NCBI GenBank assembly: GCA_934141555.1
Contig: CAKPCK010000001.1
Coordinates: 3,163 to 67,162 of the forward strand
DNA: 64,000 nucleotides
Origin: an uncultured Clostridia bacterium
GTDB lineage: Bacteria > Bacillota > Clostridia > TANB77 > CAG-508
Direction of reading: 5' to 3'
Part shown: positions 1 through 64,000 of the stretch, one piece after another
Layout of the letters: the number at the start of each line of letters is the position of its first letter
How positions within the stretch are numbered: the first letter of the stretch is position 1
Made by a program: the position numbers and the translations under genes
Notes under the pieces: generated by a model
What the model saw: the letters and a program-made list of their open reading frames with translations, nothing else
Told to the model about the DNA's origin: nothing
Databases searched by the model: none

Positions 1-838
1 AGAAATAGTTGAAATATGTAAAGAAAACGGAATAGAAGTAACAGGAAGTGTGTTTAGGAGAACAGCAGCCGAAATAAAAGAAATAGTAGAAGTATGTAAA
101 GAAAACGGAATAGAAATAACAGGAAGTGTATTTTTAAAAACAGCAGCCGAAATAAAAGAAATAGTAGAAGTATGTAAAGAAAATGGAATAGAAGTAACAG
201 GAAGTGTATTTTTAAAAACAGCAGAGGAAATAAAAGAAATAGTGGAAGTATGTAAAGAAAACGGAATAGAAGTAACAGGAAGTGTATTTTTAAGAACAGC
301 AGCTGAAATAAAAGAAATAGTGGAAGTATGTAAAGAAAATGGAATAGAAATAACAGGAAGTGTATTTTATAGAACAGCAGCCGAAATAAAAGAAATAGTA
401 GAAGTATGTAAAGAAAACGGAATAGAAGTAACAGGAAGTGTATTTTTAAGAACAGCAGCCGAAATAAAAGAAATAGTGGAAGTGTGCAAAGAAAATGGAA
501 TAGAAGTAACAGGAAGTGTATTTAAGAGAACAGCAGCCGAAATAAAAGAAATAGTTGAAGTATGCAAAGAAAACGGAATAGAAGTAACAGGGAGTGTATT
601 TAAGAGAACAGCAGCCGAAATAAAAGAAATAGTAGAAGTATGTAAAGAAAACGGAATAGAAGTAATAGGAAGTGTATTTTTAAGAACAGCAGTCGAAATA
701 AAAGAAATAGTGGAAGTATGTAAAGAAAACGGAATAGAAGCAACAGGAAGTGTATTTAATAGAACAGCAACTGAAATAAAAGGAATAGTTGAAGTATGTA
801 AAGAAAACAGAATAGAAATAACAGGGAGTATATTTAAT
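1..838 (+). repeat. In-frame 78-bp tandem repeat, about 10.7 copies in the window; the array continues upstream.
   Basis: The string acagcagccg recurs at 62 and 140 (period 78), and the remaining units appear to keep this period. The units are near-identical at DNA level. Confidence 0.9.
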
Positions 839-1243
839 AAAAATTCAAAACAATTAAAAGAAAATATTGAATATATAAAACAAAATTATGGAGAAGAATA
901 TTTAACAACTTTAATAGTATCTAAAAATTTAAAACATCTTCAAAGAACATTACCATATTTACAAAGTATAGGAGCATTAGAAACAACAAAAACAAGTGCA
1001 TCGATTTTACTTTTAACATTAGAAGAAATAAAAGAAAGACAAGCATTTATAAAAAATATAGGTGAAACAATAGTAATAGATGGTAAATTTAATCGTATAT
1101 TTGGAATGCCCAAAAAAAGATATCAAAAAAAGGTAAAAGAATATGAAGAAAAGAAAAAAATAATAGGAGATATAAAAGGAGCAATACAAGAAGGACAAGA
1201 ACTAGATGAACAAATAAATCACAAGAAACAAGAACAAAAATAA
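2..1243 (+). CDS. Tandem-repeat protein with 26-aa units; the 5' end lies outside the window. Helical-repeat protein of unknown function, weakly mTERF-like.
   Basis: The frame is open from position 2; the track start at 50 is an internal GTG. There are at least 10 full copies of TAAEIKEIVEVCKENGIE(V/I)TGSVF(L/K/N/Y)(K/R), then 3 degenerate units and a K/E-rich tail. It ends 20 nt before addB. Confidence 0.6.
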   Translation, partial: EIVEICKENGIEVTGSVFRRTAAEIKEIVEVCKENGIEITGSVFLKTAAEIKEIVEVCKENGIEVTGSVFLKTAEEIKEIVEVCKENGIEVTGSVFLRTAAEIKEIVEVCKENGIEITGSVFYRTAAEIKEIVEVCKENGIEVTGSVFLRTAAEIKEIVEVCKENGIEVTGSVFKRTAAEIKEIVEVCKENGIEVTGSVFKRTAAEIKEIVEVCKENGIEVIGSVFLRTAVEIKEIVEVCKENGIEATGSVFNRTATEIKGIVEVCKENRIEITGSIFNKNSKQLKENIEYIKQNYGEEYLTTLIVSKNLKHLQRTLPYLQSIGALETTKTSASILLLTLEEIKERQAFIKNIGETIVIDGKFNRIFGMPKKRYQKKVKEYEEKKKIIGDIKGAIQEGQELDEQINHKKQEQK

Positions 1244-1262
1244 AAAGAAGGAGAATTAAACA

Positions 1263-4200
1263 ATGGGGTTAAGATTAATATATGGAAGAGCTGGAACAGG
1301 AAAAAGTGAAAAATGTTATAAAGAAATATCAGAAAAAATAAAACAAAACAACAAAATATTAATAATAACACCAGAGCAATTTTCATTTACAGCAGAAAAA
1401 AAGCTAATGGAAGCAATAGAAACAGAAGCAGTATTCAATGCAGAAGTTGTAACATTTAGCAGAATGGCATATAGAGTAATACAAGAAATAGGAGGAAGAA
1501 CAGAAACAAATTTAAGCAAATGTGGAAAAGCAATGTTAATATACTCAATATTAAACAATTGTAAAAAAGACCTAAAATTTCTTGGAAAAACAGACGAAAA
1601 TGTTGACATGGCAGGAACAGCAATAACAGAATTCAAAAAACACGGAATAAGTGTAGAACAATTAAAGCAAGAAACAGAAAAACAAAGTGATATATACTTA
1701 AAAAATAAATTAAACGATATAAATATGATATATGAAAAATTCCAAGAACAAATTGCTGGAAAATATATAGATGAAACAGACTTATTAACAATATTAGCAC
1801 AAAATGTGGATAAAGTACCTGATTTTAAGGATAATTTGATATATATAGATGAATTTGCAGGATTTACAAGTCAAGAATATGATATTATTCAAAAACTTGT
1901 AAAAATTGCAAAACAAGTAACAATAACAATATGTACAGACACAATACATGAAATAAAAAATGTAGATACAGACATATTTTATTCAAATCAAATAACAATA
2001 AATAAATTATTACAATTAGCATCAGAAAATGATATTAAAATAGAAGAAGTAGAATTAGAGCAAACATATAAATTTAAAACACCAGAATTAAAGCACTTAG
2101 AGAAAAATTTATATAATTCAAAAATAGACTATTTTGAACAAATTCCACAAAATATAAAAATATTTCTTGCTAAAAATCAATATTCAGAAATAGAAGAAGT
2201 GGCAAAAAAAATATATAAATTAGTAAGAGATGAAAACTACAGATATAGAGATATAGCAGTAATTACGAAAAATATAGACATATATTCAAGTTTAGCAAGA
2301 GCAATATTTGACAAATATAACATACCAATATTTATAGATGAAAATAGAGACTTGAGTCAAAACATTTTAGTACAATATGTACTCTCAATATTAGAAATAT
2401 TTACAAAAAATTGGACAGAAGAAGCAGTACTAAATTATATAAAAATAGGATTTTCAGAAATAGATGAAGATGATTTATTTAGATTAGAAAAATATTGTTT
2501 AAAATGGGGAATTAAACAAAACAAGTGGAAAAAAGAATTTACATATGGTAATTACGAAGAAAAAGATAAAGAAGAAATAGCAAGATTAGAAGAAATAAGA
2601 AAACAAATAATAGAACCATTAATAAGCTTAAAAAATAAATTAGACGAAAATAAAACAGCAGAAGGAATATCAAGGACAATATATAATTTTCTAATAGAGC
2701 AAAATATAGCAGAAAAAATAAAACAAAAACAAGAAAAATTAGAAGAGCAAGGATTAATAGATTTATCAAATGAATATCAAAACAGTATACAAACAATTAT
2801 AGATATATTAGATGAAATAGTCCTTGTTTTTAAAGATGACAAAATAACATTAGACAAATATGCTCAAATTTTAAAAGTAGGATTTAAAAATAGTAGTTTA
2901 ACAAAAATACCAGGGACACAAGACCAAGTGATGATGGGAGATATAGACAGATCAAGAAGTCATAAAGTAAAAGCAATATTTATAATAGGATTAAATGATG
3001 GAGTATTTCCAAGTGTAAGAAAAGATGAAGGATTTTTGAATGATGCTGATAGAGAGATTTTAAAACAAGATGGAATAGAACTTGCAAAAGGAACAATAGA
3101 CAAATTATATGAAGATAATTTCAATATATATAAAGCATTTACAACAGCAGAAGAAAGATTGTATTTATCATATCCATCATCAGATATGCAGGGAAAAGCA
3201 TTAAGACCATCAATGTTAATAAATAAAATCAAAAAAATCTATAAAAATATAGAAGAACAAAGTGATGTAATAGAAGAAAAATCAGAAATATTAAATCAAA
3301 ATACAACATTTGAACAATTAATAAAAAATATTAATAAATTAAAAGACACAGAAATTGAAAAAATGTGGTATTATGTATATGACTATTATAAAAAAGACGA
3401 AAATTGGAACAATAAATTACAACAAAGCTTAAAAGGATTAGACTATTCAAATTTACCAGAAAAAATAAAACAAGAAAATATAGATAAACTATATGGAAAT
3501 AAATTAACAACAAGTATATCAAAACTAGAACAATATAGAAGATGTCCATTCTCATATTTTTTACAATATGGGCTAAAAATAAAACCACAAGAAGAATTAA
3601 AAGTACAAAGTTTCGACACAGGAACATTTATGCATGAGACAATTGATGAATTTTTCTCAATTGTAAAAGAAAATGGATATCAATTATCAGAACTAACAGA
3701 AGAACAAATATCAGAAATAATAGACAAAATAATTGATGAAAAACTTTTACAAAATAAAAATTATATATTTACATCAACAGCAAAATATAGAGCATTAGTT
3801 GTAAGATTAAAAAGATTAGTAAAAAAAGCACTAAAATATATAGTGGAAACATTAACATTAAGTGAATTTAATGTATTTGGAACAGAAATAGAATTCGATG
3901 AAAAAGGAAAATATAAACCAATTAGAATAACATTAGATAATGGAAAAAATGTTGAAATAATAGGAAAAATAGACAGAATAGATACAGCACAAAATGAAGA
4001 TGGAAAATATTTAAGAATAATTGACTATAAATCATCAATAAAAAACATAGACTTAAATGAAGTATATGCAGGATTACAAATACAATTATTAACATATTTA
4101 GATGCAGCATGTAAAGAAGAAGATTTATTACCAGCAGGAATTTTATATTTCAATTTAATAGAGCAAATGGTAAAAACAGAAAAAAATATCGGAATTGAGA

Positions 4201-4619
4201 AAATAGAAGAACAAATAAGAAAAGGTTTTAAAATGAAAGGACTAATATTAGCAGATGTAAAAGTAGTAAAATTACATGATAAAAATCTAGATAGTGGATA
4301 TTCAAATTTAGTTCCAGCATATATTTCAAAGAAAACTGGAGATATAAGTGAAGGAAATTCTAGTTGTGTAAGTAAAGAAGAATTTAAAGATTTACAAGAT
4401 TATATGTATAAAGTAATAAAACAAATTTCAAATGAAATCTTAAGTGGAAAAATAGATTTAAAACCATTTTATAAAAATAAAAAAACACCATGTAGTTATT
4501 GTGATTATAGAAGTATATGTAATTTCAATAATGGAGCTTGTCAAAATAAATATAATTTCATTGATGAAAAGAGTAAAAAAGAGATATTAGAAAAAATAAA
4601 ACAGGAAAAGTCTAATTAG
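1263..4619 (+). CDS. addB: ATP-dependent helicase/deoxyribonuclease subunit B (AddB/RexB).
   Basis: N-terminal Walker A GRAGTGKS. C-terminal nuclease/Fe-S region with CPFSYF and CSYCDYRSIC cysteines. The 1118-aa length is typical. Confidence 0.9.
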   Translation: MGLRLIYGRAGTGKSEKCYKEISEKIKQNNKILIITPEQFSFTAEKKLMEAIETEAVFNAEVVTFSRMAYRVIQEIGGRTETNLSKCGKAMLIYSILNNCKKDLKFLGKTDENVDMAGTAITEFKKHGISVEQLKQETEKQSDIYLKNKLNDINMIYEKFQEQIAGKYIDETDLLTILAQNVDKVPDFKDNLIYIDEFAGFTSQEYDIIQKLVKIAKQVTITICTDTIHEIKNVDTDIFYSNQITINKLLQLASENDIKIEEVELEQTYKFKTPELKHLEKNLYNSKIDYFEQIPQNIKIFLAKNQYSEIEEVAKKIYKLVRDENYRYRDIAVITKNIDIYSSLARAIFDKYNIPIFIDENRDLSQNILVQYVLSILEIFTKNWTEEAVLNYIKIGFSEIDEDDLFRLEKYCLKWGIKQNKWKKEFTYGNYEEKDKEEIARLEEIRKQIIEPLISLKNKLDENKTAEGISRTIYNFLIEQNIAEKIKQKQEKLEEQGLIDLSNEYQNSIQTIIDILDEIVLVFKDDKITLDKYAQILKVGFKNSSLTKIPGTQDQVMMGDIDRSRSHKVKAIFIIGLNDGVFPSVRKDEGFLNDADREILKQDGIELAKGTIDKLYEDNFNIYKAFTTAEERLYLSYPSSDMQGKALRPSMLINKIKKIYKNIEEQSDVIEEKSEILNQNTTFEQLIKNINKLKDTEIEKMWYYVYDYYKKDENWNNKLQQSLKGLDYSNLPEKIKQENIDKLYGNKLTTSISKLEQYRRCPFSYFLQYGLKIKPQEELKVQSFDTGTFMHETIDEFFSIVKENGYQLSELTEEQISEIIDKIIDEKLLQNKNYIFTSTAKYRALVVRLKRLVKKALKYIVETLTLSEFNVFGTEIEFDEKGKYKPIRITLDNGKNVEIIGKIDRIDTAQNEDGKYLRIIDYKSSIKNIDLNEVYAGLQIQLLTYLDAACKEEDLLPAGILYFNLIEQMVKTEKNIGIEKIEEQIRKGFKMKGLILADVKVVKLHDKNLDSGYSNLVPAYISKKTGDISEGNSSCVSKEEFKDLQDYMYKVIKQISNEILSGKIDLKPFYKNKKTPCSYCDYRSICNFNNGACQNKYNFIDEKSKKEILEKIKQEKSN

Positions 4620-4711
4620 CTTAGAATAAGAAAAGGCTTGGCTTATAAGGTGTAAGAAAGAAATGACAGAAGCCAAAAAAAGTTAAGTTTCAGGAAAGGA
4701 ATATCAAAATA

Positions 4712-5551
4712 ATGAAAGACTTATCTAATGAAAATGTAATTCATATCGTTAAAGATGGGGTACAATATTTACAATTTAGAAGATTATTAGAATATAGTGA
4801 TATTTTAGTACATGCCTATAGTTTAGGAATAGATAAAAACTTTAGGACTGCAAGAGCAAAAACTGCAGAACAAATAACTAAAGAAGAATTTAAAGAAGCC
4901 AGTAAAGACTATGCAGATTTATGTAATGCTATTGAAGTGAACTATATAGATGTAGTAAAACCAAATCAAGCACATACTAAAAATGTAAAAAAAGTAGATG
5001 AACATGTAAACATTAACAAACCAGACTTTAACTTAAAGGAATATGATTTAACAGATGGTTTAATAACAAACAAATCTAATATTTTATTAGCAACAACAAA
5101 TGCAGATTGTATATTATTAATGTTTTTTGATCCAATAAAAAAAGCAATAGCAAATGTACATTCAGGATGGAAAGGTACACTTCAAAGAATTTCAGTGGAA
5201 ACAGTTGAAAAAATGCAAAAAGAATATGGAAGCAATCCAAAAGATATTATTTGTTGCATATGTCCAAGTATAAGAAAATGTCATTTTGAAGTTGAAAAAG
5301 ATGTACAAACTTTATTTGAAAATGAGTTTAAAGATTTAAAATTAGATGAAATTATAGAAAGAAAATCAGAAAGTAAATGGCTAATAGATACAGTAAAGAT
5401 AAATGAAGAAATTTTGCAAAAAGCAGGACTAAAAAAAGAAAATATTGTAGATTGTGGAATTTGTAGTGTTTGTAATTCCGATTTAATACATTCATATAGA
5501 GTAGAAAAAGAAAAATATGGATTATCAACTGCAATAATTGGATTAAAATAG
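4712..5551 (+). CDS. pgeF: Peptidoglycan editing factor PgeF/YfiH (DUF152, laccase-domain protein).
   Basis: Motifs TNADCILL, HSGWKGT and CGICSVCNSDLIHSYR. Confidence 0.85.
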   Translation: MKDLSNENVIHIVKDGVQYLQFRRLLEYSDILVHAYSLGIDKNFRTARAKTAEQITKEEFKEASKDYADLCNAIEVNYIDVVKPNQAHTKNVKKVDEHVNINKPDFNLKEYDLTDGLITNKSNILLATTNADCILLMFFDPIKKAIANVHSGWKGTLQRISVETVEKMQKEYGSNPKDIICCICPSIRKCHFEVEKDVQTLFENEFKDLKLDEIIERKSESKWLIDTVKINEEILQKAGLKKENIVDCGICSVCNSDLIHSYRVEKEKYGLSTAIIGLK

Positions 5552-5572
5552 TAGAAAAGGAAATGTTGTAAA

Positions 5573-7027
5573 ATGGAAGAATTTAAAGTTGTAATGCAAA
5601 TATTATATAAAGAAAACAAATATTTAATTTTATTAAATACAAAACATCAAAAATATTTTTTAAAAATATTAGATGATGAAAAATTTATGTATCCAACAAT
5701 GCAAGAATTTACAGAATTATATAGTATTTTTGAAAACAATGAAATAAGAAATAAATGTTATCAAAAAGGTTTTCAACAAGCTGAAAACAATTCAAAATTT
5801 AAACATAAAAAGTTAAAATTTGAACCTAAAATTATTTTAGAAAAGACTTTAGTTTCCCTAGTAACAGCAATTGCAATTTTAAATGCTGGACAAAGTGTAA
5901 AAGCTGAGTGGAATAATCAAGAGATAATTAACAAAGACCAGATTCAGAATCAAATTGATTTAATAGGAAGAGAAGATATTAATCAAGAAAATTCAAGCAA
6001 TGAATTAGTAACGATTCAAAGATTTGCACCAAATGAGTATAAGTTATTAACAGGAAATTCTGGAAGAGATTTATATTTTGACTCTGTAGATGAGTTTTCT
6101 ACCTACTTAGGCGGAGAAAAAGTAACATATCAAGAAATTGAAAATAAAATTCGTCAAAGTAAAAATATCCCACAAAAGTATAAGGGGATTTTAATAGAAG
6201 GCTTAGAAAATCTAAAAGAAACAATGCCTAATTTAAACTTATCTGTGTTAAATCAACATTTAAATAGAGGATTAAAAATTGTGGAAAAAACAGGTAAGGA
6301 AATTACTGAGCAAGAAGGAAAAAATTCTATAGCAGCATTTGACAAATCAAACAGTACAATGATTGTAAATCCTCAAAATGTTAATGAAGAAACTTTGTTA
6401 CATGAATTAGCACATGCAATTACAGGAATTATAATGCAAAAATATGGAAAAAATATATACATGGGAACTGAAGCAATAATTTATTTTAAAGATAGTGAAC
6501 AATTAGAAATATATGGAAGTGGATTCTCAGAGGGAATTGCAGATATTATTGCTCAAAAAGCATTAGGTGACAAAGGAATTCAAAATGGTAGTTATCAACC
6601 AATAAGTGAGCAGTTAGAAGTAATGTTAAATGTAACGAAAATGAATTCAACAGATTTTGTGAATAAAGGTACAACTCGATTTATTCAAAATTCTAAAAAA
6701 GTAGGAGTAGAAAATGTTTATGATAATATATCTAGTTGTGATATGTTATGCACAGCTTTACAAAAAGGAATGAGTATAAAATCAGAAATGAATGTTAAAC
6801 AGAATTTGTATGATTTTTTAATAAATTATGCTTCAAAACAATTAAGAGAAGGAATGAGCAAAGAAAAAGTAATAAAAAGTATAGACAATGCAATATTTAA
6901 TACAACATTTTCAAATATGGTTGTATTTGAGGATGGTAAAGCTGTAGAAAGTTTTGAAATGATGGATTTGAGAAATGAAATAGTAAATGAAATTCAAAAA
7001 CAAAAAATAGAAATTGAAAGAGATTAG
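5573..7027 (+). CDS. Membrane-anchored hypothetical protein with an HExxH zinc-metalloprotease-like motif.
   Basis: One predicted TM segment (TLVSLVTAIAILNAG) follows an ~85-aa N-terminal domain. LLHELAHAITG lies in the extracytoplasmic part. No further family assignment. Confidence 0.45.
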   Translation: MEEFKVVMQILYKENKYLILLNTKHQKYFLKILDDEKFMYPTMQEFTELYSIFENNEIRNKCYQKGFQQAENNSKFKHKKLKFEPKIILEKTLVSLVTAIAILNAGQSVKAEWNNQEIINKDQIQNQIDLIGREDINQENSSNELVTIQRFAPNEYKLLTGNSGRDLYFDSVDEFSTYLGGEKVTYQEIENKIRQSKNIPQKYKGILIEGLENLKETMPNLNLSVLNQHLNRGLKIVEKTGKEITEQEGKNSIAAFDKSNSTMIVNPQNVNEETLLHELAHAITGIIMQKYGKNIYMGTEAIIYFKDSEQLEIYGSGFSEGIADIIAQKALGDKGIQNGSYQPISEQLEVMLNVTKMNSTDFVNKGTTRFIQNSKKVGVENVYDNISSCDMLCTALQKGMSIKSEMNVKQNLYDFLINYASKQLREGMSKEKVIKSIDNAIFNTTFSNMVVFEDGKAVESFEMMDLRNEIVNEIQKQKIEIERD

Positions 7028-7053
7028 AGAGATACAAGAGGACATAAAATTAT

Positions 7054-7989
7054 ATGTATAAGGAGGAAGAATTGATAATCCCAGAGAAATTAAAAAAAGG
7101 CGATTTGATAGGAGTTGTTGCACCATCAAATCCCATAATTGGAGAAAATATAGAAGAAATTCAAAGTGCAAAAAAAATAATTGAAAATTTAGGTTTTAAA
7201 GTGAAATTTGCTACAAATTTATTTTCAAATACAAATAAATATAGTTCGAGTGCCAAGGAAAAAGCACAAGATATAAATGAGATGTTTGAAGATAAAATGA
7301 TAAAAATGATATGGTGTGCTAAAGGTGGAGAAAATAGTAATTCAACATTTGAATATCTTAATTTTGAATTAATAAAACAAAATCCTAAAATAATTTGTGG
7401 ATATAGTGATATAACATCATTAACAAATATAATAACTCAAAGAACAGGTTTAATTACATATAGTAGTACAAATTTTAAAACAATTGCAACAGATGAAACA
7501 GATTATAGTTTAAAACAAGTATTAAGCAGATTTGTAGAAGGAAATTTGCAATTAGGGGAATCAGAAGATTACAAAATAATTCAAAAAGGAAGGGGAGAAG
7601 GAAAACTAATTGGCGGAAATTTAAGTTTGACAAGAGCTTTGGTATCAGGAAAATATAATATAGATTTCACAGACAAAATATTATTTCTAGAGGAATTGGG
7701 ATTTGAAACAGATCCTGCTCTTATAAGTAATTATTTATATTATATGAAACAAAATGAAGTATTTAAAAAAGTAAAAGGTATATGGCTAGGAAATTATACA
7801 CACGAAAGTCAAATAACATTAGAACAAATTTTGTTAGATACAATAGGTGATGAATTTAAAGGGCCAATTATAAAATCAGATAATTTTGGGCATATCGAGA
7901 AAAAAATAGTAGTTCCAATAGGAACAAATGCTCAAATAGACACGGCTATGAAATTACCAATTAAATTGTTGGAAAATTGTGTAAAATAA
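7054..7989 (+). CDS. ldcA: LD-carboxypeptidase (peptidase S66, muramoyltetrapeptide carboxypeptidase).
   Basis: LKKGDLIGVVAPS N-terminus and GYSDITSL nucleophile motif. The start may instead be TTG at 7072, 5 nt after AAGGAGG. Confidence 0.8.
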   Translation: MYKEEELIIPEKLKKGDLIGVVAPSNPIIGENIEEIQSAKKIIENLGFKVKFATNLFSNTNKYSSSAKEKAQDINEMFEDKMIKMIWCAKGGENSNSTFEYLNFELIKQNPKIICGYSDITSLTNIITQRTGLITYSSTNFKTIATDETDYSLKQVLSRFVEGNLQLGESEDYKIIQKGRGEGKLIGGNLSLTRALVSGKYNIDFTDKILFLEELGFETDPALISNYLYYMKQNEVFKKVKGIWLGNYTHESQITLEQILLDTIGDEFKGPIIKSDNFGHIEKKIVVPIGTNAQIDTAMKLPIKLLENCVK

Positions 7990-7991
7990 AA

Positions 7992-8042
7992 AAGGATTCA
8001 AAAATTCAAAATACTTTTTGGTATAATGGATTTTGAATCCTT
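7992..8042. terminator. Bidirectional hairpin between convergent ldcA and the radical SAM gene.
   Basis: aaggattcaaaa (7992-8003) pairs with ttttgaatcctt (8031-8042). The loop is large and contains an inner caaaa/ttttg hairpin. Confidence 0.5.
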
Positions 8043-8045
8043 TTA

Positions 8046-9002
8046 TTAATTTTTAAAATATTTTCCTTGCCATAAGTCATTATCGCGAAGATATTTATCA
8101 AGACCATTCATAATCCATTTTTTGTGAGAATTCCAATCAGGAGCAACAAGCAAATCTTTAGGAGCATCACCTGAAATACGATGAATAACAATATTAGGAT
8201 TAATATGTGATAAAATATATCCTGCACATTCTAAGTAATATTCAAGAGAAATAGGAGAATATGTTCCATCATAATACATATTAGCTAAAACTGTGTTTTT
8301 AACTACATAAGTGCAATGAATTTTTAAACCTTGAATATTGTGTTTATTAATAAAAGTAACAGTGTTTTTTATATCTTCGAAAGACTCATTTGGCAATCCA
8401 ACCATGATATGTGTAACAATATCAATATTATATTTATTAAGTAAAGAAACAGCATCTGAAAACTGTTGTGAAGAATAACCTCTATTAATTAATTTACCAG
8501 TTTCATAATTAGAAGTCTGTAAACCAAGTTCAACCCAAATATAATATTTATTGCAATAAGATTTTAATAGTTTGCAAACATCTTCATTTATACAATCAGG
8601 ACGAGTAGCAATAGCTAAAGCAACAATTTTATCATCAATTAAAGCAGAATCATATTTAAGTTTTAAATTATGAATAGAATCATAAGTATTAGTAAAATTC
8701 TGAAAATAGGCAATAAATTTATTTGCTCTTTTAGCTTTGTATGTTGTAAAATAATTTTTGACTTGGCTAGAAATAAAGTCTTTAATACTATATGAATTAG
8801 ATTGAAATTTTATATGATCACCAGATCCTCGGTTACTGCAAAAAATACAGCCACCCTTGCTAATAGTTCCATCTCTATTAGGACATGAAAAACCTCCATC
8901 AATACAGATTTTTAAAGTTCGTTCACCAAATTTATCTTTCAAATATTTATTTAAATGTTTATATCTCTCTAAATTTTCCATAATAAAAATAGTATAGCAC
9001 AA
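8046..9002 (-). CDS. TIGR01212-family radical SAM protein (YtqA-like).
   Basis: CPNRDGTISKGGCIFCS cluster motif and family-typical length. The start may be the internal Met at 8981. Confidence 0.8.
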   Translation of the reverse strand: MCYTIFIMENLERYKHLNKYLKDKFGERTLKICIDGGFSCPNRDGTISKGGCIFCSNRGSGDHIKFQSNSYSIKDFISSQVKNYFTTYKAKRANKFIAYFQNFTNTYDSIHNLKLKYDSALIDDKIVALAIATRPDCINEDVCKLLKSYCNKYYIWVELGLQTSNYETGKLINRGYSSQQFSDAVSLLNKYNIDIVTHIMVGLPNESFEDIKNTVTFINKHNIQGLKIHCTYVVKNTVLANMYYDGTYSPISLEYYLECAGYILSHINPNIVIHRISGDAPKDLLVAPDWNSHKKWIMNGLDKYLRDNDLWQGKYFKN

Positions 9003-9006
9003 AAAC

Positions 9007-9035
9007 TTGAAAAAACCAAGACAATAATATATAAT
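9007..9035 (+). promoter_or_regulatory. SigmaA-type promoter candidate.
   Basis: TTGAAA, 17-nt spacer, TATAAT, about 95 nt upstream of the yihY-like gene. Confidence 0.45.
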
Positions 9036-9131
9036 AAATTCACATATTTATTTTGTACAAAAAATCACCAATTAGGTCACTTTTTATTATAAAATAAAAA
9101 TAATTAAAAAAACAAATTTCAGGAGAAAATT

Positions 9132-9953
9132 ATGTTAAAAGAAAAAATTAGTGAATTGTCAGAAAATATGAAAAAAGATCATATAAATGAAAGTTCAGCA
9201 CAATGTGCATATTATACAATATTATCATTTATACCATTTATAATGTTAGTAATAACACTTATACAGTATACAGGAATTGTACCTCAAACATTATTTGATG
9301 CAATATCAAAAATTGTACCATCAAGTATGAATGAAATGATATTGGGAATTGTTCAAGAAGTTTATTCAAAATCAATAGGAACAATTTCAATATCTGTAAT
9401 ATTCACAATATGGGCAGCAGGAAAAGGATTATATGCATTGACAAATGGATTACAAGTTGTGTATAATACGGGAAGTAAAAAAGAAACATCATACATATAC
9501 AATAGAATAAAAGCAGTAGTTGAAACAATTGTATTTATTATATTAATTGTGATGGGATTAACAGTATTAGTATTTGGAGATGGAATTATAAGTATAATAA
9601 AGGAAAAGTTTGGAACATTAAAAAATTATAATATAATATCATCAATTTTTACAGAAATTGGGCTTATATTTATAACATTTATAATATTTTTATTATTATA
9701 TAAATTTATGCCTAGACATAAAGTATCATTTAAATATCATGTATATGGAGCTATATTTGGTGCAATAGCACTTAATATAATTTCATTTATATTTTCAAGA
9801 TATTTAACAATATTTAAAGGTTTCTCAATAACATATGGAAGTTTAACAACATTAATGTTAATAATGATGTGGACATATTCATGTTTTTATGCATTATTTT
9901 TAGGCGCAGAATTAAATAAAATAATAAATCAAGGAAGGAAAAATAAAAAATGA
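9132..9953 (+). CDS. YihY/BrkB family membrane protein.
   Basis: Multi-TM protein with the family-typical N-terminus (ESSAQCAYYTILSFIPFIM) and a TYGSL...MWTY..F.LGAELN C-terminal motif. Confidence 0.8.
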   Translation: MLKEKISELSENMKKDHINESSAQCAYYTILSFIPFIMLVITLIQYTGIVPQTLFDAISKIVPSSMNEMILGIVQEVYSKSIGTISISVIFTIWAAGKGLYALTNGLQVVYNTGSKKETSYIYNRIKAVVETIVFIILIVMGLTVLVFGDGIISIIKEKFGTLKNYNIISSIFTEIGLIFITFIIFLLLYKFMPRHKVSFKYHVYGAIFGAIALNIISFIFSRYLTIFKGFSITYGSLTTLMLIMMWTYSCFYALFLGAELNKIINQGRKNKK

Positions 9954-10660
9954 ATATTGAAGAAATAAAAATATATATACTAATATTTTTTATATATGCA
10001 TTTGCTGGATGGGTAATGGAAACAACATCAATATCAATAAAAAACAAAAAGTTTGTAAATAGAGGATTTTTAATTGGGCCTGTTTGTCCAATTTATGGAT
10101 ATGGAGTAGTATTAGTAAGTTTATTATTACAGAAGTATCAAAATGATATTATAGTAACATTTTTTATGTCTATAATAATTTGTGGTTTTTTAGAGTATTT
10201 TACAAGCTATTTTATGGAAATAATATTTAAAGCAAGATGGTGGGATTATAGCAAAAGAAAATTTAATATTAATGGTAGAGTTTGTTTAGAAAATTTAGCA
10301 TTATTTGGAATAGCAAGTTGTGTAATAATATATGTTACAAATCCATTTATTATTAAATATTTAAGAATGATACCAAGTGTTGTACAAAATGTATTAATAG
10401 GAGCACTAGTAGCAATTCATTTGGTTGATAATATTGTATCATATAAAATTATACTTAACTTGAAAAAGGTATCAAATGAAATTAAAGATGATACAATTGA
10501 AATTTCAGAAAAAGTTAAGAATATTATACATAGTAAATCTAGACTATATAGAAGATTGGTAAATGCATTCCCTAATATAAAAGAAAAAGTTCAGTTTAAA
10601 AAATGGACTTTAAAAGAGAAACTAGAAGATATAAAAAAGAAAATAAAGAAAGAGGCTTAG
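9950..10660 (+). CDS. Putative ABC-transporter type IV / CmpB-like membrane protein (PF06541-like).
   Basis: FAGWVMETT...NRGFLIGPVCPIYGYG motif. ATGA start/stop overlap with the upstream gene. Confidence 0.65.
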   Translation: MNIEEIKIYILIFFIYAFAGWVMETTSISIKNKKFVNRGFLIGPVCPIYGYGVVLVSLLLQKYQNDIIVTFFMSIIICGFLEYFTSYFMEIIFKARWWDYSKRKFNINGRVCLENLALFGIASCVIIYVTNPFIIKYLRMIPSVVQNVLIGALVAIHLVDNIVSYKIILNLKKVSNEIKDDTIEISEKVKNIIHSKSRLYRRLVNAFPNIKEKVQFKKWTLKEKLEDIKKKIKKEA

Positions 10661-10673
10661 GCTTCTTTTTTTT
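10651..10673 (+). terminator. Rho-independent terminator.
   Basis: agaggc-ttag-gcttct hairpin followed by a T run. Confidence 0.6.
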
Positions 10674-10747
10674 GTTTTTAAATTAGAAAAAATTTATAGA
10701 TAAAAAGACTAATTATGACAATTTTAGAAAAATTGTTTGAATAATTA

Positions 10748-10777
10748 TTTACAAAAATAAAGCCAAAATGTTATAAT
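10748..10777 (+). promoter_or_regulatory. SigmaA-type promoter with extended -10.
   Basis: TTTACA, 18-nt spacer, TGtTATAAT, 35 nt upstream of the Big_2 gene start. Confidence 0.5.
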
Positions 10778-10812
10778 ATATTTAAGAGATTTTTACAAAG
10801 GAGGGGAATTAT

Positions 10813-13311
10813 ATGAGAAATAAAAAAGAAAAAGGTATTTCAATGATAGCATTAATTGTAACTATAATAGTTTTAATGATTTTAGCAGTAGTATCAATAC
10901 AAATATTGAGAAGTGACAATGGAATAATAAATCAAGCTAATAATGCAAAAAAAAGTAAAGTTGCAAGTGAAGAGATAGAATCAGTAAAATGGGCTGCAGC
11001 ACAAGCAACAGGAGATGAAGAAAATGAAGCAGGAATATTAACTAATGATAATGGAAAAGATTTAATAGATAAATATTTAAAAAAATATATTGATGAAAAA
11101 GCAGAAGCTTCAGATCAATTAGATTACACAATATACCAACCAGGAGAAGTAGTTGAAGGAAAAGATATAGGTTTAACAAATGATGTATTTGTTGTTAAAT
11201 TTAAAGAATCAGAAAACATTTATATTATAGATACAGATGGAAACGTACATAAAGATACAGGTGGTAATATAAGTGAAGAAATTGCTAAAAGAGATGGTAT
11301 TATATTATCAAATGATACTATGGAAGTAAATAATGAAACAACACATACAATAACGATAACGACAAATGCTAAAGATTTGAAAATAACAAATTCAAATGAT
11401 TCTGTTATAGAATTAACAGAAAAAACTGATAAACAAATAACATTTGTTGCAAAAGCAATAGGAAGATCTACAATAACTGTGGAAACAGAAAATGGAAAGA
11501 AAGCAAGATGTTATGTATTAGTACATCAAGAACCAAAAAAATTAACCCTTGATGTTACAAATATAATGTTCGATTTATCAGAAAATATTAAAGAACATCA
11601 AGTTACAGCAACAATAGAACCAACGACAACAAATTATAATACAGAAATAACATGGACAAGTAGTAATCCAAGTGTTGCAGAAGTAAATTCTAGTGGAAAT
11701 CCAGATGGACAATTAAAATCTACAGCAACAATAGTAGCAAAATCAAATGGTACAGCAACAATAACAGCTTCAACACCGAATGGAGTAACAGCAACATGTG
11801 AAGTAACAGTACATACAACTCCACAATCTATATCAATAAGTGGAACATTTGAATTAGATTTAAGTACTAATAATACTGAAAAATTAAATGTTGTATATAA
11901 TCCAATAACATCAGATTATAGAAATATAATAAAATGGACAAGCAGTGATACGAATGTAGCTCAAATAGACCAACAAGGAAATGTAACAGGAGTATCAAAT
12001 GGAACGACAACAATAACTGCTGAGACAGAAAATGGAAAAACAGCAACATGTGAAGTAATAGTACATACAACTCCAAAATCAATAACTTTAAATAAATCAT
12101 CATTGATGCTTGATATTTCAGTTAATAATGCTGAGACATTATCTGTAGCAAGTTATAATCCAGATACTTCAGATATAAAGAGAGGAATAACATGGTCAAG
12201 TAATAATGCAGGAGTTGCAACAGTAGATAGTTTAACAGGAAAAGTAACAGCAAAATCAAATGGAAATGCAACAATAACAGCCACAACAGAAAATGGAAAA
12301 ACAGCAACATGTGAAGTAACGGTACATACAAGTCCAACGAAAATAACAATATCAGGAAAAACAGCATTAGATATAAGTGGGATTAACGGAAATAAATCTG
12401 AAAGGTTAACTGTTAATTATGAACCAGTAACATCAGATATTTATAGAGATATTACATGGGAAACTAGTAATGCTGGAATTGTAACAGTTAGTGGAGGAAC
12501 AATAACAGGTACGGCAAATGGAAGTGCTACAATAAAAGCAACTACACAAAATGGAAAAAATGCTAGTTGTTCTGTAGCTGTACAAACATCAATATCAAGT
12601 ATTTCATTAAACCATACTAGTGTAACGTTAGATTTAGTTGGAACAAAAACAGTGCAATTGACAGCAACTATAAATCCAGGAAGTCATACAGAAGGATATC
12701 ATTGGACAACTTCAAACCAAAATGTTGCATCAGTAAGTAATAGTGGATATGTAACAGGTAAAGCAAATGGAAGTGTTACAATTAAAGCAGTAAGTTCAAG
12801 TGGTAAAGTTTCTGCAAGTTGTAGTATAACAGTAAAAACTTCTGTTGCTGTAGCTAGTAATAGTACTAAGTCATCATATTCACTAGAAGGTGGATATACT
12901 ACAACAGTATGTCATGAAGAAGAAAAACATTGTGTAGAAGGAAATTGTATTGCATGGGATAGAACATGTGTTGAGTATGAAGAAGACTTTTGGGGAGCTG
13001 TTAAATGTCATTTTTGGGATCAAAAATGTACAGAACATGAAATAGTATGTCATGATGATTGTGTAGATGAAGAAGATATATGGCACAGTGGTTATACAAG
13101 AATTTCATTTAATTTAAATACTTCTGTAGATACAAGTAAACTAAAATTATCTTGGAGTGGATCTAATTCAGTTTCAATAAGCAGTTTATCAAAGAGTGGT
13201 ACAAAATATTCTTTTACATTGTATAATGATTCTAGTAGTTATGCTAAAGGAAGTGTTACATTAGTATATAAAGATTCAAATGTAACATTATATACATGGA
13301 CAATAAAATAA
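10813..13311 (+). CDS. Large pilin-like surface protein: class-III-type signal, about 6 Big_2 (Ig-like) modules, and a Cys-rich C-terminal module.
   Basis: N-terminus MRNKKEKG-ISMIALIVTIIVLMILAVV. Modules of about 88 aa repeat, each ending ...NGK.A.C.V.V(H/Q/K)(T/Q). A 10-Cys segment reads CHEEEKHCVEGNCIAWDRTCVEYEEDFWGAVKCHFWDQKCTEHEIVCHDDC. Confidence 0.7.
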   Translation: MRNKKEKGISMIALIVTIIVLMILAVVSIQILRSDNGIINQANNAKKSKVASEEIESVKWAAAQATGDEENEAGILTNDNGKDLIDKYLKKYIDEKAEASDQLDYTIYQPGEVVEGKDIGLTNDVFVVKFKESENIYIIDTDGNVHKDTGGNISEEIAKRDGIILSNDTMEVNNETTHTITITTNAKDLKITNSNDSVIELTEKTDKQITFVAKAIGRSTITVETENGKKARCYVLVHQEPKKLTLDVTNIMFDLSENIKEHQVTATIEPTTTNYNTEITWTSSNPSVAEVNSSGNPDGQLKSTATIVAKSNGTATITASTPNGVTATCEVTVHTTPQSISISGTFELDLSTNNTEKLNVVYNPITSDYRNIIKWTSSDTNVAQIDQQGNVTGVSNGTTTITAETENGKTATCEVIVHTTPKSITLNKSSLMLDISVNNAETLSVASYNPDTSDIKRGITWSSNNAGVATVDSLTGKVTAKSNGNATITATTENGKTATCEVTVHTSPTKITISGKTALDISGINGNKSERLTVNYEPVTSDIYRDITWETSNAGIVTVSGGTITGTANGSATIKATTQNGKNASCSVAVQTSISSISLNHTSVTLDLVGTKTVQLTATINPGSHTEGYHWTTSNQNVASVSNSGYVTGKANGSVTIKAVSSSGKVSASCSITVKTSVAVASNSTKSSYSLEGGYTTTVCHEEEKHCVEGNCIAWDRTCVEYEEDFWGAVKCHFWDQKCTEHEIVCHDDCVDEEDIWHSGYTRISFNLNTSVDTSKLKLSWSGSNSVSISSLSKSGTKYSFTLYNDSSSYAKGSVTLVYKDSNVTLYTWTIK

Positions 13312-13328
13312 TAAAAGGAGAAAATCAA

Positions 13329-13988
13329 ATGAAAAAAAGTAAAACGATAATTACTATATTAACAATATTATTAATTATAAGCATAATTTCAATAATATTT
13401 CTAATTTTAAAAATGAATAAAAATAACAAAACTAATTTGAATCAGGAATTCTCTAAAGACGCATTTCAATTTAAGTATGACTATGAGGATTTAAACGGCA
13501 TCCAAAATTCATCAGGAAATACATATAATACCGTAAATATAGATATAAATAATCCAATTCAATATGTTGATCTAGAAAAATTAGTTAATGTTATAGATAC
13601 AGAAAATGCAATTATTTATATAAGTAGTCCAACATGTCCATATTGTAGAGCAACAGTAGAGATTTTATTAGAGACAGCAAAAGAATTAAATATAGAAAAG
13701 ATATATTATTATGATGCTTTTAAGGAAAGAAGTATTGCTAATTATGATGAATTAATGAAAAAACTAGAAGATAAAGAAATTGTAACTTTTGGGGAAGATA
13801 TGAAATATTCATGGGGAATACCATTACTTATAGAAACTAGAGATGGAGAAGTTGTTTCGAAAGTTAGTGGCGTAACATATAAATTAAATGAAGGCCAATC
13901 AAAATATGATTCTGTAACTGATGAACAAAAAAAGATAGTACATGATAGATATTATCAAAACTTAAAAAATTATTTAAATGAAAATTAA
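13329..13988 (+). CDS. Membrane-anchored thioredoxin-fold protein (CPYC motif).
   Basis: ATG at 13329 lies 8 nt after AAGGAG. N-terminal TM anchor and IYISSPTCPYCR active-site-like motif. Confidence 0.65.
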   Translation: MKKSKTIITILTILLIISIISIIFLILKMNKNNKTNLNQEFSKDAFQFKYDYEDLNGIQNSSGNTYNTVNIDINNPIQYVDLEKLVNVIDTENAIIYISSPTCPYCRATVEILLETAKELNIEKIYYYDAFKERSIANYDELMKKLEDKEIVTFGEDMKYSWGIPLLIETRDGEVVSKVSGVTYKLNEGQSKYDSVTDEQKKIVHDRYYQNLKNYLNEN

Positions 13989-14036
13989 TTTATAAAAGAA
14001 AGCTAAGTGTGTGACTAAATGTCAACAATTTAGGAG

Positions 14037-14073
14037 AAAGAAGAAGTTTTTATATAAAATTTCTTCTTTTTTG
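14037..14073 (+). terminator. Rho-independent terminator.
   Basis: aaagaagaagtttt / aaaatttcttcttt stem with a tatat loop, then a T run. Confidence 0.7.
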
Positions 14074-14311
14074 ATATATAAATGAAAAAAGAAATTGTCT
14101 ATATTTAGTTGATACATACAATAATTTATAAAGTTAAATGCAGTACTTGTAAATTTAATGGCAATATAGTAAAATAAAAGTATGCTTAAAGTTCAGTTAA
14201 TATGAAGAATGAAATAATAGCATTGTCAGTAACTATTGAAATATTATTAATGTTAACTATTATTAGATATAATTGAAATCAGAATGAATATATGGTAGGA
14301 AGTGGAAAGTT

Positions 14312-16102
14312 ATGTTTAACATTGAAGAACAATTAAAAATGTTACCAGATAAACCTGGAGTATATATAATGCATGATGCAGATGACAAAATAATATATGT
14401 AGGAAAAGCTGTTAATCTAAAAAGAAGAGTAAAATCTTATTTTAGAAAAACAGATAAAACTGAAAGAATAAAAAGAATGGTATCATTAATAGACCATTTT
14501 GAATACATAGTTGTTGATAATGAAGCAGAAGCATTAATATTAGAATGTAATTTAATAAAGAAAAATAGACCTAAATTTAATGTATTATTAAAAGATGATA
14601 AAACATATCCATATATAAAAATAGATATAAAATCAGATTATCCAAATGTGACAATAACAAGAAAAATAATAAATGATGGTTCAAAATATTTTGGACCATA
14701 TGCAAATCCTGGAGCAGCAAAAGAAATGCTTGATTTTATAAAACAAAAATATAAAATTAGACAATGTAAAAATTTCAGGTCTGAAACAAGAGCCTGTTTA
14801 AATTATCATATAAATAGATGTTTAGGTCCATGTATGGGATATGTTTCAAAAGAAGATTACAGAAAACAAATTGATGAAATAATAGACATCCTTGATGGAA
14901 AAGTTGATAAAGTATTAAAAGAACTTGAAAAACAAATGATTGAAGAGTCAAGTAAAATGAACTTTGAACAAGCCGCATATATAAGAGATAGAATGTTAGC
15001 GATACAAAGAGTTAATGAAAAACAAAAAGTATCAAATATAACAGAAAATAATATAGATGTAATAGGAATTGCAAAATCTGAAATTGAGGTATGTGTTGAA
15101 ATATTTTTTGTTAGAGGAAGCAAAATGGTAGGAAGAGAACATTACTTTTTTCAAGACATAAGAGAAATGGAAGACAAAGAAATAATTTCAGGGTTTATCA
15201 AACAATATTATATAGATAGTCAAAATTTACCTAATAAAATAATGGTAAGAGAAGAACTAGAAGATCAACAAGCAATAGAACAATGGCTAAGTAAAGAAGC
15301 TGGAAGAAAAGTAGAAATAAAAGCACCTAAAAAAGGTGAAAAATTAAGATTTGTAGAGATGGCTGATAATAATGCTAAAATTACGCTTGAAAATAAAGAA
15401 AGAGATAGAAGTGAGATTTTAGTTGAATTAAAAGAAGTATTGGGATTAGATAAGTTACCAAGAAAAATTGAAACATTTGATATATCAAATATTTCAGGAG
15501 AATATATGGTAGCTGGAATGTGTGTAATGGTTGATGGAACAATAAAAAGAAACATGTCAAGAAGATTTAAAATAAAAACAGTTTTAACACAAGATGATCC
15601 AAAATGTATGCAAGAAGTAGTAACACGCAGGTTAAAACATTCAATTGATAATAGTAGTTCATCAGGCTTTGGAAAGTTACCAGATGCGATATTTGCAGAT
15701 GGAGGAATTACACAAATAAGAGCAATAAAACAAGCTGTAAAATCATTAGAATTAGATATTCCTGTATTTGGTATGGTAAAAAATGATAAACACCAAACAA
15801 GAGCATTAATAAATGAACAAAGACAAGAATTTGAAATATCAGAAAATTTGATGAATTTAATTACAAAATTTCAAGATGAAGTACATGATACAGCAATTTC
15901 TTATCATAGAAAATTAAGAGATGAATCAATAACAAAATCAGAATTAGATGATATAAAAGGTATTGGTGAAGCAAAGAAAAAAGCATTATTAAAATATTTT
16001 GGAAGTGTTGAAAAAATTAGAAATTCTTCAATAGAAGAACTTATAAAAGTAAATGGAATTAATAAAGAATTAGCCAAAAATATATTAGAACAATTAAATT
16101 AA
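14312..16102 (+). CDS. uvrC: Excinuclease ABC subunit C.
   Basis: GIY-YIG N-terminus (PGVYIMHDADDKIIYVGKAVNLKRRV), UvrBC-interaction region, RNase H-like endonuclease domain and C-terminal HhH. Confidence 0.95.
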   Translation: MFNIEEQLKMLPDKPGVYIMHDADDKIIYVGKAVNLKRRVKSYFRKTDKTERIKRMVSLIDHFEYIVVDNEAEALILECNLIKKNRPKFNVLLKDDKTYPYIKIDIKSDYPNVTITRKIINDGSKYFGPYANPGAAKEMLDFIKQKYKIRQCKNFRSETRACLNYHINRCLGPCMGYVSKEDYRKQIDEIIDILDGKVDKVLKELEKQMIEESSKMNFEQAAYIRDRMLAIQRVNEKQKVSNITENNIDVIGIAKSEIEVCVEIFFVRGSKMVGREHYFFQDIREMEDKEIISGFIKQYYIDSQNLPNKIMVREELEDQQAIEQWLSKEAGRKVEIKAPKKGEKLRFVEMADNNAKITLENKERDRSEILVELKEVLGLDKLPRKIETFDISNISGEYMVAGMCVMVDGTIKRNMSRRFKIKTVLTQDDPKCMQEVVTRRLKHSIDNSSSSGFGKLPDAIFADGGITQIRAIKQAVKSLELDIPVFGMVKNDKHQTRALINEQRQEFEISENLMNLITKFQDEVHDTAISYHRKLRDESITKSELDDIKGIGEAKKKALLKYFGSVEKIRNSSIEELIKVNGINKELAKNILEQLN

Positions 16103-16206
16103 TAAAAATTTGTAATATATTGCGATGAAAATAGAAAGTAAATTATGAATATTTAGAAAAATTTCACATATAAATATTAAGGACAAGTATTTTGGGAGGT
16201 TTGTAT

Positions 16207-16332
16207 ATGAAATTTTTGAAAAAACATAAGATGCTTTCTTTTATTATGGCAACATTTATTGTTCTATCAGGTGCTAATTTTATTATGATTTATGAATTAG
16301 TAAAAATTGGAGTAAAATTAGCAACATTATGA
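16207..16332 (+). CDS. Small hydrophobic protein (41 aa), not in the ORF track.
   Basis: ATG lies 7 nt after GGGAGG. Sequence MKFLKKHKMLSFIMATFIVLSGANFIMIYELVKIGVKLATL, with one predicted TM. Confidence 0.4.
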   Translation: MKFLKKHKMLSFIMATFIVLSGANFIMIYELVKIGVKLATL

Positions 16333-16418
16333 AAATTAGATTGACATTAAAAAGTAAAAGTGATAAATTAAATATGTAAGTTGGAAGTTCCACTAAGTCT
16401 TTGAAGGGGGTAACTTAT

Positions 16419-16718
16419 ATGACTTTACAAGAACTGCAAAAAGAAATTTTCGAAAACAAAAAACGGCATGGTTTTAACACAACAGATATGAATGAAGAAT
16501 TTTGTCATCTTATTGCAGAAGTCGGAGAAGCATATGATGCTTGGTTCAGAGGAAAAGACACATTTGCAGAAGAACTTGCAGATGTAGCAATTTTCATGTT
16601 GGGGATTGCTGAAATGAAAGGCATTGATCTTCAAAAAGAAATTGAAAGAAAAGAAAAAATCAATGAAAGCAGAGAATGTGTTACTAATGAATTAGGCCAC
16701 CGTGTACACAAAACATAA
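16419..16718 (+). CDS. MazG-like nucleotide pyrophosphohydrolase domain protein.
   Basis: EVGEAYDAW and ELADVAIFMLGIAE helices are typical of small MazG/YpjD-like proteins. ATG at 16419 follows GAAGGGGG. Confidence 0.6.
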   Translation: MTLQELQKEIFENKKRHGFNTTDMNEEFCHLIAEVGEAYDAWFRGKDTFAEELADVAIFMLGIAEMKGIDLQKEIERKEKINESRECVTNELGHRVHKT

Positions 16719-16814
16719 ATATAAGAGCATTATTTTTTGATAAAAATTTATCGAAAAATAGTGCTCATTTTATTTTTCTATATCATAAAATATTTTAGGA
16801 GGATAAGGTTGAAA

Positions 16815-17654
16815 ATGAGAGGATTATGTTTTTGTGGAGGAGGTATAAAAGCCGCATCACACATAGGTGCACTTAAAGCATTAGAAGAAAAAAATATAAA
16901 ATTTGATTGTGTATCTGGTGCATCATCTGGAAGTATTATAGCTACATTATATGCACTTGGATATAATAGTGATGAAATGTGGAAAATGTTTCAAAAATAT
17001 TATAAAAGAATAAAATATGCAGAATGGAAGCAAATATTCAAATTGATTTTAGGGTTATTATTTAAAGGTGAATTAGTAATTGATGGTTTAAATAGTGGAA
17101 AAAGTATTGAAAAAATAATGAATGAAATATGTAGAAAGAGTCATATTGAAAATATAAATCAAATAAAAATGCCATTATTTATTTCTATGGTAGATTTACA
17201 AACAGGAACTGTATATATTGCATCATCTAATGAAAATAGAACACAATTATTAGATGATACTCAATATATAACAGATATACCTATAAGTACAGCTGTAAGA
17301 GCAAGTTGCAGTTTTCCAGTAGTATTTTCTCCTTGTAAATTTGAAAATATACAATTAATAGATGGAGGAACTCGCGAGAATCTACCTTGGAAATGTTTGA
17401 GAGATATTGGTGCAGATGAAATTATAGGAATATGTTTTGAAACAATTCATAAAAAAGAATGTTGTAAAAATATTATAGAAGTTGCAACTAGAGCAATGGA
17501 ACTACAAGGAAGGGAATTATCAGCATATGAAAAAAATGGAATTGATAAATTAATAACAATTAATTTGAAAAAAACATCTTTGCTAGATTCTGAAAATATT
17601 TATGAATTATATAAACAAGGATATATGCAAGCAAAAAAATACCTTGAAAAATAA
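16815..17654 (+). CDS. Patatin-like phospholipase.
   Basis: GGGIKAASHIG oxyanion motif, GASSGS nucleophile elbow and a DGG catalytic Asp motif. ATG at 16815 follows AGGAGG. Confidence 0.85.
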   Translation: MRGLCFCGGGIKAASHIGALKALEEKNIKFDCVSGASSGSIIATLYALGYNSDEMWKMFQKYYKRIKYAEWKQIFKLILGLLFKGELVIDGLNSGKSIEKIMNEICRKSHIENINQIKMPLFISMVDLQTGTVYIASSNENRTQLLDDTQYITDIPISTAVRASCSFPVVFSPCKFENIQLIDGGTRENLPWKCLRDIGADEIIGICFETIHKKECCKNIIEVATRAMELQGRELSAYEKNGIDKLITINLKKTSLLDSENIYELYKQGYMQAKKYLEK

Positions 17655-17705
17655 GGAAAAATATAGTATAATTGCAAAAGAAAAAATAGAAAGAGAAGGT
17701 AATAT

Positions 17706-18569
17706 ATGAATATAGCAAATAATTGGAATGATTATAAAATATTAGACATGGCAGACGGACAAAAATTAGAAAAATGGGGAGATGTAATATTATCAAGACC
17801 AGATCCACAAATAATATGGAAAGACAAATCATACCCAGAAAAATGGAAAAATATAAATGCAACATATCATAGAAGTAAAACAGGTGGAGGAGCTTGGGAA
17901 TACAATAAAAAAATGCCACAACAATGGCAAATAAAATATAAAGATTTAACATTTAATATAAAACCAATGGGATTTAAACATACTGGTCTATTTCCAGAGC
18001 AAGCTGTTAATTGGGATTGGATGATGGATAAAATAAAAAATGCGAAAAGGGAAATAAAAGTATTAAATTTATTTGCATATACAGGAGGAGCAACAGTAGC
18101 TTGTAGTGCAGCAGGTGCATCAGTTTGTCATGTTGATAGTTCAAAAGGAATGGTAACATGGGCAAAAGAAAATATAGCATCATCAGGGTTAGCTGAAAGA
18201 CCAGTAAGATATATAATAGATGATGTTGTGAAATTTGTTAATCGTGAAATACGTAGAGGAAATAAATATGATGCAATAATAATGGATCCACCATCATATG
18301 GAAGAGGTGCAAATGGAGAAGTTTGGCAATTTGAAAATAATATTTATGATTTGGTAGAATTATGTACAAAAGTATTATCAGATAATCCATTATTTTTCTT
18401 GATAAATTCATATACTACAGGAATTTCAAGTAAAGTTCTAGAAAATATATTAAATTTAACTGTTAATAAAGAACATAATGGAAAAGTTTCTTCAGGAGAA
18501 ATTGGATTGCCAATGGAAAATTCAAAATTGGTGTTACCTTGTGGAATATATGGTCGTTGGGAGAAATAA
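17706..18569 (+). CDS. Class I SAM-dependent methyltransferase (RlmI/YwbD-like, PF10672-type).
   Basis: LNLFAYTGGATVA SAM-binding motif and IIMDPPSYGRG. Confidence 0.75.
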   Translation: MNIANNWNDYKILDMADGQKLEKWGDVILSRPDPQIIWKDKSYPEKWKNINATYHRSKTGGGAWEYNKKMPQQWQIKYKDLTFNIKPMGFKHTGLFPEQAVNWDWMMDKIKNAKREIKVLNLFAYTGGATVACSAAGASVCHVDSSKGMVTWAKENIASSGLAERPVRYIIDDVVKFVNREIRRGNKYDAIIMDPPSYGRGANGEVWQFENNIYDLVELCTKVLSDNPLFFLINSYTTGISSKVLENILNLTVNKEHNGKVSSGEIGLPMENSKLVLPCGIYGRWEK

Positions 18570-18570
18570 T

Positions 18571-19257
18571 ATGAATAAATTAAATGTAATATATGAAGAC
18601 AATCACATAATAGTTGTAGAAAAGCAACCAAATATTCCATCACAAGCAGACAAAACAGAAGATATAGATATGCTTACAATTATAAAAGAATATATAAAAG
18701 AAAAATATAATAAACCAGGAAATGTTTATTTAGGATTAGTTCATAGGCTAGATAGACCTGTTGGTGGAGTTATGGTATTTGCAAAAACATCAAAAGCGGC
18801 ATCAAGATTAAGTGATCAAGTAAGAGAAAAAATATTTAAAAAGAAATATTTAGCTGTTGTAGATGGAAAGTTTGAGCAAAATAAAGGGACTTTAGAAGAT
18901 TATTTATATAAAGATGAAAGAAATAATATAAGTAAAGTTGTAAATAAAGATAAGAAAAATGCTAAATTAGCTAAACTAGACTATGAAGTTTTAGCATATA
19001 ATGAAGTGAAGAATTTATCATTAGTAAGAGTAAACTTACATACAGGTAGACATCACCAAATAAGAGTACAATTATCACATGCAGGACATAGCATATTTGG
19101 AGATCAAAAATATGGAACAAGAGGGCAAGGAAAACAAATAGCATTATGGGCTTATGAACTTACAATAGAACATCCAATAACAAAGGAAGAAATGACATTT
19201 AAATGTTTGCCAGAAAGTAATGGAACTTGGTGTATTTTAAGAGATGTTAATATATAA
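18571..19257 (+). CDS. RluA-family pseudouridine synthase.
   Basis: HRLDRPVGG catalytic motif and GRHHQIR. ATG at 18571 lies 1 nt after the upstream stop. Confidence 0.85.
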   Translation: MNKLNVIYEDNHIIVVEKQPNIPSQADKTEDIDMLTIIKEYIKEKYNKPGNVYLGLVHRLDRPVGGVMVFAKTSKAASRLSDQVREKIFKKKYLAVVDGKFEQNKGTLEDYLYKDERNNISKVVNKDKKNAKLAKLDYEVLAYNEVKNLSLVRVNLHTGRHHQIRVQLSHAGHSIFGDQKYGTRGQGKQIALWAYELTIEHPITKEEMTFKCLPESNGTWCILRDVNI

Positions 19258-19287
19258 GAGATAGAATGATAAAATAGAATCAAAGTA

Positions 19288-19316
19288 TTGATTTTTCACA
19301 CTTTTTAGAGTATAAT
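19288..19316 (+). promoter_or_regulatory. SigmaA-type promoter of the alaS-like gene.
   Basis: TTGATT, 17-nt spacer, TATAAT, 40 nt upstream of the ATG. Confidence 0.6.
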
Positions 19317-19356
19317 AAAATCCGTAAAAAGTGGAATTAGATAGGAGAAAAATAAA

Positions 19357-21111
19357 ATGAAAGCAATAGAAATAAGAAATAAATATTTAAACTTTTTTAA
19401 AAAACATGGACATGTTGTAATACCATCAGCACCATTAATACCAGAAAATGATCCATCAGTATTATTTACAACAGCTGGAATGCAACCATTAGTACCATAT
19501 CTATTAGGAGAACCACATCCGGCAGGAACAAGACTTACAGATTATCAAAAATGTGTAAGAACAAATGATATTGATGAAGTTGGAGATAATAGACATTTAA
19601 CATATTTTGAAATGCTAGGAAATTGGTCATTAGGAGATTATTTTAAAGAAGAATCAATCCAAATGAGTTATGATTTCTTAACAAAAGAATTAGGAATACC
19701 AGTTGAAAAATTATCAGTAACATGTTTTGCTGGAGATGAAGATTGTGCAAGAGATGAAGTAACAGCATCATGTTGGAAAAAAGCAGGAATTCCAGAAGAA
19801 AGAATATATTATTTTGGAAAAGATGACAACTGGTGGATAGCAGGTGAAACAGGACCATGTGGACCAGATACAGAAATGTTTTTTGATACAGGAAAGCCAA
19901 AATGTTCACCAGAATGTAATCCATCATGTGGATGTGGAAAATATGTTGAAATTTGGAACAATGTATTTATGGAATTCTATAAAGATGAAAATGGTAAATA
20001 TTCAAAATTAAAACAACACAATGTTGATACAGGTTTAGGACTAGAAAGAATGACAATGTTGTTAGAGGGAAAAGAAACACCATTTGAAACAGAATTGTTT
20101 GCACCAATTATGGACAAACTAGTAGAGTTACAAAAAGTAGATAATATAGCAAGTAGAAGAATTGTAGCAGAACATTTACGTTCAAGTATGATGATAATAT
20201 GTGATGGTGGAAGACCAAGCAATGTTGACAGAGGATATATATTAAGAAGATTAATTCGTAGAATGGTAAGACATATGAATAAACTTCAAATATCATTAGA
20301 TGAATTATTAACACTAATAGATATAAATGTTGAAAACTTAAAAGAAATGTATCCAGCACTTGAAGCAAATAAAGAAATAATAAAAAATGTAATCTTAGAA
20401 GAAAAAGATAAATTTGTAAAAACACTTGAAAAAGGTGAAAAAGAATTTGCAAAAGAAGTTGGACAAGTTAAAGAACAAGGTGAAAACATAGTACCAGGTA
20501 AAGTTGTATTTAGATTATATGATACTTATGGATTCCCACCAGAAGTTACAGAAGAACTTGCTACAGAAAATGGAATGAAAATAGATAAAGAAGGATTTGA
20601 TAAACTCTTTAAAGAACACCAAGAAAAATCAAGAGCTGGTTCAGAACAAAAATTCAAAGGTGGATTAGCATCAACAGGAGAAATGGAAACAAAATATCAT
20701 ACAGCAACACATTTATTAAATGCAGCATTGAAACAAGTATTAGGAGCACATGTACATCAAAGAGGAAGTAATATAACTGCTGAAAGAATGAGATTTGACT
20801 TTTCACATCCAGCAAAAATGACAGATGAAGAAAAACAAAAAACAGAAGACTTAGTAAATGAATGGATAAAAGAAGCAATTCCAGTAGAGCATTTAGAAAT
20901 GAAAAAAGATGATGCAATAAAAATGGGAGCAGAAGCAATGTTTATTGAGAAATATGGTGATATAGTTTCTGTTTACAAAATAGGAGATGTTTCAATTGAA
21001 TTATGTGGAGGACCTCATGTTTCAAATACATCTGAATTAGGACATTTCAAAATAAAGAAAGAAGAATCAAGTTCTTCAGGAATTAGAAGAATTAAGGCTA
21101 TATTAGACTAA
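19357..21111 (+). CDS. alaS: Alanine--tRNA ligase, short form: catalytic, tRNA-recognition and editing domains, with no C-Ala domain.
   Basis: N-terminus IRNKYLNFFKKHGH...FTTAGMQP, GNWSLGDYFK, editing-domain HTATHLL and CGGPHV motifs. The ORF stops just after GIRRIKAI. Confidence 0.85.
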   Translation: MKAIEIRNKYLNFFKKHGHVVIPSAPLIPENDPSVLFTTAGMQPLVPYLLGEPHPAGTRLTDYQKCVRTNDIDEVGDNRHLTYFEMLGNWSLGDYFKEESIQMSYDFLTKELGIPVEKLSVTCFAGDEDCARDEVTASCWKKAGIPEERIYYFGKDDNWWIAGETGPCGPDTEMFFDTGKPKCSPECNPSCGCGKYVEIWNNVFMEFYKDENGKYSKLKQHNVDTGLGLERMTMLLEGKETPFETELFAPIMDKLVELQKVDNIASRRIVAEHLRSSMMIICDGGRPSNVDRGYILRRLIRRMVRHMNKLQISLDELLTLIDINVENLKEMYPALEANKEIIKNVILEEKDKFVKTLEKGEKEFAKEVGQVKEQGENIVPGKVVFRLYDTYGFPPEVTEELATENGMKIDKEGFDKLFKEHQEKSRAGSEQKFKGGLASTGEMETKYHTATHLLNAALKQVLGAHVHQRGSNITAERMRFDFSHPAKMTDEEKQKTEDLVNEWIKEAIPVEHLEMKKDDAIKMGAEAMFIEKYGDIVSVYKIGDVSIELCGGPHVSNTSELGHFKIKKEESSSSGIRRIKAILD

Positions 21112-21133
21112 TTTATAAGATAATAAGATTTTA

Positions 21134-21211
21134 AAAATATAACTATTGAATAAAGCAAAGGCCTATAGGAATGACCATAGCTATGTTTTTGCTATGAAAT
21201 AGTTATATTTT
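21134..21211 (+). other. 78-nt nested inverted-repeat element (terminator-like or small structured RNA).
   Basis: aaaatataactatt (21134-21147) is the exact reverse complement of aatagttatatttt (21198-21211). It encloses agcaaa/tttgct and two palindromes (cctatagg, catagctatg). Confidence 0.5.
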
Positions 21212-21245
21212 CAAAAGTAATTTTTTATAAGAAGGAGATAAAGCA

Positions 21246-21593
21246 ATGGAAGAAAATTGTTTATTTTGCAGAATTATAAAAGGAGAAATACCATCAAACA
21301 AAGTATATGAAGATGAAGATGTATTAGCATTCAAAGATATAAATCCAGCAGCACCAATACATGTATTAGTAATACCAAAAAAGCATATAACATCACTTGC
21401 AACAATGGAAGATGGAGATGAAAAAGTAATTTCAAAAATATACAAAGTTATTAATGAAATTGCAGAAAAGCAAGGATTTAAGGAAAAAGGATATAGAGTA
21501 ATTGTAAATTGTGGTGAAGATGGTGGACAAGAAGTAGGACATTTACATTTTCATTTGTTAGCAGGTAAAAAACTTGGAGAAAAAATAGTATAA
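21246..21593 (+). CDS. HIT-family (histidine triad) protein.
   Basis: CLFCRII zinc-binding-like N-terminus and the HLHFHLL triad. Confidence 0.9.
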   Translation: MEENCLFCRIIKGEIPSNKVYEDEDVLAFKDINPAAPIHVLVIPKKHITSLATMEDGDEKVISKIYKVINEIAEKQGFKEKGYRVIVNCGEDGGQEVGHLHFHLLAGKKLGEKIV

Positions 21594-21701
21594 ATTTACT
21601 AAAATGGCTATCTTTTTTTTAGTAAATATGGTATAATAAATTTATAGGTTAAAACGTAAATTTATTATATAAGAAAATTATAATTGAAAGGGATGGTACA
21701 T

Positions 21702-22412
21702 ATGAATAGTAAATATAGTACATTTTTGACAGTTTTATTAATAATTATTATAGTTGCAATAGTCGGAATAATTGGATTTTTAGGATATAAATTTATATCA
21801 AGTGAAAATAGCAAAAAAGAAGCAGAGGATTTTGCAGATTCTTGGAATGAAAATATAAACAAAGATGATAAAAAAGACAATCCAACAACAAGTACTGATA
21901 CTAATATAGATGTGACAGAACCTGAACAAACAGAAACAACAAAGACAGAATCTACATCAAGTACTGGCGAAGGAATGAAATATAACGGATTTTTAACTGC
22001 TGGAAAAATTGAAATACCAGTAACAGGATTAAAAACACCAATAATATCATATTCAGAATATTCTAAATCATCATTAGAAACATCAGTATGTGTAGTTTAT
22101 TCAACAACAGGAGAAGAAAATACACAAGGAAGTGGAATAAATAAACCTGGTAATACAGTAATAGCAGGTCATAACTATAGAAATAGTAGATTTTTCTCAA
22201 ATAATAAAAAGCTAAATATAGGTGATAAAATTTATATTACAGATTTAGAAGGAAAGAGAATGACATATACAATTTATAATAAATTTGAAACAGATGATAC
22301 AGATACAGAATATATGACAAGAGATACACAAGGTGCAGTTGAAATTTCATTAACAACATGTACAGATGATAGTAAAGCACGTTTAATTATTTTAGCTAAA
22401 GCAGATGTATAA
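21702..22412 (+). CDS. Sortase-family transpeptidase.
   Basis: N-terminal TM anchor, T/E-rich linker, VIAGHN and LTTC catalytic motifs. Confidence 0.8.
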   Translation: MNSKYSTFLTVLLIIIIVAIVGIIGFLGYKFISSENSKKEAEDFADSWNENINKDDKKDNPTTSTDTNIDVTEPEQTETTKTESTSSTGEGMKYNGFLTAGKIEIPVTGLKTPIISYSEYSKSSLETSVCVVYSTTGEENTQGSGINKPGNTVIAGHNYRNSRFFSNNKKLNIGDKIYITDLEGKRMTYTIYNKFETDDTDTEYMTRDTQGAVEISLTTCTDDSKARLIILAKADV

Positions 22413-22435
22413 TAAAAATAAAGATAATAAATATG

Positions 22436-22466
22436 GGATAGAAATTTTGTTTCTATCCTATTTTTT
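22436..22466 (+). terminator. Rho-independent terminator.
   Basis: ggatagaaa / tttctatcc stem followed by a T6 run. Confidence 0.8.
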
Positions 22467-22528
22467 ATTTGATAAAAATATGTTACTAATATAGAAATTT
22501 TTTATTAACAATGATATAATCAAAATGA

Positions 22529-24559
<2,031 letters not shown>

Positions 24560-24574
24560 CAAGGAGGAAAATTA

Positions 24575-24829
24575 GTGGAAAATTATACATTTGAAGATAT
24601 GTGGTTAGATTTAAAAAATGGATATCAGATTTATTATACATATGTACGAAATCGATATGTATTATTTAGAACTGCAAAAAATTGCTATACACAAAAATTA
24701 TTGTCAGATGACCCTAAAAATCCACAACCAAAAATGACAATGCTTACATTAAAAAGAGTAAAAGAAATATTCCCACACATGGAGGACATTGAATATAAAG
24801 TTGGAATACTGGATGAATTTAACTCGTAA
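24575..24829 (+). CDS. Hypothetical small protein (84 aa).
   Basis: GTG start lies 7 nt after AAGGAGG, immediately after ligA. No recognisable motif. Confidence 0.5.
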   Translation: MENYTFEDMWLDLKNGYQIYYTYVRNRYVLFRTAKNCYTQKLLSDDPKNPQPKMTMLTLKRVKEIFPHMEDIEYKVGILDEFNS

Positions 24830-24842
24830 AAGCATTAATAAG

Positions 24843-24884
24843 AATTTCTATGTGATGAAAATTATATAGAAATTTTTATTTTTT
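24843..24884 (+). terminator. Rho-independent terminator.
   Basis: aatttctat / atagaaatt 9-bp stem followed by a T-rich run. Confidence 0.7.
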
Positions 24885-25100
24885 ATGAACCAAATAATAT
24901 TGAAAAACATCTAAAGAGTATATAAAGATATAGAAAGGGGAATGATTGAAAAATAATTACAATTTTGACTGCTTCAAATTTCATTTAAAACGCGGTTACA
25001 TACAATAGTATGCGCCCTTGCCTTTTAAATAAAATTTTTATTGTCAAAATTTAATTCTTTTCCAATCAGATTGGTGCCTTGAGAAAGGAATGAAATTAAC

Positions 25101-25631
25101 ATGGATACTGAGAAAGTAGAAAAAGCCAGGAATGGCAATGTAGATGAAATTGGTAATCTTTTAATGGAAAATATGAAATCTATGTATAGAGTAGCATTCA
25201 GTATTTTAAAAACAGAAGAAGAAATATCTGATGCAATTTCAAATACAACAGTAATTGTTTTTGAAAAAATACATACATTGAAAAATGCAGAATTTTTTAA
25301 GACATGGCTTATTAGAATTTTAATTAATGAATGTAATAAAATTCATAGACAAAACAAAAAAATTATATATTTAGAAAATTATAATCAAACAGATTTAGTT
25401 TATAATGATAAATATGATGATTTTGGAGTAAGACAAGCCATAAAAAAACTAGATGAAGATTTGAAAACAATGGTTATATTATATTATTTTGAAGATTTTA
25501 ACATAAAAGAGATTTCAGAAATTCAAAAATTACCAGAAGGAACAGTAAAATCAAGATTATCAAGAGCAAGAAAAAAATTAGAAAGTATTTTCTTAGATGA
25601 AAATACAAGAAAGGAGGATTTGAATGGATAG
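25101..25631 (+). CDS. ECF-type RNA polymerase sigma-70 family factor.
   Basis: Region 2 (FKTWLIRILINECNKIHR) and region 4 HTH (IKEISEIQKLPEGTVKSRLSRARKKL). Confidence 0.85.
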   Translation: MDTEKVEKARNGNVDEIGNLLMENMKSMYRVAFSILKTEEEISDAISNTTVIVFEKIHTLKNAEFFKTWLIRILINECNKIHRQNKKIIYLENYNQTDLVYNDKYDDFGVRQAIKKLDEDLKTMVILYYFEDFNIKEISEIQKLPEGTVKSRLSRARKKLESIFLDENTRKEDLNG

Positions 25632-28600
25632 AGATGATGAAATAGATAAAATATTAAAGCAAAAATTTGAAAATAAAATTTTACCTTCAGAAGAATTTGA
25701 AAATAATATGAAAAAAATAATAAATGAACAAAAAAGTAAAAAGAATAAGAAGTATAAAAAGATAATGGCTATTACATCTATTGCAGCAGTATTTGTGATT
25801 ATATTTGCATTAGGAATGAATTTTATAAAATTTGATTCTACTCAAATTCAAACAATATCAATAACAAAAATAGAACCAACGAAAATATCTGATCAAATTT
25901 TATCAGAAGATTCAGAATTTATAATATATACAGATAAAGATGCAAATATAGAAAGTGTAAAGAAAAGTTTGTATATAGAACCAGCATTAGAATATTCTAT
26001 AGAAAAGACAGGTAAAGATGGACAATATAAATTAAAATTTAAACAAAATATACCAGATAATACAATTTTAAAATTACAATATGTAAAAGATAAAATAACA
26101 AAAGATAGTTGGGCATATCAAACATCAAACAAATTAAGTGTAACAAATACATATCCAGCCAATAGAGCAGATAGAGTGTTAACAAGTTCTAATATAGAAA
26201 TTGAAATGTCTTATTCAAATATAGAGAATTTCGAAAAATATGTTCAAATAGTACCAGAAGTTGAAGGAACATGGGAACAAAAAGGAAAAGTTTACAGATT
26301 TATACCAAGTAATGGATTAGTAGACCAAACTCAATATACTGTAACAGTAAAAAAAGGATTAAAAATATATAATCAAGAATTAGAAGATAATTATACTTTT
26401 TCATTTAGTGTAAATAACGATACAGGAATTACAGAAAAATATGAAAATATATCAAATTCAATTGATAATATAAATACTTATAATTCAAATGAAAATATAT
26501 CATTATATTATCAAACAAATGGAAATATTGAAATTACAAATGTTGAAATTGGTAAATTTGATAATTCAGATAGTTTTATAGAATATTTACAAACTAAAGA
26601 TTATTCAAAAGCAACAGATTTACAAAAAGTAGATTTTAATTTAATAGAAAATGGAATAAAATTAACAAGAACATTACAAGATGGATATTATGTTGCAATA
26701 ATAAAAAATAAAAATGGTTCAGAATTATTTAATACTCCAATTCAAATAAATAATTTGAATGCATATATTACAAATACAGAAAATGATATTCTTGTATGGG
26801 TAGCAGATGAAAACGGAATTGCTTCAAATATTAAGGTAAAATATGAAAGCGAAGAAAAAGTAACAAATTCAGAAGGAATTGCAAAATTTACTTCTGATAA
26901 AACAGAAACAATAAAATATTTGAAAATTGGTAATACAGAAAACAAACTAATTGTAGGTGTATATAATTACAATAAAGAATTATATTATTCAAATTCTTAT
27001 ATTTATACAGATAGAACATTATATAAGAGTACAGATACAATAAATATATGGGGATTTGTTCCAAAAGCAATATATGGTAATGATTTACAAGATGAGTTTT
27101 ATATATCATTTAATGGTGAAAGCAAAGAAAAAATAAATGTTGGAAAAGATGGAAATTATAATTATAAAATAGAATTACAAAATCATTATGATGTAGAATA
27201 TGCAATGATTTCATTATACTATAAAGATAAAGAAATTGCAGGAAGATATGTAACAATTGAAAATTATGAGCTTCAAAATTATACATATGAAATTATAGCA
27301 AATAAAAATTATGTATATAATAATGAAAAATATGATTTTGATGTTAAAGTAACACATATAACAGGACTTGTTGTACCAAATAAAAAAGTTCTTGTAAGAT
27401 TTAATGGACAAGAATTACTTGAAAAAACAGATGAAAATGGTATTGCACATTTTTCAGTAGATATAGAAAAAGATGATGAAAAAACATATATAACAACATA
27501 TATGTATATGGAAGTATATAATGGAGATTTAGAAGAATATAATGATACAGCTACAACAAAAGATGTAGAATTAATTTATAGAGATATATATACAACAGTT
27601 AATAATACAGGAAGTAATTATGAATTAAGTGCATATAAATTACAAAAAGATAAAGAAATGGAAGTAAGTTATGATCTAAAAGAATTATATGATGGTGAAT
27701 ATAATACAACAGTTGAGATAGACTTAAAAGAAAGTAGAAGTGAAAAGAAAGTTGTAAAATATGAGCTTGATAAATATACAAAAACAAATAAACCAGTATA
27801 TGATTACATAATAACAGAAAATACACAAAAAATTACTGAAATAACCATGAAAAATGGTAAAATGAGTTATGATGTAAGTTCTTTGAAAATGAAGGATAAT
27901 ACAGAAATTTATAGCTATACATATACTTTAATATTCAGACTACAAGATAGAAGCGGAAAAGAAATAGAAATCAAAAAAATCATATATAGAGATGAAAAAG
28001 ATGTAGAATTAGGATATTCATATAGCTTTTTCTCAAATTTGGGAAAATTAGCATATAAACAAAAAATTTCACAATACTATGATGTATTTAGATATTTCTT
28101 AAAGGCAGATGTAACAAACTTCAATATAGGAGATTCAGCTAAATTTATATTATCTGAAAGTATAGCAAATAAAGGAAATCAAGAAATAGATAATAATGGA
28201 AAATTATTATTAATATCAGCACAAGAAAATATTTTAACTACAAAGATAACAGATAAGAGTGAAATTGAATATAAATTTGAAGAAAAAGATTTCCCAGGAT
28301 GTAAAATAACATCAGCATATTATTATAATGGTAAATTTTATAGAATGCCAATATATTATTATGATTTTAATGAAGAAACAAGAAAAGTTGATATAGATAT
28401 AAAATCAGATAAAACAGAATATAAACCTGGTGATGAAGTAAATTTAACAATAAAAACAACAAATAATAATAAACCTATAAAGACATTTGTAAATATAAGT
28501 GTTGTTAATGAAGCAGTATTTGCAGTACAAGAAGATTCAACAGAAATACTTTCATCAATATACCAAGATCCAGAATATCCAATTTATACATATTCAAGTT

Positions 28601-30357
28601 ATTTTGATTATATAAATAAAGATGCAGATGGATTTGGAGGAGGAGATGGAGATACAAGAGGAAATTTCGGAGATACAGCATATTTTGATACAGTATATAC
28701 AGATTCAAATGGAATTGCGAATGTAAAATTTAAACTACCAGATAATGTTACAACATATAGAGTAACAGTTCACTCAGCAAATGAAGATGTATATGTTGGT
28801 GTTAATAAAATTGATATAACATCAAAATTAGATTTCTTTATTCAAAGTACAGAGCCAAGAAATGTAAAAACAACAGATGATTTAGTTTTAAATGCAACAA
28901 GTATAGCCTCAGAACAATATGATGTAAAATATCAATTTACAATAGAAGAATTAAATAAAACATTAGAAACTGAAGGAACAACAAATTCAATTACAACAGT
29001 AAACTTTGGAAAATTAGATTATGGAACATATCATGTTGTAATAAGAGGAAATGGAAATAATCAGGAAGATGCAATAACATATCCAATTAATATTATAGAA
29101 TCTGCACAAGAAGTAAAGAAATATACAAAAATAAATATTAATGAAACTCCTGAAATAAAGCCAACAAAAAATCCAGTAGTATTAGAAATTTATAATAGAA
29201 ATATGGAAAAATATATTGACTATATTGATTTTATAGAAAATACATTAACAGATAGATTAGATACACAAATAGCATATAATGAAGTTCAAAAAATAAGAAC
29301 AAAATATTATGGAAGTTCAAATAATCAAGTTAATATAAATATGACTAAATATAAAGATACTCAAAATTATACAGATTATTTAAAAAATCTAGAAAATGCA
29401 AATACAGATATTGTATTAACAGCATTAATTCAATATTATGCAAAAGATTATATTTCAGGCTTAAATATAGATCCATTTATAAATGATGATAATAATTTAT
29501 TTGAACAATATTTATTAGCATCTGCTAACCAAAAAACTGTATTAACAGATTTATTACAATTAAAAGAAGAAAAAGATATTGAAAATTATAATAAATTATT
29601 AGTAACATTATCATTAGAATTTTTAGGTGACTATCAAAATGCTAAAGATTTATATAATCAAATAGAATTGAATGGTGAAGAAAAAGAAGAATATAAATCA
29701 ATCACTGCAATAATTGAAACATTTATAAATAAAGACAATTCTAGTAAAATTATTGATGAATTAATAGCAAATTCTCCAGAAGATGAATATTTAAGATTTG
29801 CAATATTATCATTCTTCCAAAATAATGAAACAAATATTTCAAATGAAGAAGAAATAAAAATAATATCTTCAAATATAAATGAAACAATAAAATTAAATGG
29901 AATGACAGTAAAAACATATATTATAAATAATAAAGACTTAGATACAATAAAATTTGAAACAAATAGTAATGATATTATTGTAAGATATTATTATCAAACA
30001 TTATTAGAAAATATAGAATCAGAAAATGTAAGTGAAGATATGTCAATAAAAATTACGGGAAATTTGAAGAAGAATTCAACAATATATTTACAAATCAATT
30101 GTAATGATACAGAAGCTAAAGAATTAAGAATAGCTTTACCAAATTCATTAAGATTAGCAAATACAGAAAATTTAAAAGGATATTGGATAATGAATAATGC
30201 AATTGATTATATATCAGTATACAAACAAAAAGGATATTCAAGCATAAAGATACCTTTAATTGTAACACTTGATGGAAATTATAAATTCGAAAATATAGTA
30301 AATAATCAAAATGGAATATATCATATTTCAAATTCACTAGATTTAGATATTAAATAG
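25624..30357 (+). CDS. Giant membrane-anchored protein (1577 aa) resembling alpha-2-macroglobulin (MG domains); putative partner or anti-sigma of the ECF sigma.
   Basis: 8-nt overlap with the sigma gene. Short cytoplasmic N-terminus plus one TM (IMAITSIAAVFVIIFALG). A2M-family signature segment GDTAYFDTVYTDSNGIANVKFKLPDNVTTYRVTVHSA. No CxEQ thioester motif. Confidence 0.55.
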   Translation: MDRDDEIDKILKQKFENKILPSEEFENNMKKIINEQKSKKNKKYKKIMAITSIAAVFVIIFALGMNFIKFDSTQIQTISITKIEPTKISDQILSEDSEFIIYTDKDANIESVKKSLYIEPALEYSIEKTGKDGQYKLKFKQNIPDNTILKLQYVKDKITKDSWAYQTSNKLSVTNTYPANRADRVLTSSNIEIEMSYSNIENFEKYVQIVPEVEGTWEQKGKVYRFIPSNGLVDQTQYTVTVKKGLKIYNQELEDNYTFSFSVNNDTGITEKYENISNSIDNINTYNSNENISLYYQTNGNIEITNVEIGKFDNSDSFIEYLQTKDYSKATDLQKVDFNLIENGIKLTRTLQDGYYVAIIKNKNGSELFNTPIQINNLNAYITNTENDILVWVADENGIASNIKVKYESEEKVTNSEGIAKFTSDKTETIKYLKIGNTENKLIVGVYNYNKELYYSNSYIYTDRTLYKSTDTINIWGFVPKAIYGNDLQDEFYISFNGESKEKINVGKDGNYNYKIELQNHYDVEYAMISLYYKDKEIAGRYVTIENYELQNYTYEIIANKNYVYNNEKYDFDVKVTHITGLVVPNKKVLVRFNGQELLEKTDENGIAHFSVDIEKDDEKTYITTYMYMEVYNGDLEEYNDTATTKDVELIYRDIYTTVNNTGSNYELSAYKLQKDKEMEVSYDLKELYDGEYNTTVEIDLKESRSEKKVVKYELDKYTKTNKPVYDYIITENTQKITEITMKNGKMSYDVSSLKMKDNTEIYSYTYTLIFRLQDRSGKEIEIKKIIYRDEKDVELGYSYSFFSNLGKLAYKQKISQYYDVFRYFLKADVTNFNIGDSAKFILSESIANKGNQEIDNNGKLLLISAQENILTTKITDKSEIEYKFEEKDFPGCKITSAYYYNGKFYRMPIYYYDFNEETRKVDIDIKSDKTEYKPGDEVNLTIKTTNNNKPIKTFVNISVVNEAVFAVQEDSTEILSSIYQDPEYPIYTYSSYFDYINKDADGFGGGDGDTRGNFGDTAYFDTVYTDSNGIANVKFKLPDNVTTYRVTVHSANEDVYVGVNKIDITSKLDFFIQSTEPRNVKTTDDLVLNATSIASEQYDVKYQFTIEELNKTLETEGTTNSITTVNFGKLDYGTYHVVIRGNGNNQEDAITYPINIIESAQEVKKYTKININETPEIKPTKNPVVLEIYNRNMEKYIDYIDFIENTLTDRLDTQIAYNEVQKIRTKYYGSSNNQVNINMTKYKDTQNYTDYLKNLENANTDIVLTALIQYYAKDYISGLNIDPFINDDNNLFEQYLLASANQKTVLTDLLQLKEEKDIENYNKLLVTLSLEFLGDYQNAKDLYNQIELNGEEKEEYKSITAIIETFINKDNSSKIIDELIANSPEDEYLRFAILSFFQNNETNISNEEEIKIISSNINETIKLNGMTVKTYIINNKDLDTIKFETNSNDIIVRYYYQTLLENIESENVSEDMSIKITGNLKKNSTIYLQINCNDTEAKELRIALPNSLRLANTENLKGYWIMNNAIDYISVYKQKGYSSIKIPLIVTLDGNYKFENIVNNQNGIYHISNSLDLDIK

Positions 30358-30364
30358 TAAAAAT

Positions 30365-30396
30365 GGGGGCAATTAATAATTGCTCTCATTTTTTTG
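30365..30396 (+). terminator. Rho-independent terminator.
   Basis: gggcaatt / aattgctc stem followed by a T7 run. Confidence 0.7.
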
Positions 30397-30475
30397 AAAG
30401 TAGAAATTTACTATTTACAAATAAACTTTTATGAGATAAAATCTAAATAGTAATTGACTGAGGAAAGGGAAAATT

Positions 30476-31333
30476 ATGATAATAGATGGAAAAGAATTAG
30501 CAAGAAAAACAAGAGAAAAATTAAAAATAGAATGTGATAATTTAAAAAAGCAAGGAATACTTCCAAAACTTGCAGTTATCATGGTTGGAGATGATAAAGC
30601 ATCACAAATATATGTAAAAAACAAAAGTAAGGCATGTCAAGAAATTGGAATAGAATTTGAAGAATATTTTTTAGGTAATGATATAAGACAAAAAGAATTA
30701 ATTGAATTGATTCAAAAGCTAAATTGTGACAAATCAATTAATGGAATATTATTGCAAAGCCCTATTCCAAAATCGTTAGATATAAATGAAGCATTTAGAA
30801 CTATATTACCAGAAAAAGATGTTGATGGATTTAATCCTATAAATGTTGGAAAATTATGTTTGAATCAAGAAACATTTGTATCATGTACACCATATGGAAT
30901 TATAAAAATGTTTGAAGAATATGATATTGATCTAACAGGAAAAAATGTAACAATTTTAGGGAGAAGTAATATAGTTGGAAAACCATTAATACAATGTTGT
31001 TTAAATAAAAATGCCACAGTAACAGTATGCCATTCAAAAACTAAAGATTTAAAAGAACATACGAAAAATGCTGATATTGTAATTTCAGCAATAGGAAAAG
31101 CCAAATTTGTTACAGCAGATATGATAAAAGATGGGGCAGTTGTAATTGATGTTGGAATAAATAGAAATGAAAATGGAAAAATAGTTGGGGATGTTGATTT
31201 TGAAAATGTAAGTTCAAAAGCAAGTTATATAACACCTGTTCCTGGAGGAGTAGGACCTATGACAATAGCAATGTTAATGAATAATGTTATAAAAGCTACG
31301 AAGTTACAAAATAGAAGGAGTGAAACTTTATAG
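30476..31333 (+). CDS. folD: Bifunctional methylenetetrahydrofolate dehydrogenase/cyclohydrolase.
   Basis: IIDGK..A, VGDD.AS..YV..K, GRSNIVGKP and PVPGGVGPMT motifs. Confidence 0.95.
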   Translation: MIIDGKELARKTREKLKIECDNLKKQGILPKLAVIMVGDDKASQIYVKNKSKACQEIGIEFEEYFLGNDIRQKELIELIQKLNCDKSINGILLQSPIPKSLDINEAFRTILPEKDVDGFNPINVGKLCLNQETFVSCTPYGIIKMFEEYDIDLTGKNVTILGRSNIVGKPLIQCCLNKNATVTVCHSKTKDLKEHTKNADIVISAIGKAKFVTADMIKDGAVVIDVGINRNENGKIVGDVDFENVSSKASYITPVPGGVGPMTIAMLMNNVIKATKLQNRRSETL

Positions 31334-32004
31334 AAATAGAAGAAATATCAATAGAATCAAAAGAATATCCACAAAAGTTAAGAAATATATATAATCCACC
31401 ATTAAAATTATATGTATTAGGAAATAAAACTATATTGAACAATAAAGGTATTGCGATAGTTGGAACTAGAGATTGTACTAAATATGGAGAAAATATTTCA
31501 TTCAAATTTTCAGAAGAGTTAACCCAAAAAGGATTTAATATTATAAGTGGGTTAGCTTTAGGAATAGATACATATGCACATTTAGGGAATGTTCAAATTA
31601 ATCTAAATAATAGGAAAACAAAAAATATTGGAAAAACAATAGCAGTATTAGGGTGTGGAATAAATGAATTATATCCAAAACAAAATAAAATGTTGGCTAA
31701 ACAAATATTAAAAATAGGTGGATGTATTATTTCAGAATATCCAAGTGGGACAAAACCTAATAAAGTTAATTTTCCTCAAAGAAATAGAATAATAAGTGGA
31801 CTAGCAGAAGCGGTAGTAGTTGTTGAAGCTGGAGAAAGAAGTGGAGCAATTATTACAGCTAATTTAGCACTTGAACAGGGAAAAGAAATATTTGCCGTAC
31901 CTGGTGATATAACAAAAAAACAAAGTATAGGAACAAATAAACTAATAAAAGATGGAGCATATGTAATTACAGGTATTGATGATATTTTAAATAGTAATTT
32001 GTAA
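31330..32004 (+). CDS. dprA: DNA-processing protein DprA; short form with an uncertain start.
   Basis: GIAIVGTRDCTKYG, SGLALGID, GERSGAIITA. The frame is open from 31324 and encodes the conserved YPQKL..I..PP..LY..G segment upstream of the track's TTG (31435). The candidate ATA start at 31330 lies 9 nt after GAAGGAG. Confidence 0.8.
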   Translation: MEIEEISIESKEYPQKLRNIYNPPLKLYVLGNKTILNNKGIAIVGTRDCTKYGENISFKFSEELTQKGFNIISGLALGIDTYAHLGNVQINLNNRKTKNIGKTIAVLGCGINELYPKQNKMLAKQILKIGGCIISEYPSGTKPNKVNFPQRNRIISGLAEAVVVVEAGERSGAIITANLALEQGKEIFAVPGDITKKQSIGTNKLIKDGAYVITGIDDILNSNL

Positions 32005-32017
32005 AAGGAGAAATGAT

Positions 32018-33865
32018 ATGGAAGATGAAAAAATAGAAAGAATATTAAAACTAGTTGATATGCTTGAAATAAATGAAGAAAATAAAGATGATATAGCTAA
32101 AATAAAAAAATTAATAGAACAAAAAAAATATTCTGAAATGTTGGAAGTATTGAAAAAAGTTACGAGTAAAAGTGGAACAAAAGTAAAAGAAGAGGATGAT
32201 ACAATAGTATTAAAAAGAAAAGATGAGCAAACTCCAAAAGAAGAAAAAGTAGAATTAAATCAAGATGAACAAACAGAAGAAGAAAAAGAAAAAGCTAAAT
32301 TAGAAAAAATGATGGAAAAAATCGAACAAGAAAAAGAAGAAGAAGACTATGAATATCCAGCCAAACTATCAAATAGAGCACTTGAAGAAAATTATATAAG
32401 TTTATTACTTGCTAATCCTAAAGCAATAGCAATGTATTATATAGAAAAGAAAGATTGTTATTTTGAAAGTGCATTATTGTTAAATATATATAAAAGTATA
32501 TTATTTACAGAAGGAGAGGCATATGCACCACAAATAGCCAAAAATGATTTTAACTATGCAAAGGAAAATTATAAAATATTTCAAAGCAAAAAAAGATTAT
32601 TAGAAAAGGGAAAAGAGAGTAAAAAGAATTTCGAAAAAATATATGTAGAATTAAGAAAATTATTTGAAATAAGAAAAGGATATACAACTAGTCCGATAAA
32701 AGAAACTCAAAAACAAATTGAAGAAATAATTGATTATGAATTGTATGACAGAATGACAATCCAAGAGGTAAAAGACGCAATAGTTCAAATAACAACAACA
32801 GAAAAATTTAAAAGATCAGTTTTAAGTAATAATATGACAGATTTCTTATTATCAGGTGAGAATAATTTAAATTCAGGTTTAAGTTTACCATTTCCAATAT
32901 TAAGTAGTGTTTTTAAAGGAATAAGAAAAGGAGAAACAATGTCATATGCTATGCCATCTAACTCAGGAAAAAGTAGATTTACAATTGATATTGCAGCATA
33001 TATAGCATATAAACATAAAAAGAAAGTATTAATAGTATCAAATGAGATGTCAGAAGAAAAGATGAAACTATGTTTAATAACAACAATTGTAAATAATAAA
33101 GAGATCCAAGAATTACATGGGCACAAATTAAGAATAACTGAAGGAGAGATATTAGAGTTTAAATATAAAGCTGATGAAAATTCTGGTGTGGATGTTGATG
33201 AAAATGGATATGTATTAAGAGCAGAAAATGAAAGTTTATCAGATTTTACGAAAAGATTATTAGAATGTTCTACACAGTTTAAAGAGGTAATTGAGGTTAC
33301 AAATTGGATTCAAACTCAAAAAGATAATCAAATATTTTTTGTTAATATTACAGACCACACGAATGATGAATTAGAAAAGATAATTTTAAATTATTATTAT
33401 AAAGAAAAAATTGAATATATGTTTTATGATACATTAAAACCAGATACAGAAAATATAGGAAATAGTGAAGAATTGAAAAAGACAGCGACAATATTATCGA
33501 ATCTTGCACAAAATTTAAATATATTTATAGGTTCTTCTTTACAATTAACAGAAAGTAACAAATCACCACTAAATCTTGATGTTAATGATTTAGCTGCTTG
33601 TAGAACAGTAAAAGAGGTGTTAGATACATTATGTTTAATAAAACAAATACATAATGATGATTTAAAATTATATGAATATTCTGCAGAAGAAGTTCCAACA
33701 GAAACATTTGAATTAGAGAGATCAAAAAATCCAGATGTAAGATATTATGCTTGTATAGTTGATAAAAATAGGGCAGGAGCAAAACCAAGAGTTTTATTTA
33801 AATTAAATCTTGCTTATAATGAATGGGAAGAACTTGGATATTTGAGATTAAAAATTGAAAATTAA
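32018..33865 (+). CDS. DnaB-family hexameric helicase homolog with a ~115-aa K/E-rich N-terminal extension.
   Basis: DnaB-N-like LEENYISLLLANPKAIAMYY..KDCYFES. Walker A AMPSNSGKSRFT, SNEMSEEKM, Walker B-like YMFYDTL, and C-terminal IVDKNRAGAKP. Confidence 0.65.
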   Translation: MEDEKIERILKLVDMLEINEENKDDIAKIKKLIEQKKYSEMLEVLKKVTSKSGTKVKEEDDTIVLKRKDEQTPKEEKVELNQDEQTEEEKEKAKLEKMMEKIEQEKEEEDYEYPAKLSNRALEENYISLLLANPKAIAMYYIEKKDCYFESALLLNIYKSILFTEGEAYAPQIAKNDFNYAKENYKIFQSKKRLLEKGKESKKNFEKIYVELRKLFEIRKGYTTSPIKETQKQIEEIIDYELYDRMTIQEVKDAIVQITTTEKFKRSVLSNNMTDFLLSGENNLNSGLSLPFPILSSVFKGIRKGETMSYAMPSNSGKSRFTIDIAAYIAYKHKKKVLIVSNEMSEEKMKLCLITTIVNNKEIQELHGHKLRITEGEILEFKYKADENSGVDVDENGYVLRAENESLSDFTKRLLECSTQFKEVIEVTNWIQTQKDNQIFFVNITDHTNDELEKIILNYYYKEKIEYMFYDTLKPDTENIGNSEELKKTATILSNLAQNLNIFIGSSLQLTESNKSPLNLDVNDLAACRTVKEVLDTLCLIKQIHNDDLKLYEYSAEEVPTETFELERSKNPDVRYYACIVDKNRAGAKPRVLFKLNLAYNEWEELGYLRLKIEN

Positions 33866-33972
33866 TAAAAGATAATATTTAAACTATATAATAAATGAAA
33901 ATTTTAACGTTCTAAAAACTCCTTATGAGAATACAATTAAACAAAAGTATTCTCATGGGGGTGTACAATTAA

Positions 33973-34248
33973 TTGAAAGAAACAATAATTGATGAACGTG
34001 CAATACAATTTGCACATTATATAATAGATTCAAAAGATACTGTTAGAGGAACTGCAAAAAAGTTTGGAATAAGTAAAAGTACAGTACATAAAGATGTGAC
34101 AGAAAGACTTGTGAAAATAAATCCAGCATTAGCCAAAGAGGTTAGAAAAATATTAGACGAAAATAAGGCTGAAAGACATATAAGAGGAGGATTAGCGACA
34201 AAGGCAAAATATGAAAGAAGTCATTGCATAACTATTGACAATAATTAA
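33973..34248 (+). CDS. spoIIID: Stage III sporulation transcriptional regulator SpoIIID.
   Basis: RGTAKKFGISKSTVHKDVTERL HTH and KAERHIRGGLATK. TTG start after GGGGGTG. Confidence 0.9.
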   Translation: MKETIIDERAIQFAHYIIDSKDTVRGTAKKFGISKSTVHKDVTERLVKINPALAKEVRKILDENKAERHIRGGLATKAKYERSHCITIDNN

Positions 34249-34332
34249 TTAATATTATAAGATTTATATATAGTTAAATAAAAATAATTACTAAAGAAAG
34301 GAGAAGCTATTTAGCTAATAATAAAAGAAAAA

Positions 34333-35172
34333 ATGAATTTAAGATTAGAAGATGAAAGTGAAAAAAATAAAAAAATGAAGTTTGTATATATTAGTATAAT
34401 AGCTATTTGTGTGATAGCAGTTATAACAGCTGTAGTAATACAAATTGTTAAGAATTTACCGGAAAAAGAGCCAGAGATTGATACAAGTATATTACAAAAA
34501 TATAAAGCAGATTTTGACAAAATTTTTACTAATAAAGTAAATTATTTGAAAAATAATGAATATAAAATTGATAGAATAGATGATTCAGAAGCAATTGTTT
34601 ATACAGGGTATAGTAATAAAGATATAAAAGTAAGTGATTACAATTTAGATGTAAATATACCATATATTAATATAAAAAATACTACAATAGAAAGATTTAA
34701 TAAAAGTATAAAAGATACATTTGAGCAAAAAGCAAAAGATATATTAAGTACTCAAAGGCAAAATATTATTTATACAGTTAATTATAGTGCATATGTTACA
34801 AATAATATGTTGTCAATTGTAGTTAGATCTTCACTAAAAGAAGGTGAAAATCCAGAAAAAGTTATGGTAAAAACCTATAATTATGATCTAACAGAAAAAA
34901 AGGAACTTTCTTTTGAAGATTTCTTGAATTTTAAAGGAATATCAAGACAAGATGCAGGAAATACAATAAGAAAAGAGATAAAGAGTATAGAAAATAAAAT
35001 AAATGAACTTTCTAAAGCAGGATACAAAGTTTATTCAAGAGATTCAAATAGTGATATATATAAATTAGATAATATTACAGAATATTTTATTGGTGAAGAT
35101 AATGTTTTATATGTTATTTTTGCATATGGAAATCAAAGTAATACAAGTGAAATTGATATTATAGTAATGTAA
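34333..35172 (+). CDS. Membrane-anchored hypothetical protein, DUF4163/DUF3298 (RsiV-like) pattern.
   Basis: One TM (FVYISIIAICVIAVITAVVIQIV). The extracytoplasmic domain has PYINIKN...FNKSI and YNYDL...ELSFEDF patterns. The start is uncertain (34333 or 34375). Confidence 0.45.
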   Translation: MNLRLEDESEKNKKMKFVYISIIAICVIAVITAVVIQIVKNLPEKEPEIDTSILQKYKADFDKIFTNKVNYLKNNEYKIDRIDDSEAIVYTGYSNKDIKVSDYNLDVNIPYINIKNTTIERFNKSIKDTFEQKAKDILSTQRQNIIYTVNYSAYVTNNMLSIVVRSSLKEGENPEKVMVKTYNYDLTEKKELSFEDFLNFKGISRQDAGNTIRKEIKSIENKINELSKAGYKVYSRDSNSDIYKLDNITEYFIGEDNVLYVIFAYGNQSNTSEIDIIVM

Positions 35173-35200
35173 GTAGATGTTTTTTCACATCTACTTTTTT
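35173..35200 (+). terminator. Rho-independent terminator.
   Basis: gtagatgt / acatctac stem followed by a T6 run. Confidence 0.85.
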
Positions 35201-35255
35201 ATTATAGAAAAGTTATTATTGGGAATTAAAATAGGAAACAATAGATTAAAAAAAA

Positions 35256-35284
35256 TTGACAAATTATGTAAAGTATAGTATAAT
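35256..35284 (+). promoter_or_regulatory. Consensus sigmaA promoter of the GC-rich orphan gene.
   Basis: TTGACA, 17-nt spacer, TATAAT; both hexamers are exact consensus. Confidence 0.7.
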
Positions 35285-35295
35285 TAAATTATCGA

Positions 35296-35312
35296 ATGAG
35301 GAAAGCCCTCAT
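35296..35312 (+). promoter_or_regulatory. Hairpin near the 5' end of the leader.
   Basis: atgagg-aaagc-cctcat, starting about 5 nt after the predicted transcription start. Confidence 0.5.
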
Positions 35313-35353
35313 ATAGTTCTTTGAGTAATCAGAGTAAAGGAGTGTGCAAAATA

Positions 35354-35686
35354 ATGTTCCAATTAAAGTTGGATCAAAAGATGACCAAGCTTCCCAAGGA
35401 AGTTTGCGAGGAACTCAATGGCATTCTCGCGGTGGAAGTGCCTGATTATGACTTTTTGTTTGATCAGGTGTCTAGGCTCGCAGATGCCCTTACCACTAAT
35501 CGGAAGGTCAAAAGCCTTTTCGTGGTCAAAGGGGAGTTCTCTGCTGATGGTGAGCCGTCGGCAAAACGCGAACAGCAGGAGAAGTGGCGGCATTTTGTTG
35601 ACCGCGATATCCTGTGGACTCTGTTCACGGGGAATGGCCGTGGCGATTATATCGTCTATATGGACATCCCCAAAGCAGCTGCCTAA
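35354..35686 (+). CDS. Orphan hypothetical protein (110 aa) in a high-GC island.
   Basis: ATG at 35354 lies 11 nt after AAAGGAG; the track's TTG at 35321 has no SD. Sampled 60-nt lines count 45% and 58% GC. All six frames are open here because stop codons are scarce. No motif recognised. Confidence 0.6.
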   Translation: MFQLKLDQKMTKLPKEVCEELNGILAVEVPDYDFLFDQVSRLADALTTNRKVKSLFVVKGEFSADGEPSAKREQQEKWRHFVDRDILWTLFTGNGRGDYIVYMDIPKAAA

Positions 35687-35734
35687 TCTTTGATTATGGC
35701 TAAGAAGTCGGTGGACAAATGTCTTCACCAAAGT

Positions 35735-35772
35735 GGTATGTGGATGTCAAAACATCTTACATGCCATTTTTT
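35735..35772 (+). terminator. Rho-independent terminator of the GC-rich orphan gene.
   Basis: ggtatgtggatgt / acatcttacatgcc imperfect stem (one bulge plus wobbles) followed by a T7 run. Confidence 0.65.
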
Positions 35773-35796
35773 TGTATATAATTATAGTATGTATTT

Positions 35797-35828
35797 ATAA
35801 AAATAGACCTAAGTTTTTACTTAGGTCT
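35797..35828 (-). terminator. Rho-independent terminator downstream of htrA.
   Basis: agacctaag / cttaggtct 9-bp stem with a T run on the minus strand. Confidence 0.7.
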
Positions 35829-35956
35829 TTCGAAAATAAAAGGGGATGTTTGTTGTAATCAGTTTTGTTTACTGACTATGTTTATAATATACCAATTAAT
35901 TTTGTTCATTGTGTGAATTAAAAGTGAAAAATTAACAATAAATTATTAATTTTATA

Positions 35957-37207
35957 TTAAGGAGTTTCTGCAAGAGTTACAGTAATATCTTTGTTATCTC
36001 CATTTCTATTAATTGTTAATGTTATTGTATCACCAATTTGATGAGAATTTTTAATTTCATTTAATTCATCCATTGTAGTAATTGACTTTCCATCAGCTTT
36101 AACAATTACGTCTCCAGATTTTAGTCCAGCTTTTTCAGCAGGAGAGAAATCTTCAACACTTTTTATATATACTCCAACTTCTAATTTGTATTTTTTTGCA
36201 GTTTGTTCGTCAAGATTAATTCCAGTAATTCCAATATATGGTCTTAATACTTTTTGATGGTCTTTTAATTGACTAATTACATCTGTTGCAGAATTAATAG
36301 GAATAGCAAATCCTATACCTTCAACACCTGTTCCAGATAATTTTAAAGTATTTATACCAATTACTTTACCATCACTATTTACTAAAGCACCACCACTGTT
36401 TCCAGAGTTTATTGCTGCATCTGTTTGAATACAAGTGTATTTTGTACCATCTGATTCAACTTCTCTATTAACAGCACTAATAATACCTTGAGTAACAGTT
36501 GTGTCTAAGCCAAGAGGACTACCAACAGCCATAACAAATTCACCAACAACAGCTTGATCAGAATCGGCAAATTCTGCAGCAATTAAACCAGTTTTTTCGA
36601 TTTTTAATACAGCTAGATCTGTTTGTGAATCTTGACCAACAACAGTAGCATCATATGTTGCATCGTCACCATATGTAGTACTATTTAATTTAATTTTTAT
36701 TGATGTTGCTTTTGATAATTCATAATATGAATTTGATGAAGAACTATCAACAACATGATTATTTGTTACAATATAACCATCTTCACTAATAATTATACCA
36801 GATCCAGTTGCTGTTGTAGTTGAACTTTGTGGTTGGCTATATCCAAAAAATGAGCCAAAAGAATTAGATGTTACATTATATGAAACTTCTATCCCTACAA
36901 TAGATGGTAAAATTTTATTTGCAGCAAAAACAGCTGTATTTGAAAAATTTGATAGTGAAACTAAGTTTGTAGTTGTTCCAGAAGCAGTTTGAGTTGAAGT
37001 TTGAACTGATGAGTTTTGTTTACCTATTATTTTTTCTTTTATAGATGGTATTCCAAAACAAGTTCCTAAAACTAAAGAGCATCCAACAACGCCACTTGCG
37101 AATGGAATTAATACCATTTTTCCAAAATTATTTTGTTTACCTTGTTTAAAATTTGCATTTGAAGTTTTACTTGAAATTACTTCAAAATTATTATTATTTT
37201 CTTCCAT
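35957..37207 (-). CDS. htrA: HtrA/DegP-family serine protease with a PDZ domain.
   Basis: TNNHV (His), DLAVLK (Asp), GNSGGAL (Ser), and a C-terminal PDZ. The MEENNN start lies 9 nt after AGGAGG. Confidence 0.9.
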   Translation of the reverse strand: MEENNNNFEVISSKTSNANFKQGKQNNFGKMVLIPFASGVVGCSLVLGTCFGIPSIKEKIIGKQNSSVQTSTQTASGTTTNLVSLSNFSNTAVFAANKILPSIVGIEVSYNVTSNSFGSFFGYSQPQSSTTTATGSGIIISEDGYIVTNNHVVDSSSSNSYYELSKATSIKIKLNSTTYGDDATYDATVVGQDSQTDLAVLKIEKTGLIAAEFADSDQAVVGEFVMAVGSPLGLDTTVTQGIISAVNREVESDGTKYTCIQTDAAINSGNSGGALVNSDGKVIGINTLKLSGTGVEGIGFAIPINSATDVISQLKDHQKVLRPYIGITGINLDEQTAKKYKLEVGVYIKSVEDFSPAEKAGLKSGDVIVKADGKSITTMDELNEIKNSHQIGDTITLTINRNGDNKDITVTLAETP

Positions 37208-37336
37208 AATGAAGACCTCCTTTTTGTTCATTATAAGAATACACAACTATTGTGAATATTCTGTGAAAAACAGGTAAAATTATTTTGTATTTATATTGAT
37301 ATTTTTAGCGAATTATTATAGAATTAAAATATAATT

Positions 37337-37984
37337 ATGACAAAAAGGAATACAAAAATGAAAGAAAAAGAAGAACAAAGATTAATTAATTTAAAACAAT
37401 ATGAAAATGAATTAAGAAATAAAGGATATAAATATATATGTGGAATTGATGAAGCTGGAAGAGGACCATTAGCAGGACCAGTTGTAGTTGCAAGTGTTAT
37501 AATGCCTGAAAATTCAATGATAGAAGGAGTAAATGATTCTAAAAAGGTTTCAGAGAAAAAAAGAGAAAAATTATATGATTTAATATTAGAAGAAGCTATT
37601 AGTTATGGAGTTGGAATAATAGGGCAAGATGAGATTGATGATATAAATATTTTAAATGCTACCAAAAAAGGTTTAACAGTTTCTTTAAAAGAATTAACAC
37701 AAAAGCCAGATTTAATAATTGTAGATGCTTTAACTAATATTGATACACTTGGAACGCCATATGAATCAATAATAAAAGGGGATGCAAAATGTTATTCAAT
37801 ATCTGCTGCATCAATTATTGCAAAAGTTACTAGGGATAGAATAATGAGAGAATGGGATAAGGTATATCCTCAATATGGATTTGCACAACATAAAGGGTAT
37901 GGGACATCTGCACATATTAGTTCAATAAAAGAGTATGGACCATGTCCATTACATAGAAAAACTTTTATAAAAAATTTTATATAA
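37337..37984 (+). CDS. rnhB: Ribonuclease HII.
   Basis: GIDEAGRGPLAGPVV, DSKK and ASIIAK motifs. Confidence 0.95.
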   Translation: MTKRNTKMKEKEEQRLINLKQYENELRNKGYKYICGIDEAGRGPLAGPVVVASVIMPENSMIEGVNDSKKVSEKKREKLYDLILEEAISYGVGIIGQDEIDDINILNATKKGLTVSLKELTQKPDLIIVDALTNIDTLGTPYESIIKGDAKCYSISAASIIAKVTRDRIMREWDKVYPQYGFAQHKGYGTSAHISSIKEYGPCPLHRKTFIKNFI

Positions 37985-37998
37985 AAAGGAGATTAATT

Positions 37999-38547
37999 AT
38001 GAAAAGTGATAAAGGAATTACCATGATAGCATTGGCAGCAATGCTTGTTATATTAATGATAATTGCTACTATTACAATGTATTATGGAAATAGTGCAATA
38101 AAAGAAGCAAAATTACAAGATTTAAAAACAAATATGTTATTAATTCAAGCAAATTTAAAAAATGATTTGGAAAAATATCATTTTGAAACTAATAATTTAA
38201 GTGCTGAAGAAAAAGAAAGTAAAAAATCAGAATATTTAAAAGGAAAAAAGTTATCTGATCCATTATGTGAAAAGGCAAAAACAGCATTTGATAAAATAAA
38301 TACTAATTCACAAATTGAGAAAAAAGTAAATGAAGACTATCAAAAAGTAAATGGAGAATTTGAATATTATTATTTAGATAGCAGTATATTGAAACAAATA
38401 GGATTAAATGATGTAAAAAGTGATGAAGAAGATGGTTATTATATTGTTGCATATAGTATGAATCCAACATATTCAAATATAGTTGAAGTAATAAATACTA
38501 AAGGTTATTTAGGAAATTATACATTAAGCAGAATAGAATTATTATAG
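37999..38547 (+). CDS. Pilin-like protein with a class-III-type signal (182 aa).
   Basis: N-terminus MKSDKG-ITMIALAAMLVILMIIATI parallels that of the 10813 gene. Good SD (AAAGGAG). Confidence 0.55.
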   Translation: MKSDKGITMIALAAMLVILMIIATITMYYGNSAIKEAKLQDLKTNMLLIQANLKNDLEKYHFETNNLSAEEKESKKSEYLKGKKLSDPLCEKAKTAFDKINTNSQIEKKVNEDYQKVNGEFEYYYLDSSILKQIGLNDVKSDEEDGYYIVAYSMNPTYSNIVEVINTKGYLGNYTLSRIELL

Positions 38548-38563
38548 TTAGAAGGAAGAGTTC

Positions 38564-39820
38564 ATGAATATATTAGATATAATTGCAAAAAAGAGAGATA
38601 AAAAAGAATTAAAAAAAGAGGAAATTGAATATTTTGTAAAAGAATATACTGATGGAAATATAACAGATTACCAAGCAGCAGCACTTATTATGGCAATATA
38701 TATAAACGGAATGAATGAACAAGAAATAACGAATTTAAGTTTAGCTATGGCACATTCAGGAGAAATATTAAATTTATCACTATTAGGAGAAAATATTGTG
38801 GATAAACATAGTACAGGAGGAGTAGGTGATAAAGTTTCTATAATATTATTACCAATTATTGCATCATTAGAAATTCCAGTTGCTAAAATGTCTGGAAGAG
38901 GACTTGGTTTTACAGGTGGTACTGTTGATAAAATGGAGTCAATTCCTGGTTATCAAACTAATGTTGAAATAAAAGATTTTATTGCAAATGTACAAAACGT
39001 TGGAATAAGTATGATTGGACAAACTATGAATTTAGCACCAGCTGATAAAAAATTATATGCTTTAAGAGATACAATATCATGTGTTGAAAGTATACCACTA
39101 ATTGCTTCAAGCATTATGAGTAAAAAAATAGCAAGTGGTGCAAATAAAATTGTATTAGATGTTACTGTAGGAAAAGGTGCATTCATGAAAAATAAAGAAG
39201 ATGCACAAAAATTAGCAGATTTAATGATAAGAATTGGCGAGCTTGCAGGAAGAGAAGTAGTATGTGTACTTACAAAAATGGATGAACCACTTGGATATTC
39301 AATAGGAAATAATTTAGAAGTAATAGAAGCAATAAAATTCTTAAAAGGTTATATGCCTAAAGATTTGAAAGATGTTGTTTTTGAACTTGGTGCTAATATG
39401 ATAAAGTTAGCTGGGTTAGGAGAAAATCTTGAAGAAAATAAATTAAAGATTCAAGAAAATATTGTGAATGGCAAAGGATATGAAAAATTTCTTCAAATGG
39501 TTCAAAATCAAGGTGGAGATATTTCATATTTAAATAATATTGATAAATTTGAAAAATCAAAATATATAATACCTGTAACAAGTTTAAAATCTGGAATAAT
39601 CTCTGAAATAAATGCAGAAGATATTGGAAAAGTTGCATGTTTATTGGGAGCTGGAAGAATAAGAAAAGAAGATAGTATAGATTATACTGCAGGGATTGTA
39701 TTAAATAAAAAAGTAGGAGATTATACTAAAGAAAATGAGATATTAGCATATATTCATACTAATAATAAAAATGTTATAAATGAAGCAGTAGAAAAAATTC
39801 AAACTATATGTAAAATATAG
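38564..39820 (+). CDS. pdp: Pyrimidine-nucleoside (thymidine) phosphorylase.
   Basis: DKHSTGGVGDK, GRGLGFTGGT.DK and YALRD motifs. Confidence 0.9.
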   Translation: MNILDIIAKKRDKKELKKEEIEYFVKEYTDGNITDYQAAALIMAIYINGMNEQEITNLSLAMAHSGEILNLSLLGENIVDKHSTGGVGDKVSIILLPIIASLEIPVAKMSGRGLGFTGGTVDKMESIPGYQTNVEIKDFIANVQNVGISMIGQTMNLAPADKKLYALRDTISCVESIPLIASSIMSKKIASGANKIVLDVTVGKGAFMKNKEDAQKLADLMIRIGELAGREVVCVLTKMDEPLGYSIGNNLEVIEAIKFLKGYMPKDLKDVVFELGANMIKLAGLGENLEENKLKIQENIVNGKGYEKFLQMVQNQGGDISYLNNIDKFEKSKYIIPVTSLKSGIISEINAEDIGKVACLLGAGRIRKEDSIDYTAGIVLNKKVGDYTKENEILAYIHTNNKNVINEAVEKIQTICKI

Positions 39821-39886
39821 CTATTGAAAAAGTGAAAATTTATGCTATAATAATTATGTAGATAAATTAAGAAAGGACAGATTATA

Positions 39887-40042
39887 ATGAAAAATAAAGA
39901 AAATAAAGTAATAAAAGAAAAAAATAAAGTAGATAAAAAACAAATAATATCAAAAATATTTGCATTTGTGATGCTTATACTTATGGTATTCGCATCATGT
40001 TCAACATGCATATATTATGTTGTATCAAACATTCAAAAATAA
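39887..40042 (+). CDS. Small membrane protein (51 aa), not in the ORF track.
   Basis: MKNKENKVIKEKNKVDKKQIISKIFAFVMLILMVFASCSTCIYYVVSNIQK. K-rich N-terminus plus one TM. The SD is weak. Confidence 0.35.
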   Translation: MKNKENKVIKEKNKVDKKQIISKIFAFVMLILMVFASCSTCIYYVVSNIQK

Positions 40043-40088
40043 TTATGCTTAAAATATGATAATACCTTTAAGTAAAGGAGATAAAGAA

Positions 40089-41018
40089 GTGAAAAATATA
40101 GGTAATTTAATTAATGCATTTTATGAACAAAATATTTTAGCATATATACAAAGTTTGCAAGAATATCCAATAAAATTTGTTTCATTAATATTAGATATAA
40201 CAATTGTTGTTTTTCTTGCATATGAATTGGTAAAAATCGTAAAAGGGTCTAGAGCATGGCAATTAATAAAAGGTATTGCATTTTTAGTTGTTGCAACAGG
40301 TGTAAGTAAATTATTAAATTTATATATATTAAATTATATATTATCAATGATAATGGACTGGGGAGTAATACTTGTTATAATTATTTTCCAACCTGAGATA
40401 AGAAGAGCATTAGAACAATTAGGAGGAAATAATAGATTTTCAAGATTTTTTGGGTTTGATAAAGATATAATCACTAGGACAAAAGAAGATATATATAAAA
40501 TAGTAATTGCAGCATTTGAACTTGCAAAAACACATACAGGAGCATTAATTGTAATAGAAAGAGATATAAAACTTAGTGATATTATTGCGACAGGAATTCC
40601 AATGAATTCAGAAGTATCTCCACAATTATTAGTAAATATATTTGTACCTAATACACCATTACATGATGGAGCAGTAGTTATTAGTGAAAATAAAATAGCG
40701 GCAGCAGCTTGTATGTTGCCACTTGCAAGTGATCAAGACATTGCTAAAGAATTAGGAACAAGACACAGAGCTGGTATTGGAATTTCGAAAGAATCTGATG
40801 CTCTTGCAATAATTGTTTCAGAGGAAACAGGAAAGGTATCTGTTGCAAAAGATGGAACATTAATTGCAGATGTAAGAGAAGACGTATTAAAAAAGATTTT
40901 GATAAACAATGTTGTTACAAAACGTTTTACAAATATTGAAGAAAAAAAGAATAATAGTAAAAAAATATTAAGTAATATTCAGAATTTATTTAAAAGCAAA
41001 AAGAAAAAAGAAAAATAA
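40089..41018 (+). CDS. cdaA: Diadenylate cyclase CdaA (DisA_N domain).
   Basis: Three N-terminal TMs, GALIVIER, HDGAVVI and GTRHRAGIG motifs. The GTG at 40089 lies 7 nt after AAAGGAG; the track's ATG at 40056 has no SD. Confidence 0.9.
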   Translation: MKNIGNLINAFYEQNILAYIQSLQEYPIKFVSLILDITIVVFLAYELVKIVKGSRAWQLIKGIAFLVVATGVSKLLNLYILNYILSMIMDWGVILVIIIFQPEIRRALEQLGGNNRFSRFFGFDKDIITRTKEDIYKIVIAAFELAKTHTGALIVIERDIKLSDIIATGIPMNSEVSPQLLVNIFVPNTPLHDGAVVISENKIAAAACMLPLASDQDIAKELGTRHRAGIGISKESDALAIIVSEETGKVSVAKDGTLIADVREDVLKKILINNVVTKRFTNIEEKKNNSKKILSNIQNLFKSKKKKEK

Positions 41019-41040
41019 GTGGCTTATTGCCACCTTTTCT
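41019..41040 (+). terminator. Weak Rho-independent terminator.
   Basis: gtggc-ttatt-gccac followed by cttttcttt. Confidence 0.45.
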
Positions 41041-41069
41041 TTGTCTCTTTGTTCTAAGAAGGGAAAAAA

Positions 41070-41807
41070 ATGAGAAACATTAAATTAACAATAGAATATG
41101 ATGGAAAAGACTTCAATGGATGGCAAAAACAACCTAATAAATTAAATATTCAAGGAACAATAGAACAAGCGATAAAAAGCATAACAGGTGAAGATATTGA
41201 ATTAAATGCATCTGGGAGAACAGATGCAGGAGTTCATGCTCTTGGACAAGTGGCAAATTTTAAGACAAATTCACAAATCCCAATTGAAAAATTTGCTATA
41301 GCAATAAATTCAAGATTAAAAAAATCTATAGTAATAAAAAAAGCAGAAGAAGTTGACGAAAGATTTCATAGTAGACTAAATTGTAAAAGAAAGACATATA
41401 GATATATAATAAATAATTCACCAGAGGGAACAGCTATATATAGATATTTGGAAACACATATTCCACAAAAATTAAATGTAGAAAAAATGAAAGAAGCAGT
41501 TAAATATTTTATAGGTGAACATGATTTTAAAGCATTTAAAGCAAGTGGAACAAGTAGTAAAAGTAGTGTTAGGACAATATATGATGCAAAAGTATATCAA
41601 AATGGAGATAAAATTTATATTGAATTAACAGGAAATGGATTTTTATATAATATGGTTAGAATTATTGCTGGAACACTTGTAGAAGTAGGCTTAGAGAAGA
41701 TAGAACCTAAAAAAATAGAAGAAATAATAAAAGAAGGAAGAAGAGAAATGGCAGGGAAAACACTTCCTCCAAATGGTTTATATTTAGTTGATGTAAAATA
41801 TGAGTAA
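41070..41807 (+). CDS. truA: tRNA pseudouridine(38-40) synthase.
   Basis: IEYDGKDFNGWQKQ, GRTDAGVHA and FLYNMVR motifs. Confidence 0.95.
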   Translation: MRNIKLTIEYDGKDFNGWQKQPNKLNIQGTIEQAIKSITGEDIELNASGRTDAGVHALGQVANFKTNSQIPIEKFAIAINSRLKKSIVIKKAEEVDERFHSRLNCKRKTYRYIINNSPEGTAIYRYLETHIPQKLNVEKMKEAVKYFIGEHDFKAFKASGTSSKSSVRTIYDAKVYQNGDKIYIELTGNGFLYNMVRIIAGTLVEVGLEKIEPKKIEEIIKEGRREMAGKTLPPNGLYLVDVKYE

Positions 41808-41865
41808 CAAGTAAAAAAAAAATTCATAAGATATATAAATAATATTTATAAAAAGGGAGGTCTTT

Positions 41866-42312
41866 ATGAATTTCTTTTTGATTTTTGCCCTTATATTTTT
41901 TACAATAATAGTCGCAATATTTCTTCAAAAATTAGTAAATTGTCCACTATTAATTGGATTATTATTTTTCTCGGTATTTATATTAGTTGCGGCAATTACA
42001 GGAAATACTAACTTTATTATAGTTGCAGTAGTTTTAGGAATAATAGCTTTTATATCTGCATTTCTATTTTGCATAATATCAAGATGCAATTTCTTTGATA
42101 ATTGTAATTGCAATAATAGTAATAATGATGTTAGTGTTACAAGTGCAAATATAAATACTAATAGTAATAATTGCACATGTTCATCATCACAACCTTTAAC
42201 AATTTTAAATAGTGATGGAGAAATTGTAGCAAGAATAAATGGAGATAATATTACATGTACATCTCAGCAAAATGATAATAATTCTTGTGTTAGAAGTTAT
42301 AGACATAAGTAA
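41866..42312 (+). CDS. Hypothetical membrane protein with a Cys/Asn-rich tail.
   Basis: Three predicted TMs, then CNFFDNCNCNNSNN...NNCTCSS...ITCTSQQNDNNSC. Strong SD (AGGGAGG). Confidence 0.5.
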   Translation: MNFFLIFALIFFTIIVAIFLQKLVNCPLLIGLLFFSVFILVAAITGNTNFIIVAVVLGIIAFISAFLFCIISRCNFFDNCNCNNSNNDVSVTSANINTNSNNCTCSSSQPLTILNSDGEIVARINGDNITCTSQQNDNNSCVRSYRHK

Positions 42313-42483
42313 TAAAAATCAATATTAATAAGTTTTTTCTTATTAATGTTGATTTTTTTGTTCTATTAAGATTGTTATAATTTTCTATTTTTTACAATAA
42401 AAAATAATAATAATATCTTGATATTTTCACATTCATAGAGTAAAATATATACTAGCAAAAAACAAAGAATAATGGAGGTTTAC

Positions 42484-43215
42484 ATGGAAAACAAATTAAA
42501 TAGTATAGCAAAAGTACACTCAATAGAAAGTTTTGGAACAGTTGATGGACCAGGAATAAGATTTGTATTGTTTTTACAAGGTTGTAGTTTAAAATGTAAA
42601 TACTGTCATAATAGAGACACATGGGACATGACACTAGGAGAAGAAAAAACATTAGAAGAAATAGTAGAAAAAGTAAAAAGATATAAAACATATATGACTT
42701 TATCTGGAGGAGGGGTAACAGTTACAGGAGGAGAACCATTATTACAAGTAAAGTTTTTAATAGAATTTTTCAAAAAACTAAAAGAAGAAAATATAAATAC
42801 TTGTATAGATACATCTGGAATGTTTAATATTACAGATGATATTAAAGAAGTATTAAAATATACAGACTTAGTATTATTAGATATAAAACATATAGATGAT
42901 GAAAAATGTAAGGAATTAGTTGGTTCTTCAAATAAGAAAGAATTAGAATTTGCGAAATATTTAAGTGAAAATGGAAAGAAAATGTGGATTAGACAAGTAT
43001 TAGTGCCTGGGTATACAGATGATGAAAAAGATTTACTAAGATTGAAAGATTTTTTGTCAACATTAAAAACAGTAGAAAAAGTTCAAATTTTAAAGTATCA
43101 TAGTATGGGAAAATACAAATGGGAAAAACTTGGATTAAAATATGAACTAGAAGGTGTAAGAGATGCAACAATAGAAGATGAAGAAAGAGCAAAAAAAATA
43201 TTAGGAATTCAATAA
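42484..43215 (+). CDS. pflA: Glycyl-radical enzyme activating protein (pyruvate formate-lyase activase type).
   Basis: ESFGTVDGPGIRFVLFLQGCSLKCKYCHN radical-SAM motif. ATG at 42484 lies 5 nt after GGAGG. Confidence 0.85.
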   Translation: MENKLNSIAKVHSIESFGTVDGPGIRFVLFLQGCSLKCKYCHNRDTWDMTLGEEKTLEEIVEKVKRYKTYMTLSGGGVTVTGGEPLLQVKFLIEFFKKLKEENINTCIDTSGMFNITDDIKEVLKYTDLVLLDIKHIDDEKCKELVGSSNKKELEFAKYLSENGKKMWIRQVLVPGYTDDEKDLLRLKDFLSTLKTVEKVQILKYHSMGKYKWEKLGLKYELEGVRDATIEDEERAKKILGIQ

Positions 43216-43245
43216 AAATATATTTGAATGTGAGGAATAGATAAT

Positions 43246-44040
43246 ATGCCATCAAGTAAAAAAAGTGGTAGTTTTAATAAACAAAGAGAGATAGAAAAAA
43301 AGAGACGCAAAAACAGAAAAAAAAGATTAATAATTTTTATATTATTAGCAATAATTCTTGGAACTATTTTATATTTTTTAAATTCTCCAACATTTAAAAT
43401 AAAAAATGTAGAAGTTACTGGAAATGCACAATTAGATAGTGAAAAAATTATAGAACAATCAGAAATAAAAATTGGAGAAAGTATATTTGCTAATTTTAAT
43501 ATAATAACAAAAGTAAAAGTAAAACAAAATAGATATATTGAAGATGCAGTTGTTAGTAAGAAAATGCCAGACACAATAAAAATAGAAGTTAAAGAAAGAA
43601 TAGCAAGTTTTCAAGTAAAAACAGAAAGTGGATATTATATATATATTGATGACCAAGGATATATAATAGAATATTCACAAGAACCAAGAGAATTAATAAC
43701 AATAGCTGGAATGGATATAACAGAAGAAAATATAGAAAATAAAAAAAGACTAGAAGATGATGATCTTAATATAAAATTAGAAAATATATTACATATAAAA
43801 GAACAAGCAATAGAAAAGGGAATATATGATAAAATTTCTGAGATGCAAGTAGAAAATGAATATATATTAAAATTAGATAGTCTAAATTTAACTATTAATT
43901 TAGGAAATGCAACAAATATAAAAGATAGAATGGATTATGTTAAATCTATTATTGAAAGAGAAAATGGAAAATCAGGAATAATAAATGTTAATGGAAATTT
44001 GAATGAAGGGTTTGAACCATATTTTACAGAAAATCAATAA
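43246..44040 (+). CDS. ftsQ: Cell division protein FtsQ/DivIB (POTRA domain).
   Basis: Basic N-terminus, one TM, IKNVEVTGN POTRA start, PDTIKIEVKER. Its position heads the ftsA-ftsZ cluster. Confidence 0.8.
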   Translation: MPSSKKSGSFNKQREIEKKRRKNRKKRLIIFILLAIILGTILYFLNSPTFKIKNVEVTGNAQLDSEKIIEQSEIKIGESIFANFNIITKVKVKQNRYIEDAVVSKKMPDTIKIEVKERIASFQVKTESGYYIYIDDQGYIIEYSQEPRELITIAGMDITEENIENKKRLEDDDLNIKLENILHIKEQAIEKGIYDKISEMQVENEYILKLDSLNLTINLGNATNIKDRMDYVKSIIERENGKSGIINVNGNLNEGFEPYFTENQ

Positions 44041-44055
44041 TTTTAGAGAGGAAGA

Positions 44056-44778
44056 ATGCACATGAATAAGAAAATGAAAATTAGTTTAATATTAGGTGGA
44101 ATGTGTGTAGCATTATCTTGTGGAATTGCAATACAAGTTAGAACAATATCAAAAATTGGGACAACTACAAGCAGAAATTCAACTGAAAATGAATTAAGAG
44201 ATGCAATATTAAGAACAAAAGAAAATTATGATAATCTGTATGCAGATGAAGAAAAAGCAGAAAAATTATTAGAGAATGAAAGAAAAAGTGCAACAGAAAA
44301 TAATAGTGAATTAACAGAAATACAAGAAAATATAAAAAAATTAAGCACACAATTAGGATTAACAGATGTTACTGGAAAAGGAGTAATAATAAAAGTAGAT
44401 GATGCAGTTGTACAATCAACATTTGACCCTAATTCTACAATAGTGCATGATACAGATCTTATTAGTATAGTAAATGAATTGAAAAATGCAGGGGCAGAAG
44501 CAATATCAATTAATGATCAGAGAATTGTATCAAATACAGTTATAGAATGTATAGGAACAGTTATTAAAATTAATGGACAAAGAGTAGGTGCACCATTTAC
44601 AATAAGGGCTATAGGAATGCCTGAATTGTTAAAAAATACATATAGAAATGGTGGATATTTAAAAGTATTAGAAGGAGATAGAATTCAGGTAGATTTTAAA
44701 ACATCTGATAATATAACAATTCCAAAGTATACTGGAACATATAAATTTGAATATGCGCAAACAATAAATAACAAATAA
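44056..44778 (+). CDS. DUF881 protein (YlxW-like).
   Basis: TM, coiled coil, TDV.G.GV.I...D and AGAEAISINDQRI. Position matches B. subtilis divIB-ylxW-ylxX-sbp. Confidence 0.75.
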   Translation: MHMNKKMKISLILGGMCVALSCGIAIQVRTISKIGTTTSRNSTENELRDAILRTKENYDNLYADEEKAEKLLENERKSATENNSELTEIQENIKKLSTQLGLTDVTGKGVIIKVDDAVVQSTFDPNSTIVHDTDLISIVNELKNAGAEAISINDQRIVSNTVIECIGTVIKINGQRVGAPFTIRAIGMPELLKNTYRNGGYLKVLEGDRIQVDFKTSDNITIPKYTGTYKFEYAQTINNK

Positions 44779-44803
44779 AAAATTAAGGAAAAGAGAAATT
44801 AAT

Positions 44804-45562
44804 ATGAAAAAAATTAATCTAAGTAGAGAGAAAATCGTTATGGCAATAACGATAGGAATTGCATGTTTAGCTTTAATGTTAGTAATGTTTATGCAATTTA
44901 AAGTTGTTAAACAAACAGATATAACATCAATAGAAAGTATGAGAGAAGAAGAATTAAGAACAGAACTTTCTGATTACAGAAAAAAATATTCTGAGATACA
45001 AGAAAAATATGAAGAAACAATGAATAAACTAACAGAATATCAGACAGAAAAAGAATCTGATGAAAAGACAGCAAAATTATTACAAAATGAATTAGATGAA
45101 TTAAATACTTACCTTGGTATGACAGATGTTCAAGGAGAAGGGATAACAATAATATTAACAGATAATGGTGGAAAAGAATTAAAGAATTCTGATGAAAAAA
45201 TAGTTTCAATTTCAAGTTTAGACTTATTAAGAGTTATTAGAGATTTATTAGCAGCAGGAGCAGAAGCTATTTCTATAAATGATCAAAGAATTATAGGAAA
45301 TAGTGATATATTTTTAATAGGATCAAGTAGTACACCATTTGTACAGGTAAATGGTCAAAGAATAACATCACCATATGTAATAAAAGCTATAGGAAATAAA
45401 TCATATCTTGAAAGTGCAGTAAGCATAAATTCAAGTATGTTACAAGCATTAAAAGAAGAAGGACATGACGTTGAAATTCAAACATCAGGATATAATAGAC
45501 CAGTTGTAATAAAAGCATATACAGGGACTATTGATACAAAATATATAAAAGACAAAGAATAA
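44804..45562 (+). CDS. DUF881 protein (YlxX-like).
   Basis: Paralog of the preceding gene, with the same AGAEAISINDQRI motif. Confidence 0.75.
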   Translation: MKKINLSREKIVMAITIGIACLALMLVMFMQFKVVKQTDITSIESMREEELRTELSDYRKKYSEIQEKYEETMNKLTEYQTEKESDEKTAKLLQNELDELNTYLGMTDVQGEGITIILTDNGGKELKNSDEKIVSISSLDLLRVIRDLLAAGAEAISINDQRIIGNSDIFLIGSSSTPFVQVNGQRITSPYVIKAIGNKSYLESAVSINSSMLQALKEEGHDVEIQTSGYNRPVVIKAYTGTIDTKYIKDKE

Positions 45563-45581
45563 TTAGAAAGGAAAATGTAAA

Positions 45582-45959
45582 ATGATAGTAATAGCAATTA
45601 TTTTAGGATGTATTATAGGAGCTCTTATAGGAATAAATGCTCCTATGATACCATATACATATTCAACATTTTTAGCAATAGCTGTTGTAGCAGCATTAGA
45701 CTCTGTTTTTGGAGGAATAACATCTGTTTTGAAGAAAAATTTTGATTTAACAATTTTTATTTCAGGATTTTTCTGTAATAGTATATTATCAATAGCACTA
45801 ACATATTTAGGACAAAAATTAAATATAGATATATATTTAGCAGCATTAGTAGTATTTGTTGGAAGAATGTTCACAAATTTAACAATAATTAGAAGATATT
45901 ATATAGATTTATGGAGAGAAAAGGCAAGAAATAAAGCAGTAAAAAATAGTGAAAAATAA
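45582..45959 (+). CDS. sbp: Small basic protein Sbp (DUF1290).
   Basis: Collinear with B. subtilis Sbp (LAIAVVAALDSVFGGI...SGFFCN.ILSIAL..LG...IRR). Confidence 0.85.
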   Translation: MIVIAIILGCIIGALIGINAPMIPYTYSTFLAIAVVAALDSVFGGITSVLKKNFDLTIFISGFFCNSILSIALTYLGQKLNIDIYLAALVVFVGRMFTNLTIIRRYYIDLWREKARNKAVKNSEK

Positions 45960-46129
45960 AGCACAAAATATATTACAAACATATTACATGAATATCAAAA
46001 TTATTACAAAAATATTTCAAAAATGTTTCAATTTATATTGACTTTTTTATGAAAATGTAATATATATAACAAAGAAGAAAACAATCTATATAATATAGAA
46101 ATTTAAACAAAATAAATGGAGGAATCATT

Positions 46130-47359
46130 TTGGCAATAGGTGATATCATAGTTGGTATTGATATAGGTACATCTAAGGTTTGCACAGTTGTTGGAGAGGT
46201 AAATAACTTTGGACAAATCGAAACACTATGTAGCACATCTTGTAAATGTAATGGTATAAAAAAGGGCAAAATTATTAATGAAGAAGAAGTTAGTTTAAGT
46301 GTTGCAAAAACTATAAAAGATGCTGAGGAAGAAGCGGAATTTAAAATAAACTCAGCATATGTAACAATTCCAGGAAAAGAAGTTACAATAGTTCAAAATA
46401 GCATTGTAAAAGAATTAAAAGATAAATTTGCTGGTATATCATTAAAAGATGTTCAGAGTGCAATTGTGCAAGCTAAAGATATTGAAATACCAGAAGGGAA
46501 AACAATAATAGATATAGTACCATCAGAAGTAATACTTGATAACGGAAAAATTGTCGCAGACCCAGTTGGCAATTTAAGCTCAAATTTTACACTAAAAGCA
46601 CAAGTTATCTTAGCAAATAAAGATTATGTAAGACAATTAACGTCAATCTTTAAAAGAGTTGGAATTGAAGTAGATGGAATAGTTCCAACAGCTTTAGCAG
46701 AAAAAAATTTAATGTTAGATACTAATGAATTATATGATAATGTAATGTTACTTGATATTGGAGCAGGAAATACGGAAATTGGTGTATTTGAGGGAAACAA
46801 TTTCACTTATACAAATACAATTCCTTTAGGAGGAGATAATATTACAAATGATATATCATTAGTATTAAATATTTCAGAAGAAGAAGCAGAAAAACTAAAA
46901 AAACAATATGGACTTGCTTTAAAATCATTTATAGATAATGATAATGAAATAATGTTAAATACTTGTAGAGATGAGAATAGAAATAAGATAATAAAAAGTT
47001 CAGAATTAATAGAAATAATTGAAGCAAGAATTGAAGAAATATTTACATTAATAAATAAAGATATTACAAACAATAATGTAAAGCAAAATATAAATACTGT
47101 TATATTAACTGGAAGAGGAATTACTACAATTAACAAAAGTGATGTCGCAGGAAAGATAAATTTAAATATACCTGTAAAAATGTCAACAGGAAGGCTAATA
47201 AGTACAATAAAACCAGAATTTAGAACTAGTTATGCACTTGTTAGATATATTGCTGCAAGACCTTATGTTAAATCTGTATCAAGCAGTATAGATAGACAGC
47301 CAAATGAAAGCATATTTAGAACAATAATAGATAGAGTAAAAGAGTTCTTTTATTCTTAA
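46130..47359 (+). CDS. ftsA: Cell division protein FtsA.
   Basis: IVGIDIGTSKV actin-fold phosphate-1 motif and DIGAGNT. TTG start lies 7 nt after GGAGG. Confidence 0.9.
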   Translation: MAIGDIIVGIDIGTSKVCTVVGEVNNFGQIETLCSTSCKCNGIKKGKIINEEEVSLSVAKTIKDAEEEAEFKINSAYVTIPGKEVTIVQNSIVKELKDKFAGISLKDVQSAIVQAKDIEIPEGKTIIDIVPSEVILDNGKIVADPVGNLSSNFTLKAQVILANKDYVRQLTSIFKRVGIEVDGIVPTALAEKNLMLDTNELYDNVMLLDIGAGNTEIGVFEGNNFTYTNTIPLGGDNITNDISLVLNISEEEAEKLKKQYGLALKSFIDNDNEIMLNTCRDENRNKIIKSSELIEIIEARIEEIFTLINKDITNNNVKQNINTVILTGRGITTINKSDVAGKINLNIPVKMSTGRLISTIKPEFRTSYALVRYIAARPYVKSVSSSIDRQPNESIFRTIIDRVKEFFYS

Positions 47360-47397
47360 ATAAAAAAATATTTTAGTTTTATGGGGAGGAAAACTTA

Positions 47398-48507
47398 ATG
47401 AAAGAGTATGAAGAAGAAACAATGATGGATGGTGCTGCAACAATAAAAGTAATAGGTGTTGGTGGCGCTGGAAACAATGCAGTAAATAGAATGATTGAAG
47501 CGGGAATAAAAGGAGTAGACTTTATCGCAGTTAATACAGATAGACAAGCATTACAAAAGTCAAAAGCAAGTGCTAAAATTCAAATAGGAGAAAAGATAAC
47601 AAGAGGTTTAGGAGCTGGTGCAAATCCAGATATAGGAGCACAATCAGCAGAAGAAAATAAATCAGAAATTGCAGAAACTTTACGCGGAGCAGATATGGTA
47701 TTTGTTACAGCCGGAATGGGTGGTGGAACAGGTACAGGTGCTGCACCAATAGTTGCACAATCAGCAAAAGAAATGGGAATATTAACAATAGGTGTTGTAA
47801 CAAAACCATTTACATTTGAAGGAAAGAAAAGACTTTCACAAGCTGAACGCGGAATAGAAAGTTTAAAAGGTAAAGTAGATGCCTTAGTAGTAATACCAAA
47901 TGATAAATTATTACAAATAATAGATAGAAAAACATCAATAAATGATGCATTTAGAATGGCAGATGATGTATTAAGACAAGGTGTACAAGGTATATCAGAC
48001 TTAATAGCTGTTACAGGAACAGTAAACTTAGACTTTGCAGATGTTAAAACAATAATGAAAGATACAGGAATGGCACATATGGGAATTGGTAGAGCATCTG
48101 GAGAAAATAGAGCAGAAGATGCAGCAAAACAAGCAGTACAAAGTCCATTACTTGAAACATCAATAGAAGGAGCAAGAGGAGTAATCATAAATATCACAGG
48201 TGGAGAAGATTTAGGATTACATGAAGTTAATACAGCTGCTGAACTTGTTCAACGCAGTGTAGATCCTGAAGCAAATATTATATTTGGTACAGTTACAGAT
48301 CCAAATATGGGAGAAGATATTCAAATTACAGTTATTGCAACAGGATTTGAGAAACCAGAAGCAAGAGTTGCTTCAAGTGTAGATAGTTTTGTAAATAAAC
48401 AATGGGATAAGAAAATAAATTCAATTCCAACATCTACAGATAATTCTAATTCAGGTGATTTAGATATTCCAGCATTTTTACGTAAAAATAAAGGAAAAAA
48501 TATGTAA
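47398..48507 (+). CDS. ftsZ: Cell division protein FtsZ.
   Basis: [10 protein letters not shown], the [10 protein letters not shown] tubulin signature, and the C-terminal DIPAFLRK peptide. Confidence 0.98.
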
Positions 48508-48660
48508 TAAGAGAATTCATGTACTAGAAATAGTATATGAATTTTTTCTTTTGAATAAAAATCTATGAAATTTATGTCTGGAATTATATAATGACAAATT
48601 TTTTGTTTTTAATATAGTATAATTAATATTTGAAAAAATATATTATATTTGGAGGCTATT

Positions 48661-49548
48661 ATGACAATATATATTGATATAATATTTATTGAAAACATAA
48701 TAATGAATGCAATTATTTTATATGCAACATCAATTATATTAAAACAAAAAATAAAAATTATTAGATTAATAATATCATCAACAATTGGCTCAATTTATTC
48801 AATAGTAATGTATATAACCAAATTGACTATGTATTCATCAATAATATCAAAATTTATATTATCAGTAGTAATGGTTTATGTGGCATTTAAACCTAATGAT
48901 TTTAAAAAAATGTTTAAACAGATTATAATTTTTTATTTAACATCATTTGTATTTGGTGGTGTAGCATTAAACTTAATATATTTTTTAAGACCAGAAAATA
49001 TAAGTATAAAAAATGGATTATTTACAGGAGAATATGCATTAAAAGTAATAATGTTAGGAGCTATTATGGCATTTATAATAATAAAAATATCAATTAAAAT
49101 AATAAAAACAAAATTTAATACAAAAGATATGTATTGTGATATAAAGTTGAAAATAAATGAAAAACAAATAGAAACAAAAGCAATGATAGATACAGGAAAT
49201 CTTGTAAAAGAACCAATTACTAATACACCAGTTGTAATAGTTGAAGGATCCTTACTAGAAGGAATTATTCCAAAAGAAATATTAAGAAACTTAGAAAATA
49301 TTTTATGTGGAAACTTAGAAAATTTACCACAAGAGATACAAGACAAATATTTGCCTAAATTAAGATGTATACCGTTTTCATCATTAGGAAAAGAAAATGG
49401 AATGTTAGTTGGAATAAAAATATCTGAGATTGTAGTGAAAAGCGAAGATGAGGAGAAAAAAACTTCTAATATTATAATTGGTATATATGAAAGAAGTTTG
49501 ACGAAAAGAGGCGAATATAGAGCATTAGTTGGTGTAGATTTATTATAG
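48661..49548 (+). CDS. spoIIGA: Sigma-E processing peptidase SpoIIGA.
   Basis: Multi-TM N-terminal half and the IDTGN aspartic-protease motif. Lies immediately upstream of sigE. ATG at 48661 lies 5 nt after GGAGG. Confidence 0.85.
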   Translation: MTIYIDIIFIENIIMNAIILYATSIILKQKIKIIRLIISSTIGSIYSIVMYITKLTMYSSIISKFILSVVMVYVAFKPNDFKKMFKQIIIFYLTSFVFGGVALNLIYFLRPENISIKNGLFTGEYALKVIMLGAIMAFIIIKISIKIIKTKFNTKDMYCDIKLKINEKQIETKAMIDTGNLVKEPITNTPVVIVEGSLLEGIIPKEILRNLENILCGNLENLPQEIQDKYLPKLRCIPFSSLGKENGMLVGIKISEIVVKSEDEEKKTSNIIIGIYERSLTKRGEYRALVGVDLL

Positions 49549-49730
49549 ATAATAAAAATACTTAAAATAATTAGAAGAAAAGTAAATAAATAAAAGAGAA
49601 ATAATCGAACAATAGCGATTATTTCTTTTTTTCTACAATAAGAAAAGACAGCTTTTTTATTATTAGAGTTGTACAATAAAAATCAAGAAGAGAGGTGAGG
49701 AATTAAAAGAATAAAGGAAAGGAAATTTAA

Positions 49731-50468
49731 ATGAATTTTTTAGAGATTATTAAAAATAGTATAAATAATTTATGTGCAAAATATATAGAAAGAAATTTAA
49801 ATGATGAAATATTGCCGATATTTTATGTTGCAGGAAGTCAAACATTGCCAGCACCATTAGACCCAAAAGAAGAGGAAGAGATGATAAAAAAATTAGAAAC
49901 AGATGAAAGAGAATATGCCAGAAAAACATTAGTTGAAAGAAATCTAAGACTTGTTGTATATATAGCCAAAAAGTTTGAAAATACAGGAATTGGAATAGAA
50001 GACTTAGTGTCAATTGGAACAATAGGCTTAATGAAAAGTGTAAATACATTTAATTCAGAGAAAAAAATAAAATTAGCGACATATGCATCAAGATGTATTG
50101 AAAATGAAATATTAATGTATTTAAGAAGAAATAATAAAATAAAAACAGAAGTATCTATTGATGAACCATTAAATAAAGATAGTGATGGAAATGAACTTTT
50201 ATTATCAGATATATTAGGAACAGATCCAGATATTACATATAGAAATTTAGAAGATGAAGTAGATATGAAACTTTTAAAAGAAGCAATTAGAAAATTAAAT
50301 TCTAGAGAAAAAAATATAATGGAAATGAGATTTGGATTTATTAGTGGAAGAGAAAAAACACAAAAAGAAGTTGCTGATGAATTAGGAATTTCACAAAGTT
50401 ACATATCAAGATTAGAGAAAAAAATAATAGGAAAAATGAGAAAAGATATAATGAGTAAAACAGGATAG
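49731..50468 (+). CDS. sigE: Sporulation sigma factor SigE (pro-sigma-E).
   Basis: Pro-sequence followed by [12 protein letters not shown], regions 2-4 ([12 protein letters not shown]; [13 protein letters not shown]), and spoIIGA adjacency. Confidence 0.9.
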
Positions 50469-50565
50469 ATTACATAAATATATGATAAATAGTAGACTTA
50501 TCCAAAAGAAAATGCTATAATAATATGGTCAAGATTAATACTTGAAATAGAAAGGATATTATTAT

Positions 50566-51816
50566 ATGTATCAGAAATTTGGAATAAAAAAAGAAATTTT
50601 AGATTTATCAGAAGAAGTTGAAAAGGAAATACAACCAATATTTAAAAATATTGAGAAAATAGAAGAAATAAATAGTTTAAAGGTTTTATCAGCATTTCAG
50701 GAATGTGGATTATCAGAAATGCATTTACATTCATCAACAGGGTATGGAATAGATGAAATTGGAAGAAATAAAATAGAAGAGATTTATGCAAAAATATTTA
50801 ATGCTGAAGATGCATTAGTAAGAGCACAATTAATATCTGGAACACATGCTTTAGCTATAACACTATTTGGAATTTTACGTCCAGGAGATACAATGTTAAG
50901 TATTTCAGGAGCACCTTATGATACATTACAAACTGCAATAGGAATAAGCAAAGAAGAAAGCAAGAGTTCATTAAAAGCATTTGGAGTAAAATATGAACAA
51001 ATAGAATTAATTGATAATGATTTTGACATTAATTCAATAAAAGAAAGAGTATCTAAAAAAGATATAAAATTAATAGAAATTCAAAGATCAAAAGGATATT
51101 CAACAAGAAAAAGCTTAACAATTGATAAAATTGAAAAAGCAATAAAAGCAATAAGAGAAGTAAATAAAGATGTTATAATAATGGTAGATAATTGTTATGG
51201 AGAATTTGTTGAAGAAAAAGAGCCAACAGATGTTGGAGCAGATATTATAGTTGGTTCTTTAATGAAAAATTTAGGAGCAGGTATTGCAACAAGTGGGGCA
51301 TATATTGTAGGAAAAAAAGACTTAATAGAATTATGTGCAGAAAGACTTACTGCTCCAGGAGTAGGAAAAGAAATAGGACCATCATTAAATCAAAATATTC
51401 CATTTATAAAAGGATTATTTTTTGCACCAAGTGTAGTAGCTAGTGCAGTGAAAACAGCTGTATTTGCAAGTAGAATATTAGAGAAATTAGGATATAAAGT
51501 AGATCCTTTATATGATGAAAAAAGGGCAGATATTGTTCAAACAATAGAACTAGGTGATGCAGAAAGATTAGTAAAATTCTGCCAAGGAATTCAAATGGGA
51601 TCACCAATAGATTCAAATGTAATTCCAGAACCAAGTGCAATGGGAGGATATGATGATCAAGTAATTATGGCTGCTGGAACATTTACAGAGGGTTCAACAA
51701 TAGAATTAAGTTGTGATGGGCCAATTAGGGCTCCATATATTGCTTATATGCAAGGTGGACTTACATATCAATATGGTAAACTTGGAATAATGAAAGCATT
51801 GTCAAATTTAAAATAA
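50566..51816 (+). CDS. YnbB-like protein (aluminium-resistance / Met_gamma_lyase family PLP enzyme).
   Basis: STGYGIDEIGR, ALVRAQLISGTHA, LRPGD and PYDTL blocks typical of PF06838. Confidence 0.8.
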   Translation: MYQKFGIKKEILDLSEEVEKEIQPIFKNIEKIEEINSLKVLSAFQECGLSEMHLHSSTGYGIDEIGRNKIEEIYAKIFNAEDALVRAQLISGTHALAITLFGILRPGDTMLSISGAPYDTLQTAIGISKEESKSSLKAFGVKYEQIELIDNDFDINSIKERVSKKDIKLIEIQRSKGYSTRKSLTIDKIEKAIKAIREVNKDVIIMVDNCYGEFVEEKEPTDVGADIIVGSLMKNLGAGIATSGAYIVGKKDLIELCAERLTAPGVGKEIGPSLNQNIPFIKGLFFAPSVVASAVKTAVFASRILEKLGYKVDPLYDEKRADIVQTIELGDAERLVKFCQGIQMGSPIDSNVIPEPSAMGGYDDQVIMAAGTFTEGSTIELSCDGPIRAPYIAYMQGGLTYQYGKLGIMKALSNLK

Positions 51817-51829
51817 TTATAATAAAACC

Positions 51830-51861
51830 AAAAAGCTATGTGATATCTCACATAGCTTTTA
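51830..51861. terminator. Bidirectional terminator between convergent genes.
   Basis: agctatgtga-tatc-tcacatagct perfect 10-bp stem, flanked by A and T runs. Confidence 0.85.
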
Positions 51862-51866
51862 TAATA

Positions 51867-52625
51867 TTATTGTTCAAAATTTGGAATATAATATCCAATT
51901 CCTCTTTTAGTGATTAAATATTTAGGATTAGAAGTATCTTTTTCAATTCTTTCTCTAATTCTTCTAACAGTAACATCAACAGTTCTAATATCTCCATAAT
52001 ATTCATATCCCCAAACTTGTTCAAGAAGAGATTCTCTTGTAACAACTTGACCTTGTTGTTGAGCTAAATATTTTAAAACCTCAAATTCTCTTAAAGTTAA
52101 ATTTACAATTGTTCCATTAACATTAACTTCATATTTTTCTAGGTCTAAAGTTAAATCACCAATTTTTATAGTATTTTGTTTTTTAGATTCTTTATGAGAT
52201 TCAGAATCATGTGAAGATTTTAAACTATCATAATGTGTTTCAGATTTTCTTAAATTAGCTTTTACTCTAGCTACAACTTCTCTTACACTAAATGGTTTTG
52301 TAATATAATCATCTGCACCAATTTCTAATCCGACAATTTTATCTAATTCATCATCTTTTGCTGAAACCATTAAAATTGGAACATTATAATAATTTTTAAT
52401 TTTTTTACAAACAGTAAGACCGTCAACACGAGGAATCATCACATCTAATAAAATTAAATCAGGACGTTGAGAAATTGCTAAATCTATTGCTGTTTGTCCA
52501 TCATTTGCTTCAATTGTATTATAACCTTCTCTAGTTAAATTATGAACTAATAAATCGACAATTTTTTGTTCATCATCAACTATTAATATTGTTTTCTTTT
52601 CATCATCAAAATTATTGTTTTCCAT
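51867..52625 (-). CDS. OmpR/PhoB-family response regulator.
   Basis: Receiver domain (ILIVDDE, LILLDVMIP, MVSAK) and a winged-helix output (LTLREFEVLKYL...RTVDVTVRRIRE). The interdomain linker is longer than usual. Confidence 0.9.
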   Translation of the reverse strand: MENNNFDDEKKTILIVDDEQKIVDLLVHNLTREGYNTIEANDGQTAIDLAISQRPDLILLDVMIPRVDGLTVCKKIKNYYNVPILMVSAKDDELDKIVGLEIGADDYITKPFSVREVVARVKANLRKSETHYDSLKSSHDSESHKESKKQNTIKIGDLTLDLEKYEVNVNGTIVNLTLREFEVLKYLAQQQGQVVTRESLLEQVWGYEYYGDIRTVDVTVRRIRERIEKDTSNPKYLITKRGIGYYIPNFEQ

Positions 52626-52764
52626 ATAAGACCTCCGATTAAGTTATACATATTTTATATCACAATTTTTCCCAATATACAAGGTAAATTAGGTAAATAA
52701 TTACAAAAAAATGAATTTAATAAAATATTTGCATAATATAGAGCTAATTTATAATTAAACAATT

Positions 52765-52810
52765 TCAAAAGGGCTATACAGTCATAAAAATGATTGTATA
52801 ACCCTTTTGG
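52765..52810 (-). terminator. Rho-independent terminator.
   Basis: gggctatacagtca / tgattgtataaccc stem (wobbles on the minus strand) followed by a T run. Confidence 0.65.
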
Positions 52811-52824
52811 AATTGCTTGTAAAG

Positions 52825-53010
52825 TTATAACTTAAACATTTTATCATAATATTTATCTACATCTTTTTCACATTGAACAAAAAATTTTTTTCCATTATAA
52901 AAATAATAATTCATTCTTTTTGGAAAATATCTTACTTGACAAAATTTTTTTTCACAAAATGCACATTTGAGATTACTAATTAGTACGGAAAAAAAGCTAA
53001 CATTTTCCAT
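52825..53010 (-). CDS. Small Cys-containing hypothetical protein (61 aa).
   Basis: ATG lies 6 nt after AGGAGG. The CAFCEKKFC...C arrangement suggests a zinc-ribbon-like fold. Confidence 0.5.
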   Translation of the reverse strand: MENVSFFSVLISNLKCAFCEKKFCQVRYFPKRMNYYFYNGKKFFVQCEKDVDKYYDKMFKL

Positions 53011-53162
53011 AAAAACCTCCTGTCAAATGAAAAATTGTTAATAAAATTAAATGTTTCACTAAATAGTTATTTGGGTGATTAAGAAACAAATTATATTAGA
53101 AAGATTATCATAAGAAATATAAATTTACAATACTTTAGGTAAAAAAATGTCGAAATTTGTAA

Positions 53163-53238
53163 TGGTGCCACCAAGCAGAATCGAACTGCTGGCCTACGGG
53201 TTACGAATCCGTCGCTCTACCAACTGAGCTATAGTGGC
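53163..53238 (-). tRNA. tRNA-Thr (anticodon CGU) with encoded CCA.
   Basis: Manual cloverleaf: 7-bp acceptor stem, GCTC/GAGC D stem, anticodon loop TTCGTAA, GTTCGATTC T-loop, 3' CCA. There is one A-C mismatch at the base of the anticodon stem. Confidence 0.85.
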
Positions 53239-53323
53239 AAATACTAAATTAATATAACACAATTTATAAAAAATAACAAGAGATTTAAAGATAAATAAAT
53301 TATAAAAAATTCTTAGAAATATT

Positions 53324-54178
53324 CTAAGAATTTTTTTGTTCAATAATCAGACCATTCAAATAATTTAAAATACCAGCATCTGTTACAAAATTAAACTCTA
53401 ATTTAAAACTATTAAGCTGTTGATATTTATATCCAAATTGTTTATTTACTTTGTTAATACCATATTTGCCATCACCAACAATAGGATAACCTATATGAGC
53501 TAAATGTGCTCTAATTTGATGAGTTCGCCCAGTTTCAATATTAACTTCTAATAGAGAAGTATTATTATCAAATTCTTTTATTACAGAATAAGAAGTTATA
53601 ATTTTTTGATAACCAGGTTTAAAATCATCAGAAATATATACAAGAGATTTTTTATTATCTTTAAATAAATATGCTTCAAGTCTAGCCTTTTTTATTTTTG
53701 GGATTCCATAAACTAGAGCAGTATAAGATTTTTTTATTTCATGTTTTTTAAATTTATCAAATAAAATATTTAATGCAGTATCATTTTTTGCAAATAAAAC
53801 CAATCCAGTTGTATTCCTATCAAGTCTATGACATGGCATTGGATTTTGTTCTGGATATTTTTGATGTACTAGAGTTGTTAAACTATTTTCACCTACAACT
53901 TCAAGATTTATAGGTTTATTAATTACTAAAATATTATTATCTTCGAAAACAATATCTATATCAACTTTAGGGAAAAGCAAAGAATCAGCAATAAATATAT
54001 TTAATTCATCATTTTCAAAAATAGTACAATCTTTATTAACTCTTTTTCCGTTTATTTTAATATCTTTTTGTCTAAGAGCTTTATATAAAGTATTTTGAGA
54101 CAAATTTGGAAAAGATGTCAAAATAAAGTTGCAAAGTTTTTTTCCATTATATTTGTGAGTAACAATTAAAGTTTTCAA
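53324..54178 (-). CDS. RluA/RluD-family pseudouridine synthase with an S4-like N-terminal domain.
   Basis: HRLDRNTTG catalytic motif and GRTHQIRAH. Probable TTG start at 54178, 5 nt after GGAGG; the track ORF extends to 54238. Confidence 0.85.
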   Translation of the reverse strand: MKTLIVTHKYNGKKLCNFILTSFPNLSQNTLYKALRQKDIKINGKRVNKDCTIFENDELNIFIADSLLFPKVDIDIVFEDNNILVINKPINLEVVGENSLTTLVHQKYPEQNPMPCHRLDRNTTGLVLFAKNDTALNILFDKFKKHEIKKSYTALVYGIPKIKKARLEAYLFKDNKKSLVYISDDFKPGYQKIITSYSVIKEFDNNTSLLEVNIETGRTHQIRAHLAHIGYPIVGDGKYGINKVNKQFGYKYQQLNSFKLEFNFVTDAGILNYLNGLIIEQKNS

Positions 54179-54370
54179 AATAACCTCCAAATTAAAAGAT
54201 ATAAATATATTACCATAATTTATTAAGTTTTTCAACACAAAAAAACGAGAAAAACAGAGAAAAAGTGAATAAAATGCAGGAAAAATGAGTAATATATATA
54301 ATAAAAAGTGATTTTTTAGACTAAGAAAGATCTGAAAATAGTTAATAAAGAAGAATTGAAAATTATAAAT

Positions 54371-54399
54371 TTGCCAAATGAGTAAAATTATGGTATAAT
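54371..54399 (+). promoter_or_regulatory. SigmaA promoter with extended -10.
   Basis: TTGCCA, 17-nt spacer, TATAAT preceded by TGg. Confidence 0.6.
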
Positions 54400-54516
54400 A
54401 AATCTTGGTCGCTAAAAATTCAGCTTATAAAATAAGCAATAAAAAGGAGAGGATAGATTATTTTTAAGAAAAAGCTAAAATACTATACGAAAGAAAGCTG
54501 TAAGTTTTTCACAATA

Positions 54517-55437
54517 ATGGCGTTAGGATTAGGCTTAATAATAGCGATTATTTTATTTAAGTATAAGCCAACATATGTAGTAAGTTTGTCAGGAGAACAA
54601 ATAGGATATGTAAGTAATGCAGCAGAATTACAAAATAGAATTCAATCAGAAATAATTGATATGGATGGAAAAAATATAGATTTTGTTACATTAGATAATA
54701 TGCCAAAATATGAATTAAAATTAGTAGAAAAAAGTTTAACAACAAATGAAGATGAGATAATGTTAGCATTAAAAGAAGAAGCAAAAATAATGTATAAATA
54801 TTATGCTGTAATTTTAAATGATGAAACAGTAACTTATGTTGATAATATAGATGAAGCAGAAGAAGCTGTTGAACAAATAAAAGAAGAACATAAAGATGAT
54901 ACAATTCAATTAGATTTAGCTGTAACAACAAATTATACAGAAAATATTAATGAAATAGGTATACAATCAGTAGAAATAGCAAAACAAGAAGTTGAACAAA
55001 AAGTAGATGTATTAATAGAAGAAGATGAAAAAACAAAATTACCATCAATAAATGGAGTTTTATTAGCATCACTTCCTGTTAATGGATATGTAAGTTCAAG
55101 ATTTGGAAATATAAGTAGAATAAGATCTGGGGCACATACAGGAACAGATATAGCATGTGCCTTTGGAACAAAAATAAAAGCAGTTGCAGATGGAACTGTT
55201 GTATTTGCACAATATAATGGATCTTATGGAAATCTTATAAAAATAGATCATGGAAATGGTGTAGAAACATGGTATGCACATTGTAACAAATTATATGCAA
55301 AAGTAGGAGAACAAATATCAGCAGGAGATATAATTGCAGAAGTAGGAATGACAGGAAACACAACAGGACCACATTTACATTTAGAAATAAGAATAAATGG
55401 AGTAGCAATTAATCCCCAAAAATATCTATATAACTAA
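54517..55437 (+). CDS. M23-family (LytM-domain) peptidoglycan metalloendopeptidase.
   Basis: HTGTDIA and GPHLHLEIR motifs plus an N-terminal TM. The frame is open from 54457, and an ATT at 54460 lies 7 nt after AAGGAGAGG, so the true start may be upstream. Confidence 0.85.
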   Translation: MALGLGLIIAIILFKYKPTYVVSLSGEQIGYVSNAAELQNRIQSEIIDMDGKNIDFVTLDNMPKYELKLVEKSLTTNEDEIMLALKEEAKIMYKYYAVILNDETVTYVDNIDEAEEAVEQIKEEHKDDTIQLDLAVTTNYTENINEIGIQSVEIAKQEVEQKVDVLIEEDEKTKLPSINGVLLASLPVNGYVSSRFGNISRIRSGAHTGTDIACAFGTKIKAVADGTVVFAQYNGSYGNLIKIDHGNGVETWYAHCNKLYAKVGEQISAGDIIAEVGMTGNTTGPHLHLEIRINGVAINPQKYLYN

Positions 55438-55483
55438 AAAATGAACTATTAAGTAAATAAATTACTTAATAGTTCGTTTTTTT
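55436..55483. terminator. Bidirectional terminator between the M23 peptidase gene and glmS.
   Basis: gaactattaagtaa / ttacttaatagttc perfect 14-bp stem, flanked by A5 and T7 runs. Confidence 0.9.
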
Positions 55484-57323
55484 ATTCGACTGTTACGGAT
55501 TTAGCAAGATTTCTTGGTTTATCAACATCTAATCCTTTTTCTTTAGAAATATAATAAGAAAGTAATTGTAAAGGAACAATTGCAACAATAGGTGAAAGAA
55601 GAATATTAGTATCTGGAATTTTAATAATTGTATCTATATTATTACTTGGCAATTCTTGATTTGTAATAACTAATGTTTTAGCACCACGAGTAATAACTTC
55701 TTGAATATTACTAATAGTTTTTTCAACTAAATTTTTATCTGTAATAATACTTATGACAGATATGCCATTTTCAATTAATGCAATAGGTCCATGTTTTAAT
55801 TCGCCAGCAGCATATGCTTCTGAATGTATATAAGAAATTTCTTTTAATTTTAAAGAAGCTTCAAGAGCAGTATTGTAATCAATACCTCTACCTAAGAAGA
55901 AAACATCTTTTTCTTGATAAATATTTTTTGCATAGTTTTTAATTTTTTCAGAAGATTTTAATGCTTCATCAATTTTATCTGGAAGATTAAAAATATCTTT
56001 TTTCAATTTTGCTAATTCTGAAGATGGAGTAGTTCCTAATATTTCAGCAAAATAAATTGCAAGAATTATAAGTAGCATAACTTGAGATGTATAGGCTTTT
56101 GTTGAAGCAACAGCAATTTCAGGGCCAGCATGTGTATAAATAGAGTAGTCAGCTTCTCTTGTAATAGAACTACCAATAACATTTGATACAGCAAGTGTTG
56201 TTGCTCCTTTTGATTTTGCAAGTTTTAATGCTGCAATAGTATCTGCTGTTTCACCAGATTGAGAGATGTAAATACATAAAGTATTTTTATCAATAATAGG
56301 ATTTCTATATCTAAATTCTGAAGCTATATCAACAGTAACTGGAATATTACATAAATTTTCAATTGCAATTTTTCCAGAAAGCCCAGCATGCATTGCAGTC
56401 CCACAAGCAACTATATATATTTTGTTTATTTTTGATAAAAATCCTTTTGTGAATTTTAAATCATCAAAATTACAAGGTTCATTTTCAGGTAAACGTGAAC
56501 CAATAGTTTCTCTTATTGCTGTTGGTTGTTCAAATATTTCTTTTAACATATAATCTTCAAAACCATTTTTATCTGCAGCACTAGCATTCCATTCTATACT
56601 TGTTAATTTTTTGTCTATTTTATTTAAATCAATATCAAAAAATTCAACATTGTCTCTTGAAATAAGAGCAAATTCATTATCATTTAAAAGATAAAAATCT
56701 TTTGTGAATGATAAAATTGCAGGAATATCTGAAGAAATATAATTTTCTCCATCACCTTTTCCTATAACAAGAGGGCTATCTTTTCTAATAACAATCATAT
56801 TGTCTGGCATATATTTTGAAATAACTTCAAGAGAGTAGCTTCCTTTAAATGATTTGCAAGCTTTTTGTACTGCACGTAAAACTTTTTTATTATCATTTTT
56901 TTTATCTTTTGAATAATAATAATGTATAAGATTTGGTATAATTTCTGTATCTGTTTGAGAATGAAATGTATAACCATTATCTAATAATAATTTTTTTAAA
57001 TCATTATAATTTTCAATAATTCCATTGTGAACAACAGCAAAACTATTACTATTATCTAAATGAGGATGTGCATTTTCTTTTGAAGGTTTTCCATGTGTTG
57101 CCCATCTTGTATGAGCAATTCCGACTGTTCCTTCAAGAGAATTTATTCCATCTAAATTATATAAGTTTCTAACTCTTCCTTTATCTTTCATAACTGAAAG
57201 ACCATTTTTTTCTATAGTTGATATTCCTGCAGAGTCATAACCTCTGTATTCAAGTCTTAAAAGACCATTAATTAAAATAGGACTAGCTTTTTGATGTCCT
57301 ATATATCCAATAATTCCACACAT
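55482..57323 (-). CDS. glmS: Glutamine--fructose-6-phosphate aminotransferase.
   Basis: MCGIIGY N-terminal nucleophile, two SIS domains, and the C-terminal DKPRNLAKSVTVE. Confidence 0.97.
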   Translation of the reverse strand: MCGIIGYIGHQKASPILINGLLRLEYRGYDSAGISTIEKNGLSVMKDKGRVRNLYNLDGINSLEGTVGIAHTRWATHGKPSKENAHPHLDNSNSFAVVHNGIIENYNDLKKLLLDNGYTFHSQTDTEIIPNLIHYYYSKDKKNDNKKVLRAVQKACKSFKGSYSLEVISKYMPDNMIVIRKDSPLVIGKGDGENYISSDIPAILSFTKDFYLLNDNEFALISRDNVEFFDIDLNKIDKKLTSIEWNASAADKNGFEDYMLKEIFEQPTAIRETIGSRLPENEPCNFDDLKFTKGFLSKINKIYIVACGTAMHAGLSGKIAIENLCNIPVTVDIASEFRYRNPIIDKNTLCIYISQSGETADTIAALKLAKSKGATTLAVSNVIGSSITREADYSIYTHAGPEIAVASTKAYTSQVMLLIILAIYFAEILGTTPSSELAKLKKDIFNLPDKIDEALKSSEKIKNYAKNIYQEKDVFFLGRGIDYNTALEASLKLKEISYIHSEAYAAGELKHGPIALIENGISVISIITDKNLVEKTISNIQEVITRGAKTLVITNQELPSNNIDTIIKIPDTNILLSPIVAIVPLQLLSYYISKEKGLDVDKPRNLAKSVTVE

Positions 57324-57349
57324 TTGTGAATCCTCCTTAAAATAGTTTG

Positions 57350-57535
57350 ATAGGGGCTATTAAAGTCAAAAGTCCCTTATATGCGGAATTGAAATATACT
57401 TATGTATTAATTTCTGTTACAACATTACATTGTTTTTTGTTATAATACTTTGGCTTAAGCTAAGCCACTAGAGCATCCGCCGAAAATTCGATAAACTCTA
57501 GACCTCGTCAACACATTTGTGCTCTGGCGCTTAAT
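57350..57535 (-). ncRNA. glmS: glmS ribozyme (GlcN6P-dependent self-cleaving riboswitch).
   Basis: The minus strand reads AGCGCCAGAGC...TTGACGAGG...GTTTATCGAATTTTCGGCGGATGC, matching the conserved core. It lies in the glmS 5' leader. Confidence 0.85.
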
Positions 57536-57630
57536 AAATAACTCCTTTCTTAATTTATTTTTTAATATTTCAATTTCTGTATTATATTATAATATATTAA
57601 ATATTTGTGCAAGTCTTTTGTTTAAAATAT

Positions 57631-57668
57631 ATAAAAAGCTATAAGAAATTATTCTTATAGCTTTTATT
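57631..57668 (-). terminator. Terminator of paralog cassette 1.
   Basis: agctataagaa-atta-ttcttatagct perfect 11-bp stem flanked by A/T runs. Near-identical to the element at 59098-59136. Confidence 0.85.
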
Positions 57669-57730
57669 TGAATGATTAAACTTATAGTTTGATCTAATAA
57701 TTGAACTTATGAGAAGGTGACATTTGATTA

Positions 57731-58921
57731 TTAATCAAGATAGTCAGAATTAAAGTCAATGTTAAATGGAGAATTTTTAGTAAAAGATGAATCAATCATA
57801 TTCCAAATATCACATACCAAATAAGTTGTAGGCGAGTCAAGTGTCCCATACTGTACCCAAACTAATTCAGTGGGTGGAATTTTGGAATGATAAAAACTAG
57901 TAGAATGCTTACGTCCCCATTTTGCACGAACTTTCTTTTTTGGTGGATAATGTTGTGAGCCAGTTCCATAAGGTATTGCTAAAATATCATCCAAACCATT
58001 GTCGACAATCTGGTAATAGAGTGCTTGAGCATATTGAGAAGATTCAATTGGTTTAGAACCAATTTCATGAGTTACTTCTTTAAATGCTTTTTCTAAAAGC
58101 TCACTCTGTTTTTCACTTGAAGTTTTTTTGAACAATGGGAAAGCGATAATTGCTTTTCTCCATACTGCTGAAATAATTTGATAAGAATTAGCAGTATGGT
58201 AAGAGTGTGGATAACAAATATGCAATACATTCAGGAAGTTTCCATTTAGTACATGAAAACCAGTAACATAAAGCTGAAGCTTATCGATAATATCCAAAAA
58301 ATTGGAAGTCATCTTATCATAGTAGTTATTTGCAATTTTGAGAACAGAGCCCTCAAAAAAGAAACTTATTGGTTCATTAGAAGAGTCCCAAAGAAATGGA
58401 AATGTAGATTTTAAAACAGAAACAACCTGCAGTTTTCTGAAAATTGCAGTAGAATTAAGAATATTTTTTTCCGATTCAGTAAGAACATTTTTGTCAAATT
58501 CGTAAGAATCAGTTGTTATAACTTTAACATTATTTCCGTTAATGGAAATATTAAAAGTAATGATAATCTTACAAAAAGTAGAAAATTTTCGAATAGAATC
58601 AGGAATGCGATAACCATGATTTAACTTATGCCAAATATTAAAACTATATGATTTTGTATTAGAATTGTATACAATTTCATCAGAAACGAACCAAGAATTA
58701 CATTCACAATATTTCCGAAGAAAACTTTTCAGATGATAGGCGAAAATAGCACCATAAACTTCTTTACGAATATTCGAATTCGACTTGATTTGACTGTCAA
58801 TTTTATTGATATGTGCTCTAATAAGTGGACAATCATAAAAATCAATATTATGAGATTGAATTAAAGAATTCAAAGGGTTACCAGTAATAGAAATTTCTAA
58901 ATTCTGATTGAAGTTTTTCAT
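57731..58921 (-). CDS. Uncharacterised protein, paralog 1 (396 aa, AT-rich copy).
   Basis: The MKNFNQ start at 58921 lies 8 nt after AGGAGG. About 50% identical by eye to the 59185-60474 product, sharing blocks NIDFYDC, DSYEFDK, NGNFLN, ANSYQIISAVWRKAI, SSEKQ.ELLEKAF, YAQA.YYQIVDN, ELVWVQYG and TTYLV. Confidence 0.75.
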   Translation of the reverse strand: MKNFNQNLEISITGNPLNSLIQSHNIDFYDCPLIRAHINKIDSQIKSNSNIRKEVYGAIFAYHLKSFLRKYCECNSWFVSDEIVYNSNTKSYSFNIWHKLNHGYRIPDSIRKFSTFCKIIITFNISINGNNVKVITTDSYEFDKNVLTESEKNILNSTAIFRKLQVVSVLKSTFPFLWDSSNEPISFFFEGSVLKIANNYYDKMTSNFLDIIDKLQLYVTGFHVLNGNFLNVLHICYPHSYHTANSYQIISAVWRKAIIAFPLFKKTSSEKQSELLEKAFKEVTHEIGSKPIESSQYAQALYYQIVDNGLDDILAIPYGTGSQHYPPKKKVRAKWGRKHSTSFYHSKIPPTELVWVQYGTLDSPTTYLVCDIWNMIDSSFTKNSPFNIDFNSDYLD

Positions 58922-58935
58922 AAACATATCCTCCT

Positions 58936-59018
58936 ATAATGTATGTGTTTAAAAAAAGTAGTATACCAAAAATAAAACCTCCTTATAAGTTCTTTATATT
59001 TCAATGTACGATAGATAT
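58936..59018 (-). promoter_or_regulatory. Conserved 5' leader of cassette 1 with an internal SD-like AAGGAGG.
   Basis: The minus strand reads atcgtacattgaaa...gaactt.taaggaggttt.tatttt, shared with cassette 2. No start codon lies at SD distance from the decoy. Confidence 0.5.
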
Positions 59019-59046
59019 ATTATAACATATTATTATAAAAAAGCAA
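59019..59046 (-). promoter_or_regulatory. SigmaA promoter of cassette 1.
   Basis: On the minus strand: TTGCTT, 16-nt spacer, TATAAT. Confidence 0.6.
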
Positions 59047-59097
59047 TATAATTGAATATGACGAATGATTATAAGAAAGATAGAAAAATATGAAATA

Positions 59098-59136
59098 CCA
59101 AAAAAGCTACGAGAAATTATTCTCATAGCTTTTTTG
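59098..59136 (-). terminator. Terminator of paralog cassette 2.
   Basis: agctacgagaa-atta-ttctcatagct. This is an 11-bp stem with one U-G wobble in the minus sense, flanked by A/T runs. Confidence 0.85.
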
Positions 59137-59184
59137 GTTAGTCTGTTAAACCATAAGAATACAGTTTAACAGGGGAACTTTGTT

Positions 59185-60474
59185 TTACTCGAAATCATCA
59201 CCACCATCGGTGTCATCATCGTCAGCGTTGGTATCATCCAGCGAAGAGTAAATGTTTACCGAAACGATGTTGAATGCGGAATTGGGGGTGAAAGTTTCGG
59301 CAATCATATGCCAAAGTTCACCCACCAAATAGGTGGTGCGGTTTTCCTGAGAGCCATACTGGACCCACACCAGTTCAGAAGGGGCCATCTTGGAATGATC
59401 AAACTGCTCAAATTCCTCATCGGAGGTAAGCAGAGTTGCCTTTGCGTTGATGTTGTCTTCACGACCCCATCTTGCACAAACCTTCTTCTTTGCAGGGAAG
59501 GGAAGTGCGCCAGCCCCACGAGGAACTGCCAAAAGGTTATCCAGATTGTTGTCAACAATCTGGTAATAAATGGCCTGAGCATATGCCAAAGCATTAAGCT
59601 GCTTAGAGCCAATTTCCTTCTTTACCTCGGAAAAGGCCTTCTCCAGAAGCTCTGCCTGCTTTTCGCTGGAAAGCTTCTTGAACATGGGGAAGACAACGAT
59701 AGCCTTCCGCCATACTGCAGAAATGATCTGGTAGCTGTTTGCTGAGTAGTAACTCCGCGGATAGCAGAAGTTCAGGGCATTCAGAAAGTTGCCGTTGGCC
59801 AACTTGAAGTTTGCCAGATAGTCCTTCACCTCGCTGATGGCAGCCTGGAAGCTGTTGAGCATCTTACCATAATAGGTGTTAGATACTCGAAGAACATTTC
59901 CTTCGAAAACGAAGTTTTTCTGTACCATTTCGGTAACAGGTTCTTTGTCAATACCATAGTGAACTTCGCCAAAGATAAGCGAAGTATTAGGAACAGGTAC
60001 TACAGAAATGTTTTTGAGAGTGACACCAGAAATCATGGTCTTTTTGTCAAACTCATAAGAGTCAGCAGTTACAACCTTAACGGCCTGGCCTGTAAAGGCT
60101 ACGGTGACATTGATGATGAATTTGACAAATGTTTTGGTTTTGAACCCCAAGTGATCGATGCTGTATCCAGAGCTGATCTTGTTCGCGAGGTCGAAACTGT
60201 ACGTTCCGGCACTACGATTGTAGGTCATTTTATTGGATACAGTCCAATTGCCGTTGGCACAATGCCGACGGAAAATCGAAACGAGCTGTGCTGCAAAAAC
60301 AGCACCATAAACCTCATTACGAGTTTTGGCACTTGCGGAAATCTTCTCATTGATTTTGGCGATATGTGCTCTTACCAGAGCACAATCATAAAAGTCGATG
60401 TTGTGAGCCTGCTTGAGTGCATCCATAGTGCCTTCTGCGATGCGGACTTCAAAATTCTGATTAAAGCTTTTCAT
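59185..60474 (-). CDS. Uncharacterised protein, paralog 2 (429 aa, GC-rich copy with a polyacidic C-terminal tail).
   Basis: ATG lies 8 nt after GGAGGA. Sampled 60-nt lines count 45%, 52% and 58% GC. Antisense and off-frame ORFs stay open because stops are scarce. The tail reads DDTNADDDDTDGGDDFE. Confidence 0.75.
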   Translation of the reverse strand: MKSFNQNFEVRIAEGTMDALKQAHNIDFYDCALVRAHIAKINEKISASAKTRNEVYGAVFAAQLVSIFRRHCANGNWTVSNKMTYNRSAGTYSFDLANKISSGYSIDHLGFKTKTFVKFIINVTVAFTGQAVKVVTADSYEFDKKTMISGVTLKNISVVPVPNTSLIFGEVHYGIDKEPVTEMVQKNFVFEGNVLRVSNTYYGKMLNSFQAAISEVKDYLANFKLANGNFLNALNFCYPRSYYSANSYQIISAVWRKAIVVFPMFKKLSSEKQAELLEKAFSEVKKEIGSKQLNALAYAQAIYYQIVDNNLDNLLAVPRGAGALPFPAKKKVCARWGREDNINAKATLLTSDEEFEQFDHSKMAPSELVWVQYGSQENRTTYLVGELWHMIAETFTPNSAFNIVSVNIYSSLDDTNADDDDTDGGDDFE

Positions 60475-60488
60475 AATATATTTCCTCC

Positions 60489-60580
60489 AAAGTCGATAAA
60501 TAAAAAATGCATAATATAGGGGAAAATAGAAACCTCCTTGTAAAGTTCCCTATATGTGTTTCAATGTACGATATATATGT
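60489..60580 (-). promoter_or_regulatory. Conserved 5' leader of cassette 2 with an internal SD-like AAGGAGG inside a hairpin loop.
   Basis: The minus strand reads atcgtacattgaaacacatatagggaactttacaaggaggtttctattttcccctata. The tataggg/ccctata 7-bp stem encloses the decoy SD. Confidence 0.5.
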
Positions 60581-60609
60581 ATTATAGCACACTATTTTTA
60601 AAAAGTCAA
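60581..60609 (-). promoter_or_regulatory. SigmaA promoter of cassette 2.
   Basis: On the minus strand: TTGACT, 17-nt spacer, TATAAT. Confidence 0.65.
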
Positions 60610-60661
60610 TATATTATGTAAAATCTGCCATGTAGTAAATATGTAAAATATATAAAAAATA

Positions 60662-60691
60662 TTGACAAATATAATTATGATATGATATAAT
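60662..60691 (+). promoter_or_regulatory. SigmaA promoter with extended -10, candidate rpoB promoter.
   Basis: TTGACA, 18-nt spacer, TGaTATAAT, about 295 nt upstream of rpoB. Confidence 0.55.
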
Positions 60692-60985
60692 TATATGCGT
60701 ATAAATTTGCAAATTGGTAATTTTTAGAAATTATCAGATTTAATTCAAAATGATAAAATTTAGAAAAATAAGAATTAAATATAAGTAAAATAAAGGGAGA
60801 AAATTGTAGAGCAGACAATGATCAAAACTTTACGAAACTATATTTTAAGAGGGGATTTTTCTAATTAAATATTATTCTCGTAAGAAAACTAGCCAAGCCA
60901 TTACTTAAATATGGCATTTTTCTTTAAATGGCAGAATTTCAAACGAAACAAAAAGCTGCTTAATATTTTATAAGGAGTGATTTTT

Positions 60986-63900
60986 TTGGAAATCAAAGAT
61001 GTTAAATTCGGAAGAACAACCCGTAAAGATTTCTCAAAAGTTGGCGATTTTATAGAAATGCCAAACTTAATTAAAGTTCAAAAAGATTCTTATGACTGGT
61101 TTATTGAAGAAGGATTAGGAGAAGTATTAAAAGATATTTCACCAATCATAGACTATTCAGGAAATCTAGTATTAGAATTTTTTGACTACTACATGGAAGA
61201 AAAGACAAAATATACAGAAGAAGAAGCAAAAGAAAGAGATGCAACATATTCTACAAGATTACACGTAAAAGTAAGATTAATAAACCGTGAATCAGGTGAA
61301 ATCAAAGAACAAGAAATTTATTTAGGTGATTTCCCACTAATGACAGAAAGTGGAACATTTATAATAAATGGTGCAGAAAGAGTTGTAGTTAGTCAATTAG
61401 TACGTTCACCAGGATGTTACTATGATGAAATATTTGATACAAAAACAGGAAAGAAAACATATACATCAACAATTATGCCATTAAGAGGGGCATGGTTAGA
61501 ATATGAAACAGATGGAAATGATATATTCTGGGTACGTGTTGATAGAACAAGAAAAATTCCAATTACAACATTATTAAGAGCAATTGGATTAGTATCAGAT
61601 GACCAAATAAGAGCATTATTCGGAGATGAAGCATTACTAGAAACAACAATACAAAAAGATCCAATAAAAACAGGTGAAGAAGCATTAATCGAAATTTACA
61701 AAAAATTAAGACCTGGAGAATTACCAACAGTAGAAGCTGCAAAAAGCTTATTTAATGGATTATTCTTTGACAATAGAAGATATGATTTAGCAAAAGTAGG
61801 AAGATATAAATTTAACCAAAAATTAAGTATCGCAAACAGAATAAAAAATCAAGTTGCATTTGAAGATATTATGGATAAAGAAACAGGAGAAGTTTTTGTT
61901 GCAGCAGGAGAAGTTATTTCAGCAGAAGCAGCAGAAGCAATCCAGAATGCAGGTATAAATGTAGTAGATATTAAGTTTGGAGAGAAAAAATTAAGAATAA
62001 TTGGTAATGGAATAGTAAATATTCATTCAGTATTACCAAATGTAGACTTAAGCAGCTTACATATAAAAGAATATGTAAATTATGAAGTATTAAAAAATAT
62101 AATGGAAAATACTTCTGAAGAAGAATTAGTTAAAACATTAAAACAAAGAGAAGAAGAACTAGTTCCAAAATATATAACAACAGAAGACATGATAGCATCA
62201 ATAAACTATTTATTAAATATGTATCATGGATATGGAAAAGCTGATGATATAGATCACTTAGCAAATCGTAGAATAAGATGTGTTGGAGAATTATTACAAA
62301 ATCAATTCAGAATTGGTTTAGCAAGACTTGAAAGAGTTGTTCGTGAAAGAATGACAATTCAAGACTTAGATGTTATAACACCACAATCATTAATAAACAC
62401 AAAACCAATAACATCATCAATAAGAGAATTCTTTGGAAGTTCACAATTATCACAATTCATGGATCAAACAAACCCATTATCAGAATTAACACATAAAAGA
62501 AGAATTTCAGCATTAGGACCTGGTGGTTTGTCAAGAGAAAGAGCAGGATTCGAAGTTCGTGATATTCATTATACACATTATGGTAGATTATGTCCAATTG
62601 AATCTCCAGAAGGACCAAACATTGGATTAATTTCAGCATTATCATCATTTGCTAATATAAATGAATATGGATTTATTGAAACACCATATAGAAAAGTAGA
62701 TCCAGAAACACATAGAGTAACAGATATTGTTGAATATATGAGTGCAGATGTTGAAGATAATTACATGATAGCACAAGCATCTGAACCAATGAATGAAAAC
62801 AATGAATTCATAAATAAGCGTGTTCGTGTAAGACATAGAAATGAAATTATAGAAGTTGATAAAGAATTAGTACAATATGTTGATGTATCACCAAAACAAT
62901 TAGTATCAATTGCAGCTGCAATGATTCCATTCTTGGAAAATGATGATGCTAAAAGATCTTTAATGGGATCAAACATGCAACGTCAAGCAGTTCCATTAAT
63001 GACATCAGAAGCACCAATTATAGCAACAGGTATTGAATATAGAGCAGCAAAAGATTCAGGAATATTAATATTAGCTGAAGATGATGGTGTTGTAGAAAAA
63101 GTTACTGGTGACAGTATCACAATGAAATATAACAATGGTAAAACAGTTGTACATAAACTACGTAAATTCAAAAGAACAAATGGTGGAACATGTATCAATC
63201 AAAGACCAATAGTTAGAAAAGGTGAAATAGTTAAAAAAGGTGATGCGTTAGCAGATGGACCAGCAACAAAAGATGGAGAAATGGCATTAGGTAAAAACAT
63301 GTTAGTAGCATTCTCAACATGGGAAGGTTACAACTATGAGGATGCTATTCTTTTAAATGAAAGATTAGTACAAGAAGACATATTTACATCAATACATATT
63401 GAAGAATATGATTGTGAATGTCGTGATACAAAATTAGGCCCAGAAGAAATAACAAGAGATATACCAAATGTTGGAGATGACGCATTAAAAGATCTTGATG
63501 AAAATGGTATTATTAGAATAGGTGCAGAAGTAAGGCCTGGAGATATATTAGTTGGTAAAGTTACTCCAAAAGGAGAAACAGACTTAACAGCAGAAGAAAG
63601 ATTACTTCGTGCAATATTTGGAGAAAAAGCTAGAGAAGTAAGAGATACATCACTTCGTGTACCACATGGTGAAGCTGGAACAATTGTTGATGTAAAAATA
63701 TTTACAAGAGACAATTCAGAAGAATTAGGACCTGGAGTAAATCAAGTAATTAGATGTTATATTGCTACAAAGAGAAAAATATCAGTTGGAGATAAAATGG
63801 CTGGACGTCATGGTAACAAAGGTGTTATTTCAAGAATATTACCAAAAGAAGATATGCCATTCTTACCAGATGGAACACCAATAGACATTTTATTAAACCC

Positions 63901-64000
63901 ATTAGGTATACCATCTCGTATGAACTTAGGACAAATCCTTGAAGTTCACTTAGGAGCAGCAGCAAGAGCATTAGGATGGAAAGTATCAACACCAGTATTT
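60986..64000 (+). CDS. rpoB: DNA-directed RNA polymerase subunit beta; the 3' end lies outside the window.
   Basis: TTG start lies 8 nt after AAGGAG. The translation reads (M)[38 protein letters not shown]...[21 protein letters not shown]. Absent from the track because there is no stop in the window. Confidence 0.97.

Follow-up and report, generated by a model that had tools for sequence, protein, structure and literature searches.

The window, by which we mean the whole 64,000-nucleotide (64-kb) stretch of DNA analysed here, carries a GC-rich insert of about 570-590 nt at roughly 35203-35790 on the forward strand of an AT-rich gut Clostridia chromosome. The best explanation, which we regard as probable, is that the insert is a horizontally acquired, self-contained cassette with a real protein product, a costly accessory gene whose benefit depends on conditions. 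The parts of the cassette and the native elements at its borders are as follows.

35171..35196 (+), intrinsic terminator of a native 279-aa gene (34333-35172), 10-bp stem followed by a T-run; left boundary
35203..35790 (+), inserted segment, placed from the syntenic site of relatives without it; ends approximate, flanks AT-rich
35256..35284 (+), promoter TTGACA-17 nt-TATAAT of the sigma-70/SigA type, score 12/12; inferred start at ~35291
35296..35312 (+), 5'-proximal stem-loop AUGAGG-AAAGC-CCUCAU, 6-bp stem and 5-nt loop
35336..35342 (+), Shine-Dalgarno sequence AAAGGAG, 11 nt from GGAG to ATG, by direct reading
35354..35686 (+), coding sequence of a 110-aa acidic, soluble protein (ORF110) with an ATG start, pI 5.4, 12.7 kDa
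35408..35426 (+), polymorphic patch covering codons 19-25, including G35408T
35710..35729 (+), small hairpin in the 3'UTR, predicted fold
35730..35773 (+), intrinsic terminator of the cassette with an A-tract, a stem of ~17 bp including G-U pairs and a T7 run
35805..35828 (-), terminator of a conserved sRNA-like gene downstream of htrA, its stem covarying among nine relatives; right boundary

Insertion site, composition and expression signals

The cassette differs sharply in composition from its surroundings: counted in windows of 200 nt, GC content was 0.43-0.52 across 35300-35799 versus 0.18-0.30 in the flanks. By part, GC content was 49.2% for the ORF, 36.5% for the 5'UTR, 36.8% for the 3'UTR plus terminator and 14% for the promoter. 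The initial annotation had set a GC-rich ORF against a genome of ~28-30% GC and had described high GC extending into the 3'UTR and terminator behind an AT-rich promoter; the contrast and its extent both stand, but the background is slightly lower, 26.6% for the window overall. The codon usage is equally foreign. The GC content at third codon positions (GC3) is 0.58 in ORF110 versus 0.08-0.12 in native genes, and among ~6,900 native codons we found AGA in 193 of 209 arginine positions and not a single CGG or CTG. ORF110 contains two CGG, two CGC, two CTG and three CTC codons, all of which the host essentially never uses. Translation of such a rare-codon ORF would probably be inefficient and its expression costly, and the codons CGG, CTG, CTC and CGC themselves may add to that cost.

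Using the neighbouring 279-aa protein, we retrieved ten related genomes (47-77% identity), and the GC-rich segment follows the 279-aa gene in 0 of the 10. The relatives have a terminator hairpin at the same place as that at 35171-35196, and the syntenic site is empty in nine related genomes. In three of them (L006, L007 and L008) the sRNA terminator comes only 10-30 nt after that of the 279-aa gene, and in another (L003) an unrelated spacer of 150 nt separates the two. As the relatives are without the GC-rich segment and the two terminators are nearly adjacent there, we regard the cassette as an insertion of ~590 nt. The site comparison, proposed as a check by the initial annotation, thus found the cassette missing in relatives, and the earlier description of an autonomous single-gene cassette of foreign composition between native terminators is borne out by the GC profile, the signals and the flanking terminators. 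As far as sequence can tell, the foreign composition and the lineage-specific occurrence show that the cassette was acquired horizontally.

Neither terminal inverted repeats nor a target-site duplication that would mark a transposon were evident, and the only matches were short, AT-rich and probably due to chance. A 15-nt imperfect inverted repeat (87% complementary; 35275-35289 and 35776-35790) brackets the transcription unit and is likewise probably a chance feature of AT-rich DNA. The cassette has chromosomal housekeeping genes for neighbours (dprA, a dnaB-like gene, spoIIID, htrA and rnhB), and no toxin gene, defence context, mobile element or immunity-gene cluster was visible next to it. 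The DnaB-like helicase ORF (615 aa, 32018-33865) has a long Lys/Glu-rich N-terminal extension and aligns with no more than the first third of the DnaB_C model; the SpoIIID homologue is next to it at 33973-34248. The conserved sRNA-like gene at 35797-35925 (-), just downstream of htrA, has an extended -10 element (TGnTATATT), an upstream palindrome GTTCAcAAAATGAAC, a 5' hairpin AGUCAGU/ACUGAUU and the terminator stem with covariation in nine related genomes. A single-stranded stretch of this gene, AACAAACAUCCCCUUUUAUUUUC, does not vary, is rich in C and looks like a putative anti-Shine-Dalgarno seed; the gene belongs to no Rfam family.

The two native terminators are convergent and the cassette between them has a complete set of signals of its own. 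Its promoter is the only perfect TTGACA-17-TATAAT in the 64 kb, where nine matches with at most one mismatch were observed and 2.8 +/- 1.6 were expected from shuffles. The 5' hairpin (-7.3 kcal/mol, z -3.7) begins ~5 nt past the inferred start, and the terminator hairpin at 35730-35766 has a folding energy of about -20 kcal/mol (z -4.8 to -5.1). The exact consensus promoter, the 6-bp hairpin a few nucleotides after the start and the cassette's own terminator had all been read from the letters in the initial annotation, and our scores and folds agree with each. In the predicted leader fold, GGAG pairs weakly with the start-codon region (35338-35360, GGAGUGU/AUGUUCC), a pairing that could damp the initiation of translation.

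Taken in order, these elements suggest a simple route to expression. The housekeeping sigma factor would start transcription from ~35291 at a consensus promoter of maximal strength, the 5'-terminal stem-loop is proposed to stabilise the mRNA, plausibly by protection from decay, the Shine-Dalgarno site would direct translation of ORF110, and the strong terminator would end transcription ahead of the convergent sRNA/htrA unit. To judge from this anatomy, the design is one of constitutive and very high expression that operates without a regulator.

Coding evidence and rarity of the protein

Shuffling of the region yields an open stretch as long as ORF110 in 1.1% of cases, and ORF length by itself is weak evidence of coding; the coding call stands on other lines. 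The GC content of the three codon positions is 0.58/0.32/0.58 (chi-square P value 8e-5). A homologue, P0007, a 97-aa protein from a pig-gut contig, has 41% identity to the product of ORF110 (E 1e-8 for the whole library). Among intact alleles of the cassette, 6 synonymous and 6 nonsynonymous sites are segregating over 71 and 259 available sites, respectively, giving a pN/pS of ~0.27. Because codon-position periodicity, homology at the protein level and an excess of synonymous change, all three expected of a protein-coding gene, were found together, the ORF is taken to code for a protein that is putatively translated, or at least selected as a protein.

The two proteins have a conserved C-terminal motif in common, LW.LFT..RGDYIVY.D.P, or with its alternatives LW(T/S)LFT..(G/K)RGDYIVY(M/V)D(I/F)P, and the nucleotide similarity between their loci is confined to the coding sequence. 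The P0007 gene is likewise a stand-alone ORF of 45% GC within flanks of 29% GC and has a terminator of its own. The initial annotation had seen neither a transmembrane segment nor a recognisable motif in ORF110, and this is upheld. Pfam, PHROGs, PADLOC and NCBIfam gave no match to either family member, a sequence-profile search of PDB found nothing below E 0.17, and the AlphaFold2 (AF2) model, built on a three-sequence alignment, is of low confidence (alpha/beta, pLDDT 56) and gave no fold match in a Foldseek search against PDB, the best E value of 0.8 being meaningless. The product of ORF110 is shown to be a real soluble, acidic protein of a tiny orphan family, and its alpha/beta class comes from the low-confidence model.

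The family is exceedingly rare. An exhaustive HMMER search of 1.84 billion representatives recovered the protein's own cluster and P0007 only, and a word-indexed protein search, with the single sequence and with a profile, found the same two and nothing else; the family thus consists of two protein clusters among ~15 billion proteins. Pattern-seeded tblastn searches of GTDB representative genomes, IMG/VR and JGI metagenomes and a direct tblastn of phage and plasmid records, all of them independent of gene calling, found no relatives. An exact 33-mer search gave no match either and is a weak test, its query starting at the polymorphic site 35420. On a 16.8-kb contig from an independent assembly (L024), the gene caller skipped the 110-aa ORF of the cassette at 3841-4624; its calls came from contigs of less than 1 kb. 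Because the gene is left uncalled on a long contig, protein databases are likely to under-sample the family, and small genes of foreign composition in AT-rich gut genomes are probably under-counted in protein databases more widely.

Allelic variation and competing explanations

The cassette was present on 18 metagenome contigs from several studies, and the junction is the same wherever a contig extends that far. Each of the two junctions recurs in independent assemblies that come from different studies and were made with different assemblers, and L024 is 100% identical to the window over the cassette and both flanks. We aligned the 18 contigs to the window, keeping in mind that the counts are small and that the contigs may be non-independent. 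A premature stop at codon 19 (G35408T together with 35410 G>A, turning GAG into TAA) was found in 12 of them. Variable sites are concentrated in two places, eight in the 29-nt promoter and eight in codons 19-25; the 69-nt 5'UTR (35285-35353, covered by 14-18 contigs) and the final 124 nt of the coding sequence have none. As to the origin of the variable patch at 35408-35426, we considered a diversity-generating retroelement (DGR) and rejected it, since all four bases change and the changes are not adenine-specific; no repeat of the patch was found within 35100-35900.

The state of the promoter tends to follow that of the ORF. All four intact haplotypes (that of the window and L024, L001/2, L035/36 and L037) have both hexamers perfect, whereas of the four nonsense haplotypes three have mutated hexamers, with TTAACA and TGCAAT in L025/26 and a -10 of CATAAT in L027-30 and L034; at the level of haplotypes this association of an intact ORF with a perfect promoter (4/4 versus 1/4) is only suggestive. 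Judging by the haplotypes, the promoter hexamers were damaged at least twice on the nonsense background. The remaining nonsense haplotype, L038, keeps a perfect promoter, from which we infer that the nonsense mutation came first and the promoter damage later. Within the nonsense group, six variable sites fall in the 29-nt promoter versus two in the other 489 nt (Fisher P value 5e-7). Mutations would be distributed evenly under relaxed constraint alone, and the pattern points instead to selection to shut down transcription once the ORF was broken. It indicates that broken-ORF alleles would be under selection to switch transcription off and intact alleles under selection for a maximal promoter. 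The same population data suggest that the selected product is probably the protein, not just the RNA, and that it is costly to make. Through the order of events that they preserve, the metagenome alleles are direct evidence, at the population level, of selection against maximal transcription of a useless gene.

The cassette also occurs in more than one genetic background. On the two short contigs that make up the cross-species flank evidence (L026 and L032, the upstream junction lying outside them), the cassettes are ~99% identical to that of the window, and the downstream flanks are 99% identical to another species (L006) and 90-97% identical to the window. L035/36 has yet another variant of the sRNA terminator. 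These flanks are consistent with a recent spread between related gut species, which would have used homologous recombination within the conserved sequences on either side of the cassette, namely the sRNA and the 3' end of the 279-aa gene.

The main rival to the accessory-gene reading is that the cassette is a recent passenger, a foreign gene that came with a strong promoter or captured one, is functionless in this host, with an effect between neutral and harmful, and is now being eliminated. We judge this unlikely but worth serious weight. An early stop in 12 of 18 contigs, most of those with damaged promoters too, is what such decay would produce, as are codons that the host never uses, absence from all related representative genomes and the failure to find a functional annotation of any kind. 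Against it stand four intact haplotypes with perfect hexamers, the invariant 5'UTR and C-terminal 124 nt and a pN/pS of ~0.27, and the presence of a ~99% identical cassette in at least two flank backgrounds suggests spread over mere decay. The existence of P0007 at 41% identity further argues that the protein has been maintained in the long term. We therefore favour the reading of an accessory gene, useful conditionally and costly otherwise, because intact alleles are under purifying selection, two-thirds of the contigs carry the stop and the promoters have been hit repeatedly.

A quite improbable alternative is that the GC island serves chiefly as a structured RNA, non-coding or dual-function, with an ORF that is incidental to it. 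Structured RNAs are a common finding at GC-rich islands of AT-rich genomes, three reading frames are open here, gene callers miss the ORF on long contigs, and the folds are stable: z is -6.0 for the full transcript, -3.5 for the coding sequence alone and -4.9 for the coding sequence of the homologue. However, the value for the coding sequence lies inside the tail of native genes (mean -1.1, SD 1.3; 4 of 34 native segments at or below -3), and most of the excess structure is therefore attributed to the terminal hairpins. Searches of Rfam at the gathering threshold and with E up to 10 gave nothing relevant, the best hit being MicX with 18 bits against a gathering score of 75, and a tmRNA/tRNA scan found only a tRNA-Thr elsewhere in the window. 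The periodicity of GC over codon positions, the conservation of the protein despite diverged nucleotides and the excess of synonymous change all speak for a protein, and a nonsense mutation followed by loss of the promoter is sensible only if translation mattered.

The initial annotation had linked the cassette to a GC-rich gene in the 59-60 kb part of the window, as possible products of the same donor or members of one functional set. This gene and its neighbour are:

59185-60474 (-), 429-aa ORF with GC3 0.52
57731-58927 (-), 398-aa AT-richer neighbour with GC3 0.21

The two proteins belong to a near-orphan family of five clusters, which is arrayed in tandem between rpoB and glmS, with two or three copies in each strain (L013-L021). 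The paralogues of the arrays are 398-441 aa long, have GC3 of 0.19-0.52 versus ~0.1 in native genes and have AT-rich leaders and near-consensus promoters in common. Strains with 96% identity in rpoB have only 80% in the array, which makes the array a hypervariable locus. The family had no family match, a low-confidence AF2 model (pLDDT 54) without a match in Foldseek, and no member in any GTDB representative genome. A glmS ribozyme (Rfam RF00234, 78.7 bits) lies nearby at 57394-57542 (-), upstream of glmS (55482-57323), and is an ordinary feature.

That the cassette and the 429-aa paralogue came from one donor and work together has only a very slim chance of being right. In its favour, the GC3 of each gene (0.58 and 0.52) is non-native, each has a near-consensus promoter, either family is extremely rare and one sample (ERZ27287143) contains the two of them. 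The proposed comparison of codon usage lends no support beyond non-native composition and a roughly unbiased choice of codons: the likelihood of ORF110 is -1.61 bits per codon under the usage of the paralogue and -1.57 under uniform usage, and neither gene's usage beats uniform as a predictor of the other. A distance of 24 kb that includes housekeeping genes moreover separates the two loci, the 429-aa family has a history of its own as a hypervariable tandem array, and the cassette is also found beside the flank of a species whose representative genome is without the 429-aa family.

Finally, an assembly chimera or contamination, which the abrupt jump in composition and the shortness (less than 1 kb) of most contigs with a called gene might have suggested and which the initial annotation had listed as a way to overturn its proposal, is effectively refuted by the 18 contigs and by junctions repeated in independent assemblies, including one at 100% identity, and the short contigs are better explained by, and indeed expected from, one cassette sitting in diverged flanks within a sample.

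Proposed role and comparison with known systems

Our guess at the role of ORF110, which we offer as a doubtful one, is that of a stoichiometric binder or neutraliser made abundantly in advance, the best candidate being an orphan protein of the immunity type that would counter an interbacterial toxin or some other invading factor. This fits best because the protein is small, acidic and soluble, would always be abundant, is shared horizontally within its niche and is often discarded. If the product is protective, it would represent a new small family of defence or immunity proteins. More speculatively still, and with little expectation of being right, one may picture the 110-aa family as a new kind of portable, always-on protective factor, for example of immunity to a gut toxin or phage, that is spread among related AT-rich Clostridia through recombination in their conserved flanks and toggled off through nonsense and promoter mutations when there is no threat; the high GC content that persists in both of its distant hosts, as in the hypervariable 429-aa array, might then itself be selected and not inherited, for instance for a stable, nuclease-resistant mRNA.

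Orphan immunity genes include the colicin Im proteins, barstar-like inhibitors and the acquired interbacterial defence genes of gut Bacteroidales. ORF110 resembles their products in being ~100 aa long, acidic, predicted to be cytoplasmic and predicted to be constitutive, a likeness that is circumstantial, and resembles the genes in being fast-evolving, nearly an ORFan, variable between strains and horizontally shared within a niche. It differs in having no similarity in sequence or fold to immunity or antitoxin families (Pfam, PADLOC, NCBIfam, PDB profiles and Foldseek) and no toxin, mobile element or immunity cluster nearby. Anti-CRISPR and other anti-defence genes encode small, acidic ORFan proteins under very strong unregulated promoters that are costly in themselves. 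The cassette is similar in its small acidic ORFan protein and very strong promoter, but has no Aca-type repressor, mobile-element context or match to a known family. The leaders of E. coli ompA and of B. subtilis aprE and ermC are known for 5'-terminal stem-loops that stabilise the mRNA; the cassette likewise has a stable hairpin no more than ~5 nt from the 5' end predicted for its mRNA, which would be strongly expressed, although its stem has only 6 bp and the start is a predicted one.

The closest structural parallel concerns phage morons, independent promoter-gene-terminator units first described in HK97 and HK022 and defined by a promoter and a factor-independent terminator of their own, insertion between otherwise adjacent genes and deviant GC content (PMC3594210). 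The cassette agrees with these in having one ORF with its own promoter and its own factor-independent terminator, in sitting between genes that are adjacent in relatives and in having a GC content that differs from its neighbours and implies horizontal transfer. Unlike morons, it is located among chromosomal housekeeping genes and not in a prophage or phage, and ORF110 has no phage homologue in PHROGs, phage records or IMG/VR. It is thus moron-like and not a member of the moron class. The cassette is a horizontally acquired ORFan islet with an unusually informative allelic series, and it provides a clean natural example of a foreign gene wired for expression in an extremely AT-rich genome, within a transcriptionally safe gap.

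Follow-up and report, generated by a model that had tools for sequence, protein, structure and literature searches.

Loci similar to replacement flexible genomic islands include the S-layer (slpA) cassette of C. difficile and flagellin, pilin and O-antigen loci. At the level of the transcript, STAB-SD sequences, which are complementary to the 3' end of the 16S rRNA and are non-translating, raise mRNA half-life by blocking RNase J1. The concept of replacement flexible genomic islands has been linked to phage predation, the genes concerned encoding exposed structures (PMC4033161). In the cry3A-type unit of Bacillus thuringiensis, a sigma-A promoter is combined with a STAB-SD as 5' stabiliser and with a 3' stem-loop 'retroregulator' (PMC4113751). 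The hbs mRNA of Bacillus subtilis, encoding HBsu, is protected by initiating ribosomes and by base-pairing between its 5' and 3' UTRs (PMC5737220).

The window, a stretch of 64,000 nucleotides from an uncultured Clostridia bacterium, contains two minus-strand ORFs, copy A and copy B, in the positions given by an original prediction made from the sequence (Table 1). These had been described as two self-contained cassettes encoding diverged paralogs, and each was indeed found to have a promoter, leader, Shine-Dalgarno (SD) sequence and terminator. The identity of ~50% estimated by eye corresponds to 196 of 411 residues (48%) by BLASTP (E = 1e-139), and the quoted motifs NIDFYDC, DSYEFDK, ANSYQIISAVWRKAI, SSEKQxELLEKAF, YAQAxYYQIVDN, KKKVxAxWGR and ELVWVQYG are all present in the alignment. 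The identical copy B protein sequence is found on 8 contigs from different cohorts. A second orphan ORF that is GC-rich and has a consensus promoter of its own is present elsewhere in the window.

Table 1. Features of the two-cassette locus (positions in the window; all on the minus strand).
Feature	Position	Strand	Description
Strain-variable replacement island	about 57630..60645	-	both cassettes; between rpoB promoter region and glmS promoter/ribozyme
Copy B promoter	60581..60609	-	TTGACT, 17 nt, TATAAT; TG upstream of -10; 11/12 matches (promoter scan)
Copy B leader	60475..60574	-	about 100 nt; length inferred from -10 box
5'-end motif CGTACATTGAAA, B leader	60559..60570	-	conserved
GGGAACTT, B leader	60543..60550	-	reverse complement of AAGTTCCC just past B stop codon
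Upstream SD-like AAGGAGG, B leader	60533..60539	-	STAB-SD-like; about 60 nt before start codon
True SD of copy B, GGAGG	60484..60488	-	9 nt before ATG
Copy B	59185..60474	-	429 aa; GC 45%, GC3 0.52; C-terminal tail acidic
AAGTTCCC, B 3'UTR	59173..59180	-	begins 5 nt past B stop; complementary to leader GGGAACTT
First 3' hairpin of B	59143..59172	-	13-bp stem, without T run
Intrinsic terminator of B	59088..59138	-	19-bp stem, then T run
Copy A promoter	59019..59046	-	TTGCTT, 16 nt, TGT-TATAAT; extended -10, weak -35
Copy A leader	58922..59012	-	about 91 nt; length inferred from -10 box
CGTACATTGAAA, A leader	58999..59010	-	
Upstream AAGGAGG, A leader	58978..58984	-	
True SD of copy A, AGGAGG	58930..58935	-	8 nt before ATG
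Copy A	57731..58921	-	396 aa; GC 30%, GC3 0.21, T3 0.54; without acidic tail
CACCTTCTCATAAGTTC, A 3'UTR	57703..57719	-	complementary to GAACTTATAAGGAGGT in A leader
Intrinsic terminator of A	57625..57665	-	14-bp stem, then T run

As predicted, each gene has its own promoter, which is of near-consensus sigma-A type, that of copy A having a -35 read by eye and under the threshold of the promoter scan. The block ACATAAT-ATTGACT...TATAAT of the B promoter is common to all allele classes. The sequence TATAAT-N-RYACATTGAAA has two sites in the whole window, those of A and B, with 0 expected by chance. Both genes also have the strong SD that had been reported. The first in-frame ATG of copy A is at 58927; the spacing from AGGAGG is correct only for the ATG at 58921, in agreement with the start assumed previously. 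Purifying selection acts on both copies, with omega of 0.14–0.18 overall, and at about 0.15–0.18 against the orthologs in strain L010 neither copy is a pseudogene. Residues 144–200 of copy B form a relaxed patch (omega 0.68).

The family is small: a search of 5.8 billion proteins gave 5 clusters, and full HMMER on 1.84 billion representatives gave only about 7; no members were found in GTDB representative genomes or in IMG/VR. The sample consists of only about 12 distinct sequences, all from metagenome contigs. Readable loci belong to one clade of uncultured gut Clostridia of 26% GC. Wherever the flanks can be read, the genes lie between rpoB and the glmS ribozyme with rpoB and/or glmS adjoining, so the neighbourhood is a fixed site; genes for an M23 peptidase and a pseudouridine synthase are neighbours besides rpoB and glmS. 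The homologs do not always occur in pairs, there being one to three tandem copies and a single copy in most strains.

Comparison of the window with related contigs by blastn mapped a replacement island at this site. The flanks are 91–98% identical between strains and the breakpoints are at about 60645/60600 and 57620–57630. Inside the island identity is 79.6% in L010/L096, and in L099, L100, L101 and L107 blastn gives no nucleotide similarity at all. The same site is occupied in all strains by alternative, divergent contents, which always consist of one to three tandem cassettes of one orphan gene family, and the alleles fall into five classes that are 18–33% identical to each other. A signal peptide, TM segment or anchoring domain, any of which would mark the product as an exposed cell structure, is lacking. 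That closely related strains hold versions some 20–25% identical at one fixed site suggests, as far as sequence can indicate, a locus in an arms race and not simply two ordinary paralogs. All 17 contigs with the P0008 allele are <5 kb, and the six listed break off no more than about 1 kb from the gene, inside or close to its flanking genes; such contig ends would be expected at a place of difference between strains.

Allele class does not follow the relatedness of the hosts. L099 and L010 have a host glmS dS of 0.107, yet they carry class III and class I alleles respectively, which are 22–25% identical, and L099 and L107 both carry class III although the glmS dS between them is 0.242. This is evidence against an ordinary fast-evolving orphan pair, diverging through a high local mutation rate in a highly transcribed, probably head-on gene and through relaxed constraint, with neither balancing selection nor exchange. 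Within allele classes the family dS is indeed 2–4 times as high as the glmS dS for the same pairs of contigs, so part of the divergence could come from a mutation rate that is raised locally. The genes are on the minus strand, while about 40 of 46 large ORFs are on the plus strand, which is also favoured by the cumulative GC skew. However, a 2–4 fold rate cannot give 20% identity where the flanks are 95% identical, glmS on the same strand is not accelerated, the island boundaries are sharp, and omega of about 0.15 indicates constraint. This explanation is considered improbable.

In their codon composition the family genes are strongly foreign to the host, and a replacement-locus model gives no account of this. 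A-ending codons are avoided in all alleles. GC3 is 0.52 in B, 0.40–0.43 in B and C of L010, and 0.17–0.21 in A, L099 and P0007, against 0.05–0.15 (about 0.10) in the host; the bias is absent from the ribosomal protein L9 gene of the sister MAG (A3 0.70). Where B and A differ at third bases, the changes are directional transitions (C(B)/T(A) 33 vs 11; G(B)/A(A) 21 vs 2), and Y3 within class I is steady at 0.62–0.67. These third-base values would fit recent foreign cassettes, from a phage, a plasmid or a GC-richer bacterium, that are ameliorating, with B and C recent and A and classes III and IV older. Such an import is nevertheless improbable to much the same degree. There is no homolog outside the locus in 15 billion proteins, GTDB or IMG/VR, and no integrase, IS element or att-like repeat; the promoter, leader and terminators are AT-rich, host-like and common to all alleles; and the amino-acid composition is in the host range (GARP 0.09–0.20, FYMINK 0.33–0.42). 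GC3 is raised in every allele and every host, and so looks like a property of the locus.

The leaders have approximately the ~100 nt previously estimated. They were said to share an exact 14-mer; a shared sequence is present, although it measures 15 nt and lies in a block of 20 nt of which 19 are identical, and ACATTGAAA or a close variant is found in most allele leaders. Upstream AAGGAGG or GGAGG, close to the 5' end of the leader and 55–70 nt before the true SD, is present in 10 of 11 allele leaders, among them all the long ones, the chance of a GGAGG in a leader of ~70 nt at 25% GC being around 0.005 by our estimate. In copy B there is no start codon at translating distance from this sequence. 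No ATG or GTG is found 5–10 nt beyond it in class I, and the TTG there in copy A opens a 6-codon ORF. In four leaders (L099, L108, L013 and L111) it is followed by ATG-TAA or ATG-TAG. From its SD-like sequence and far-upstream position, this conserved leader element is a putative stabiliser of the STAB-SD type. Folding of the leaders is no stronger than that of shuffles (z = 0.34 for B).

Some leaders have the potential to pair with the 3'UTR of the same cassette. In copy A, the leader segment GAACTTATAAGGAGGT spans the upstream SD-like sequence, and the predicted duplex of about 16 nt has an energy of -22.3 kcal/mol that is reached by 0 of 300 shuffles. Shuffles reached the duplex energy in 5 of 300 cases for L010_2 (7 nt plus a bulge) and in 4 of 300 for L010_3. 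For copy B and L010_1 the duplex did not stand out from shuffles (33/300 and 58/300, respectively). Pairing is statistically supported in only three of the nine cassettes tested. Duplexes of 8–9 nt are predicted in B, L010_1 and L010_3, and one of 9 nt with a different sequence in class V. AAGTTC within the AAGTTCCC region is an invariant block.

Two 3' hairpins are present in each of cassettes A and B. Both have a stable, G+C-containing hairpin followed by a T run, as expected of an intrinsic terminator or 3' retroregulator, with z = -5.7 and -10.9, the latter for the whole B 3'UTR (-41.9 kcal/mol). The A and B terminator stems differ at 3 positions, the number given originally, including one compensatory change from G-C to A-T and one from U.G to U-A. 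Compensatory changes are found between allele classes as well as between the cassettes.

The non-coding sequences of A and B are well conserved, as had been claimed, being 73% identical over 135 nt upstream and 58% over 95 nt downstream, compared with 24% or less for shuffles, while synonymous sites are saturated (pS 0.81). The original prediction left selection and homogenisation as alternatives. Upstream identity is 83% between B and its ortholog in another strain and 79% between A and its ortholog, against 73% between B and A; downstream, the values are 84%, 78% and 58%. Since orthologs in another strain are closer than the paralog in the same genome, there is no concerted evolution, and because the identities follow orthology it is selection that acts on the non-coding parts, not homogenisation. 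Continuing gene conversion between the tandem cassettes is therefore a most improbable source of the similarity. It is fitted by a single site, at which both leaders in the window have CGTACATTG and L010 copies 1 and 2 have CGCACATTG, but it runs counter to both identity matrices and to the coding parts, which give the same tree.

Taken from their sequences, both genes are apparently very strongly expressed and the product very abundant. As with the cry3A and hbs mRNAs, the cassette design may serve to make the transcript as long-lived and productive as possible. Parked on the upstream SD, a 30S or 70S ribosome would block 5'-to-3' decay, and in the four leaders with a start-stop mini-ORF it would sit on SD-ATG-stop. 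The 3' hairpins would block 3' exonucleases, and in several cassettes the leader may pair with the sequence right past the stop codon. It is proposed that an end-protected mRNA of this kind would therefore yield the protein in large, stoichiometric amounts.

The protein belongs to no family identifiable by sequence, with searches of Pfam, NCBIfam, PHROGs, PADLOC and PDB all empty, in keeping with the unassignable family first described. The AlphaFold model of copy A is confident (pLDDT 83.4, pTM 0.78), and Foldseek with this model found nothing below E = 0.001 in PDB or BFVD, such that no fold could be assigned. The best PDB matches cover the N-terminal domain only and are to TBP-like, DUF4468 and START-like alpha-beta domains (4jhy, 4e6f), which have long helices packed on an antiparallel sheet as this domain does. 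At E 0.018–0.033 and TM 0.18–0.39 these are below a reliable threshold, and with the C-terminal domain uncovered this is a resemblance only. The layout is an N-terminal alpha/beta domain, which is hypervariable, and a better conserved C-terminal helical-plus-beta domain. Among 19 invariant alignment columns no catalytic constellation is visible by eye. No TM segment or signal-peptide-like stretch, the absence of which had been noted for A and B, occurs in any of the 11 family members (the highest 19-residue Kyte-Doolittle value being 1.54), and the product is, on these sequence criteria, a soluble protein.

Several identities were rejected. There is no N-terminal Sec signal peptide and no SLH, CWB2 or other wall-binding domain of an S-layer protein; no Pfam match to flagellin or pilin, nor a prepilin-like N-terminus; and no toxin fold by Foldseek or Pfam toxin domain of a Cry, Cyt or other parasporal toxin. 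A phage or mobile-element gene was rejected in having no PHROG or IMG/VR relative and no adjacent integrase, att or IS, and a diversity-generating retroelement target in having no template-like repeat in 57300–61000 and no RT domain among the annotated neighbours.

An exported surface lattice or antigen, S-layer-like or flagellin-like, could still be envisaged if export is non-classical, with the N-domain facing phages or host immunity and the C-domain anchoring or assembling the lattice. It would resemble the slpA cassette of C. difficile. The size of 380–440 aa, the pI of about 8.2–8.8 in most alleles, the variable N-domain and conserved C-domain, and an expression design that seems suited to very high output would all be appropriate. 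Cassette replacement between conserved flanks is likewise as in exposed-structure islands (PMC4033161). It is unlikely, however, given that signal peptide, TM segment and hydrophobic N-terminus are missing from all 11 members, that an in-frame N-terminal extension is impossible, that Pfam gives no SLH, CWB2, flagellin or pilin match, and that secretion genes are not adjacent. An immunity-type array against the polymorphic toxins of competitors, made of cytoplasmic non-enzymatic binders, would be consistent with tandem diverged paralogs that are cytoplasmic, strain-variable and free of catalytic motifs, and with the second GC-rich orphan ORF. The proteins are 2–4 times the size of typical immunity proteins and are single copy in most strains, with no adjacent toxin gene or secretion system and no match to a Pfam immunity family, making this highly improbable.

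The explanation favoured, with fair though not strong confidence, is that of a strain-variable locus of end-protected, high-output cassettes under balancing selection and allele swapping, with an arms race as its likeliest role. Diversity would be kept by negative frequency-dependent selection. Homologous recombination in the conserved flanks would carry alleles or entire arrays from one lineage to another, and copy number would shift through unequal crossing-over between repeated cassette ends. A and B would be old paralogs; each is under purifying selection, so it is proposed that they provide two specificities. The inference from the sequences is of an abundant protein, not an enzyme, whose diversity is preserved by balancing selection, probably by way of interaction with phages or competitors. 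The role that appears likeliest, at somewhat less than an even chance, is an arms-race molecule with phage as the likeliest antagonist, the N-domain being the recognition or recognised surface and the C-domain a functional or assembly core. None of the 11 family members matches a PADLOC-DB 2.0 defence-protein model and there is no effector-like domain, so a defence role is without direct support. The absence of an export signal is against the model, whereas classical replacement islands encode exposed structures.

A further reading, rather doubtful as a whole, is that this is an unseen kind of variability locus. It would encode a leaderless, abundant, strain-specific recognition protein with a fold new with respect to PDB and BFVD, whose alleles are swapped through the rpoB and glmS arms and whose transcript is uniquely recoded (through avoidance of A-ending codons) and end-protected (through a STAB-SD or start-stop element and 5'/3'UTR pairing) in a drift-dominated genome. 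If this is true, the protein could for example be a phage sensor or decoy of a new, stoichiometric kind, or a surface lattice exported by a non-classical route.

In comparison with the known systems, the orphan cassettes resemble the cry3A unit in their sigma-A-type promoter, strong 3' stem-loops, and long leader in which an SD-like sequence lies far ahead of the true SD and in class I has no start at translating distance, and in a protein that is leaderless and has no signal peptide. They differ in that the protein is unrelated to Cry, Cyt and other toxin folds and in the start-stop mini-ORF of four allele leaders; for the orphan cassettes, stabilisation by the upstream SD is a prediction. 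The hbs mRNA is unrelated in sequence, and the pairing predicted here has statistical support in the three cassettes given above; the likeness is in the predicted abundance of the protein, the strong SD, and a leader segment complementary to the 3'UTR. Unlike replacement islands, this island is tiny (1.3–4.5 kb), holds only copies of one orphan gene whose alleles are homologous, if only 18–33% identical, and has a product without export or anchoring signal. As in replacement islands, the site is fixed in all strains with highly conserved flanks and sharp boundaries, and the contents are deeply divergent, of the same functional type, and discordant with the clonal frame.

Genes A and B, the tandem minus-strand paralogs of the window, belong to a new protein family that occupies a miniature replacement island between rpoB and glmS; the finding is real and is richer than first described. 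Both predicted open reading frames are present, and their products, estimated originally at about 50% identity, are 48% identical (196/411, E = 1e-139) and both contain every conserved block that had been listed. An in-frame ATG at 58927 in copy A sits too near the Shine-Dalgarno sequence (SD) to displace the annotated start. The family was described as unassignable, and profile and sequence searches of A, B and their relatives yielded no consistent match. For A and B no match in Pfam, NCBIfam, PHROGs or PADLOC rose above noise, Pfam did not match five distant members, nor did Pfam and PADLOC match any of the eleven members scanned together, and the PDB sequence search was empty for a single sequence and for the family profile. 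A literature search on the protein motifs found no paper. The family amounts to five clusters among 5.8 billion proteins; scanning 1.84 billion representatives in full with the family profile (HMMER) gave seven. Family patterns were absent from 185,579 GTDB species representatives, no member turned up when 80 rpoB loci of relatives were searched with an HMM, and IMG/VR held no relatives. The reach of the finding is narrow, as the distinct sequences number about a dozen and represent a single uncultured clade.

The family consists of orphan, two-domain, soluble proteins. The predicted lack of a signal peptide and transmembrane segment extends to the whole family, since a hydrophobic N-terminus and a transmembrane segment are absent in 11 out of 11 members. 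AlphaFold with six close sequences only gave a poor model (pLDDT 48), the Foldseek search of which was meaningless; because distant members were added, the model of copy A built with eleven sequences is confident (pLDDT 83.4, pTM 0.78). In this model the N-terminal domain (~residues 1-222) is an antiparallel sheet with long helices packed on top and an indel-rich, poorly predicted loop at ~143-186. The C-terminal domain (~residues 226-375) has five helices, then a three-stranded sheet bearing the KKKV-x-x-x-WGR motif. Foldseek against the PDB gave no match below E = 0.001, the best being TBP-like and DUF4468 domains matching the N-domain only (TM 0.18-0.39), and a BFVD search with the copy A model was empty; the fold is unmatched in the libraries searched. 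Family-invariant columns are mostly hydrophobic or aromatic (Y29, F94, F187, G227, FP261-262, Y302, W335, WV355-356, Y358), with few polar residues invariant (Q272, D311) or nearly so (N25, C31, K99, G336, R337, S384). Since no catalytic constellation is visible among the conserved alignment columns, the product would be a binding or structural protein. With no sequence or structural relatives in these libraries, the structure of the family and its partners would be new biology.

Features of the two cassettes and of other segments discussed (window positions unless a contig is named)
Feature	Position	Strand	Detail
Copy A	57731-58921	-	396 aa ORF
Copy B	59185-60474	-	429 aa ORF
Promoter of B		-	TTGACT-17-TATAAT, TG upstream (promoter scan)
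Promoter of A		-	TTGCTT-16-TGT-TATAAT (read from sequence)
Leaders			~100 nt (B), ~91 nt (A)
True SDs			GGAGG 9 nt from ATG (B); AGGAGG 8 nt from ATG (A)
glmS ribozyme	57394-57542	-	78.7 bits
Promoter pointing at rpoB	60662-60691	+	12/12 consensus with TG; rpoB TTG start at 60986
Open frames antisense to B	59308-59745, 59959-60519	+
Antisense frame, L096	3151-4467	-	439 codons
Split third copy, L008	4485-5491		ORFs of 84 aa and 252 aa
Second variable spot	52768-53330		L010 10872-14708
tRNA-containing segment	53156-53286		inverted in L010 relative to the window
Prepilin-type proteins	10813-13311, 37999-38547; L016 1582-3063; L095 7249-7572
Second G+C-rich island	35250-35790	+	35201-35600 is 39% GC
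110-aa ORF	35354-35686	+	~50% GC
Promoter of 110-aa ORF	~35258-35286		TTGACA-17-TATAAT

On every contig with a readable flank the family genes are found at one position. The neighbourhood survey places rpoB-rpoC, divergently transcribed, on one side, and the glmS ribozyme, glmS and then an M23 peptidase and a pseudouridine synthase on the other. It had been asked whether the homologs always occur in pairs; the window does carry two, but the related contigs L010 and L096 carry three tandem copies and L099, L100, L101 and L107 a single one. L015, another related contig, shows no flanking gene, and its upstream sequence resembles the rpoB-proximal spacer of the window by eye, although blastn found no similarity. 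Most of the contigs checked stem from assemblies of human-gut cohorts, and all of them are low in G+C. The window also has spoIIGA/sigE-type and ftsA/ftsZ genes, which makes its host a spore-forming member of the Clostridia. The closest GTDB genome is an uncultured Clostridia MAG (rpoB 94% amino-acid identity) in which the family gene is absent and a pilin-like gene is upstream of rpoB. Prepilin-type N-termini (KGITLIALV...) are seen in several proteins of the window and of contigs L016 and L095, and in the closest GTDB MAGs one such protein is encoded ahead of rpoB, at the site of the family gene. The rpoB gene of the window has no preceding rplJ-rplL, unlike most Firmicutes, and its promoter is back to back with that of B, ~50 bp apart. 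A promoter of its own, just below the border of the island, serves the glmS ribozyme (region 57394-57620), and the glmS leader contains AGAAATTGAAAT and GAAAGGAG, resembling the cassette leader motifs ACATTGAAA and AAGGAGG.

In blastn comparisons the related contigs are 91-98% identical to the window in their flanks, and this similarity extends to ~60645/60600 coming from rpoB and to 57620-57630 coming from glmS. Inside these borders L010 and L096 are 79.6% identical to the window, and L099, L100, L101 and L107 have no nucleotide similarity to it. The locus is a replacement island. Class I of its alleles comprises A, B and C, the last being the third copy present in L010; among the distant family proteins P0008 is class II, P0009 is class III together with L099, P0007 is class IV, and P0010, P0012 and P0011 are class V. 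Proteins of different classes are 18-33% identical over their length, with 10-31% across the N-domain and 24-39% across the C-domain. Between L099 (class III) and L010 (class I) glmS dS is just 0.107, yet it is 0.242 between L099 and L107, which are both class III. Allele class is discordant with host relatedness, and deep allelic classes are present at a fixed chromosomal site in near-identical backgrounds.

Within classes, the synonymous divergence of the family genes is 2-4 times that of glmS (window versus L010: B 1.04, A 0.74, glmS 0.25). Because the genes are probably transcribed at a high level and head-on to replication, a local rise in mutation rate may contribute to this divergence, but it leaves the discordant allele classes unexplained. 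The presence or absence of C in L010 is exact, from terminator end to terminator end, with window position 57628/57630 corresponding to L010 positions 4964 and 6554. Unequal crossing-over, acting between the repeats at the cassette ends, would produce such a pattern. The type C copy is intact (441 aa) in L009, L010 and L096 and split in L008, perhaps through a frameshift that made it a pseudogene or through faulty assembly. All 17 P0008 contigs are shorter than 5 kb, and the six shown break off no more than ~1 kb from the family gene, either inside a flanking gene or close to one. Such breaks are the assembly behaviour expected where co-existing strains differ. They would also be the reason why MAG representatives lack the locus, and the locus would account for the MAG breaks of this clade at that site. 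No inverted repeats that could mark an invertible promoter flank the island, and no long homopolymer tracts, as in phase variation, were seen by eye in its sequence. A second variable spot is located between pseudouridine-synthase and response-regulator genes, where L010 has additional ORFs of 147, 421, 310 and 110 aa, ~3.5 kb together, none of them matched by Pfam.

Selection on the family genes is purifying overall (omega 0.14-0.18), with constraint relaxed in B residues 144-200 (omega 0.68) and in the C-terminal tail. This rules out a pseudogene for either window copy, a possibility that had been raised against the original prediction. The same prediction held that the non-coding parts are either under selection or being homogenised. 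The 135 nt upstream are 73% identical between A and B in the same genome, compared to 83% between B and its L010 ortholog and 79% between A and its ortholog; for the 95 nt downstream the values are 58%, 84% and 78%. Shuffled controls reach at most 24% upstream and 16% downstream. The non-coding parts of each cassette are nearer to their orthologs than to the paralog and give the same tree as the coding parts, and synonymous sites between A and B are saturated (pS 0.81). Purifying selection therefore acts on the regulatory parts, with no sign of concerted evolution, and gene conversion is rejected because ortholog identity exceeds paralog identity; selection stands and homogenisation does not.

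The diversity is probably kept by balancing (negative frequency-dependent) selection, with alleles exchanged via homologous recombination through the rpoB and glmS arms, and the A and B pair would represent two specificities. Replacement islands are classically tied to phage recognition of exposed structures (PMC4033161). The family protein differs from those classical products in having no export signal, and no known defence domain was found in it. The functional step is the least secure part of the interpretation. A role in phage or competitor interaction, as sensor, decoy or target, is put forward tentatively. A non-classically exported surface protein is unlikely, and an immunity-type binder is more improbable still. 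If this interpretation holds, the locus is compact, easily tracked, suited to strain typing and the scene of an arms race in an uncultured Clostridia lineage of the human gut; the conserved flanks in rpoB and glmS allow its amplification.

Copy B is the strongest G+C outlier of the window, at 43-48% versus 19-35% elsewhere. GC3 is 0.05-0.15 in 44 host ORFs, 0.52 in B, 0.21 in A and 0.17-0.43 in other alleles; third-position A is 57% in the host genes, 15% in B, 25% in A and 17-36% in other alleles. The host-favoured codons ATA, TTA, AGA, CCA, GGA, ACA and TCA are shunned across the family. Copy A substitutes mainly T-ending codons (T3 0.54), and copy B uses C-, G- and T-ending ones, with CAG making up 100% of Gln and AAG 66% of Lys codons. 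Pyrimidine-ending codons are at 0.62-0.67 in all class I genes, irrespective of GC3. At identical residues B and A differ mostly by directional transitions (C/T 33 vs 11, G/A 21 vs 2). Foreign origin followed by amelioration is a candidate explanation of this bias, but no donors were found anywhere, the regulatory DNA and the proteins, including their amino-acid composition, are host-like, and the bias is in every allele. The bias is missing from the sister-MAG rplI (A3 0.70), the only ribosomal protein gene compared, and from rpoB and ftsZ of the window, which argues largely, if not fully, against the usual host translational selection. The other candidate is a force intrinsic to the locus, which could be codon or mRNA selection on one sufficiently highly expressed transcript, or a mutational bias linked to transcription or recombination. 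Avoidance of A-ending codons is thus a testable case of selection or of a mutational process on a single transcript.

A codon-aligned antisense frame is fully open in L096 and nearly so in B. An overlapping antisense gene was rejected as the cause of the codon bias, the frame being broken in the window's B, heavily interrupted in A (~13 stops, estimated from codon fractions) and not conserved. The long antisense ORFs are a by-product of the near absence of TTA, CTA and TCA codons. The second G+C-rich island of the window has a 110-aa ORF starting MFQLKLDQKMTKLPKEV..., with a perfect promoter ahead and a hairpin and T run behind. It has no Pfam or Rfam match and forms a single cluster (99% identical) among 5.8 billion proteins. 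Like copy B, it is an orphan, foreign in composition and equipped with a strong promoter of its own.

The cassettes carry conserved, self-contained expression signals, and from these expression would be very high and stable. The promoter block ACATAAT-ATTGACT...TATAAT is common to all allele classes, as is the 5'-proximal leader motif ACATTGAAA to cassettes across them. The leader word that A and B were said to share lies within a 20-nt block with 19/20 identity, and TATAAT-N-RYACATTGAAA is found at these two leader sites only within the whole window. Two hairpins are 3' of each gene, the second being a long-stem intrinsic terminator (fold z = -10.9 and -5.7). The near identity of the terminators was borne out, the stems of A and B being unlike at three positions, including one compensatory G-C to A-T change. 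The leaders fold no more stably than shuffles, so structured RNAs were rejected; Rfam gave nothing on the leaders, and over the region only the glmS ribozyme plus spurious miRNA matches on the terminator.

An extra GGAGG or AAGGAGG is present in 10 out of 11 leaders, located ~20-35 nt from the transcript start and 55-70 nt ahead of the true SD, the exception being the short leader of P0007. In class I this upstream SD has no start codon at translating distance, copy A having only a TTG heading a 6-codon ORF. In four other contigs (L099, L108, L013 and L111) it is followed 6-8 nt on by an ATG and then directly by TAA or TAG. In class I the best conserved block of the leader, GGGAACTT, is complementary to the best conserved block of the 3'UTR, AAGTTCCC, which begins 5 nt past the stop codon. 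In copy A the complementarity reaches 16 nt and covers the upstream SD (-22.3 kcal/mol, matched by 0/300 shuffles). The duplex is also significant in two of the three L010 copies, L010_2 (5/300) and L010_3 (4/300), and is not in B (33/300) or L010_1 (58/300). Class V has a different 9-nt pair, UGUUGUGAU and AUCACAACA, directly past the stop codon. This evidence for 5'/3'-UTR pairing is suggestive.

In architecture the cassette leaders resemble the STAB-SD element of cry3A. There a 30S subunit on an untranslated SD blocks RNase J1, working together with 3' stem-loops that guard against 3' exonucleases (PMC4113751). The leader and 3'UTR pairing is likened to that of the hbs mRNA of B. subtilis, in which functional 5'/3'-UTR pairing is known (PMC5737220). 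By analogy, the genes appear to be expressed from cry3A/hbs-like mRNA-stabilising cassettes. Such a cassette would unite known mRNA-protecting devices, namely the upstream SD, the start-stop mini-ORF, 5'/3'-UTR pairing and tandem 3' hairpins, and its natural variants are material for testing mRNA stabilisation in Firmicutes.

Follow-up and report, generated by a model that had tools for sequence, protein, structure and literature searches.

The window, a 64,000-nt stretch of DNA with an overall GC content of 26.6%, carries two adjacent paralogues, copy A and copy B, and the ORF of copy B is much richer in G and C than the host genome, whereas its own promoter, leader and terminator remain AT-rich. 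We tentatively attribute this pattern to a pressure toward GC that is confined to the ORF, the likeliest form of which is selection acting on the coding sequence or the mRNA. Selection survives by elimination of the alternatives, and import of alleles, biased gene conversion and recoding against recombination all fit less well than an ORF-confined pressure. The array belongs to an orphan protein family. It occupies the rpoB–glmS interval, a hypervariable slot, in a restricted group of gut Clostridia whose GC content is ~26% (Table 1).

Table 1. Features of the rpoB–glmS slot, in window coordinates
Feature	Position	Strand	Description
glmS ORF	55482–57323		
glmS ribozyme	57394–57542	−	Conserved right flank of the slot
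Hypervariable, recombination-exchanged block	57610–60655	.	Similarity to close relatives collapses at ~60600–60655 and ~57610–57630
3′ module of A	57634–57730	−	Includes terminator 57634–57665
Copy A ORF	57731–58921	−	396 aa (398 aa from upstream ATG at 58927); 30% GC; GC3 0.21
5′ leader of A	58922–59012	−	Homologous to the B leader
Promoter of A	59019–59046	−	Extended −10 type (TGTTATAAT); read from the sequence, absent from the consensus scan list
Intrinsic terminator of B	59097–59138	−	Compensatory base changes across paralogues
3′ module of B	59143–59180	−	AAGTTCCC, then hairpin CTGTTAAAC...GTTTAACAG
Copy B ORF	59185–60474	−	429 aa; 45% GC; GC3 0.52; orphan protein family
AT-rich 5′ leader of B	60475–60574	−	Holds CGTACATTGAAA (60559–60570), GGGAACTT, a first AAGGAGG, then GGAGGA before the ATG
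Promoter of B	60581–60609	−	TTGACT, 17-nt spacer, TATAAT, TG extension; 11/12 consensus matches
Divergent consensus promoter before rpoB	60662–60691	+	Conserved left flank of the slot
rpoB ORF	Start ~60977		

Copies A and B are complete tandem units, each with a promoter, leader, ORF, 3′ hairpin and terminator, and the unit period of ~1,553 nt is roughly constant through promoter, leader, ORF and terminator. Their flanks can be aligned across the promoter, the leader motif CGTACATTGAAA, the AAGGAGG sequence and the terminator, as can five units of the family, and units A and B are 85% identical in the terminator, 90% at the ORF start and 95% in the leader motif. The flanks of A resemble those of B because whole units were duplicated; the array is a tandem duplication of complete expression units. 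The two proteins are 48% identical (BLASTP, 1e-139), and the nucleotide identity of the ORFs, 60%, is lowered by the shift in composition. A B-type promoter is kept in all family types, and AAGTTCCC in the 3′ module of B is the reverse complement of GGGAACTT in its leader. The 30-nt 3′ hairpin, as read from the sequence, resembles an integron core-site pair only loosely. For the leader RNA, RNAalifold returned no more than a weak, invariant 7-bp hairpin without covariation, and the leader of B has no supported secondary structure.

Other architectures were considered for the array and rejected. Integron cassettes are promoterless, each ends in attC and they lie beside an intI integrase; here, every unit carries a promoter and a terminator of its own, and the neighbours are rpoB and glmS. 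A transposon was rejected on the anatomy of the units, and the slot showed neither terminal repeats of the transposon type nor target duplications. A third-position A frequency of 0.15–0.25, versus 0.55, prompted the idea of adenine mutagenesis of the type performed by DGRs. However, no template/variable repeat pair differing at adenines was found in 57300–61100, and the low frequency is largely a strand effect, with values of 0.28–0.46 in other minus-strand genes.

Copy B contains 45.2% GC, with GC1, GC2 and GC3 of 0.49, 0.35 and 0.52, respectively, whereas copy A contains 29.8% GC (0.36, 0.32 and 0.21). GC3 of the other 43 ORFs in the window ranges from 0.05 to 0.15 (mean 0.101, s.d. 0.023), and relative to these the z-score is 18 for copy B and 4.8 for copy A. 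A likelihood fit with two change-points placed the GC-rich segment at 59170–60447, with 2-lnL support of 59135–59202 and 60443–60467, within ~15–30 nt of the ends of the copy B ORF. The flanks of both copies have 21–25% GC, as against 21.3 ± 5.2% in host intergenic DNA. These results confirm the observation made in the preliminary description, in which the jump in GC was confined to the ORF of copy B, began and ended at the ORF boundaries, and left an AT-rich promoter, leader and terminator that align with those of copy A. Its argument that simple insertion of a foreign gene cannot account for homologous AT-rich flanks also holds, and its wider interpretation is partly supported. Copy A, which served there as the AT-rich contrast, is indeed AT-rich overall but does not lie at background, as its GC3 and CpG are both above those of the host.

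All members of the family depart from the host to some extent. CpG rho is 0.53–0.85 in every member, AT-rich ones included, versus 0.26 in the host, and this non-host CpG could reflect a foreign origin of the whole family. The members with high GC3 fall into two distinct branches, B/C and L095/L096. Copy A and two further members, L097 and L098, work at a composition close to that of the host, which means that the protein does not depend on GC-richness. In copy B, the codons CTG, ATC, ACC, CAG, CGG and TCC, which account for 0–5% of host usage, reach 21–100%; TTA, CTA and TCA are almost missing, ATA, CCA and CAA are missing, and many A-ending codons are generally avoided. Amino-acid composition is shifted as well: GC1 has risen by 0.12, and the fraction of G, A, R and P residues is 0.20 in copy B, compared with 0.13 in copy A. 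The amino-acid shift would be expected under any directional pressure of long standing, one of which is life in a genome of ~45% GC. Copy B is a mosaic, and its GC3 varies along the gene between 0.27 and 0.81. The same arrangement recurs in many independent assemblies, so the contrast shown by copy B is no assembly chimera; metagenomic contigs with these genes number in the hundreds. Translational optimisation is unlikely, because GC3 of rpoB is 0.10 in a close relative and the codons favoured by copy B are almost unused by the host.

The GC contrast between adjacent units is old and heritable. In a sister lineage, the array consists of B, A and a third gene, C, at 40%, 29% and 40% GC, with spacers of ~260 nt and 20–27% GC, and this GC-rich/AT-rich/GC-rich alternation excludes any regional cause. 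Between the two lineages, the non-coding parts of the block are 78% (B promoter and leader), 78% (IG2) and 72% (A 3′ module) identical, and the ORFs are 75% (B) and 82% (A) identical, whereas the conserved surroundings are 98% (rpoB), 94% (glmS) and 90% (ribozyme region) identical. The flanks are thus no less diverged than the ORFs, which indicates a single long history common to both, and the B ORF was not swapped in apart from its flanks. The non-coding parts of the block stayed host-like in GC while diverging like the ORFs.

The direction of base change was assessed by polarising substitutions. On the branch leading to the window's copy B, 44 AT-to-GC and 9 GC-to-AT substitutions were counted (29:2 at third positions), although parsimony with AT-rich outgroups at near-saturated sites leans toward AT-to-GC. 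Synonymous differences from the orthologue in residues 201–290 of copy B gave 22 with GC in the window and 4 in the opposite direction. Within the species, outgroup-polarised SNPs in B gave 17 AT-to-GC and 10 GC-to-AT changes, counts that carry the caveat that alleles shared with the sister lineage confound majority-rule polarisation. Moreover, because B is a mosaic and recombines, some apparent substitutions may be imported tracts. A host GC3 of 0.10 would imply a ratio of about 1:9 for AT-to-GC relative to GC-to-AT changes in a target at 50% GC3, and an excess of GC-to-AT changes is general in bacteria (PMC2936529).

The slot has both divergent alleles and a discordant genealogy, and is a hypervariable allelic-replacement locus. 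Its ~3-kb alleles share 21–80% protein identity, compared with 87–95% DNA identity for glmS, and relatives hold one, two or three units. Divergence among the alleles of the block exceeds that of the surrounding genome several-fold: for A and B, dS is 3–4 times that of the neighbouring genes, and dN is raised as well. In one relative (L009), both ORFs are identical to those of the window and the spacer differs by one inserted base, whereas glmS is 2.9% diverged. Gene C differs between the S2 and S3 arrays with a dS of 0.011, below the 0.07 of glmS. In the common haplotype, a breakpoint lies where copy B ends on its 3′ side, and polymorphism is 2.1% in copy B versus 0.2% in copy A. The block and its flanks have conflicting genealogies, and the ~3-kb block passes between strains by homologous recombination.

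Searches for the family returned seven hits in 1.84 billion representative proteins and seven clusters among 5.8 billion, and all hits with usable flanks lie in the same rpoB–glmS slot, in AT-rich hosts of one narrow clade. No homologue outside the AT-rich clade was found in 15 billion proteins or the 1.84 billion representatives, nor in 185,579 GTDB species genomes, IMG/VR or JGI metagenomes, the GTDB and IMG/VR searches giving zero hits for the family altogether. PADLOC and NCBIfam gave no hits and Pfam and PHROG no significant ones; the best profile match, DUF5615 (E = 0.005), was below its threshold, and a sequence-profile search of the PDB gave no match. The AF2 model of copy B has a pLDDT of 84.7. 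Foldseek searches with two AF2 models against PDB and BFVD gave no hit at E ≤ 0.001 (best 0.013–0.025), and a TBP-like/DUF4468 fold was rejected, as the Foldseek matches to it were sub-threshold. The slot carries a protein family not described before, with a confidently predicted fold for which these searches gave no structural relative.

We propose that the GC-richness of B both originated and is sustained in situ, within AT-rich genomes, through a pressure that would act on the translated region alone and that may still be adding G and C in the B lineage of the window genome. The agent would most likely be natural selection, acting on the base content of the coding sequence or the mRNA. Its target could be mRNA stability, AT-rich signals inside the gene, or translation by way of codons that the host hardly uses. 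Two units sharing a promoter and a leader would then differ in expression. Selection on mRNA properties had been listed among the explanations in the preliminary description, and it remains by elimination rather than by direct demonstration.

The alternative we take most seriously, although we consider it unlikely, is that B/C-type units or segments have been recombined in repeatedly from an unsampled higher-GC reservoir (bacterium, phage or plasmid), which would leave family members at different stages of amelioration. Such import would account for the decoupling of the block from its flanks in L009, the low divergence of C relative to glmS, the raised dS of A and B, the mosaicism of B and the elevated GC3 and CpG throughout the family; the shifts among codon positions are also roughly in equilibrium proportions when set against textbook regressions. 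However, none of the searched collections contains a reservoir or a composition-matched donor lineage, and a homologue search for a higher-GC host of copy B returned only members of the AT-rich clade, each locus with usable flanks being the same slot. Non-coding DNA adjacent to B, which should be atypical after recent acquisition from such a donor, instead co-diverges with the ORFs at host GC, and the substitution and SNP counts, imperfectly polarised as they are, do not run toward the host. Furthermore, the orthologous B/A contrast would need parallel, type-matched replacement in both lineages, and alleles with GC3 of 0.8 and 0.4 offer little identity for recombination. On these grounds, the earlier suggestion that an allele of a higher-GC donor took the place of the ORF is not borne out. 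GC-biased gene conversion, by which heteroduplex between divergent alleles or paralogues at the slot would be repaired toward G and C, is in our estimation quite improbable. The slot does recombine, the GC-richer copy is also the more polymorphic and mosaic one, family-wide GC3 exceeds that of the host, GC is gained at all codon positions, and bacterial GC3 has been reported to be linked to recombination (PMC4450053). By this mechanism, however, coding and non-coding parts of a tract should rise alike, yet the non-coding parts, which differ by 22–28% between alleles, are still at 21–25% GC, and in the sister lineage A remains AT-rich although B lies on one side of it and C on the other. A rise of ~40 points in GC3 would also far exceed the gene-conversion effects known in bacteria.

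Local mutational bias or hypermutation, for example through transcription–replication collisions at strongly expressed genes facing the replication fork, would suit the location of A and B on the minority strand, their near-consensus promoters and the raised dN and dS relative to neighbouring genes. It is nevertheless very improbable: the two copies share orientation and promoter type and differ by 31 points in GC3, the transcribed leaders and 3′ untranslated regions are not GC-rich, and C has diverged less than glmS between S2 and S3. The equal divergence of non-coding flanks and ORFs points to older alleles, not to faster mutation of the ORF. The preliminary description had also raised recoding of the copies against recombination with each other. 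Tandem direct repeats do risk deletion, and the shift in composition lowers the identity of the ORFs, but the proposal is scarcely credible. At residues identical in A and B, 89 codons are shared, versus 77.9 ± 6.0 expected, with no deficit; the longest identical run is 14 nt, versus 14.4 nt in shuffles; and pairs in the sister lineage are likewise at the shuffled expectation. With ~50% protein identity, the copies already differ too much for ready recombination, and the conserved flanks, the best recombination substrate, were left unrecoded. Least probable of all is an opposite-strand gene that would limit codon choice in B by overlapping it in the codon-aligned antisense frame. This frame has one in-register stop in each of the window's B, the sister B and C, versus nine in L095, which has similar GC3; these three are related, and hence not independent observations. 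The frame is open because TTA, CTA and TCA are nearly missing from B, part of the general avoidance of A-ending codons; synonymous shuffles leave it open (mean 320 codons), and neither a promoter nor a ribosome-binding site was identified for it. The extra open frames were rightly described earlier as a by-product of composition, both plus-strand ORFs lying in this frame with its single stop. Finally, the A/B family evolves in a manner that resembles genes of biological conflict. It might be an orphan conflict family with fast turnover (for example, in phage defence or other antagonism), some paralogues of which are kept GC-rich by selected, wholesale recoding in place, a possibility we find as doubtful as gene conversion. 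The N-terminal half would be variable and sensing and the C-terminal half conserved, and GC-rich mRNA or DNA might evade an AT-directed attack or nuclease, or be translated under altered conditions.

The slot can be compared with replaceable hypervariable cassettes such as the S-layer cassette of Clostridioides difficile, the O-antigen locus (galF–gnd) and the pneumococcal capsule locus (dexB–aliA). It resembles them in its fixed chromosomal position between conserved housekeeping genes, in the several very divergent allelic forms found in close relatives, in the exchange of contents by homologous recombination in the flanks, in a genealogy discordant with those flanks and in atypical base composition. 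By contrast, those cassettes hold surface-structure genes, whereas the slot holds one to three monocistronic copies of a gene for a cytoplasmic orphan protein; its anomaly is toward GC, affects only ORFs and differs between adjacent units, and no donor pool is visible outside the clade. Recombination-associated GC enrichment (PMC4450053) shares with the slot a recombination-prone locus, raised GC3 and mostly host-non-optimal codons, but here non-coding DNA in the block is unaffected and the paralogue beside copy B is barely affected.

Compositionally atypical acquired genes ameliorate, in the concept of Lawrence and Ochman, and atypical GC is routinely read as a sign of recent foreign origin. 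Copy B resembles such genes in that its GC content, codon usage and dinucleotide signature are far from those of the host. However, its flanks have a host-like composition and share homology with those of the resident paralogue, it has neither mobility genes nor donor homologues, and its inferred changes lead away from host composition, so the evidence points the other way. Although copy B lies 40 GC3 points from its genome, its flanks, paralogue, orthologue and direction of substitution suggest maintenance in place. If ORF-confined pressure toward GC is the true explanation, copy B would be a clean natural case of such pressure in a bacterium, a warning for methods that detect horizontal transfer from base composition, and a system directly open to test through gene recoding. 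As an analogy only, the use of codons almost missing from the rest of the genome recalls rare-codon control of expression by bldA and the TTA codon in high-GC Streptomyces. In copy B, however, hundreds of codons are involved rather than one, amino-acid composition is shifted, and neither a dedicated tRNA nor a regulator was identified. B-type units alone also have a candidate upstream ORF, which is conserved, begins with ATT and overlaps the ATG.

The GC contrast of copy B, the GC-rich member of a paralogue pair between rpoB and glmS, is real and highly significant. The whole window has a GC content of 26.6%, and third-position GC (GC3) in its 43 other ORFs ranges from 0.05 to 0.15 (mean 0.101, s.d. 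0.023), with the adjoining glmS at 0.07. Copy B (429 aa) has 45.2% GC and GC1/2/3 of 0.49/0.35/0.52, placing its GC3 18 s.d. from the other ORFs; the AT-rich copy A (396 aa, 48% protein identity to B) has 29.8% GC and GC1/2/3 of 0.36/0.32/0.21, a deviation of 4.8 s.d. A two-change-point likelihood fit delimited a GC-rich segment that agrees with the ends of the B ORF to ~15–30 nt, and the flanks, at 21–25% GC, match host intergenic DNA (21.3 ± 5.2%), confirming the preliminary description of a GC jump limited to this ORF between AT-rich flanks. The B/A arrangement recurs in many independent assemblies, which excludes an assembly chimera.

Several codons of copy B are hardly ever used in the host: CTG (share in B 32% versus 0.2% in the host), ATC (56% versus 2%), ACC (52% versus 1%), CAG (100% versus 5%) and CGG (23% versus 0%). 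Its amino-acid composition is shifted as well. CpG is far less depleted in all family members, including the AT-rich ones, than in the host (rho(CG) 0.53–0.85 versus 0.26). The host depletion is itself extreme, with 1.3-kb chunks at 0.25 ± 0.14. Third codon positions show a strong strand asymmetry across the window, with A3 of 0.47–0.74 (a single gene at 0.40) and T3 of 0.18–0.49 in plus-strand genes, and 0.28–0.46 and 0.48–0.59, respectively, in minus-strand genes. The ORF with the highest A3 (0.74) contains an internal peptide repeat (TAAEIKEIVE...) and may encode a repeat protein.

The extra open frames across copy B follow from its composition, as had been proposed. Both plus-strand frames lie in the codon-aligned antisense frame, which has a single stop because B contains no TTA, no CTA and one TCA codon, and which stays open in synonymous shuffles of B; the minus-strand frame, out of register with B, likewise results from that composition.

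Copies A and B are each complete monocistronic units with a repeat period of ~1,553 nt, comprising, in order, a sigma-70-type promoter, a leader, the ORF, a 3′ module and an intrinsic terminator, the stem of which carries compensatory changes among paralogues. The AT-rich leader (~100 nt) contains CGTACATTGAAA, with exact matches in the window at the two leaders only, then GGGAACTT, AAGGAGG and a second Shine–Dalgarno sequence ahead of the ATG; no supported secondary structure was found for it. The 3′ module starts with AAGTTCCC, the reverse complement of GGGAACTT, and includes a short hairpin. All A, B and C units (C being a third paralogue, found in a sister lineage), those of the sister-lineage contig L003 among them, have these two elements, in the leader and just after the stop codon; the variants in A units are GAACTT and AAGTTC. 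Their complementarity could reflect pairing of the mRNA ends or a shared protein-binding site. The two Shine–Dalgarno-like sequences of each leader are ~45–50 nt apart (L003 2050–2121). B-type units alone also have an 18–19-codon frame that starts with ATT after the first such sequence and ends in a TGA overlapping the start codon of the ORF (ATGA); its conservation does not extend to A or C units.

Features of the window and their positions
Feature	Position	Strand	Remarks
Copy B ORF	59185-60474	-	GC-rich paralogue
Copy A ORF	57731-58921	-	AT-rich paralogue
GC-rich segment (fit)	59170-60447		support 59135-59202 and 60443-60467
B promoter	60609-60581	-	TTGACT, 17-nt spacer, TGnTATAAT; 11/12 matches
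B leader and 3′ elements	60535-60552; 59173-59180		GGGAACTT/AAGTTCCC sites
A leader and 3′ elements	58975-58990; 57700-57712		GGGAACTT/AAGTTCCC sites
B Shine–Dalgarno-like pair	60475-60545
rpoB promoter	60662-60691		perfect consensus; divergent from the A/B units
glmS ribozyme	57394-57542		opposite side of slot from rpoB, with glmS
glmS	55482-57323
uvrC	14312-16102
Limits of similarity to relatives	~60600-60655; ~57610-57630
Extra ORFs	59308-59745; 59959-60519	+
Extra ORF	59304-59612	-
B acidic tail	59185-59260
B variable N-terminal part	59950-60474
Host CpG region	1-57600
ORF with peptide repeat	50-1243

The family occupies a hypervariable slot whose contents are exchanged by recombination. 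Every member with usable flanks sits there beside glmS, with rpoB opposite wherever the contig extends that far, and the carriers' glmS genes share 87–95% DNA identity with that of the window. The slot holds units B and A in the window's lineage (W); B (425 aa), A (398 aa) and C (441 aa) in the sister lineage S2 (L003 and L012); and, in the GTDB representative L015 (glmS 97% protein identity), a single unit (23% identity to A and B) whose promoter and leader are homologous to theirs but whose terminator is different. L095/L096 and L098 carry one further type each, as does L097, a 1.5-kb contig without flanking genes. Protein identity is 21–33% across types and 44–56% inside the A/B/C group. 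In farther relatives (L016–L019; glmS 82–84%), uvrC adjoins glmS and no such gene is present; in the window, uvrC lies ~40 kb from glmS, with rpoB across the slot, indicating that the slot arose with a rearrangement in this sub-clade.

Nucleotide similarity to relatives is lost at both edges of the block, the genealogy of which is decoupled from that of its flanks. When L009, the contig of another strain, was compared over 1–6402 with window 55800–62300, its rpoB–B–A block showed a single inserted base, outside the ORFs, as the only difference; its glmS differs by 2.9% (43 mismatches in ~1,470–1,670 nt), with a breakpoint ~120 nt past the A stop codon. This pattern indicates a recent recombinational transfer of the array. 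The species' common haplotype differs from the window by 1.2–2.1% from rpoB through B and by only 0–0.3% from the B 3′ end onward. Between S2 and a further lineage, S3, dS is 0.011 for the C gene and 0.07 for glmS.

Between W and S2, the A and B orthologues share 80% and 70% protein identity (dS 0.74 and 1.04), and glmS is 96% identical (dS 0.25). Non-coding segments of the block have diverged as far as its ORFs: identity is 78% for the B promoter and leader, 78% for the B–A spacer (IG2) and 72% for the A 3′ module, with 75% for the B ORF and 82% for the A ORF; corresponding values are 98% for rpoB, 95% for the rpoB-proximal spacer, 90% for the glmS ribozyme region and 94% for glmS. Hence the block as a whole is an old haplotype, and the B ORF was not inserted between flanks already in place. 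The block's non-coding DNA kept an AT-rich equilibrium wherever the haplotype resided.

The GC contrast is of long standing, is tied to individual genes and shows no decay. In the S2 array, B, A and C have 39.6%, 28.7% and 40.5% GC, with spacers at 20–27%, an alternation that excludes a regional mutational or recombinational cause. GC3 across the family (0.17, 0.18, 0.19, 0.21, 0.27, 0.37, 0.39, 0.40, 0.43 and 0.52) is always above that of the host, and two distinct branches reach high values. When substitutions were polarised with the other paralogues, with the caveat that these outgroups are AT-rich and near saturation, AT-to-GC versus GC-to-AT changes in B numbered 44 versus 9 in the window lineage (29 versus 2 at third positions) and 26 versus 19 in the sister lineage; for A, the counts were 18 versus 13 and 17 versus 32. 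The gain in B is concentrated in residues 201–290, where GC3 is 0.7–0.8 and 22 synonymous differences from the orthologue have the GC state in the window, versus 4 in the opposite direction. Outgroup-polarised B SNPs within the species comprise 17 AT-to-GC and 10 GC-to-AT changes, with the further caveat that some of them also occur in the sister allele, a sign of recombination. From the host GC3 of 0.10, we infer ~9 GC-to-AT mutations per AT-to-GC mutation at a half-GC target; GC-to-AT changes generally predominate in bacteria (PMC2936529).

The favoured textbook reading, also offered in the preliminary description, is that the ORF was replaced by an allele from a higher-GC donor. Import would account for the mosaicism, the raised dS and the family-wide non-host signature. 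However, searches of very deep databases yielded no donor, the flanking DNA is host-like and diverges together with the ORFs, parallel, type-matched replacement would be needed in two lineages, and the inferred change runs away from host composition, making import unlikely here. GC-biased gene conversion (PMC4450053), although suited to a recombination-prone slot, should also have raised GC in copy A, flanked by B and C in the S2 array, and in the variable non-coding DNA of the block; neither is enriched, and we consider this reading improbable. The low divergence of the C gene, the AT-rich UTRs and the unlikeness of A and B despite their common orientation and promoter type leave local hypermutation with very little probability. 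Recoding of the two copies against mutual recombination, suggested earlier, is very improbable: conserved blocks do not have the predicted shortage of shared codons (89 observed versus 78 ± 6 expected), and the longest stretch of identity, 14 nt, compares with 14.4 nt expected.

The explanation remaining after these rivals, to which we give somewhat less than an even chance, is a pressure toward GC confined to the ORF and acting in place. Most plausibly, selection would act on the base composition of the coding sequence or its mRNA; the shifted amino-acid composition makes a target at the nucleotide level more likely than tuning of codons alone. The locus is a replaceable hypervariable cassette of a new form that carries an undescribed protein family, and its shift toward GC is unusual in being restricted to coding sequence and to certain paralogues.

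The family has no match in Pfam, NCBIfam, PHROG or PADLOC, nor in a PDB sequence search. It is tiny: 5 clusters among 5.8 billion, 7 matches in a profile search of 1.84 billion representatives and 3 loci in JGI, with none in 185,579 GTDB species genomes or IMG/VR. The source annotation is only 'hypothetical protein', though the family occurs on hundreds of human-gut contigs. A confident AlphaFold model from ten members (pLDDT 84.7, pTM 0.79) predicts a helical hairpin with an antiparallel sheet at the N terminus, helices in the middle and a small alpha/beta domain at the C terminus, to which only B and C add a disordered acidic tail; Foldseek searches of PDB and BFVD with this model gave no match at E ≤ 0.001 (best 0.013–0.025). 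The acidic tail of these GC-rich paralogues is DDTNADDDDTDGGDDFE. A 14-residue segment, NINAKATLLTSDEE..., is present in B, C and distant types and missing from A-type proteins, probably through a deletion in A; family alignment columns 360–380 and 440–468 cover these two differences. Within the species, B variation falls mostly in the N-terminal 175 residues (~12/14 replacements in the B-protein cluster, P0001), and the last 250 residues hardly vary, which fits a protein whose N-terminal half is variable and whose C-terminal half is conserved.
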